A stretch of DNA of 50,632 nucleotides, counting the filler, from Streblomastix strix (lineage: Eukaryota): the NCBI GenBank assembly GCA_008636045.1. It is 3 parts of 3 records of this genome, joined end to end, with 100 filler letters (N's around TTAATTAATTAA, not from the genome) between each part and the next. Parts side by side here need not be neighbours in the genome. Positions count along the whole stretch, not along the records: positions 33,826 to 50,632 come from SNRW01000765.1; 2 more parts are not named here. One strand, given 5' to 3'. Shown here one piece after another: positions 1 through 50,632 of this stretch; positions within the stretch are counted from its first letter, which is position 1, and the number at the start of each line of letters is the position of its first letter. The notes beneath the pieces are model-generated. The model was not told where the DNA came from and ran no database searches. It was given only the letters and a program-made list of their open reading frames with translations. The translations under genes and the position numbers were made by a program.

Positions 1-2219
1 AAGTACTAAGTAAATCAGAACCATTTACGATGGAAGATTTCAATTCATCATTAAAGAAGACAAAAATTAGCGAGAAGGATTATTAAATTTATCTAGAAGA
101 TGCAAAACGATTTAAAAATAGATGGGACTATTTTGCAATTCTATAACGAATAAGATACTTACATAATGATCAAACCGTTAATGACTCTCATTAGCTTACA
201 ATTTAAATATAAGATTGATATGTTTAGTTTCATGAGTATGGCTGCATGTTCTAATGCTATCAAATATGCTAAAGCCTATGAAGATTTTAATATTAATGGA
301 TTATATCCTAATTTTGATGATAACTCATAGAAATTTTACTTAACTGAGAACTATTGGTAAAGTAAAGTGAAAGGATATCTATCGTAAGATAAACATAAAA
401 AAGAGACACAACAAATAATGTATAAGATAGTGATTTCGATTATTTTAAACAGTTATTCAAAGTTTCTAATTGCAACATTTGTGGACTTAAATTCACTATT
501 TCTAATAAACCAACACTAGACAGAATAGATAATTCAAAAGATCATTCAAAAGATAATGTTCAACCTTGCTGTTTATATTGCAATTGCTTCTGTTCCGATA
601 AAGACAAAAATATTGGATAATTATTCATATAATTACGTAGATATTGCATGATAAGATGCTTACCAACTAATCTAACAGATATTGAAGTTTATCATTTGCA
701 TAGGAAATGGATCACAGGTGGATTATCAAATGTAATGAATCGAGTTAATAGATCAGGAATTGATTTTATAAAACGATTATGGTATGATAAAGATAATAAG
801 AAAGTCGCAGTTCTAACAACTTATCACCGAATAACTCATGTAGTTGGAATTGATTTTAATTCTTAATATTCTAGTGTTATGTCATCAGAGCCACATTAAT
901 TTATTAAATATACTGGAGGAAAAATGTATATGTGTGGATCATAAACAAGTAAGATAATGGGAGATACCGATCATTCAAAATAAACTATATTAAGAATGAA
1001 TAATAGCAAAAAGAGATTCACAGAAGATGGTTAATTATTCATAGCAGAAGATAAAGGTCACATTGATGAGAATTACCTTAATGATTATATTAACTTCTAC
1101 CCTATTCTAAGGAATTATGAATTTACAACTGATGAAAGAACTATCGGTAGCTAAATGTATAATCATATGAAATAGAATACGAATAAGACAGATCAAAAAT
1201 AAAGAAAGCTAACTAATCTATCATCAACGATGGGAGAATATATGGCTTTTAATTCATACTATTTATGGTTCTTAATTGACGATTGTCATTTTATTATAGA
1301 TGATGTGAAATAGATAATTCTGATCAATAAACATGATTAATTCAATTCATTTATTAAAGAATTTACTAAAAACAGAATTGAAGCAAAATAAAATGAGAAT
1401 AAAGGAAAAGAATAAATCTTTAAGATTGTTATGAATAGCTCATATGGTAGTGATGGAATGAATACAGAGATATATCATAAAGTAAAAATAATGAATAGGA
1501 AGCAAACAGAAAGAGCTATTAGATCTAATGCATTCATGGACGAATAAAAGATATCTGAAGACAACTATATTGTATAAATGAATCCTGAGCATTGCAGTTG
1601 TAATACCCCTTTATAAGTAGCATTCTTTGTATTAGATAATGCTAAATATTGGTATCTAAACTTCATATATAACTTCATGTAAAAATGCTTAGAAATAAAT
1701 CGGATACATTTTATTGAAAGAGATACTGATTCAGCTTATTGGGGAATTAGTGGAAATCCTAATGAAAATTTTATTTAATAATTTAATGCAGTCATTAAAG
1801 ACACAGATTTCTATAATGAGAATGCTAAGTATTTCTTTCCTACAATTAGAGGAGATGTTTATGATGAGAAGAAAATCCTTGGATTAGCAATCGAACGACA
1901 AGGTCCATCAATGATTGCATTAGCTCCAAAAAATTATACCATATTCAAGAATTATTGTAATGATTCAAAAATAAAATTAAAGGGAGTTAATTAGAAGACT
2001 AACAAGATCACTAAAGACCAGATAGTCGATTGCATTAATGAAGGTAAGATAACGAAATGCACTAATATGAGATTGGGATAGAAGAATCATTAGATGAGTT
2101 AATTATCTATTGAGAAAAATGGAATCACAAAAATTCACACAAAAATGATAGTATTAGAGAATCAATCATGCTGTCCATTTATGTATGGATTAACTGCTAA
2201 GGACTATTCATTTGAATGA
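1..2219 (+). CDS. polB: Protein-primed family B DNA polymerase (C-terminal part), 5'-truncated, with two compensating frameshifts (~131 and ~400) and an HNH-like insert
   Basis: With TAR=Gln: ExoIII YNEQD, ITGGLS, motif A VGIDFNSQYSS (degenerate DxxSLYPS), motif B FKIVMNSSYG, motif C IERDTDS, LAPKNY, KLKGV. TGA at 2217-2219. Confidence 0.93.
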
Positions 2220-2228
2220 AGATTCCTT

Positions 2229-3245
2229 TCATTTATTTTTGAGTATCTCAAATTTCCCCATCCACTTATTCAATATAAAAAAATCATATTTCTTTATTGT
2301 ATTGTATAATAATTGAAACTCATCATAATCTAAATTTTATATGATATTTTCATCGTACACTTATCTTAGATCACTTTCTCCAAGACTAACGCCTAAGCAA
2401 ATGACATGGGTTAATATTCCCGCTGTCTTGAACAAATAAATTGGACGTTAAGCTATAAAGAAGATTGAATTTTTTGAATGACGAGAATCACTAAAGAGAT
2501 GCGTTATTGCTTTAGATAGTTATGAACTGAATCGTTAGTTGTCTGCATTAGATCCAATATCATCGAAGAGCATTAATGTATGAAGTAACTAAGCTATTTC
2601 TAATATAGGTATTTTCATTATTTTTACATCAACCTAATCGTTATCGACTATTTTGAATTTCTTTTAGTAACTAACGTTTTGAATTAATGCAGGGATATCG
2701 AATCTCAATATCTTGGTTGGTTAACTATATGTATTAATGGTTTCGATTACTATCTATTTGAATAGTTCAGCAATTCTGTTAAGATAATCATTAGGTTTTT
2801 CATTCTTTTTAATCTCATTAGCTTATAATATTTACTCTTCCATTCGCTTAATGAAATCGCTGGTATAAGATTATTTTTACTCATTCATCTTGTCCCATGT
2901 ATACATCTCTTTAGTTGAGTATTTTATCTCATCAAATTCAGGTATATGTATCATTGCTTCTCCATAAGTTACATTCGTTAGTTATATATTCCTACTATTA
3001 GGGTTTAATGCCATAGTCTCATCTGCACCATAATTCGAGAAGTATAATATGAATGGATCAATGATTTTCTTATATACTACAATTAACTTGCACATTAATG
3101 TTGTTTTACCGCTTCCAACAGCTCCAACAATATAATGGTTTCCATTAATAAGGAACAATGAATTCTTCGTTAATGACTTAGTTTTATATTCGTTCAATAG
3201 ATCTTGATTAGTAAATGTTATATCTTATAATTCTTGTAGTGACAT
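2229..3245 (-). CDS. A32/FtsK-HerA-type genome packaging ATPase, 338 aa
   Basis: Single frame from ATG 3245 to TGA 2229. Walker A GAVGSGKTT, Walker B LMLFDD, arginine-finger/sensor motif SRHSKNSIFFIAQ. Confidence 0.92.
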
Positions 3246-3262
3246 TTTCAAAAATATTAGAA

Positions 3263-3676
3263 ATGACTCTGTGTTAATGCAACATTCTAACGATAATCAT
3301 TAATGTAATGAATTACATGTTCAATGGCGTTAATTTTATAACATCATTCATATCAGTATCCATACCCGATAAATTGATGGATACAGTTAAAGTAATAAAA
3401 ACATTATGGAGTTATTTCGATATAGTATTGGTTCCCTTAAATATAACGATTTACATTATATAATTCTTTTAAAAAAGAAATATGGACAAGAATTAACCAC
3501 GTATCCATTGGTCATAGCTATCTGTAGAATAAATTGACGCATTTCTGAACGAAGCAATATCTAATAAAGATTTGGAATTGGCAACTCATTGGAGATATAT
3601 CTTGTATCTTAAAATGTTAAATTAACCATAGTTTGCTAAAGTAAAACCCGACAGAGTCGTGAAATCAATATTTTGA
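3263..3676 (+). CDS. Viral hypothetical protein, 137 aa, hydrophobic N-terminal half (alternative start at 3482)
   Basis: Open frame with TAR=Gln between ATG 3263 and TGA 3674-3676. No recognised domain. Confidence 0.5.
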
Positions 3677-3686
3677 AAAATAATAA

Positions 3687-4028
3687 ATGGACAAGTTGTA
3701 TAGTTTTGCAAAAACAATTGGCGACAAGTATGATGCGTTCGATTATGAGGTATTCAAAATATATTAAGCTCTTAACACGAATACTATAATTCCATGGAAA
3801 TTTATGGTTGATTTAGATGAAATTGAATCATGTAGATATAATACGAGGTTGAAACATTTTCACTTTTGTCCTCATGATCCAATGTAAGAAAAAATAAAAG
3901 AGATAATTGAATATATCTAACAGGCTAATAATCAGATTATTTTAGAATAAATTAATTAGCAAAGATAAAAGATACTCAAGCGAACGTTTCAAGATTTAGA
4001 GATGCCTTCTAAAGAGAGTAATAATTGA
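3687..4028 (+). pseudogene. Viral hypothetical protein (~113 aa) with one homopolymer frameshift near 3706
   Basis: MDKLYSF, then a shift to AKTIGDKYDAFDYEVF...MPSKESNN-TGA. Confidence 0.5.
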
Positions 4029-4446
4029 CAAAGTTACTGTATTACTCATCATTCACAAATTAGTTGTAAATCTATTTTTCTTCTTCACTAGCTTCAGAGA
4101 TAATGTACTTCTTTATTTGTTATGGTTAATTGTTTATATATAACGATTTTTTAATTAATAGATATTTATTTTTGAAGTACTTACTCAATTCATTAAACAG
4201 CTTATTCTTATAATCTTCATCATCAACCATCTTTTTTATATTTTATAATTATTGCTATTGATTATTGAACATTTTATTGATTCTCATTAATTCTTAGAAT
4301 AATGGATGGATTGATTCTTTTACATCATTCTTTAGCAAATTTTATAATGCTTCAATTGTAACTTTAATTGTATCGTTATCTTAGAAATGAGATTTAACTA
4401 ATTCGTTGAACAATTGTTTAATAGGTTATGTTACTGCTTTTTCCAT
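3976..4446 (-). CDS. Viral hypothetical helical protein, 156 aa
   Basis: ATG 4446 (preceded by the TAATTTATTTTTG motif) to TGA 3976, MEKAVTQPIKQLF...LNLETFA. Confidence 0.6.
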
Positions 4447-4468
4447 TTATTTCAAAAATAAATTATCA

Positions 4469-6816
4469 TCATCCAGGGTGGTACGGATCAATTTACAAAG
4501 CATGATCTCTCCAATATATTTTAGGTCCATTGCTATAGAATCCTCCATTTGTATCTACGCTATTTCCACCCCATAATATCGGATTATCAGCAGAATAATT
4601 AACTGATCCGTTACTTGCTCCGTTAGTTGCACCAGTTCCAGCTATTACTGATCCATTAAAATATAATGTGTTTCCATCAGCGGATATTACTAATCCTTAA
4701 GTATCCTGAACAATTTATGTATTAACTCCAATCCTTAATTCACCGTCAGGTGTATTTACTATGTTCCATTAATTTGATATTGTTCCACTTGATGAATTCG
4801 GATCACAACCTAGAAATATTCCACTAAAATTTCCATTAATTGAACGTGCTATTCTTAATCCTTCATCACAATCACCATCAGTAGAATTAATTTATATTGC
4901 ACCACATTTAACACCAGCAAATGATGATGATGATCCTGCATTTAAAACATAATTTTAAACTACTTTAGAATTAGGATATTATGAACTTAAATTGCTACCC
5001 CGATAATTAATATATAATGGTGTTCCAACAGGATCAGTAGTATTAATTCACATTACTAATTCATTATCATTAATTAATTATTCATAATAACCATTATTAT
5101 TATTGATCAACATTAATGGATTTGTTGATTCAGTTTGCTATATTTGCAATTGATTATTTTTAAAATTTTTTCTACCAATAATCGTTTAATCAGTTCCAAC
5201 ATTAACTAACTCATTGTTATTAAATTTTATTATTGAACAATCACTATTAATAGATAAACCAACACTATGATTAGCTTATAGTAAAGATGATGGATTTATT
5301 GTCAGAGTATTATCATTTGTTTTACTTATCTCCCATTAACCAGTTTGTGTAGTATTTATAGCCGTAGTTGCACATCTTATATATAATGATGAGTATTCAG
5401 AGTTATAATTTCCGATTCTTATACCATTATTATACGTACCATAAGTTCGACCTGTTGGATTAACTTATAGCATATTATTAATTATTCCATCATTAGCTAC
5501 ATCATTAGTAATTGGTATTTTTGTAGCACTTGATACTGATTTAACTACATCCTATGTTAATATCTCTGTTATTCTATTAGTATAATAAGTACTTTAATCA
5601 GATATCACTATCATAATGCTATTAGTTGATTCTATTCTAACATATGCTGAATAAATAGCAGATGAACCTGATCCAGTATGAGTATGAAATAGTTAATTTA
5701 CACCACTATCTATAGCATAGTTAGCACTAATTCTAGTTGGAGCTGTAAATATACCATATACAGTATTAATTCCATTAACGGTATAATAAGACACTAATCT
5801 AATGATTTGAACAGCATTATACTATGAATATATTTTAAATTCAATGAATGGATTTCCAACACTAGCACCAGCAGGAAACACACATAATCTAATCCATCCA
5901 CCTCCACTACCGTTGTATGTTCTTGATAACTTATTATCTATTGTAGTTGTATCACCATTGGCAGACACTACTTCGGTTGCTAATTCTCCAGCTTTAATAA
6001 ATTTAGTTGCTGTTACATTTCAATCGTAGGTCAATTATTATGGATGAACGTGATCTTGTCTTGAGTAAAAACTGATGTTCCATTTGCACCATCACCATTA
6101 ACTACAGGAATATTTGAAGCATTAGTTTCTACATTAATTGGATGTGAATGATCAGATCTAGCAAAAAAATTAGTTGTGCCAACTTATCCACTTGCACTAT
6201 CTTGTGGAGATATTGAAGTTGATATATTGAGAGGATAAGAATGATCGTTTCTTGCATAATAATTAGTTGTACCAACTGATCCACTAGCAGAATCACTAAT
6301 TGGAATAGTAGTTGTTACATTTATTGGATGAACGTGATCCCCACGTGAATATTCTGTGCTAATTCCTGCAGTTGCTGTACCATCAGATAATGGAGTTGCA
6401 TTACTTGCAGGCGTTACTTGATCAGGTACAATATCTACACTATTACACCAATCTGCATCATACATCCATACTGTTCCACTTTCTGCACTAAATGAAAAAT
6501 CTCCATTAGCAGAATTAGGTAAATTTTAAATATCTGTATTCAATAAATAATATCCTCGGAAATGTGTTTATCTTGATAGTTCTTGATTAATGGCATCAAT
6601 ATCATTTTTTATATCATTGATATCCTATTCAGTTGTTCCAATTGATTATTATAATAAATTCACTTAATTAATCAACTAATTAATCTTGGCTACAAAATCA
6701 GAATTAATCACCTTCAAATTCTTTATAGTTAGCAATCCATTAGGTTCTATTTTTAATGCATAATCTGATGCAATTCCATCAACGATTTAATTGTTAAGCG
6801 GCGTAGACTAACGCAT
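4469..6816 (-). pseudogene. Large virion fibre/tail-like protein (~780 aa) with four (A/S)RxDHx(H/Y)P repeats; two frameshifts (~6070, ~5165) and two in-frame TGA
   Basis: N-terminal coiled coil, then repeats YSRGDHVHP, YARNDHSYP, FARSDHSHP, YSRQDHVHP, plus FIKAGELATEVVSANGD and DQTIIGRKNF, and a G/S/T/N-rich beta C-terminus. Confidence 0.75.
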
Positions 6817-6967
6817 TGTTATTATCTATGAATAATTAATACTCTTCATTTGATATCATTCCACCACTAGAATTACTTCGTTTCTAATATTGAATGTAGC
6901 AAGCAATATAATTAGTGATGAATTATCTAACTGTACGGATTTACTATTATGATAGTGAATTGTTCAT
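6779..6967 (-). CDS. Small viral hypothetical protein, 62 aa
   Basis: ATG 6967 preceded by TAATTTATTTTTGTAAAA. TGA at 6779, overlapping the fibre gene start. Confidence 0.55.
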
Positions 6968-6993
6968 TTTTACAAAAATAAATTACACCTTCA

Positions 6994-7200
6994 TCAACGT
7001 TTATTTACAAGTCGATCAATAGCATCTGCATGATTAGCTCCTGCACCTAATGTGCCTCCAATTCCTGGGTGAATCATTCCAACAGGACCTGATATTGTAG
7101 GCAAAATTTTATGCATTGCTGGTGCAACCCATTAAGCTACTTTCTTAACGACACCTAATATTTTTGACCCAAAATTTGCTATTCCAGAGAAGAAACCCAT
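6994..7200 (-). CDS. Small amphipathic, possibly myristoylated virion peptide (adenovirus protein VI-like), 68 aa
   Basis: MGFFSGIANFGSKILGVVKKVAQWVAPAMHKILPTISGPVGMIHPGIGGTLGAGANHADAIDRLVNKR. Divergently adjacent to the MCP gene. Confidence 0.7.
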
Positions 7201-7265
7201 TTGATTTATTATAAAAACTTTTAACATAAACATCCATACAGTTCATTAATTTTTGTTTCAATGAA

Positions 7266-9248
7266 ATGTCATTCAAATCTAGAGATTATCTTGGACGATT
7301 AGCGAAAATAGCACATTCTGATTACGTTAGTGGATATATGTAACTTGGAGAAATATTAAAAACATAATCCATTCATCCTCAATCATTTGAAATATCAAAG
7401 CAAAATTTCATCGATTCTCCAATTACTGAACTAACATCTATTGGAGTTAAATATACTAAAGCACCATTAGGAGCAAGAGGTAAATCTTCATGTTCAATGG
7501 TTCAAACTTGTTAAGTAAATTGGACAATTACAATACTTGCAAATACATTAGCAATATAATTAAATAAAACATATGATGGCTGGGATACTACAGCAAAATT
7601 AATTGCACGAACTATTTTCAATGGTAAGGAAGATCCGTTAGCTGATTGGACTACAAATATGTCATAAGCGTCATAAAGATATTTTGGTAAATCAGCTTAA
7701 GGGATTGAATCATCAAAACATCTATAATTTTGGATTGGATTCTCAACTGCGTGTGGACCATTCTACTAATTCTAACTGTTGAAAGATGCAACAGCACTAT
7801 GGGGATCTGCAATCTATGCAAGAGAATAAGCTGTAATTAGTGGGAATTGTATTAATGATTTGTGCACTAAAAATAGCGTTAGCGTATCACCTCTAGAAAG
7901 TATAATTGAAGGAAAACGTCATTGTGGAATATTATTTGATTTCCCACTTTGTGAAATTGATAGATAAGCAACTGCTGCTATCCGTTGGAACATCATTCTA
8001 TTACAGAATTCCTAATGATATTACATTTAGTGGAGTACTTGATCTTAACCAACTAAATCCTATATTTAATTCATTCCCTGTTCTTACACGTAATTATGGA
8101 ACATTACATCTACAATTATGGATATAAGATTTCCGATAAGATTTGAAGGTTGTTTGGCTTAACAAAAATGATACTATATAAAATAACCATTTAGCTTATC
8201 ACATGATTCCCTCAGAGAAACCTGATATTGTTTATCTTTTGGCAGGAGAAACTGCTGATGTTGTATCGTATTAAAGATATAATATAAGAATCGTAAATAT
8301 GCAAAATGCTGCTGTTGGTGATACGATACCACAAAATTCAATTTTTTAGATTGGAACAGCTAAATTTGATACATTAGAGATATAGAACGTATGCTTCAAT
8401 GTTGAAAATGAATAAGCTATAATTATTTTGATTCAAGAACACAAAATAATAAACTTTCCTACATAAGTATTTAGAACATAATCATCGAAATTTCCATTTA
8501 GTGGATTTGATAAAACTAGTGGATCAATGTAAAGCATTAAGTCATTCTCTAACATAAAATCACTATTTATGACATTTGCTAACCCTAATATCCAACATGG
8601 TTTTTCCCTGTATTATTCACAGAATTTAATCTTGTTATTGATTAGAATAATATTATCCCATAGCCATATAAATCATTAAACTAAGCAACTAATGGATAAA
8701 TGTTTGATTGCTTCGTTGAATAAGATGTTGTTAGTGCTCCATCAGATCTATATCATTCACTTACATTCGAGAACTTGAATATAGATGATAAAACACAATA
8801 CTATGGAAGGATAGATAATACTGATTAATATAAAACAGCTAACTTATTCAATTTAACATCATTGTTTAGTGGAAGAAAAGCAATTAAAACACTTTATCCT
8901 AACAAATATATGCTTACATGGAAATTAGCTACTGATGAATCATTTATGCGTGGATTTAACTCTTCAAACTTAGGAGCTAAAACTAATGTATAAGTTATTT
9001 TGTAGGGAAATTTGACTAAAGGAATTATTGACACAACTAATATTTTCCCATCATAGAACTAAAATGATTTCAAATAATTCATTGGAACTAGAGCATATCC
9101 TGATCCTAATAAAGCATCTATTACTCCAATGATGCATTACTTGTGTGATGCGTTTGTTAGAATCGTATTTGATGATAGTCCAATGCCATAAGTACTAAAT
9201 ATCGATGTTATTGGTGAGCCTGCTAAAGGAGCTATTTAACCTCAGTGA
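7266..9248 (+). CDS. Putative double jelly-roll major capsid protein (~660 aa), two compensating frameshifts (~7982, ~8580)
   Basis: Size, beta-rich composition and viral context. Segments include FWIGFSTACGPF, LDLNQLNPIFNSFPVLTRNYG, PQYPTWFFP and MHYLCDAFVRIVFD. The fold is inferred, not searched. Confidence 0.75.
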
Positions 9249-9284
9249 AACCTTAAGTTTGAAACCGTAGGTTTGAGTTTCACT
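9244..9284. terminator. Hairpin at the MCP stop codon between convergent genes
   Basis: AGTGAAAC (9244-9251) pairs with GTTTCACT (9277-9284) and encloses AAACC-GTA-GGTTT. Confidence 0.4.
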
Positions 9285-9316
9285 AAGCTTCGCTAATACA
9301 AAAATAAAATTATTTT

Positions 9317-9442
9317 TCAATGGCATATCTTTGATTCACAGGCATATTTGATTGCTGCTTCCCAAATAGCTTTAAAGATTTCGTGCCAGTTAATGTTCAA
9401 TTATTCAAGAGAATAGATGATGGTTTCATTTATCGGATACAT
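9317..9442 (-). CDS. Very small viral ORF, 41 aa
   Basis: AAAAATG start, MYPINETIIYSLEQLNINWHEIFKAIWEAAIKYACESKICH-TGA. Confidence 0.4.
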
Positions 9443-9463
9443 TTTTGTTTATTTTTAAATTAA

Positions 9464-10687
9464 TCAACTTGCCGATTAATTATGAATAGCATATGAATCA
9501 TATACTTAAACACAAAAATTATCAGGTAAGTGAAGCTAACACATTGTATTAATTATAACATTACCATTAGGATTAATAAAATAATCTACAGGAATTGCTC
9601 CATTCCAATCTATTGGATAACCAATAACTTTTACTACAAACATCACAACATTTAATGGTATATTTGATGATGTTCCACTAAACTTTGGCTTTATAGCATT
9701 ATCAACGATTGAAAATAAAGTATATCCAGATTCCGTTAATGTGTTAGGATCATTATGTGTTATTTGTAGTGAAATATATACTCTACTATTTTATGTTGTT
9801 AATGTACCCCATACTCGTGTTTCATACATTCCATAAGCAATTGATAAATAACGTGCATTCTCAATTGGTTCATAATTCAGTTAATCTTTTTCAATAGTAT
9901 CTCCGTTAGCTAAGAGAATTTAGTTACTTGTTCCACCTTATTTAATAATTTTTCCAGCTATTATAGGTGATAAAAATGTCTTTATTCCACGAATAATCTA
10001 TTCAGAATGCAAATTCACATAAATAATATAATTTTTAAAAAATTAACTCAAGTAATTAAAGTACTTTATTATCTCATTATCAATAACCTATAGTAAAGTA
10101 TTACGTTCCTTAATTTATTTTTATTACTCTTCCTATTATTTTATTAATTTAATTGCCTATTCTTACAAATTAAGTTAATCGTCATCATCATCCATCATAT
10201 CTAAATCGCTTAATTATTATTCCATTTTTAGTACAAAAATAATCATAGTCCATTCATCAATAACATAGTGCTATATACTATTAGCATTACATTTAACTCC
10301 AAATTAATTGTATTAATTATATTTTGTTTGAGCTTACATTTATTCAACTGCTTCTTTTAGTTTACTATATTTGACTGCATAATCTTCACTTAAGTTAGAT
10401 GTATTATCTATAAGTTTCTTCATCTAACGAGTATATGATAAAATTGTGTCATCAATATGTCCATTATGTCTTTTCTCAATCAAAATGTAAACTGATTATG
10501 GATAATTTGGATTATTACCGTATCGTTTTAGTAACTTAATGTATCGTGTATTATTATATTTATTGAATGATTGTTAATAGAAATCATCACCCCATTAACA
10601 TATAGGTTCAACGTGTATTTCCTTTGGTATATTTCGTGGCTGAACAAGCAATTTACCTTTGATTCTTATTTCAGACTGTCCAAGCAT
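9464..10687 (-). CDS. Second fibre/receptor-binding-like protein (407-aa open frame; probable internal start at 10225 giving 253 aa)
   Basis: Coiled coil, then EQIIRGIKTF and IIKQGGTSNQILLANGD (phage tail-fibre-type motifs), then a C-terminal beta head-like domain. ATG 10225 has its own TATTTTTG motif. Confidence 0.65.
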
Positions 10688-10746
10688 TTTTGTTGACAAT
10701 AAAAAAAATAAAAATATAATATAAAACGACAGTTAAAAAAATTATT

Positions 10747-11505
10747 TCAAAAATCATCTTTGGATATCTCTGATGTAGGTGCATCAGACAAACGAACAAA
10801 ATCCTTGTTAATACGATACGGTTTCTCAATAGAATTAAAGAGAACATTATCAATAACAGATATGCTAACATTTTTAATAAGTACGTCCATTACTCTTATT
10901 AGATCTTTCTTTTTATATGATTTGCCTATGCATGAATGGGATCGCATCAATGGCTCTTCTTATACAATTTCAATATCATCTTCATTTTCTTAGGTAATTA
11001 GTGACCATAGTTTAATAAAATTATCAGATGAAAGTATAAAATCATCACCTCTTTTTCTTGTAGTAACTGCAGCCCATAATTTATCAATAATGAATTTCAT
11101 TACATCAAGATTTGGATGAGAAAGATAAGTATTTTTAACAACTTCATCTGGTTCAACTTATGCAGTAGTTCTATCAATTTGTTTATATTTATCTTTATTA
11201 TATTTGCTCTTATACTTAGTAATTTTTTATTCTGTAAGGATCAATTACTCAGGTATTACTTGAATAATTTCATTCCCAATTTAAGTGGGATTTTCTTTAG
11301 GTTTTGACATATCATCGATGGTTTCGCTAATGGTTTAACTTCGTTCGAGACCTATCTGTGGCATTGTCTTTATCCTACTGATTGCATCATCGATCAATTG
11401 CAATCTAATTTTATCTTCATCCGTTAGTTCTTTATGCTTTATCTCAGATATTTATTTTTTGGGTTTTGACGTGCGAATTGAGTTTCTTTCTATGCCCTTT
11501 ATCAT
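10747..11505 (-). CDS. Viral hypothetical protein, 252 aa
   Basis: Uninterrupted frame from ATG 11505 to TGA 10747 with TAR=Gln. Confidence 0.65.
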
Positions 11506-11528
11506 TTTCTTTATTTAAAAATATTCAA

Positions 11529-12246
11529 ATGGACTTACAACATACATTGAAGAATTTGATAGAGTATGGAACAAATATTGAATACTTTGTCAATGGATAT
11601 GTAATCCAAATTAATAAAGATATTAAAGTGTTCGAAGAAGGAAAGAAGACACTTAAAAAATTAACTTAAACATAATAGAATAAGTTATTGCTATTAGCTC
11701 GTGGAGGAGGTCTTGAGCCTAACAAAAAAGTTTAAAAACAACCTTAAAAAATAACTTGATGAAGATGAAGATTTTATATCTTATGAGCCATAAGAGGAAA
11801 CCGAAGGTTTGAGCTATGCTAAATAAAATGATAGCGATGCCGATTCCATAAGTGATGTTAGAGAAAAACCGTTAAAGAAATAAGTCAGAAAAAGAGTAGT
11901 AAAATCTTCAAAAACACCATAAATTAATTATACTAATCCGCAACTTGATTTGGAAGAACTAATTAGATTGCGAACTGAAAATTCGTTTATTAAATAATAA
12001 CATTAAGATGCTGTTAAACAAATAGAGAAATATAAATAAAAAGTAAAACTTTATATGTAGCCAAAAGTAAAAGAAACAAAATCACAAAAAGAAACCGATA
12101 CCTAAGATCTGAGCAATGCTAAATAAGCAACAGAATAAATTTAAGCTCCTCAAGAATGTTAAGAAGAACCTGTATAGTATGAAGAATAGTACAAATATAT
12201 TAATTTTGATTTATATTTACTATTTTTGTTCCTATATTAAAAATGA
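11529..12246 (+). CDS. Viral hypothetical charged/coiled-coil protein (~238 aa), one poly-A frameshift near 11750
   Basis: MDLQHTLKNLIEYG..., acidic linker, LEELIRLRTENSFIKQQ coiled coil. TGA overlaps the next ATG. Confidence 0.55.
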
Positions 12247-12449
12247 ATCCATATAATCTCAGATCTATTGAAGGAATTTATGATACCATGAAACATGATT
12301 ATTACAGATTGAAAGAATAATTGGACAATCGTTAATTTATTGCTGAAACAGATAGTATTGTTACTTTATCAATGTAATATGAATTAGATGTAATATTTGA
12401 AATGATAGTAAATTTACATATGATAATTATCTTAGCAAAATTTATTTGA
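12243..12449 (+). CDS. Small viral hypothetical protein, 68 aa
   Basis: MNPYNLRSIEGIYDTMKHDYYRLKEQ...FI-TGA. TATTTTTG motif upstream. Confidence 0.55.
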
Positions 12450-12466
12450 TTTATTCCTCATTTAAA

Positions 12467-12673
12467 ATGGACAAAGAAATGAATGAGTATTTTAAATAAC
12501 TAGAACCAAAATTACAACAATAATATTAACAACTTAATACTGAGATCAAATTTATGGATGAAAAGAAAATATAGTAATAAAATTTATATTCTATGTTAGA
12601 TAATGTATATAGTATAATACGTATAATTGAAACATATTAAAAAAATACAAATTAACTAAACGCTAATGAATGA
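12467..12673 (+). CDS. Small viral coiled-coil protein, 68 aa
   Basis: MDKEMNEYFKQLEPKLQQQYQQLNTE...NANE-TGA. Confidence 0.55.
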
Positions 12674-12829
12674 GATACCCCTCAGAAATTTATTTTTATT
12701 AATATATTAGTAACACTGGAAAATCATAAGGATTAACTACATAATTACTTTACACCATTTACTACTACCATTTGCTGAAATCGTAAACGAAAATGAATAA
12801 TCCTCCGCAGCCGCATACTAAGCTTAATT

Positions 12830-13170
12830 ATATGGATTAGCGTGGTGGATTAGTTGTATTTACCAATGATACACATCAGTGTTGTGGATTAATGAACAAA
12901 TGAATGAATATTCACTAGTCATGTGGATTAATGTGTGCAAATTGCTTAAAATCATTCATATTAATGATATTTATTAATACTTTGTATTAGTGTTGTGGAT
13001 TAATGCTTTCTGATATGTCTATTCGATTGATTGTATGAAGAATTTTAGGGATATGTTCAGAATCACGTATTTTCAAATTAAAGGGCTACGACTGTGCGTT
13101 TAGCGCGGGTAGATTGATTTGAAAATGAATGATTTTGAACCTGCCCCTAACTTCTTCATACTATACTACT
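12830..13170. repeat. Probable right terminal inverted repeat region of the Polinton with five TGGATTA-core repeats
   Basis: TGGATTA cores near 12833, 12846, 12885, 12924 and 12996, two of them identical AGTGTTGTGGATTAATG. Terminal ACTACT at 13165-13170. The partner TIR lies outside the contig. Confidence 0.6.
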
Positions 13171-13470
13171 AATAAATATCTTAACATGAGTTTTTGCAAA
13201 AAATGTTCTAAAATAAGATTTGAGTAGGAACTTACAACATAATTCTACCAAACATATATAATTCTAAAAATTGAAATTAGTTTTATTATATTTATATATA
13301 TTACTTTAATTTCATTTAAACAAACATTTTAAATTTTTTAGAACTAATTTTATACTTCATAATTTTACACTAACTGTTTCAATAATGATTTCATTTTATA
13401 TTAATTAGTTGTAATTTCATATTTTTATTATATAAAATTTAAAAATTTATAATATATTCATTAAATCTTT

Positions 13471-14830
13471 AAAATAATCGCGAATGAAGTCAATTTGCTG
13501 ATAGCAGTTTCGTTTTAGCCGTTCGCTGCAAAGAGTGATGTTTGAATAGTTTTTTTTTTCATTTTTTATTTATACATTAAATATAACATTTATAAATTTA
13601 TTAATAACTAAGACACGAATTCCAGTCTCGAGAAAAGGCCCTGGTGAGGATCCTCTTCGTTGCAGGAGCTGCATGGCTTATGTGAGTCCATTTGCACCTC
13701 TTATTCAAGCTGGAACAGAAATTATCTGTCCATTTTATGAAGTTACCAACCAAGGTTTGTAGTTATTGAACAAAAATTTTATTTTTTCATTTTTATTACT
13801 TCTTTTTTTAATTCACTATTTAATAACATCTAGTGGAAAATTTTATGCACAACTCGATCGGAATGTAGTTCGTAGAGATGCTAATGATCAACATGAATAT
13901 TACTATGGGTCTGTTAATTACTCATTTAGTGGGATAGATGATCGAAGAATCAAATAAGAAGGTTTATATGAATCAAAAGTCATTTAAAGGATTATTTGAT
14001 GCAACTAACATTCGTGGATGCACAATTGCATTTAATAATAGAATTCATATATTTAGAATATAGAAATTGAGTTCATAACCGAAAATAAAAGGTTAGATTT
14101 ATTTAATTTTTAATTAAATAATCAATTTTGATATATTTTTATGTATTATTTTGAATAGATTCATCATCATATAAATACAGTGTTCATGATTGTACTGATC
14201 CATATGAAACACAACCTCCAGTTTAAATATAGTCGTATCCAATAATTGGAGAATGCATAGATACAATCAGTATAATTAATTCTTCTATTCCTGCAATGTT
14301 TGCTCCAATATCTCCAATTAATGATTAAAGAAAACGATTATCTATTAAAATATGTTTAATATTTCATTATTTATTATAAATAACATAACATTACAGATAT
14401 AATGAATTTTATATTTAATTATATTCCATTATTATATATCTATTTATATATTTTAGGAATTTGGAGGAATAAAAGCAATTAATGGAGCTCCGGGTGCATC
14501 AACACTTTTATCATCATTGATGAAGTATGAGAAAAAAGAAAATAAATAATTGAATATTAAACCAGTTAAAGTTGGATTATTATTTGATAGTTCTACTTCA
14601 GTAAAATAAACATTAGAATAGAATAAGGAATAACTTGAGTCAATATATAATAATGATTGTTGTTTATGAACAGATGTTATGATATCAATTGAATTATTGA
14701 GAGGATCAACTGGAAAAGTGCATTTATTCACTTAGTCAATACCTATAATATAATTAATATTAGACTTCTCCTCCTTAATAGGAAATATAATAACAGGCTC
14801 CATAACCATTAAATCCACAAGGTAATATAA
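13471..14830 (+). pseudogene. SEC24: Degenerate Sec24-like COPII coat gene with introns (3' boundary approximate)
   Basis: AVSFQPFA, then zinc finger PLRCRSCMAYVSPF...ICPFYEVTN (last Cys replaced by Tyr), then FYAQLDRNVVRRD...YGSVNY. Downstream trunk remnants contain TGA and frameshifts. Confidence 0.65.
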
Positions 14831-16813
14831 ATTAATAAACTCCAATATATTAATCATAATCTTAATAATAATATGATTAATAACATAAATCAATTGAAAT
14901 TCCATTTGTTGATGGAGAAAATAGAGTATTTGGTTCATTTGGATGGGAAACAAAGAAGATTAATACTGATCAATAATAATAATAACTTCCGCCTTCATAA
15001 TCAGATAAATAATAATAATAATTACCAGAGAAGTATTCAGTTCATTTTATTCTTCCTCTTCTTTTATGTTAATAATTATAATCAAAAGACCATATTCACC
15101 TTCAAATTAGATATCTAACTTCACTAATAAAATAAAAAAGATCCTAATCTCCATCTAATCTACCAACTCGATATGAATAAAAGGATAATTATCAATAATC
15201 TACATCTTCATAACTCTGTAATTAGAATATTGATAATTAGTGGGGCTAGAATGTTATAAAGGGCACAAAAGATGAGAAGGATAAGAAATAATAATAATAA
15301 GTGGATGAATTAGAAACTCTTTCTGAAAGAGAAGCGCTTCTTTCCTCATTTTACGGAATATCAAAACAATCTTCATTACAAATATCATCAAAAGTATCCA
15401 GTTCTGATTCAAAACGATAAGAAGTAATCTCTAATTAATAAGATGAGTATTGGATAAATGCAATTAATTCATTATTGATTTTAATTTATTATTTTAAATT
15501 ATTTGATAATATATTGTTAATTTTTTAATTTTTATTATTTTAATCTTATAATTAAGATTGATTTATTTCTGAAATAGTTTAATATTGATATGTTTATGTT
15601 TCATTTGTTTAATTTTACTATTACTAATCGTAATAATTATTATTATTAAATAAATTTGATGAGTTAATATTATAAATTTCATTTACAAATTGAAGTTTAA
15701 GCAAATATCTTAATATATTTGATAATTCACAAATAACATCAATAAATTTCATTACTCTGTCATAGTTCAATTTTGTAAATTTATTTTTTTTTTGGAATTT
15801 ATTTAATTAATTCAGTTTTTGGTCTTCATAATTCTCTCAATGTATATGGTTTTATTTTAAATCCACTTTGAATTAAATATTAAGGTTAGTCTTCGATTAT
15901 TGAAATGCAAATTTGGAGTTTATTCTTAAATTATTTATGGAAAAAATTAGATTTTTTATAAAATAAACTAATATATTTTTAATCTATTTACTATTAGTTG
16001 TTTCATATTTAAGAACTTATTATATTAAATAAATTTTAAATATATTTATAAAAATAATATATTTTAGCGCACAATATGATCTCTTTTTGATATTTTACTA
16101 ATTTGTATATGGAGACTAATTTTATAAAATTTAATTTAACTTTATTATATATAAATTATATATAAATTACTTCAATTTAATATAATAAGTAAAAATATCT
16201 TATTATAATCTTTGGTTCGCGAAAGGTTTTATTTTTGAGCAATGCAAAATCCCACCTTCATATAATTATTTAAATCTTTAATCATCTAAAAAACACGAAA
16301 ACCATTAGTCTTTATTTTTTCAAATACATAGACTTTTTTTTATTGTAGCTGGTAAAATTCTTTAAAAATTGAATTAATTTTAATTGTTGTTAAATTAATT
16401 TTATCAAAACGACGCATAATATCATATTCAAAAATATACATAAATTTAAATATGAATATAAATATATATTAATATAAACATAAATATAAATATAAACTAT
16501 ACATGGGCCATTCCATAAACCCATTTCATAAAAACTAATATTTCATTAATTTATTGGGCCACTTCACATAATCACTACATAAGTCCAAATATATCAAAAA
16601 TATATTTAATTTATGCATGGGCCGCTTCATATTATCAATTCGTAAGCTTAATTTTAATATCAATACTTATTTTTTCTAAAGTCTGTATATTCTAAAAAAC
16701 TTTGGCGATTTAATTTAATTCAAAGTGGATTTAAAATAAAACCATATACATTGAGAGAATTATGAAGACCAAAAACTGAATTAATTAAATAAATTCCAAA
16801 AAAAAAATAAATT

Positions 16814-16913
16814 NNNNNNNNNNNNNNNNNNNNNNNNNNNNNNNNNNNNNNNNNNNNTTAATTAATTAANNNNNNNNNNNNNNNNNNNNNNNNNNNNNNN
16901 NNNNNNNNNNNNN
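16814..16913. other. Artificial contig spacer
   Basis: N44-TTAATTAATTAA-N44. Confidence 0.98.
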
Positions 16914-19900
16914 CAAATTATTAATGACCGTCTTTAGCTGGATCACCTGCTATAGCTATATAAATTGAATCTGTGTCTGCAAGAACAAAATGAAATCGTT
17001 TACGTTCTAGACATTTATACATGAAATTATATATATAATTGAGATACTAATATTTCGCATTATCTAAGTTAAAACTCCAGATTAAAGTGATGCAAAACAA
17101 GTCGCCGTTTTAGGTTTAATTTATACTGCAAATATGTTAGCACTAATTCGTCTGGTACTAATGCGGTTCGGGTGATGTTAAGCAATAAATGTATTAGTTT
17201 TATATAATAACTTCATTTTACCAAACTTCTCTGTGTTTAGTGTATCATATCCATAAGATGCGTTAATTATTAATTTGTAGAATTTTTCTTTAGATGATCC
17301 TGCTAATATAGCTTTTATTCATAAGTTCATCTCTGTCCTAAAAAAATCTCATAAGCACCATTTATTTCAAAGACTGCAATAGTTTTGTAGCCGGTAATGA
17401 TGAAACCCGGAAAAATAAGTAACCATAAATAATATTTATTAAAAACTACAAAATAACTATCAATGTCAACTAATGTTGTTAGTTTTCTATCTTTCTTAAT
17501 CATTGACAGTGAATGTTTTTGAGCTTGCGAATACATATATTCGCCTATCACTTCTTTCTTGTTTTCTATCTCAATATTTCCAAATATAGGAGGTGGTGCA
17601 AGTAAGTTATTGTTTTCTGATTTAGGAAATTACCCTTTTATCTTAGAAACAAATATATCTTTTCGTTAGTCAATTCAATTTTTGATTACATATGATTTTT
17701 CTGAAAAAAATCTTGATATTTCAGCCATATACCTTCTATGATTAGTATTAGGAATATTTTCATTTTTGATTGATGAATATGAACTAGGATAAAGACTATT
17801 ACAATCAAGAGCAAATATATGTGTAACAACATTTTCATTATCTTATGAGATCACTTTATTTGATTATTTATCATAAGTTAATTCATTTATATGTGTTTCG
17901 CCTGAAATATTTTCTCTATGAAATACTGCTGCAAGACAACTTGTGAAACATTCTCGATGCAATTTATATATTTTTTCATAACTATTTGTCATAGGTAAGT
18001 TGTTCTTAATTGCATACTATCTCATCTTGATATGTATTGATGCTATTTTTGGATCTAAATTTAAAAGAACAATATTATATGAAACACATGCTGGCAAACA
18101 GTTATCTTTTATATATTAAAGTTCAATATTTTATCTATCTAAACTTGATTGATTATCATAAGTAAATTTAGCATTACAAACTGAACCTAATGATGCTTCA
18201 AATAAATTTTTATACTAGTCATAATCATCAGCTGTTACTTTATTATCTGTGCCTCTACCAACTATATAACGCAATTATTTATAATTATAACACTTACTTT
18301 TCCAGTACCATTCTGCAAGAGCAAAAAAGTTTCACTTAAAGATATGGATTAGTGTAAACTGCATTAAAATCAAAATCTTCCCAATAACAATATTTTTTTT
18401 CGCCAGCTTCAAGATTCAATTTTAAAGGAAATTTTGTTGAATAACGTTTTGTTGCATACGCACATTATGATATTGAAATATAGTGCAAAACATAATTATT
18501 GAATCATTCAAAAATATCAAATTAATTCATTAATGATTTAACCATAATTTCTATACCATCAACGCTATCGTATTTTAAGTGGTCTAACTTGTAATTTAAT
18601 TTCATGCAACCATTAGGTAAAGTTGAATTATAACCAATCAAATACTGATTATATAAATCTTATGTGAAAGAATAACATCATTTAAGCTATAATTTATAAT
18701 CTTCATATTCAAATGGTTCTGTTTTCATTATTATTTCTTTCCAATTCTTTGTGTTAACAATTTCATAAGGTAATATACCGTTATCTTCTTAAGATGATTT
18801 GTCTCCGCGAAATCCGTTCGAGTCAACATGGTTCATGTCATCTTTTACGCATGTCTTTAATGTCATTGGTCAGGATAGGTTCTCTATATCGATGAACTGT
18901 AATTTCATATGAGACTTTTTATGAGGTACAGTAATTGATTTAGTATTATTGAGATCACCATTAGGAATACTCATAGACCAAAGTTCACAATCTAAGGCAT
19001 CACATTATAGAGCAATATCAAATCTTGAACTATTCCATCCAAGTACTTTAACACATTTATCAAATGGAATATTTTCATTATCATACTTCATACTCTAATA
19101 TATCTATTCTGCTGATACAAATGTTTATGCAAGCCATAGATGGACAAAAGATGAATTGGATGGTAATCCATAAATTTCTAATTACTCTTAATAATCATTA
19201 GCTAATTTATCGAATAATGTATAATGTCTCTTAACTAATTCATAAGATTTAGCATTTATGCCAAACTTTACGGGTTTATCATTATTAAGGTATACTTCTG
19301 TTGAAGCAATTGATAATTTAGATAGTTGTGAGAGTAATGATGTTTAATCAGTTATATTTTTCATAACTTAATCACTTAATGTTTCAAAGTCATATATTAT
19401 AAATCCACGCTAATCTTTAAAATGATTTAATAATCTATAAGCCATTAAGTTCTCTATTGTAGGATGATTTAATATTGCATAACATGTTGGCATTGGAACA
19501 TCTTATAATAAGATAGATAGCTGATGAGTTGATGACTTACATTTTTCTACATGAGTATTGAAAAATTCATTAGCTCAAAAGTTGAATTTAGATAGAACTG
19601 TTACATAATCATGGCAGTGAGGACAGACAAGAACACCGGTGAGCTTTTCTTCAATAGAAATGTACATTAAATGTTACTCTCTTTCATCATAAAAGAGTAA
19701 TAAGACTAAAGTCATTAAATTTTTATTAATTTAACTTTATGAACTAAATAGTTTTTATTGACATGTTTTTCCTTCTAAATCTTCATGATAAATATATACA
19801 TTATCTTTAAGATTAAATACTTCAGTAAATTTAATCATTTCAATAGAGATGTTGAAACTTTAATCATCTTATAAGTTTTTGTAAAATGATTAATCTTTCT

Positions 19901-21300
19901 TTGATTTTTCATTATAGACATATTCAAAAAGTTAATATTTACCTTTAATTCTGTAATAATAAGCAAATAATTATTTAGTAGAAAAACTTACTTAGCAATT
20001 ACTTATTTTTTCATCAATTTTGCTTCATATATTATAGGCTAGTGCTGTAAAGAAACATATTTTATAATCTTAATCTAAATAGTAAACTGAATATTATTTT
20101 ACACAATTATCAAGATATGGCATTTTTGCTCCAGTATCTATTAATTTATAAGAAGCAAAGATTACATTAAAAATATTCCAACAATCGATTTTTACTGTCT
20201 TCATATGTTCGTTCCAATAATTCTCTTAACTTTCTGAATATATCTACTTTGAATTATTCCAATGATTTCTTATCAGTTATTGTTGATTATTAATGTTTGA
20301 AAGCATTATCTAATGAAGGAATTCTGGCTGAATATTTATAATTATTTCCATCAAGTTTTTCTTATAATAGAACTCCAAAATCAATTTGAACTTTAAAAGG
20401 AAGTCCTTTGTACGAATTATATACTTTATCTGAATATTAAGACAGTTGCTCTTACTGAGTTAGTTTATTAAAATAATGAAGTTTATAAGTAATTTCATCA
20501 TAAACAACTTCAGCAATTGCTTCATTATTTTTGAATTTACTTACTTTCTTTATTGCTTTAATTGCTTCCTCTTCAGTTTCAACATCACATAATTGTAATG
20601 CAATTTATGATAAATTATTATTTCTTTTTAGGTTATCAATTGTTGAAAATGTGTTAGAGATATCATCTTCATTTTGCATGATTTATTGATTCAGATTATA
20701 CTTAATTTTATTGATTTTGTCTTTATATATCCTATCAACATCAAACTGTTTAACTTTATATTAATCTATATTATCATAAGCATCTAATCTATATTTAATT
20801 ATCTTAAAATAGTCCCCGTGCACATGGACAATTCATCTTATTCATCCACACTATTAGTCAATAACATTAATCTGCTTAATTGGACCGAATCATCAGTCTT
20901 ATCTCTTACTTTTAACATCATATTCATGATCAGCGTACCAACGTTGATTAAGATGTCAACTTTCAAGTCAATCAGAAAACGTTTATTTTTCTCTATTTAT
21001 TTCAATTTTTTATTAGCCAATATACTAAATTAAAATTATTTAATAGAATATTGATAATTCATCAATTTTCTCAATTTTTCATATCTCGTTTATACTCTTC
21101 ATTAAGGTCATATCGTATACGAGGAATCCAAAAATCATGTTTATTTGTGATCCTTCAACTATCGATCACCTTCAATTTCCTCAATTAACCTTAATTTTTT
21201 AGACATAATTTCCATATAAGATATTTTCTCTCATTCATCCTTACGATTAATCATTTTTCATTCATCATATATCATTGACTAAATCTTGGAGATCCTCACT
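16914..21300 (-). pseudogene. polB: Second, heavily decayed Polinton-type pPolB including the N-terminal region; 3'-truncated by the contig end, 5' boundary approximate
   Basis: NICFFTALAY, VCPHCHD, ExoI IIYDFETL, ExoII GWNSSRFD, motif A ALDCNSLYPS, motif B YKLIINASYG, motif C VLADTDSIY. Multiple frameshifts and TGA. Confidence 0.9.
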
Positions 21301-23068
21301 TTTTTCTTACACTATTTCACTATGAATAAACCAAATGTCTCTAATCTTTAAAAAATTCTCAAAAATAAAATAACTATATAAACTAGATTTTCTAAAATAA
21401 TCCCCAAGTGTAGTAGGCAAAGAACCATCATTGCTCAATGTAATTTAACTTTAAAAATAAACTTATCTCATTAGTGGATATCATAAATTATTTTTATTTT
21501 TCATTACGATCAACTACATTTAACTATTGTTTTCTCGTAATTTTTAAGTTTAAATTCCATAGAGCAATGAGGTTCTTTTGTCTATTACTAAGATTATTTA
21601 TTTAAATCTAGATAATTAAATTAACATATAAAACGTAATTGTAATAATAATTAAAGGCTTGGGTTAATAGAATATTTATGCCAAAGAATTTATTAGTTTA
21701 AATATAAAAATATAGAAAATTTTATTAAAAGGAAAATATTTATTTAATTTTAATGTTGTGTGAAGGAAGAATTTGAACTTTTGAAAATTTTTAAAAATAT
21801 GAAGAACAAAAAAAAGTTAAGTTCATAAATTTATAATATTATATATTGGACAAAAGCGCTTTTAAGAGCGCTAAACGCGCGCTGCACAAAATTAAAGCGC
21901 TCTAATTAAAATTTTCCAATCAATAAATAGTTACGCAAAAATATGAAATTTTTATATGTCAATAAATAATTATTTTATTATTTGAGTTAGCAATACTAAT
22001 CAATTAGATAAATTATATATTTTATACTTAAACAGTGTCGTATTTATTCGTTATTAGTCTGAATTATTCGTGTTTTAAAAAAAGTTGGTTTTCGCACTTA
22101 ATTTATTCCACTCCTACAAATGTATTTAGTGCCATTTTTCATTTAAACAATAGATATTATCATATTGATTGATAAATCGTTATTAAATTTAAAAAATATT
22201 TAATTTTCATCGAGAATTTAGTTCCCCACGCTTTACCGCGCTTTTTGCAGCATTTTTAAGCTCTATTTGCAGTAGTTTTAAACAATTTTTAGATTTTCCA
22301 GTAATAATGTAAGTATTTATTTTCGTAAATGTTAATATTTACAAATTTAGTGGTTATTAAATAATATTATAAATATTTTATATATTGTAATCCTTTGGAT
22401 ATTTAATAAAAACTGTTACAAATTTTAATTATTTTAAAAAAAAGTGAGTTTGTACTATATTTTCTTGGATAAAATGTACCAAATATTATTTTATATATTG
22501 ATTAATTAGGAATCATTTTAAAGCACAATTATTGAAATTATTTATATTAATTATTGACAGTCGCTGAGAATCAAATGAAAATTGCATAAATTAATTTTAA
22601 ATGAATTCTATATATGCTTAGCTTTGATTTTAAAAAAATATTCAATTTAATTCTTCAGAAAAAAATAATTCTTTATATAAACATTAAAATTCATGATAAT
22701 TAATACCTTGTAACACAAAAATAATTATAAAAATTTAATTTCATGAATTTAAGACGTTTTAAGATTTTTTTAAAGGGCTGAGACTCGCGCAGCAAATTAT
22801 TTTACAGCGTTTTAAGCCAATACTATAATGTTATTGAAAATAAATTATTAACAATAATTTTTCTATTTTCAATTGAAAAATATTTAATAATTGGAAAAGA
22901 AAAAAATTTATTTTTTTAAAATTTTTAAAAGTTTATTCAAATAATTTAATTTTACAAGAATTTTGTGTGAATATAATAAAAACTAAATAAACTATTAAAA
23001 AAACGGAAAAATTATCAAAAAATAACTTCAAAATAATAATCAAAATTTTTTTGTATATGGTATTAGAT

Positions 23069-23341
23069 CTAAATTGCAAAAATCAACAATGTGTATTGAT
23101 AACAGTGGAGTAGATCCTAACAAGCCAGTTGTTTCATGGGGGGATGCAAATGGGTATATAATTTAGTTATGGAAAGAGAAACTTGTTATTTACTTTAATT
23201 TTCATTTTTTTTAACCAGAGTGTGGCATTATTCTAATTTGATGGTGATTCCTTTACTGGCGATTATTCCTTTACTTGCACTGCTGTTTTGAGCGATGGTT
23301 AGGAAATAAGCTGTATTGTTATCCAGCAGGATAACGAGTGA
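23069..23341 (+). CDS. Possible small two-exon host gene of unknown function (needs a frameshift near 23238 for the longer reading)
   Basis: GC-richer island, MCIDNSGVDPNKPVVSWGDANG, GT..AG intron (~23154-23218), then VWHYSN.../DGDSFTGDYSFTCTAVLSDGQEISCIVIQQDNE-TGA. Confidence 0.3.
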
Positions 23342-24389
23342 AACTGAAACAATATTTTGATATCTACAGCATATATTTTGTTATGCACAACAGTTACTCT
23401 TAGGCTCGTATTTAGTTTACCAATAATTATCTTAATAGTTACTTTGAATAAACACAGCTTAGCGCAAATTTTAAATAGTTTTATTAATTTTATATAAATG
23501 AAAATAATTGTCATAAATCTTTATAATGTGATAGTGATCTATTTATTTTGTTAAGTACCGTAAGTTATATGTTAATTATAAGTTAAATGTTTCTGAACAC
23601 ACCTATTTGATAGATTTTTTCTATTTTCATTTATTTCAAAATATAAAATTCTAATTATTTTCCTCTTAAATTAACAACTTCTCTGAAACTTAAACTTTAA
23701 TTGCAATTTGAACCGATCTATGTGATGCTGATCAGATATTCCACTAGTTTAGTCAAGCGTTTCTTTTTAAACCAATCTTTTATAATCTATGCATTGCTTT
23801 ATTTGTGATATATTATAGCTTTTGGGTGAAAATGTTGTATTATGCACTAACAGTTATCATATTATCACAATTAACATAGTCATAATCAATAATCATATCA
23901 TTCTACATTCCAAATATAGATGTAGTTCGTGTAGCACTAGAAAAGAATGTGAGCATGAAAATTAAAGAACAAACTCTAAAATTAATGTTCTTTCTCCAGT
24001 TAAATTAGATAATCAATAATTGACTTTGTAAAATAAAAGGCCTTTAGTTTCAATACGAGATTAGATGGCAAACTTAACGAAGAAATTGAAGGGAGTTCTA
24101 AAATCTAAAAGCTTTGAAATATCTGGTTCTACTGATAATAAATGAATTTTTTTAATAAGCTTTTAGCTTGTGTTATATTAATTATCAATATATATATATT
24201 AACGATGTGGTAAAATTTCGAATAAAATTATTGATTATGCTTCATTATAAGTTATTTTATTATTAAAAATTTAATATAAGAAAAGAATGTTTATGAAATG
24301 ATCAAGACTAATACATGCGAATAAGTGAATATTCGTGAATTGTGTTTATCATTAAAATCAATACCAAATGTTTTAATGATCATTTCTTA

Positions 24390-26253
24390 CCTTTTTTAGA
24401 GCTATAAATGAATTGTTTTAATGATGCATTCTTTACTAATAAAGCTTTCTATTTGATTTGTGTATTTTAATTCACTATACAACTGCACAAATGAGTTTTG
24501 ATATCTTCATTTCCTCCAAACTCTTCAATTATTTCAAATTGCTAAATAATTGTATCATTATTACTTTATACTGATTATCCTCTTTTAAAATAAAGATATT
24601 CAAAGAAATCTCCCAGATTTTCCAAAGCAAACTCAAATTCTGATTTTTATTCATCTACAATTAGTTCACAAAGAATGTAAATGAATCTTTCACTTTTCAG
24701 TTGCTCAAATATAACTATATCTTATGACTATCTTATTTTATTCATTACGGACTTGTATCTCTGATAGATCCAAATTCACCATTTTATACATCTTCTTTTT
24801 GATTATTGTTACGATCTTTCTTATTCACTCGAATAAGTTAGATAAGTGCAGGAATAAGATTGAATATTGAATAGGAACTTTCAATTTCCCATGATTTAAC
24901 ACCGAATAGAGAATTAACAACAGATAATGCTTATATGACAATTTTCTATGATGTGAGAATTGTTGTTTGTTTTTGAACTGTAACATGTGTCTGAAATTAT
25001 GAATGATAATTGGAAGGTGAAGTGTTAATATGAGGATTGAGAATGCTATCAATGTTCTAATGCTATCTTATTTATTTATTTATATATTTATAGTTGACTA
25101 TTAAATCTTTCATAAGTTTGTATGCAGCATGCAGAATATCTTCTAATTGTAAAATTTCTGACTAATTTGAACACTTTGAGTAATACTAAGCAGATTTCTG
25201 GCAGAAATCAACCAAAGAATCAATTTTATCTCTAAGATAATCCCATCTTACAGGGCAATGGCTGTCATCTGAATATTTCTCAGGTAGTCCATGCAATGAT
25301 TTAATCAATTTGCTCGAAAATTGAATTTTGTTTATTAGATTGTTAACAATATTACAATCATTTGCTTCTTTCTTACTTTAAGCTTATTATTCAATAAGAT
25401 CATCGGACAAGTTTAATAAATTACTCTGGATTATATCTAAGCATATTATAAGGTTGCTTTCAACTGTATAAGTATATTTTTCTTTCACCATTAATAAGCA
25501 CAAAAGTGTCAAAATCTCAAAAACTGGTGAATATTGTTTATTTACATTTTTAACTTAATCGGCTGCGATTGAATGAAACAGATCCCCAATCAACGATCGT
25601 AATCCAGATTTTTCCAGGTTTATCTTATTATTAATCTTATACACAAGAAGTCCACAATAATATTCATTGTTTGTTTCAGATGTTGCTATTATGCATTCAA
25701 CGAAAAGTTATAATATATTCAATAGCATGATCTCGGGTCCTGATGAACATGATCCAATATATTTCTTGATTGTCTGTAATATATGATCATCAAATGATGT
25801 TATGAGATCGATTTGATCAAATTACTTGCATTATTAGAATATGCCATTCAATTATTCAGTTTTCTATTATTCTGTAAAATTAGCAGATTCAAAAATATTC
25901 TCTATTTCTTAAGGTGAATAAAGAAGAATTTTAACCTGTTACTAATCGATTTATTAATTACTTGGAAGTTTTTGTGAAAGTTAATAATCTCTTTTTGCTT
26001 CACCTAATTTATTATTAGAATTTAAATTTAATTTTGATATTAGTTGTTATTATTTCTCAGTTAAATAGCATAATTATCCAATTTCATTATTTGCTTTCAA
26101 TTATTACTCATGTTTTACCTTTACTTCAATATCGGATTTATTCAATTTCTCGGTTAAAATATTAATTTATTCGTCTTTATGTTTTATTTACTCTTAGAGT
26201 TGCTAAATTTCGTCTTTCTTTATAGAAACTGATAATTTAGCTCTTTTAGACAT
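24390..26253 (-). CDS. Host hypothetical protein with N-terminal coiled coil and helical (ARM-like) region; frameshift near 24770
   Basis: ATG 26253 is open for 503 codons to TGA 24742. Protein-like sequence continues in a shifted frame (…EIIEEFGGNEDIKTHL…) to a GTAAG donor near 24390. Confidence 0.6.
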
Positions 26254-27075
26254 AAAAGCAAAATTCTATGATGATGTAATATAATAATAATAAATTAATA
26301 AAGATCTATATGAAAAATTAAAAAATTATATGAGAAATAAGAAAAATAATTTGTGATTTACTGAATTATATGATAAAAATATTATAATTCATTATAAATC
26401 AGAAAATTTGGTCATAACATTAAAAATAAGTCAATTAATTATTTTTAAAAATTTGTAAACAGATTAAAATGATTGTTTTTGTTAATTTATTAATAAAAAA
26501 GATTTTTTTATAAAAATTGTGATTATATATCTATAAATACATTTAAATCTAATAGAACATGTTTATTTAACTTATTATTAAATAAATAAATACAATATTA
26601 GCATATATTTTTGGTATTCCATCCAGAAAATCTTCAAGAATTAAGATTTCAATTTTTCTTTCGTTCTTATGAAATTAGATAATAATTGAAAATATTTAAT
26701 ATTAAAGCTATTTATTTCACAAAAATTATAAAATTACAAAGTTGTACAACAGATATCTTCAAAATCATGCTTAAATGTTGTAAAGTTTGGAGCTAGTTCT
26801 ACTTCCTCCAGTTTGTTATTTGATCGTATTTATTCTAATAAAAATAAATACATCATCTTTTTTCTTACTTAGCATATATACTCTATTGATAGAAGTTGTT
26901 TCTAGCCGATATATATTACCTACAAAATTAATTCCGCCATTCTGCCATATGATCTTTGTATTATATCATATTAAACATATATTGATTTTAAAAAATGTAA
27001 ATACAAAAATTTTACATTCAAATTATTAATATTTATGAATTATCAACCCCAGAAAATAGCGCCGAAATTAAATTA

Positions 27076-28128
27076 CAGTGGGAAAAAAAAGTCGCCTTTT
27101 GAAAAAAGCCAATAAAAATGTGTAATAGTCATTTTTTGGGTTTTAATAAATTAATGTTCTATGACCTATGACTCGTAGGTTTTTAACCTGTTTTATAAAC
27201 GTTAATTTGAAAGTTATTGAGATTTCGATCTTTTTTATTTTGTTGAATAAAAATTCAGGTTTAAAGAATTTATTGATAATTGTTAAGAAATTGCATTATA
27301 TTCAGATTTTAATGTAAAATTATTGAATTTTAATGATTGAAGAGGTATTTTTGGCCATGAATGATGATAACTTCCATAGATTCGATTTTAGCGAATAGTT
27401 TTACTAATAACTAAACAATAATCTGAACAACAAACATTAATATTTTCATTATTCTGTATGTTTAAAGCTAATATCATTATTATAGCCAATAATTTAAACC
27501 TAGGTACTTCAGAATCACCGAGAGAAATTTTACGAATAAAACGCCTTTTTCTGCCTGATTCATTCAACCAAATTCTACTTAAACCTTGATTATTTAACAA
27601 CTATATTTATTATTATTTATTTACTATTAAATTATATATTTATAACATTTATTAATCGACAAATTTGGCTTACACGAACAAAATTGTATATTTATCGATC
27701 CAAATTTTCAAAACGCTTTTATAATGCATTTCAACAATTATCATTGTTATTTACAGCTAATATACACGAATATAATAAATTATTTGCACTTTTAAAAATC
27801 GAGCGTTTTTTTTCTAATTTTCTGTTCCAACTTCGCTTCTTATAATATTAAAGTCGAATAGTAAACTTATTCTTTTATTTGCATGAAATTCAAATTAATA
27901 TCCAGAAAATTGAGAACTTTTAAACAATTAGATATGCTAAAAAAATTCTTATTTTTTTATCCAGATCCAGGCACTATATAATATTTTAATACCTTAAAAT
28001 TACTTAATTATAGCTGCAACCCATTAAATATCTAGTACATTTTAATTGTTACATTCTAATTGTGCATTTCGCGTTTTTTAAAATGGTAAAAATACACATT
28101 TTTTCAAAAGGCGACTTTTTTTTCCCAG
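27076..28128. mobile_element. Non-autonomous Tc1/mariner-like element (MITE)
   Basis: 29-bp perfect inverted repeats TGGGAAAAAAAAGTCGCCTTTTGAAAAAA (27079-27107 and 28099-28127). Left end ta|CAGTG, TA on both flanks, no transposase inside. Confidence 0.7.
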
Positions 28129-28294
28129 TATTTTGATTGTAATTATCTTATTAAGATAGAATCCTAACCAATTATGTTGATTTCATTAAACTTAAAAAAT
28201 ATACTAATTATTATTATAATTAATTTTCATCTATTATATATTATCATCATCATTTGATCTGTGTAATTTATCTTATAATTTTATACATATAAGA

Positions 28295-31200
28295 ATGACT
28301 TCACCAATTACAGCTAGTGTTCCTCTCCAAATTGGTGATGTAATCAAAGATCGATACACACTACTGAAATAAATTGGAGCAGGAACATATGGAGCTATTT
28401 ATGCAGCGCTTTATAGAGGCAATATGGTAACCAGGCTTGTTGCTATTAAATTTGAGAAGGTGACCCAGAAATACTCACTTTAGTACAATGAAGTTGCATT
28501 AATGAAATTGTTAGCTGGAAGTTCACATTTTGCCAAATTCTATCGATGTGGGACCCATGAAGGATTCAAATTTGTCTGCATGGAACTTTTAGGGCCATCA
28601 TTAATGTATAAATTAACACGAAATAGTTAATATTTCTTTCTATTATTATTATTATTATTTATAGATAATTAGTAAATAGAAAACGTCCATATTAATTAAA
28701 CTTATTTCAACTTCTGAAATTTGGCGTATAAGCAATAAAATGCCTCCAGGAACTGCATAAAGCAGGATTTGTGCATCGAGATGTAAAACCAGTTTGATTT
28801 TCTTAATAAATTTTATATTAAAATCTATAATTATTTATTTTTTATTTCAGGAGAACTTTGTGATAGGAAATACTAAGAAAACAGCAGGTACTATATACTT
28901 GATTGACTTCGGATTGTGCAAAAGACTTCCAGTCGTTGATGGGAAGATTGTAAAGGTGTTATTTAATCATCTTTTTTTTCTGTTTCTTATTCATTTATTT
29001 ACACAAATAATTTCAGCCAACAAATAAAGGATCTTTCAGAGGAACTTTGAGATATGCATCTCCAAATGGACATAAATTATTGGAACTCGGAAGGCACGAT
29101 GATCTGATAAGCCTATTGTATATGATGGTTGAATATTACACTGGAAAGTTACCTTGGTCAAATACTGAGGATATAGTTTGATTTTTTTATTTTTTATTTT
29201 AACTATTTTATATATTTAATTTTATAAATTATTTATTAATTAGAATGAAATACTTCACTTGAAATAATAAAGTATTGGCGGCCGTCTCTTTTCGAAGATG
29301 CCCTTATAATTCCAGGAATTCGAGAACCACATTTTCCAGTTGGACTTTGTAGATGAACCAGATTATAAGAAACTAATTGGATTGATGTTCCTTGTTGCAT
29401 ACAACAGCAAACTTGATTTGAATAACTGGCCATTTGAATGGGAAGAAGAATTGAATCAACAGAGAGAAATTGTGCGTCATAGATTGAATTCAGGCCTGAA
29501 TGAATCTCTGTTTCAATCGAGAAATGAAACAAGAAAAGAAGATAATAATATTGGAAAAGTTAATATGAATAAGAAAATGAATGTGATTAATGATTAATAG
29601 ACACAAAAATTAAATCATATTGTTGGAAATATCAATTTTGAAGATAAGATTAATTATGAATTGACAAACATTAACCTTCTTAAAGAGATTTAAATGTTCA
29701 ATATGATGATAATTAAATAACAGCAATAATAACAACACACTCTGAAACATAAGCAAATTCAGTTTTAAAGATTAATTGTGCAACATTATTAATAGAAGTT
29801 TAGAAGAAGATCATCACAGAAATCTTAATAACAATCAAATTAAGACTATAAATAATAGATTTCATCGAAGGATGATCGCCTTTCACAAAGATAATAAGAA
29901 ATTCAATAATTAAAGAATTCAATCAATATGCCAATATTACAAGTTGCTTAATAGAATAAAATCTCAATTTCAGGTGAATAAAAATTAGTTTTTTAAAAAT
30001 TGAATCATGAAAAGAAGATCGATTAAGACTCGATTGCTTCTCATGATGAAAAATAATCAGAAGAATCTCTATTTTAACTCATTTAACAACCACAGATACA
30101 AAATATTGATGAATAATTAAAACCTTAAATTCCTCATATTGAAGTTCATACTCCAGTTTTTATTATTCAATCGAGTAATAAATCACCTTTGAATACTAAT
30201 TTATCATCATTTAATTAAACATAAGAATAAATTCAAGATTCAATTATTTAAGATGTTTAATTAGAAACAGAATATTAGCAAAATATCAATAAATAAGTTT
30301 TTCCAAATGCAATTTATCCTTTGAAGCGATCAGTATCAGATATTCAACTTTCTCCAAAACTGTTGGAATAGCATTAATAATAATTAATTTAATAAAAACT
30401 TAATAATAATGAAATTTAATTTGATTAATTGCCAATGAATTTAAATATTGTGAATAATAAAGATAACTAAATACTTATACATTCAACATCAACATCATAT
30501 GATTAAATTGAGATCAGAAATTAATTAAATAATCCTATTGATGATGAAATCAGTAATTAAAAGATTAATTCTCATAATGAAACAGAATCAACTAATACAA
30601 CAAATCAATATAAACAAATACCAACTGAAGAAGAACAACATATGATGAAACCTGCTTTCCTTGAGAAGGAATACAGCATCAATTCGCCACAGACAAATTT
30701 CTCTGATTTCAAAGAATCTGAGCAAATATCACAATCGTCTCATCAATCGTCAAATTAATCTTTTAATTAATTCTTGAACACATTTCATTCATTAAAAGAT
30801 AAGCACTAATATATTTCACTATAAGATCAGCATTAATATTCTTCATTGAAAATTCGACATTAATACTCTTCTTCTAATATTAATCGTCATTATCGTACTG
30901 TTGTTAATCATGGATTAGATAAATTAAATATAAATAATAACAGCCCCATATCAAAAGAAACTAAAGTTTAAGAAGAATCTTCGGAAACGACAATAAAAAA
31001 AGAAAATGATTAAATCAATAACAAAATTCATTATCAATCAAACGTTAATATTAAGAGATCGTAATCAAACGTTGATGTACAATAAATGAAACAAAATGAC
31101 TAAATTAAATCCCCAATTTAATATACCCCTAAAAAATACCCAATATTTGATTCAAACGTATAACCAAAACCAATTGAAGTTAAGATCCACGATAATATCA

Positions 31201-32390
31201 GCAAATAGCAAAGTCCACAAATACGAACATCTTCTCCATAGGGAAGTTTATAATCCAATTAGAGTATTGTTGTTAATTCTCCATTCAGCACAAATCTATC
31301 TCAGTAAAGTATTGTAACTCCTTTATCTGTGAGTCCATAATCAATTTCTCCTTGTAGAAGTCCTTCTCCGAAATAAATTGATGCTAATGTTGCATTTCCG
31401 TATAAAACTGAAGAATACTAAATATTTAATTAGATAAAAGATAATGAATAAATTAAAGAAAAGAAAATCGAAGACCAAATAATTGAAAATAACTAAAACA
31501 CACTTAGAAGTAATGCAGAATTTAAAGTAGACTAATATAATTATAAATTAGATAAATAAGACTTAGTTGATTAAATAATTGAAAAATAGTAAATTGAGAA
31601 TTAATTAAACAAAAATGAAGTATATTAAATAAATATCTAATAGAAAAATTAAGAAATTATAATACAAAAGGATTAAACTTAATTAAATAATGATATAAAC
31701 GGATCTTCATTTTATTCTTAAGTATATTAATCTTCTTCATCTTCATGTTCATCTTCTTCTTCATCTGAATCAACTTAAGATCTTGATAATAAACATTAGT
31801 AAATTAATGAAAAATTATTCACTTATATTAATAACAGAAATCCAATTTCTTTCTTAATCAATTAAAAAAGTACTGAATCATTAGAATAAATATCTTAAAT
31901 TATGGTGAGTAAAACAGATTAAACGGAACAAGTTTAAGATTAATAATAAATATCTTCAAGTCCATAATTAAGTGATAATAATGCAATTCAATAATCTGAA
32001 TAAGAAAATCCAGACAATAATCAATCTCTCTAATAAACACCCATTTCGATGTTAAATAATTATCTGTAATTAGACTAATCTGAAATGAACTCAAATTCAA
32101 GTACTGATTCAATATCTATATTTCTTGATCTCATGAAAATGCAAGTTGGAAATGATCATCAGGTTCATCAAATCGTTTCCAGACAAATTCCATAGACTTA
32201 ATTATCAGAAATTCCAGAAGCTTAATCTACTTAATTAATGCAAATGAGCGAAGATTAAAATTCGGATAATGAAAAAGAAAAAGAAAATGAAAGATATTTG
32301 AATTAAAATTAAGTTCAAAATATTTGGAAGGAAGAAGATAATGCAGATGAAGAGAATAAAATATCAAAGATTGATAAAAATGAATTTTGA
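28295..32390 (+). CDS. Casein kinase 1 / tau-tubulin kinase family protein with long Q/N/S-rich tail (~1282 aa); exons 28295-28605, 28665-28791, 28851-28955, 29017-29175, 29244-32390
   Basis: IGAGTYG, VAIKFE, MELLGPSL, HRDVKPEN, IDFGL, FRGTLRYAS, GRHDDL, LPW, EPDY. Four GT-AG introns with consistent phases. Confidence 0.92.
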
Positions 32391-33725
32391 TTAGAGTAAA
32401 AATGTGACGAATAGAACTATGATAATAATAAGTATGATTAAATTATTAAAATCTTGATCAATAAACCACAGAGATCAAATATTTTATAATCAGAATAATA
32501 GAATAATATGATTTCTGTAGATTATAATTGAGTTATTATTAATTATTATTATTATTTATTTTTATTTCTTTACATGCATATTTCTTTATCTTTACTTTAA
32601 TTTGTATGTAATAGTATTTTCATTTACTATTTGAAATATATAAACACCAATTTTCTCATAAATTAGTATTAGATAAATCTTTCTTTTTTGTTTTATTTTT
32701 ATCTTATACATTATTCTAATAAGTATTTGAATTAATTTCCGTTAAATTAGTACAGCACCCATTTCATTAGTTTTTATTCGTATTATTTTCTTATTTGTCA
32801 TAAAATTGAATAATAATTGGATTTAATATTAATTTATTTAATTACTTTTCTTAAACAAATCCAACTATCTATTAATTTTAATTTTTAAATCAATTCTTGA
32901 ACTTATCCATCAATTTCCAAATTTTGCGGAGCTATTTTAATATAACTCATATTGACAACTTTTTATTGTATTATTTTATTATATATTTTAGTGTTTTCTT
33001 GTAAAATTAGTTGTGATCACAAATTTAAAACTAATTTATTTCTCTTTTAATTTCAAATAAAATAAATAATAAAGATTATTATAAATGATATATAAATCAT
33101 TTCATTACATTTTATTTAATTTTATCTCAAATATTTAATTCCTGTTACAAAGAAATTGTCAGACAGATAAATCGAGAGTCTCGAAATTTTTTTATCATGC
33201 TTAATTATAACTTAAATAAACGCAATTTAAATATATTTTTCTAATGCCATTATTTATTACTTATATAATAAAGAAATTAAAAAAAATATGTTTCATGGAG
33301 ATTAACCATTAAATATTATAATAAAAATTAAATTTGAAATATCTGTAATAATTGATGAAAAAATAAAAAAAATCAACAGTATTAGATAGCATAGGCAAGT
33401 GCTAGACGAATAATAAATTCCAAGAATGGAACGCAATTTTGTCAATATACAAAATATAAATTTACTACAATAATAATATTTTCAATCATTATTTTATAAA
33501 TTTTATCTTATGATACATTCAATAATATTTAAAAGTTGTTGTGTGATGTCAATTTTTAATATTGCAAAATGCATTTGAACAACAAAATAATACTCTAAAT
33601 AAACATATTCTATCTATTACATTTAAATTTTATAACTCTCATTCAAATATATCTACGCGTTTCTAATTATAATCGTTTTTTAATTGCTCGTTCAAAATTT
33701 GGAAATTGATGGATAAGTTCAAGAA

Positions 33726-33825
33726 NNNNNNNNNNNNNNNNNNNNNNNNNNNNNNNNNNNNNNNNNNNNTTAATTAATTAANNNNNNNNNNNNNNNNNNN
33801 NNNNNNNNNNNNNNNNNNNNNNNNN
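33726..33825. other. Artificial contig spacer
   Basis: N44-TTAATTAATTAA-N44. Confidence 0.98.
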
Positions 33826-33952
33826 AACAGCAAATGTGCAGCGCTGTTCCTCACCGAAACAGCAGTGCATGCCCATATCCAATATTGGCATGCACAGTTG
33901 GTATGTTTTTTAATTAAAATTTATTAAAATATATATATATTGAAACTTAACT
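33826..33952 (+). repeat. 127-bp direct terminal repeat, identical to 50506-50632 (circular or collapsed tandem contig)
   Basis: AACAGCAAATGTGCAGCG...GAAACTTAACT occurs at both ends of contig 3. Confidence 0.97.
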
Positions 33953-33972
33953 TATATTTTATTTTTTTACAG

Positions 33973-34086
33973 GCTGAACATATCATGCGCCTGTGCTTCC
34001 ACAGGCCGGGAGTGCAAATTCGCGAACGCCAGGATGCTGCTGCGGTCGAGCAAGTTCAATAGCAACCATTGGTGATGCTGAATTGA
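33973..34086 (+). CDS. Last exon of the C2H2 zinc-finger gene that starts at 50236 (wraps through the junction)
   Basis: TTTACAG acceptor, then AEHIMRLCFHRPG...LVMLN-TGA, in phase 0 with exon 2. Confidence 0.75.
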
Positions 34087-34291
34087 TGCCGCTGGGCACC
34101 ATGCGCTGATTTTTATTTTTATTTTAATATAAACACCAATTTTACTCGCACATGCACTTAATAAATACTATTTCACATCAATAAATACAATCATCATATA
34201 ATTTTAATTTATTTTATTGTATTATTCAGGTTTATTTGTGAAATGTCGCACGGTATATAAAAAAATTAAAAATCGCACAGGACGCTCGGAT

Positions 34292-35643
34292 ATGTCAATT
34301 ATAACGGGTGACCATATGTAATAAGATGGCAAATTACGTATTAAACCTAATCCAAGTATATATATTATAATAATAATTAATTTGGACATGATTAACACTT
34401 TTTTTTTAAAAATTTGCAGATTTCTCACGTACACCTATAATTTAATCGTCATCCTCATCTTAATCACCATTTATTAACACTTCAAAATCAATTAAACATA
34501 AAAAAAAACCTTTGGTATGCAAAATATTATTTACAAATCAAATTAATTATTTTTTTTATTAAAATTTCACAGATTCACAGTGATTTCAGTGATGATGACA
34601 TGGATATGAATGTTGAATCTGAGCCTGATATGCATACAAATAAATAAAAGAAGAAATATATATAATTATAATTAATGAGTGGTGAAAAAGGCGAAAAAGG
34701 TGAATATGATGAAGATGATTTTAAGAAGTAGATGAAACAGAATGATAATGTCGCGTCTGATGATGATTAATATGAATCGAAACGCAAATACAGGTCATAG
34801 ATGATCAAAAGCCCAGTTACTAGGTCCTAAAAAAAGAAATAAAAGCAAATAAAATTGGAATAAAAGATTTTGAATGGCATAAGCGAGATCGATAGCGATG
34901 AAATGCTGAGGTTGCAGATAATAAGCGCGTCTGTGGGTGATATTGAGCAGCCCTTGGTGAGCAAATTGTGCAAATGCGTGTTTTCGCTGCGAAATAAGCT
35001 GATCGATGGCCTGAAGCAGCTTCTGATCACACCTGAGGAACTGTCAAACAAGATGAGCGACGAGGAGACATACTGCAATGACTAGTCGCTTTTCGCATAC
35101 CCAAACCTCGACGGTGTCGGCTACATATACGCTATTGGCTGCCACAGCGGGCACTACTTGCTGATGAAAGCGGATCTGGTCGCTCACTCCCTCTCATATG
35201 CGGACACATAGCGCGATTGCAGCGAAAGGTCGTATATTTTGAGCTAATTCTGCTAGTTCTTGCACGATGCGTGGGCTGTGGGGCACGGGGCGGGTAGGGA
35301 GTTCCCTTGGCACTGGCTGTTCAAAGACGAGGGGCGCTAAATGGCTAAGATGTGGTACCAGCCGACGCAGCTGCGCAACTTCCTGCTTCGCCACGCTAAA
35401 AGGCTCCGAAACAAGTTCACTTCAAGCAAGGTCAGCGGGATGTACGCGCTTATAGCGCTGGACTACCTGATGAAGGACGGCTGCGACGAAGCGCACATGC
35501 CAAGCGTCGATTTGGGTGATTCTTTGAAATAAACAATATTATAGCGCTTTTATGCTGGTGAGCTTGATATTATAAATATTGATTATAAAAATGAGCGCTT
35601 ATAGCCAAATTTATTGGGTTAAAAAGAAATTTAAATTGATTGA
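34292..35643 (+). CDS. Ulp1/SENP-like (clan CE) protease-fold protein, 403 aa, catalytic Cys apparently replaced by Ser; exons 34292-34337, 34420-34514, 34573-35643
   Basis: Phase-consistent splicing. ITPEELSNKMSDEETYCNDQSLFAY resembles ITxxD..WLNDEIINFY. HYLLMKADLVAHSLSYADT has the same H-to-D spacing as HWCLAVVDFRKKNITYYDS. KVSGMYAL resembles DCGMFAC. Confidence 0.62.
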
Positions 35644-36395
35644 AATAAAAAAAAATTTTTTTTATTGATTGTGCGCGATTTTAATTTATTTTTTAAATAA
35701 TAAAAAGCTAACATATGGTATAAATTATAAATGCGACATGATAAGCTGAAAAAGCGTTAAAATAAAAAATTTTGAAAAAATAGTCACTTTAGCGTTTTTT
35801 TTAAAAAAAATTTTTTTTCTCTTCTTCTTCGTCTAAGACAACATAAATTTTTTCTTATGTTGAATGCTTTGATATGAACAAGCTCAATCTTTTCAAGAGC
35901 AGCTTTGAGACTGAATGATCAAATAAGATATTTTTTTTTCAATTGTCCTGCTTTCTTCTCTGCATCTTATAAGGTTAATCTCTATATAAAGATTAATTTC
36001 ATATTAATCCAATCTTTCTCTATATTCTTTTTTTTATAAATTTACTATATAGTTCATTCTTATAATTTTTTCCAAATTTGTATAAATTATTCTAAAAGAA
36101 ATAAGAAGGTTATAATCTTTTTTTAATTTATTTTTATAATCAATTCTAGGAAGTAATTATATTTTAACTTTTAAGACTAAACAATATTGAGAATAATACA
36201 GATATATGAATAATTATATGAAAAAGAAACTATAATAAAGTCAGTGAGTTCAATATATATACAAGAGAGAGAAAGAAATGTATAGAAGTTTAAAGAAACA
36301 AAATCTAAACAAATTAAAGAAAATTTAGAATCAATTCTAAGAAATAACTCTGCTTAATCCACTTCTGTTAAAAATACTTGAAATATTAACAGGAT

Positions 36396-36455
36396 GAAAT
36401 TTTAATGAAAATTGCGCCAGAAGAAATCTCCAATAAAATGTGTGATGAAGAAATT
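36396..36455 (+). pseudogene. Remnant of a paralogue of the Ulp1-like gene
   Basis: Translates EILMKIAPEEISNKMCDEEI versus KQLLITPEELSNKMSDEET in the 34292 gene. Confidence 0.55.
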
Positions 36456-37156
36456 TAATAATCAATCAAATTAATTATTTTTTTATAAAAATTTATAAAA
36501 TTTAAATATTTTTTCAAAAATTACATCCTATGATAAAAATAATATTTTTAGAATTATTTTGATCTAATTGTTATTAAAATCTAATGTATGGTTGTTGAAA
36601 AAAATGAATTTAATTAATTTTTAAAAATTATTATTTAAAATATTTAATTTCTTAAATTTTATAAAAATTTTAAAAGTCATCATAATTTATTAAATAATTT
36701 CTAAATTTGTTGATAACATCATAAGATAAGTTATTATGTTTGATATGGTCTAATTTTTATAAAATTCGGCTGTGTGGTTGTTGAGCAAATGTTAATTTAT
36801 TGTTTTTTTAATGACTTGTACTAAAAAAAATTTATAGACATATAGGAAAATTTTTTTTTTCTGAATGTTCGCTTTCTTTCTACCATCATGTAGGTACCCT
36901 ATAAGTGTCCTAGCCTTTTTGTATTACAAGGGTTGTATGTCTCTTTGTTGTAAAGATATTCCTTTTTTTCTAAAAAAAATATAAAGGTTGTAGTGGACTT
37001 TGTATTATACTAAATTCAAATGGTAAGTGAAGTGCTTTCAGTAGCGTATTGGGGTGGAAGACAAGTAAAAAGTGATACGCTAACGGTATATAAAAACCGG
37101 TTAAAAAGCGAACAAGTGACATGGTAAAAAGCGGCACTAAATGGCCTAAAATAAAT

Positions 37157-37860
37157 CGCTTTCTGACTGCTTTCTGAAGCGCTTTTTGCATACTTTGTAA
37201 ACGCTTTTTGCATTCTTTTGTAGACGCTTTTCACATACTTTTGTAAACGCTTTTCACATACTTTAAACTGCGCTTTTCGGGTGTTTCAGAAATTCTGTGT
37301 TTTTGTAAATGACGCTTTTTGCCTGTTTCTAGAGACGCTTTTTCAATGTTTCAAGGACGCTTATTGCATGTTTCTGATGACGCTTTTTGAGTGTTTCAAG
37401 AGACGCTTTTTGGATGTTTCCAGCTGCGCTTTTTCAGTGTTGATAAGACGCTTTATACATATTTCTGAAGACGCATTTCGAGTGATTCTACGACGCTTTT
37501 TGCATGTTTCTGAAGACGCTTATTCAGTGTTTCTAAAGCGCTTTTCTCATATTTTAGTGTTAAGCTTTTCAGAAATGATACATACGCTTTCTGACTGTTG
37601 CAAATTGCGCTTTTTATGTTCTACTTTTGCGCTCCTAGAATGAATGGATTTTCGCTTTTTAAGTGTATGTGATAAGCTTTTGAGTTTCTTATATTAGTGC
37701 TTTCATGGAGATTATGAAGAGCGCTTTTTGGAAGTTTTGGAGAATATTAAGAGAAGCGCTTTTGAGATGATATAATGACGCTTTTTATGGTTGTTATTAA
37801 TGCTTTTCTGGGTGTTTGAGATAGTGTTATTCTAGAAGGTTTAAATTGCGCTTTTATTGT
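37157..37860. repeat. Degenerate 22-23-bp minisatellite (consensus ~CGCTTTTTGCATGTTTCTGAAGA), >20 units, downstream of the RT ORF
   Basis: CGCTTTT recurs every 22-23 bp from 37157 to ~37680 and more loosely to ~37860. Confidence 0.85.
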
Positions 37861-38362
37861 TATTATACTTACTTAAATTCTTTTTAGCGCTTCTTTGTCT
37901 TTATTAGTGTTGCATTCTAGCGCCATGTAATAAGAAGCTTTATAAATAGGTCGCTTTTTGAAGATGCTAGATTAATTATAATTGTTATTTTAATTAATTA
38001 GTTATTTTTAGCGTTTATTCATTTTTAAGAGGATGAAATTAGCTTTTGTATTGTTATTATTATTATTCATTATTTTAGAAGTTTTAAAAGCGTAATAATA
38101 GTATTATTATTATTATAATAGCGCTTGAATAATGGTGATGGAGATTTGAAGAAGCGCTCAAGTTGAGTGTTTTGTAGGAAGAAAGGAAGTTGGATATTGA
38201 TAATATGGAAATGCGCTATTAAGGAGAAGTTTGTTTCATTCATATGTGATCAGCGCTTTATCTCACTGATCAAATGAGATATTGTTTGCGCATATTCAAA
38301 TCAATGATTGATTGCTTTCAGATGCGCTTTTTGAAAGCTTAGTAGAAAGCTCAGAAGCGCTT

Positions 38363-41300
38363 TCACGTTTTGTGCACGCGCCGGCCTCCGGGTGATCCCG
38401 GTAGTTTGATGCCCGAAGCGCTACCCTGGAGAGTTGACGCTAGGGTGCTGTTTAGAAGCGCTTGTTCCTCATCTATGCGCTTCTACTTCTCTTGAAGATC
38501 CTTTAGCGCGGTTGCTAATCCGCCGCTTGCAGTTTCGATGCCAGTGACTGGGTCAATGGTGAATTCCTTGTTTATTGGAGTAAGACCCGCTAAACAAGCT
38601 TCATCCGTGCGTTGAAGTGTTTTGATGCGCAATTTGCGTTGTGTGGATTACGCTCTCAGCTTCTCATTGAGTTACTGCGAAGCTCGACCTTTCTAGAGGT
38701 TGTTCAATTCGCGCTAAGCGCTTTTGTATTTTGTTTCCTTCACTTCCTCATGATCGCTAGAGCTCTCTTCTTCATCTTTGTACTCGCTATCTGAGCTCTA
38801 TTTATTTATTTCTGCATCGCTATTTTGGCGTAGTTGCTCTTCTTCTTCTTCTTCTTCCATTACTTCGTATTCTACTTCGTCCGGAAGCTGCTTTTCCATT
38901 AGCGTGTTTTGTGTATGTTGTGGTGGCTAACTCTCAGCTTTATGTAGAGCAAAAGCAGCTTGGCTCGTGTTGCGCTAGGAACGCTTAGTAGTGTTAGATC
39001 TTTGAGTGGAAGTTCTTGCAGGAGTTGCTGGGCGCTTTTAGCTTACTTTCTTGTTCTTTTCCTGCTTTTTGGCGAATATTTTCTTCGCTTCTACTAGCTT
39101 CTAGTTTATAGCGCTTTCTTTCGCTCCCATAGTGACATCAGCGCTTTCTTAATATGAATCATCATTATCATGGTATGATGATTATGATGATGTGGTGGAT
39201 GATTTCGAGCTTACAGGTTGGGAGATTGGTGAAAGCGGAATTTGAATGTCATCTTAGATTGCCACAGGAGAATGATGTAACAGTTTTGGATTAATTTAAG
39301 TTTGTTATTCATTCTCAAGCTGTGACAGCGGGACAATGGCGGTGTTAGTAGCTGGTTGTTTTTGTTAGTGCTGATCGCGCTTTTTAGGCACTGCAGGTGT
39401 GGTGGCAGGCTTTGAAGCGTGAACAGAATCAGATGGAGGAGCAATAGCGGGCATTTAAGGATTAATTTAAGTTTGCTGCTATTACTCGATCATCTATTGG
39501 GCGGTTGCGCTTTCCGCTTATGATGGAGGTTGCTATTGAATTATTAGCACATTCAATTGCTGATTAGTGACAGAAACGCTATTTTGGATGGATAGCGTGT
39601 TTTAAACGATGCTTAGGGCGGGAGGGAGATTCAATGGTGGTGGAGGCGGATCAGGCGGATCAGGAGGCTTCTCCTCCCTAAAGTATTCGCCATCCTTTGT
39701 GATCTCCATTTGCTTAGGGCCAGTAGCGCGTGGGATCAGGTATTGTTATTACTCTGGAGTGGGCAAAAGCGCTTCAACCTCAACCGCTTCTTGCGCTTTC
39801 TCCACTTGCTTTGACATTGCTGAAGGTGTGTATGAGAAGTCAGCTTGTTTAAGCTTTAGATCCCTTGCAGCTTTCCTTTCCGCTTTTCTGATGTCTTGCT
39901 CAAGGCTCACATTGATTGGCTTCTCTTTCGTGCCGCTTTTAGGATCTTGGAGGATTCCTTGGCCTTTGTTTTTCTTTCCTTTTTGGAATGTAGCTTTCTT
40001 AGCGCTTTTGGGAGTTTCCTTTTCAGCATTCTGTTGTATCTGCTGTTTATGGTGCTTTTGAGCGACTCTATTTGCGATTCCAGAGTCCATAGACGCAATG
40101 ATGTGATCATCTTCATATAGAGGCTTGAAAGCGTGGATCAGTTGCGCTTCTTAGATGGTCTGAGCTACTGAAGCTAGTTATTCGCGCTCGCGAAGCTCAG
40201 CGTTGTAGTTCTTTTGTGAGATCGCATGAATTTAGCCGCGGAAGAACGCCCTCATTCCCGCATCCGCTTTCTTGATGATACACATCAACTCCTTCTTGAA
40301 TTAGCTATAGTTGATCTTGATCCCGTGTATCTTAGCGGATTGCTTCAGAAAGCCCATTAGCTCTGCCATGTTTGGCCCGAAAGTGCCTCTAGTAGTTACG
40401 CACACGCCAATGCACTTGAAGTTGTTGTAGCGTTCGAAAGCAGCGTACTTTAGCGCTTTCTCTTTTTCAGCGCTTACAGCTAGCGCTTGAGGATTCATTC
40501 CACGTGCAGTTAGCGCATCCTCATCTTTGATCACAAGGTCGAACGCTGCTTTACATGCGTTGCCATTGTATGTATGATCTAAGCCGCCAAGAAGCTTCCG
40601 CTGGAGATCGTAGGGCTGTCCAAGCGTGTCCCATGTAAAAGTCCAATCTGGGACGATGATTTCCGTTTTCCCATCCTCCGCGTACTTGGCGATCCCCGGT
40701 TTCTCATATTCGATGAACAGCTTGGGGATTTAGCGGAATTCGTCGATGATCACGCGCTTTCCGAGTGTATGGCGCGTTGTGCGCATTGGTCCGTTGCATT
40801 AGCAATTAGTTGGGTGATTTTGCTCCCATTTGTTACCACATAGGGGACATTTAGCGTCTGCGTTCTGCCTCGTAAGCGTGACATATTCGTGTTTCAGCTC
40901 CATGTCACCTTTCTTTGACAAAAGCGTATCATCTACCGCTTCGGTGACTTCTGGGTCCAGTAAGCGCGTTCTTGCTGAACTCCCAACGCATTAGTAGTGT
41001 GCTCCACTCAGACTACCCAAAGCGGAATATTGCAGACGCATGGCCAGCTTTTTATCTTTTACTTTGGCCTGATTTATCAACTTAGCGCGCTTTTGCTCTA
41101 TTTCGATCATCCAAAGCGCATGCTAGCTGATCTTCTTCTTCGCTACTTCTAGCTTTTGCTAAGTTTCATACCATTGCAGGAGAAATTCGAAAGTGCGAGA
41201 TGAGTGATTAGCGCTTTCTCCTATCTGTTCGATGCGATCTTGCCATCCATCCATTACGTTGCGAATGTGCATGATTCCGGCACATTGCAGAAGCTCCACT

Positions 41301-44300
41301 AGCGTTGTGTCTTGAATGATTCGGTAGTAGGATGACATCAGCGCGGGTTGTTCGATATCGAGTAGTGCTGGAATTCCCAACCCGCCTTTCTTGATGGGTA
41401 AGTTCATAACTTCTGGCATTGCATCAGATTGCGCTTAAGTAGCGTTAGTAACCTTGAGGTAGTGTTTAGTATCAAATTCTACTAGTAGATCGTGGCTTAC
41501 GCGCGTTAGTTGAATGAAGCGCGTTAGGCGTGATACTATGCAAAAGCGATCTACATTGAGGAAATTTTGCGTGTAGAGTAGGGATGATACATCATCAGCT
41601 TAGAGCGCTTTGCTGGCTATTTCGATGAATTCCTGATCGCGCACTTCCTGAGATTGAGTAACAGGGATTCCGAGCACCTTCAGGAACGCTTTGGCTTGAA
41701 TGCGACCTTTATCAGTTACGATGTCGCCTTCATTCGGGTTTATGGTTCCATTCTGCACCCATAGCGCTTAACACTTATTATAATTGAATGACATGTGGAT
41801 GGATTCCAATTCGCGCTCAGCAAGCTCAATTAGCGCTTTTGCTTGCTCTCTGGATGATGGTAAGATGAAGAGATCATCCATGTATGAGAATATGCCAGGC
41901 AACCACTCTGTATAGTTCCCGATCGTTCGTGGCTGCGCTTTTTCTTCAAAGTCCCTATGCTTAGCTTCAATGATCGCGTTTGTTAGATTAGCAGTGATGA
42001 TCGCGAAGTTTGCTGGCGACATAGGGTTGCCTTGAGGAACGCCAGTTGTGCACTTGATCTTTAGCGCTTCAGCAGTGGTGAAATGAAACAGCTACTGCTT
42101 TTAGAAGTATTGAGCCATGTACGACAGCCCAATGTCTGACATTTGCGCTTTTGCAAGTGCCTCCATCAGCTGCTACCAGTCTACGTTGTCAAAGGCGCCC
42201 GAGATGTCAGTTTGGATAATTATCAGCTCCGATTTCGGATTTTCCAAGATAGCGAGTTTGGAAACATCGATAGCGGTTTGAAGCGTTGCGATAATGCGCT
42301 CACCGCCCCACGGCTTTCTAACTCCGTTCTGCGTTTCCGGGATGCTCTGCTTATACGCGCTATCTTCTAGGTGCAGAATGATCTTTGCCAGCAGTTTGTC
42401 GAACGCTTCTGGCACACAGATCGGCCGCGGCTTTTCTTTCCCAGGCTTCATTATTCCGATAGCGGATCCTACGAACATGCACTTTGGGAAGAAGAGCGCT
42501 TTTAGCATAGCAGAGAAGAATTCATATAGAAGGCGGGCATATGATTAGTTCTTGTGCGTCAGAAGCTTGATTGCGTCCACGTTCCATCCTGACGCACCCG
42601 CCGCAGATCCGCTTTTCAACGATGAGATCTGCTTCATGAAGAATTCGAGTGTGAATTTCTCGATTAGCGCTTCTGGGTGAGGAGCAGCTTCATCTGGCTT
42701 AGGCTTGTTGACTACGCCATTTCCAGTTTGCTTATGCAGCTATTAAAGCTTTTGATAAGTCTCCTCGCACTGTGGAAGTCGCTCAGCGCCTTGTGCAGTG
42801 TCGAAGATGTGCGCTGTAGCGTCGCCAATTTATCCACGCGTGCATTTAGCGTTCGCTTGTGTGATAGAGGATTCGGTTATTTTAAGGATTTGCTCTGCTG
42901 AGATGATCGATTTAAGTTTCCCAGTTTCTAACTCTGCAGAGCGGTATCTGATCACTTCAGCGCGTTTAGCAGCCAATTAGCGCTTATGAAGCGGAGGTTG
43001 GAGGAACGCTTGCTCTCCTATTGCTTAAGCTTGTTCCGCTCCATTGAACTCAAAATCTTCAGAGTCGCTATTTTGTTCTTCTTCAGGATCGTTTTGCATT
43101 TCTTATTAGAAGAACGACTGAGGCGCTTTCTTGGGTTTTTCTTCTTCTTTCTTCTTCTTATTCTTCTTCTTCTTGCGCGTGAAGCGCATTCTCTGTCGAT
43201 CTCGATCAGCGTCTAGCTTATCATGGATGAAATGCTGCACTGAGAACAAAAGCGCGCAAGACTTTTCAGCTTCTTCTCTTCTTAGCGCTTTATCTTCCTC
43301 ACTAACCGCTAAAGCTATTTGTTCAATGTCGGTGATAGCTTATAGAAGGAGAGGAGCGGATAGCGATTGCAGGATGTTGCAATACGAGGTGTTATCGCGA
43401 TCGTTCCAATAAGTTCTTCCTCGTATCGCTGGATCGATGATTTACATATCCTAAGCGCTGATTTCGAATCCGTATGGTTTGAATATCGCTTTGCGATCGT
43501 GATTGATGGGAGTGATGATTGGTTGCGCTGTTGGCTTGTCGATGAAGGCCAGCGCTTATGCATCGTGCTTGTTCCACATGAAGGTGTTAGTTTTCACCTG
43601 AGGAGTCGCTATTATGTTTCTTGGAGCTTTCATTCCACGCTATTAGCTCTCTGGGAGTGGTGGAAGCGGCAAGTTCAGTACAGGCATATGTTGAATAACC
43701 GCTTTTAGCCATTCATTATATTCGTGGAAGATTGCTGTGTTATCAATGCGTGCAAAAGCGTATGCACCGTCTGGATCATCATCATCCTCGTCATTTTCAT
43801 TATTGGATGATGAATTAGTAAAGAAGCGATCACATTCATTCTTTCTATTCTTCAATTAGCGCCTGTAGATGTCGAAATCCATATCATTTAAGAAATACTG
43901 GAAGATGGGGATATGGATTTGCTGATCCGCTTTTGAGCCTCCTTTTAGACCTTTTGAATGATCATTGCTGTTGTCGAAGTTGATGGCTATCTTTTTAGCG
44001 TTCATGGTGTATGTTTTGCCATCGATGATTGAAGAAGTTAAAACTAGTGGAGGAACTAGCAGCTTAGATGGAAGCGCGCTTTTCTGGAGTTCCAATTCTG
44101 CGCTGTGTTGTTCCTGATGGATTAGCTCGCTTAAAGTCATTCCATTCTGGTTTGCATTGATATTCAGCGCTTCCCAGCGTCTCTGATTGCGATCCTCATC
44201 AGAAGCGAGCTCAAATAGTAGGATTGGGCGGATGAAGCGCTACCTTGTTGTAATTTCGCCTCCTGATAGCAGCTTGCATTACGACATCGTGAATAAGCGC

Positions 44301-47300
44301 GATTCCCAGATACGCTTATCTTCGTTATCTCGCACAGTAAGCGCTGCTCGTTCGAATAGTGAAGAATCTAGCGCTTAGCGTAGTTCTACCAGGTTGTGTC
44401 TTCTGACTAGCTCTCTTATCAAGTCGATCGGGAGGGGTGCATCAAAATCAGCGGGCGCAAACAGCTCTATTGGTAGAGGGAATGGGATCTCGTAGAGCTT
44501 AGCGCCGTAGAAGCATTGGTTGAAGATTGTTCTGATGTTCGAATATACGCCTGATAGCGTCTGAGTAGCAAGGAAGGATAGTAGTGCTAAGTTAGCGTAT
44601 ATTTCTTCTTCCGTGAACGGACTTCCAGATATGATGTCCTTAGCGCGGCTTGGGGTTACGCCCATTATGTATAAGATTCCGCCATAATGTGTTGCCTGCG
44701 CTAAAAGCCGTATACAGTTGGCTGTGCGCGCTATTAAGCGGTAATCCGAGAACAGAGGATCCATTCCCGCTCTATCTGGTAGCGCGAGTGTTGATAGCTA
44801 TTGGATCTCGAGGGTAGTAGCATCTGGGTTCTGCATCTTGACTTCTTTCACGTACCAGGAGTTTAGCTCAGGTTTCCACTCTTTGAGGAAGATTAGCGCT
44901 ATTTCAGCAGTAGTGTGAGGAATTCGTAAGCTTCTGTTAGCAGCGCTCAAGATGTGCGTATGCTAAGTTGCTGATAGCGGGAAGCGCTTTTCTAGCTCGT
45001 TGAGTACTTTAGGATGAATCCATTGTTTCTCTCTCGCTTGAAGCGCGAATTCGAAGAGCTGAGGTTGATTACGCGCTCTTCCTAGTACCAACGGAGACAT
45101 GATGATAGCGGGCGCTTAGTTGGTAGTGCGCCAGTCCTCGTGGATCATGTCGTAGCGCTCAGTGTCCCAATCCGCGCATCTAGCGTTGCGATTGCACTCA
45201 TTACATGTGTATGTCAATTGGTTCGGGACTCGAAGCTTGAATGGGAGCTATGGATCCACTGCTTCATCTTAGATCGGTAGCGAAGTGATAACAGTGTAGT
45301 GGAATATCCCATTCTGCGCTTAATGGACTCTTCTCGTAGTGATGATGCCACCTTCTGGCTTTCTAGGCTCCTATGGCGTTTCAACAAGGGTAGCATCGCC
45401 AAATAGCTCAAATTAGAAGGGTGTTAGATACCGCGCTAAAGGCATGAAGAGAAGCGGCATTGGAGGTTTAGGTAGTGGAGGAAGTGGCTTTATGTTAGCG
45501 CTTTCAAGTTCTTACTCTTAGTTTTCCCGCTCTAGCTCGTCGATCTCATCATCCTCCTCGTCGTGAAGCGGTTTATATCCTCTTCTGCGTTCCAGCTCTT
45601 CTTCTCTCTCTTTCCTGGTTTTGCGCTTTTTAGGCGCTTTATGAATGTTCTCAAGCTTTGGAAGCTTTAAAGCGATTGGGAATCCCATGATTTGTAGATC
45701 CTGCTCAGTTACAGCGGAAGCTGTGTAAGTTAGCTAAGGGAGGTTGTAGTTACATGAGGAAGAAGATGATGATGATTATGATAAAGGTGAATTTAGAATT
45801 CCAGGTCCCATGGCATTCTCATAGCGCTTTTAAGAAGATGAGTTACCATAAAGCGCTAAGCGAGCTTCTAGAGGTTTGAATATAGGCTATGAAGCGTCGA
45901 AATCCACTTAAGATGAAAGTGGAGATTAAGTTCTAGATATTGAAGGTGAGAAGCTGAAGACTTGCTAATTTGGTGAATTATATGGATTCAAAGTCTAAGA
46001 AGCGCTTTAAGCGATGTACTAATTGACGCTCAGCTATTCTCCACCCATTTAGCGGGTAGGAGAGGATTACAGTATCGATTGCTATATAGATGGAGTTGAA
46101 GGAGATGAAAAAGTCGTATCATTATTAACTTATAGCTAAGAAGAAGCAGAAGAGAAAGAACATCCGCTTTGAGATGATACGATTGCTCTATCACTCTGAA
46201 TAGGTGTAGTGACAGCATCTGAAGCTTACTGCTGCTGTATCTCAATTTCGGGTTAAGGATCAGGTTAAGCATCAGTATCAGGTTAAGCATCAGCATCAGC
46301 ATTGCTTAGCTTTGGAGTTGTCTAAGCGCTTAATGAAGGTGATTTAGCGCTTTAAGGATCTTATTCAGCGCTTTATGAAGATGACTCAGCGCTTTGTGAA
46401 GTACTATCAGAGACTTAGCGTGCTTCTTAGGTGATAAGCGCGCTTTGTGTAGAAATCTCAGTGATTTGGAGCGCTTTTTAGGTGATAAGCGCGCTTTGAG
46501 ACGAAGATGATTATGCTTATGCATTATTAGTGATGTTCTCGGAGCTACGAGGAGTTTGAACATGATCATGATCATGAAGTTGTGTATGTGATTGATGATG
46601 ATGTTCAGAAGCGCTTTACTCCTATATAGTAGAAGAAGAAGAAGAAGAAACTGCGGTTTCATTTGTGTTGGGCGCTAAAGTAGATGAATCTTTAGCATTT
46701 CCTATCGAAGCAGTAGATACAGATGGCTCTAAGCTAGATTTAGCTTTGGAATGAATTTTGCTCATGAGGGTGGGATGAGAAGATAGACCAGCGTTGCTAA
46801 GCTAATTCTCGCTCAGAGCGGGAATTTAGCCTTCTGCCACCAGCTGAGCGTGCTTCGAACGAGTGACTACGTTGCTCAGCTGTTGTGCTCGGGACGATGA
46901 TGACGTGACACGCTTTGCAAGAGTAGAGGCTAAAGCCTGCTGCGAAGCTCCCGACGCCGCTTCCGCGTTCTGCCCCGCGACGCTCGATACTGCTTCCTTG
47001 GGCTCGCTGATCAGCACTCGTGTGCGCGAGTCCCCAGCGTCGTTCGTCGTGTGTGAAGTGCTTTGGACTGCGTCCGACCTCTCCGTCGGACATGCACCGC
47101 CGCCAGGAGCGCCAAAACTCTGCGCCGCTCCCTCTCCTGGCTTCCCGCTATCGGCACCACCCTCGATAGCGTTACTAAGCTGAGCTACCCCAGACTCGCG
47201 GGTAGTCAGCACCGGAGTTTCGGAAGAGGCCACAGCACTCGATTCCGCCGGTTTTCCCGAAAATGTCCCCAAGCTCCCGGGGCCAGTGCCCGCGTACTCA

Positions 47301-47359
47301 GTTGATAGTGTTGAGATGTTACTGCCACCAGGGTCGAACTCTCCGCGCTACTCACTCAT
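38363..47359 (-). CDS. Giant single-ORF non-LTR retrotransposon protein, 2998 aa (RT + CCHC knuckle + restriction-like endonuclease; CRE-like)
   Basis: I scanned the frame and found no in-frame TGA between ATG 47359 and TGA 38363. Motifs: AAGASGW, KPRPICVPE, QNGV, DISGAFDNV, GVPQGNPMSP, YMDD (41873-41884), VLGIP, LPIKKGGLGI, CPLC-x8-H-x3-C, RH..E..PD..D..EKEKALKY, TTRGTFG. Confidence 0.95.
46240..46510 (-). repeat. Coding tandem repeats in the N-terminal low-complexity region of the RT ORF (DA/QP repeats and ~21-bp QSA repeats)
   Basis: CAGGTTAAGCATCAG repeats, and AGCGCTTT recurring at ~21 bp in 46325-46500. Confidence 0.6.
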
Positions 47360-47669
47360 TGCCGCGAAGCTTAATAAGGGGGATACCGCCAAAATTAAAA
47401 ACCCGCCCGGACCTTAATGGGGACAAACCAATAAAAAAATTTAAAACAACCAAATCAACATCATTTCCAATTTTAATAAAAAAAATCAATTCTATAATTA
47501 TAAACAATCATTTTTTATTAAACAAAACTTAAAAAAAAAAACGGCGTATAGTCCGTCCTTATTTTGTAAAAAAAAAAATTTTTCGACTTTGTACTATTTT
47601 CGCTTAATTTTCCCATATATGACCTCATCAATAATGTTTTATTTCGTCATATTTAGTAACTATTGACAT

Positions 47670-48719
47670 CATGCACTACAATAATAACAAGCAATTAGAT
47701 ATGTCATGTCAACTGGTTATAAAAATTAAACATATTTAAAAAATTTTGCAAAAAATTAAAAAAATACCTCTGGTGCTCACAGCCTTATTGAATTCATGCT
47801 CCATATTACACTTAATAATGTATATAAATAAATAAATATATCATTTAAATCATTGTCAACATTACTGGATACATACCCGAGATAAAATTGGGAATTTTGA
47901 AATTTGTATCAAATCTACCCAGACTTACCACCAATAATCACGACAACAACCATTAAGCAAATCTACGTTCAATTCTGTATAAAAATTAAATAAATATGTA
48001 TAAATATTAAAATTAAATATAATTCAACATTATTGTAAACATACTCGGGCGCCAAATATGAACCCAGAAAATTCAAATTATCGAAACTTCACTTAAGTCA
48101 CCTTGATACATCAGGGATATATTCATATCACTATGAAACCTATTAATAAATAATTAAATGTATTTAAATAAATAAATTAAATAAAAATAAAATATATTAT
48201 TAACCTTATCGCTTGCAAAATGTCGAAATTTAAATTTTCATTCAAAATTTCCCTGCAAAACTTCACCTCGCCCAGCCATCCCCACCCACCGAATCTGGGT
48301 TGGATAAAGTATAATAAATTAACATATTGGTATATAGTATACATATAAAATATAGTAATACTTTAAATATATATATACGATATAAAAAATTAAAAATTTT
48401 ACCTTTTTCCCCATGTTTGCAGAATTTTCCAGGATTTCATGTATGCTCCCATCAATAACCATCCAGGCAACACTGGGTGACGTTTTGTTTAAAAAATAAA
48501 GAAAAGGCAAAATAAATAATAAATAAATTAAAATAAATAAAATTAAAAGATACCTCGCGAAGCTAGAATGAAAATTAGTCATTTTCGTAATTTTTCACAG
48601 ATTTTGCCCAGCGTCTGTTTAGTAAATAACAATAAATATTAAAAAATTCATTTAATTATTATAAAATATTAAAAATAAACATACTGGAACATGTTCATGT
48701 GAAACCAGTAGTAGCCCAT
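47670..48719 (-). other. Multi-intron transcription unit without a continuous ORF (spliced leader/lncRNA or pseudogene); exons 48685-48719, 48554-48614, 48403-48472, 48205-48294, 48045-48139, 47877-47974, 47768-47810, <=47712
   Basis: Seven AT-rich segments bounded by GT...AG on the minus strand alternate with GC-richer exons. Exon 48045-48139 has TGA in all three frames. Confidence 0.5.
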
Positions 48720-48733
48720 TCGTCGATTCTAGA

Positions 48734-50030
48734 ATGTCAAAACCTAACAAGCAGCCGTGTGCCCAATATCCATATTTATTATAAAATATTTTAAATAATT
48801 ATTATATATGTACACTAGCATACCAAAACAAGGTCAGAAACCACAAAAACGATCCAGGGAGGTGTCAAACCTGGGAATTGATTTAACAGCCGAAGCCGCA
48901 GCACAGGCAGCGCTGATGGACGCACAGTAGTCCGAAGCGGACAGCGAGCAGTCTGTCCAGTCCAACTCTGAATAGCAACAGGAATAAGAGGTATAAAATT
49001 AGAAAAAAAATAAATTTATAAATTTTTACCTTTTTTTTGGGTTTTTGCGCCGCAGAGCGATGAGGGCAGTCAAGAAGCGCACGCTACCAGCGATCATGAT
49101 GACGACACAGCACCGAAGACGCACACGCCACCCACAATTGGCGATCCAAAGCGCTCCGAGATGAAGAAAGATGATCAAAGCGGATCTTCCTCAGATCCTG
49201 CAACTTTGGCAATTCCCCACGCTCCGGGCACGAAAACAATATCGAATTATTCACTTGAAGTTGCTGATGGGATAGTAGAAGGTATATACGAGGTCGATCT
49301 ATAATATATATTAATGAATTGTTATATATTTTTAATAATTTAAAAAATATTAATATTTTAAATAGCTGCCACACTTTTGTTCATTGGGCGCACAAACCAG
49401 CCACCGATCGTCCAGCAGATGCCTGAGTTCGTCGAGCTCTTCGCGGCACAGAAGTAGTAAGCGAAAGACATGATGCGCATGCTTGGGGACGCTGACGGGC
49501 GGGAGCACGTTCCGATAACTAAATTCATAGCGAACTCGACCCAGATGTCGAGGAAGCAGCCACTGGAACCGCTGGTTGTCAACCTGGATGAAGAGTCAAG
49601 CGATGAAAGCGATGCTGTTGGGCTTGGAGTGGGCGCGAGCGGGGATGAAGCTGATATCAAGATGAAAAAGAAGAAGATGAAGCGCGAGATTGAAGCTGAT
49701 GATGACAACAAGGTGAATGAATCTGGCAAAAAGCGCGTGAGGAACAGCAGAAGCAGCAAAAGCGTGGATCTGAGCGCGCTCGAGCGGTAGAACAGCGCTT
49801 TGGAGCGGTTGCAGCAGTCAATGGTGCCGGACGCGGGGGAAAAAGCGCTTACGCTTGAGCAGTAGATGAGTATTGATGCAACTGAGGATCTTCAGAAGAA
49901 AGATCTGCTGAGAAGGATATATAAGCAGCAGAACGAGTTGGAAGCGCAGAAAGCGGCCAACTCGAGCGCGATGGCGGCGATTCTGGCCTTGCAATCGAGC
50001 CAGAATAGCGCGAAGAAGGGTTCAAAGTGA
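48734..50030 (+). CDS. Unknown low-complexity protein with basic patches and a C-terminal coiled coil, 361 aa; exons 48734-48756, 48819-48990, 49056-49281, 49366-50030
   Basis: Three GT-AG introns with consistent phases give MSKPNKQPIPKQGQ...KMKKKKMKR...DLLRRIYKQQNELEAQK...GSK-TGA. Confidence 0.75.
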
Positions 50031-50235
50031 GTATGAGGATTATGTGGGGGAATTTTTAATAAGGCTTTTTTTTTATCAATTATCAAGAATATGAGTTATT
50101 TGCATATTTCTTATGTTCTAATAAAGCAATAACGCTATTTGTAAATTATTTTTGAATTTTTTTTATTATTGTATTAAAATAGCGCGATGGTACCAGTGAG
50201 CAAAAATCAGACCCCATAAAAAGCGGGGGAAAAAA

Positions 50236-50580
50236 ATGTCAACTTTCGCGCAGTTTGAGCTGGACGTCCAAAACGTGCTTGTGTAGCAGCAGAACCACTA
50301 CCAACCCAATGGTAGTAAGTCGTTCAGCAATGAAGCGAACGACCATCGCGGTATGCGCTAAATTTTAAATTTTTTTTTAATTTTTTTTTATCTATTTCTA
50401 GACATCAAATGCAATTACAGAAATTGCAAGTAAGTGATAAAAGGTGACTGGAACTACAAATATCATACGCTGCTTCACCATGGGCAGATGTACTACGTCT
50501 GCCCAAACAGCAAATGTGCAGCGCTGTTCCTCACCGAAACAGCAGTGCATGCCCATATCCAATATTGGCATGCACAGTTG
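50236..50580 (+). CDS. Two-finger C2H2 zinc-finger protein, 135 aa; exons 50236-50350, 50402-50580, completed by 33973-34086
   Basis: CNYRNC-x12-HTLLH and CPNSKC-x12-HIQYWH. GTATG donors. The second intron crosses the terminal repeat. Confidence 0.82.
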
Positions 50581-50632
50581 GTATGTTTTTTAATTAAAAT
50601 TTATTAAAATATATATATATTGAAACTTAACT
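50506..50632 (+). repeat. 127-bp direct terminal repeat, identical to 33826-33952
   Basis: Exact match by inspection. Confidence 0.97.

Follow-up and report, generated by a model that had tools for sequence, protein, structure and literature searches.

We found that the third contig of the window (the whole stretch of 50,632 nucleotides, filler included, analyzed here) carries an intact gene of an R2-group non-LTR retrotransposon of the restriction-like endonuclease (RLE) type, which has reverse transcriptase (RT) motifs and a zinc knuckle/RLE region, belongs to a multi-copy family, and shows no long direct or inverted terminal repeat (LTR, TIR) at the element. On balance, we favor the reading that this gene belongs to a discrete and probably site-specific retrotransposon of ~10.5 kb, lying within a cassette of host genes that multiplied at the DNA level; the most likely span of the element is from ~47,555 to 37,009 on the minus strand. 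The organism, Streblomastix strix, is a termite-gut protist. The contig has the following features.

33,826–50,505, no strand: repeat unit, a loop in the assembly graph (exact 127-nt terminal repeat and X1 contig across the junction)
33,973–34,086, plus strand: gene B exon 3, after a predicted intron at 33,901–33,972, in frame across the junction
34,326–35,643, plus strand: gene C, Ulp1/Peptidase_C48-like, which retains His and Asp, has Ser in place of Cys, and lacks the preceding Gln
36,411–36,494, plus strand: short, rearranged remnant of gene C, in which 14 codons agree at 79% and 32 nt of the second intron at 94%
36,851–37,095, no strand: non-coding segment, kept at ~87% over 36,859–37,095 in a paralogous locus and ending at a 10-nt minus-strand A run (36,851–36,860)
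36,960–37,008, no strand: copy, on the 3' side, of a degenerate direct repeat that may be an old target-site duplication (TSD), with a read-graph branch at 36,951–36,980
37,009–38,362, minus strand: putative 3' UTR, bounded according to the direct repeat and containing degenerate tandem repeats of 23 nt at 37,170–37,545
38,363–47,359, minus strand: intact single RT-RLE ORF of 2,998 aa (table 6 translation, Pfam, profile, and model)
40,385–40,849, minus strand: CCHC knuckle and RLE, in which the C, C, H, C, H, D, D, and K columns are near-invariant
41,759–42,454, minus strand: RT core, Pfam RVT_1 (residues 1678–1909 of the stop-to-stop frame, E 2e-23)
44,316–44,345, no strand: contig break, candidate 5' end of a truncated copy (depth step from 53 to 38)
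47,556–47,597, no strand: 5'-side copy of the degenerate direct repeat, located ~200 nt ahead of the ATG of the RT ORF
47,713–48,823, minus strand: region D, eight predicted GT-AG introns (55–108 nt) with seven exons of 43–98 nt between them
48,808–50,030, plus strand: gene A, acidic/charged protein of 321–357 aa (start at 48,916 or 48,808; predicted introns 48,991–49,055 and 49,282–49,365)
50,236–50,580, plus strand: gene B exons 1 and 2 (50,236–50,350 and 50,402–50,580; predicted intron 50,351–50,401), with two Cys2His2 patterns
50,506–50,632, no strand: 127-nt terminal overlap, identical to 33,826–33,952, within exon 2 and intron 2 of gene B

Under NCBI genetic code table 6, a single minus-strand frame is open over 38,366–47,485 (3,040 codons), in which 105 TAA/TAG codons are read as Gln and from which the 2,998-aa ORF starts with the ATG at 47,359, whereas the standard code (table 1) gives no open frame of at least 300 aa. 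The use of table 6 is supported by this frame together with a passage on S. strix in PMC10120064. The ORF is composed of a low-complexity N-terminus, a family-specific region of ~820 aa without a Pfam match, the RT, the zinc knuckle, the RLE, and a low-complexity tail; a CxxC is conserved at residues 761–764. The catalytic motifs of the RT are intact, with two Asp residues near-invariant in 42 rows, and the 42-row profile aligns with R2 through the RT, zinc knuckle, and RLE (E 5e-94). The AlphaFold model of the RT-RLE (pLDDT 91) likewise gave R2 proteins as the top Foldseek matches. Thus, the intact minus-strand RT-RLE ORF that the original prediction had described was borne out by frame, RVT_1 match, profile, and model.

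The contig (33,826–50,632) closes on itself by the exact 127-nt terminal repeat, giving a unit of 16,680 nt, and a separately assembled X1 contig spans the junction from 50,505 to 33,826 with 207 letters on its short side, run X1 being possibly the source sample and hence no independent data; in short-read contigs, a circle and an array look alike. Both the overlap of the contig ends and the C2H2 gene reading across them were as predicted, the predicted exons of gene B staying in frame with their two Cys2His2 patterns. Variant letters at 50,344 and 36,979 reveal non-identical copies of the unit. Within the unit, we found no rRNA, tRNA, or other Rfam gene and no replicase, transposase, or capsid gene, and the proposed search for adjacent telomere repeats gave no match to any of five telomere-type patterns. 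A hammerhead core had five loose plus-strand matches.

The predicted exons of gene A stay in frame, and its product matches no Pfam family at the cut-off. Gene C is Peptidase_C48-like in its Atlas features (0.95) and in its model (TM 0.56–0.61); a PDB sequence search gave chance matches only. It had been taken for a spliced Ulp1-like gene, of which the likeness stands and the splicing is unneeded: the frame is open through both introns (34,312–35,640), the nearest acceptor breaks it, and the next one (34,580) preserves it. By-eye comparison shows that the catalytic Cys and Gln, present in 22 of 22 Ulp1/NeSL/Utopia rows (S5 Fig of PMC4640811), are absent from gene C, and its paralog P0003 has Gly at the Cys position and no Gln; the protease is therefore predicted from these residues to be inactive. 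The third-position GC content (GC3) is 0.56–0.72 in most coding exons of genes A, B, and C, 0.43 in gene A exon 2, and 0.20–0.35 at the ends of gene C, as compared with 0.28 in one kinase exon of contig 2 and 0.39–0.52 in the RT ORF. Accordingly, most accessory exons are GC-richer than that one contig-2 exon, as had been noted, but in GC3 they are not like the RT ORF, contrary to what had also been claimed.

Region D, lying just upstream of the RT, bears on how the unit could move. Its AT-rich predicted introns share the consensus of the plus-strand ones, bringing the whole unit to eight predicted introns on the minus strand versus six on the plus strand; with a strict filter, region D retains seven minus-strand versus three plus-strand introns, with at most five in 300 shuffles. 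The earlier view that the spliced genes all lie on the plus strand therefore holds for the three genes with predicted introns but not for region D, and the proposal that introns were kept because they are antisense fails, as eight predicted introns sit on the RT strand as well. With introns on both strands, copying the entire unit through RNA would cost it one set, whichever strand was transcribed, unless the RNA remained unspliced. As a protein gene, region D was rejected: its best frame has two TGA codons, a number equaled in 432 of 2,000 shuffles, and it is probably non-coding or decayed.

The degenerate direct repeat (42–49 nt) flanks the RT gene with its UTRs and leaves genes A, B, and C outside. 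The pair is the reciprocal best of 1,666 window tiles, and its score was reached by 2 of 1,000 and 0 of 1,000 shuffles, although the repeat was found post hoc, is gapped and partly an A run, and scores 36 versus 35 for one decoy tile of 422. Judged from its sequence, it is a candidate for an old TSD; an earlier TSD search confined to 36,780–36,862 had returned AT runs only. The contig break at 36,951–36,980 coincides with the repeat, and a variant contig of ~14x starts there, with changes at 36,979 and 37,007. No poly(A) is present at the putative 3' end at 37,009, the sole long A run (A10) lying 150 nt beyond it at 36,851–36,860. The segment 36,850–37,100 was rejected as a structured or known RNA (folding z of -0.3 and +0.4; no Rfam match), and a search of Rfam up to E 2 gave no match for a target RNA gene, apart from one chance lncRNA match. 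Depth, the read-contig measure that underlies all copy numbers here, is 53–59 over 37,414–44,345 on the unit's own contigs and 38–45 elsewhere, a ratio of 1.35. Extra depth limited to ~36,970–44,330 is the pattern that a 5'-truncated copy would give.

A sister locus, which joins gene B exon 1 to the 36,859–37,095 segment, has a depth of ~900 in X1, where the RT-core bins have 55–60. It stands at ~20x the unit in X1 but only ~2x in X2 from the same sample, so that the ~900x depth was rejected as a copy number. The sister locus is not a clean empty site, because its likeness runs on for 86 nt from the direct repeat into what is taken to be the element; at 80% likeness, a diverged RT at that locus might escape notice. 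We saw no empty cassette, the accessory genes being nowhere deeper in reads than the RT and not one of the 15 joints listed of 45 bypassing it.

Relatives of the RT comprise 12 S. strix proteins on 11 contigs, with ~30–79% identity to the window's ORF and near-identical pairs included, as found with queries spanning only RT residues ~1,400–2,400. In a quick tree, which has long branches and includes no named CRE protein, the RT falls in a 17-row clade of large-ORF RLE proteins without a name (SH-aLRT 98). The paralog of gene B (P0021) lies on a 9,898-nt contig and that of gene C on a 2,977-nt contig, and none of the 11 RT-relative contigs matches either size, the absence of RT relatives from the paralog contigs resting also on gene calls; these sizes and the locus tags point to separate contigs for the RT relatives and the B and C paralogs. 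Five of the seven distant relatives of 2,490 aa lie on contigs only 0.8–1.0 kb longer than the ORF, leaving no room there for the A/B/C cargo. In X3, from another study, pieces of the RT and one piece of gene C each have a likeness of ~87–95% and a similar depth, which is compatible with joint inheritance, and no piece bridges them. Pattern scans for the relatives' DNA yielded 571 and 596 matches in metagenomes, 1 and 44 in viral sequences, and 31 in prokaryotes, none of them confirmed, and our literature search turned up nothing on oxymonad non-LTR elements.

We propose the following course of events, modeled on R2/CRE biology. The RLE would cut a preferred target, where the element's own RNA would be copied by target-primed reverse transcription, and the insertion would leave a long duplication as well as 5'-truncated copies. 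The target may be the terminal exon of transcript D, which would be spliced and on the minus strand. From the promoter of D, placed back to back with gene A, the element could be transcribed along with D, just as R2 is with rDNA. Cassette and insert together would have been duplicated as DNA into a short tandem array, and unequal crossing-over, aided by a further, truncated insertion of like orientation, may have given 2–3 cassette copies, collapsed by assembly into one loop. The introns of genes A, B, C, and D presumably persist because none of these genes goes through an RNA stage. Target specificity prevails among RLE clades according to a passage of PMC4640811, and CRE elements produce TSDs and insert in a repeated gene, as described in part of PMC12278014. 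Site-specific insertion into a tandem host cassette, which the original prediction had listed as an alternative, is thus favored by the direct repeat and the introns on both strands. Against this preferred reading, a decayed TSD beside an intact ORF requires long joint inheritance, GC-rich exons occur unit-wide, unlike the single measured host kinase exon, and there is neither an empty cassette nor a poly(A) at 37,009, with depth unreliable between X1 and X2.

Alternatively, though in our view this is unlikely overall, the 16.68-kb unit may be inherited and spread as a single selfish entity: a giant RLE retrotransposon whose unspliced RNA is copied together with four passengers that have introns and lie on both strands, or else a nuclear episome. 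The giant retroelement, itself improbable, would have its 3' end near 36.9–37.0 kb and carry the antisense genes C, B, and A together with D in a very long 5' part; unspliced RNA would be copied and added head to tail, the outermost copy being truncated at ~44,330. The loop with an RT in apparently every near-identical unit and no empty unit, the high GC common to the unit, and the sister locus joining gene B-like and 3'-end-like sequence in the same depth class fit this, as does the depth ratio of 1.35 if n cassettes accompany n+1 RT halves (n ~3); a 3' end near 37.0 kb is also compatible with cargo on the 5' side. Cargo has precedents in Terminons and antisense ORFs in Retand, as passages of PMC5537684 and PMC11963269 respectively describe. 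Nevertheless, eight sense-strand predicted introns would have to evade splicing, the TSD-like repeat leaves the cargo outside, distant relatives have no room for it, the B and C paralogs lie on different contigs, the Ulp1-like gene lacks its catalytic residues, and the unit has no telomere-type repeat.

In the episome version, the zinc-finger and dead SUMO-protease genes would serve a resident retrotransposon with an eight-intron leader, for which the same guarded estimate applies. More generally, and rather improbably, the unit may be a DNA-level element, existing as a circle outside the chromosomes or as a plasmid-like cassette and equipped with regulatory genes of its own (zinc fingers and a SUMO-protease decoy), an acquired or domesticated RT, and D as a spliced leader. 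The clean 127-nt closure with no host gene attached, the introns on both strands, which suit DNA replication, and the diverged sister cassette accord with such a circle, and preferential circle amplification would suit the very deep sister locus in one library; on the other hand, the unit contains no replicase, transposase, or capsid gene that we could find, the contig breaks with depth steps suggest entry/exit points, the variant letters at 50,344 and 36,979 mark non-identical copies, and the RT retains its endonuclease and has many relatives. Quite improbable is the absence of any array, in which one cassette between full-length and 5'-truncated retrotransposon copies, or an amplification chimera, was folded into a loop by the assembler. 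Such an arrangement by itself yields a graph loop, the breaks fall at the putative 3' end of the element and inside the ORF, and tandem insertions at preferred sites are common according to part of PMC5932611; yet it predicts a 2:1 depth step, whereas both steps are ~1.4:1, and a chimera is made unlikely by the depth of 44 and the in-frame gene across the junction.

Compared with known systems, the element resembles the CRE clade (SLACS, CZAR, CRE1/2) and R2 in its single ORF with RT, CCHC knuckle, and RLE, and, as far as the relevant part of PMC12278014 goes, in the internal repeat region, candidate long TSD, and repeated gene unit. It differs in the 2,998-aa ORF with its ~820-aa family-specific region and in that every near-identical unit seems occupied; whereas CRE elements insert in spliced-leader RNA genes and have a 3' poly(A), there is no poly(A) at the putative end here and no RNA gene known to Rfam as target. 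Most CRE copies have one or two zinc-finger motifs, whereas the C2H2 pattern was found in 0 of the 17 clade rows (the window's ORF and 16 relatives, five rows being short fragments). NeSL and Utopia-1_TSP also have a Ulp1-like domain beside the RT-RLE; theirs is fused in the ORF, while the one in the unit is encoded by an antisense gene of its own, beyond the TSD-like repeat, and lacks the catalytic Cys and Gln (S5 Fig of PMC4640811). The 'deconstructed' RLE element of the original prediction, with zinc-finger and Ulp1 modules as separate genes, is hence not needed, given the rows without C2H2 and the missing Cys and Gln. HeT-A/TART/TAHRE and Giardia GilM/GilT form head-to-tail arrays, which the loop with a 5'-truncated partial copy would fit; none of the five telomere-type patterns occurs in the unit, and these elements are not known to carry spliced genes. 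Terminons, which are bdelloid Athena retroelements of up to 40 kb, share large units, extra ORFs, and 5'-truncated copies (passages of PMC5537684), but they have a Penelope-type RT with GIY-YIG, co-oriented cargo, and a telomeric location, in contrast to the RLE-type RT, genes on both strands, and lack of telomere-type repeats here. Retand/Grande likewise have accessory ORFs in antisense orientation and, toward the 3' part, tandem repeats, but they are LTR elements with cargo within their termini, and the word 'intron' is absent from the main text of PMC11963269.

The ORF is more than twice as long as the solved R2 proteins (1,114–1,390 aa), and, without a canonical N-terminal finger, its conserved ~820-aa region must provide target or RNA binding in another way. 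Should the target be the final exon of a spliced transcript, rDNA, spliced-leader, and snRNA genes would be joined by another target class, with a bearing on site choice by R2-like proteins, which today serve for gene insertion. Movement of the whole unit as one would make it a large mobile element of a new kind, and, if the unit is one selfish element, the diverged sister unit from that gut community would count as another member of the family.

Contig 3 (33,826-50,632) starts with a sequence that is repeated exactly as its 127-nt end. This overlap proved to be where a 16,680-nt loop (the unit) closes, and not a dispersed 127-nt repeat, because a contig of sequencing run X1 (depth 43.9; 207 letters on its shorter side) spans the junction, which lies inside gene B exon 2 with the frame kept, in line with the original observation of a spliced C2H2 gene reading across it. 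The runs containing the DNA are termite-gut samples; X1 and X2 are from one sample and X3 from another study, and X1 may be the source sample. Short reads fit a circle, an array and a cassette between two repeats alike. The window (three contigs of ~16.8 kb each plus N spacers) has long frames only if TAA and TAG encode Gln, the code used by Streblomastix strix, an oxymonad, according to PMC10120064. S. strix also supplies the closest named proteins, so that an oxymonad of this type is the most likely host. The features of the unit are as follows.

47,359 to 38,363, minus strand: RT ORF, a single frame of 2,998 aa
47,713-48,823, minus strand: region D, a block of predicted introns
Plus strand: gene A, 321-357 aa, in frame over two predicted introns
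Plus strand: gene B, 135 aa, with two Cys2His2 patterns
Plus strand: gene C, resembling Peptidase_C48 by its features and structure model

The intact RT-RLE ORF was confirmed by its open frame and by R2-type profile and model matches. RVT_1 was the sole Pfam family in it, the best match of a profile of 42 relatives was to R2 proteins across RT, knuckle and endonuclease (E 5e-94), and the predicted structure (pLDDT 91) had R2 proteins as its top seven Foldseek matches. Residues 680-1,500, which are conserved within the RT family, gave no match in a Pfam search. A word search with the RT returned 11 matches from 7,998 candidates, and a profile-free search 1,152 proteins at E <=0.001, 24 of them at 1e-30; the named relatives are 12 proteins from 11 contigs of S. 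strix (~30-79% identity, some sets near-identical), and the RT therefore belongs to a family with multiple copies. A quick tree of 44 rows, containing no named CRE proteins, put the RT ORF among 17 rows that group together with SH-aLRT 98 and are unnamed and in many cases large, and a C2H2 pattern occurs in 0 of these 17 rows (five being short fragments) and in 8 of the remaining 27. Unnamed large RT-RLE proteins from other assemblies (P0027, P0029, P0034, P0035 and P0024; 1,692-2,490 aa) group with the Streblomastix family in a clade that has support; in a distant cluster, five of seven 2,490-aa members lie on contigs exceeding the ORF by just 0.8-1.0 kb. Directly 3' of the RT stop, a minus-strand 120-nt window (38,230-38,349) folds well (z -4.3, 40 mononucleotide shuffles) and is a candidate 3' UTR structure, and the inferred 3' UTR also holds a degenerate 23-nt tandem array (37,170-37,545; ~4 + 10 copies). 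Within 36,860-47,356, one six-letter GC palindrome exceeds expectation ~22-fold in the RT ORF and 80-fold in the region 3' of it; for contig 2 the excess is 8-fold.

Gene A matched no Pfam family at cut-off, and a search of 2 candidates gave one paralog of gene B, whose contig is 9,898 nt long. For gene C, 249 candidates likewise gave one (68%; contig of 2,977 nt); by-eye comparison with S5 Fig of PMC4640811 indicated that both keep His and Asp, carry Ser or Gly at the position that is Cys in 22 of its 22 rows, and do not have the Gln preceding it. From the latter two differences, gene C is predicted to be a pseudo-protease. A fragment of gene C is repeated at 36,411-36,494, a sign of DNA-level shuffling. 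The accessory exons had been described as GC-rich like the RT ORF; the unit is indeed GC-rich relative to the contig-2 kinase exon (third-codon-position GC, 0.28), but most coding exons of genes A, B and C (0.56-0.72) are unlike the RT (0.39-0.52).

At 28,295-32,390, contig 2 carries a spliced protein-kinase gene (weak Pkinase match) and, after it, a low-complexity frame of 1,073 codons. Its broken minus-strand frames at 16,914-21,000 look by eye like contig 1's PolB region; they represent a decayed Polinton-like insert, which makes this part of contig 2 a poor host baseline. Contig 1 (1-16,813), translated with TAA/TAG as Gln (table 6), has a protein-primed PolB at 348-2,216 (PF03175), a frame for a P-loop ATPase at 2,232-3,296 and several further long, unannotated frames, and looks like a stretch of Polinton-like virus; elements of this kind are reported for S. 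strix in PMC10120064.

Region D, which separates gene A from the start of the RT, contains eight AT-rich GT...AG gaps of 55-108 nt on the minus strand, six of which have the same donor as the plus-strand introns. A strict intron filter gave 7 on the minus and 3 on the plus strand, against a maximum of 5 in 300 shuffles, a loose control that destroys block structure. These predicted introns were overlooked when all spliced genes were placed on the plus strand, and the proposal that introns were kept by being antisense to the genomic RNA fails with them; since introns are predicted on both strands, no spliced transcript spanning the entire unit can serve as template. As a protein gene, the set of seven exons (516 nt, GC 0.39) was rejected, as their best frame holds two TGA and was equalled or beaten in 432 of 2,000 shuffles; thus, region D is a predicted spliced transcript on the RT strand, likely non-coding or decayed. 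Another oxymonad genus, Monocercomonoides, is known to have UTR introns, of which 552 lie in 5' UTRs (PMC8767320, section 16). The starts of gene A and transcript D adjoin head to head at 48,808-48,916 and may overlap, which suggests a bidirectional promoter.

A direct repeat was detected post hoc by local alignment at 36,960-37,008 and 47,556-47,597 (18/20 and 13/15 identities, with a gapped stretch between the blocks). It was the reciprocal best among 1,666 tiles, its score being reached in 2/1,000 and 0/1,000 shuffles; it contains an A run, and 1 of 422 decoy tiles came within one point. Independently of this alignment, X1 contigs break at 36,951-36,980, where, from our reading of depth sums, a variant contig (depth ~14) with changes at 36,979 and 37,007 emerges. 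Own-contig depth was 59, 56 and 53 over 37,414-44,345, falling to 38-39 past a break at 44,316-44,345, and 44-45 in the cassette, the gene-bearing part around the RT (ratio 1.35); two other contig breaks showed no such step. The repeat, the X1 break and the depth pattern together fit a ~10.5-kb element that has an old duplication, plus a single additional copy truncated at its 5' end. Against this stand the absence of poly(A) at the inferred 3' end (37,009) and a paralogous locus 87% alike over 36,859-37,095, which continues 86 nt beyond the direct repeat. This sister locus is represented in X1 by contigs of depth 890-916 matching exon 1 of gene B as well as 36,486-36,519 and 36,859-37,095, with RT-core bins at 55-60, and these data show a diverged cassette that lacks any closely related RT, although a distant RT could escape detection. 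Its X1 depth was rejected as copy number, because X2, from the same sample, gives 6.1 versus 2.4-4.4 for the unit. The X1 depths look as if they came from an amplified library; the published S. strix draft was made from whole-genome-amplified cells, according to PMC8767320. X3 yielded short pieces at depth 4-6, some of the RT (87-95%) and some of gene C (94%), and none of them links the two. The 15 joints listed, of 45, included no near-identical cassette that was empty.

That the whole 16,680-nt unit is one mobile element is a tentative possibility. A DNA episome, or a cassette element, that captured the RT is a rival that we regard as unlikely. A giant element carrying its cargo on the 5' side fits the depth pattern too and would have to be copied from unspliced RNA; we give it slightly less credence. 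A lone cassette with an insertion on either side, which assembly turned into a loop (PMC5932611), appears the least probable of the three. The RT is expected to work as in R2/CRE-type elements and has the properties of an RT-RLE protein; it differs from the NeSL type, as no protease is fused to it, and from Terminons, whose defining properties, as described in PMC5537684, are not found here. A search judged by title and abstract start, with thin coverage of subscription papers, found no paper on non-LTR elements of oxymonads.

We lean, with modest confidence, toward insertion of the RT-RLE element into the cassette, in steps that beyond the protein fold are modeled on R2 and CRE biology (PMC4640811 and PMC12278014). 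Presumably, the final exon of D contains a preferred site into which the element would insert through target-primed reverse transcription, and the element would be co-transcribed with D from the D promoter, and the occupied cassette may then have been duplicated at the DNA level into two or three copies.
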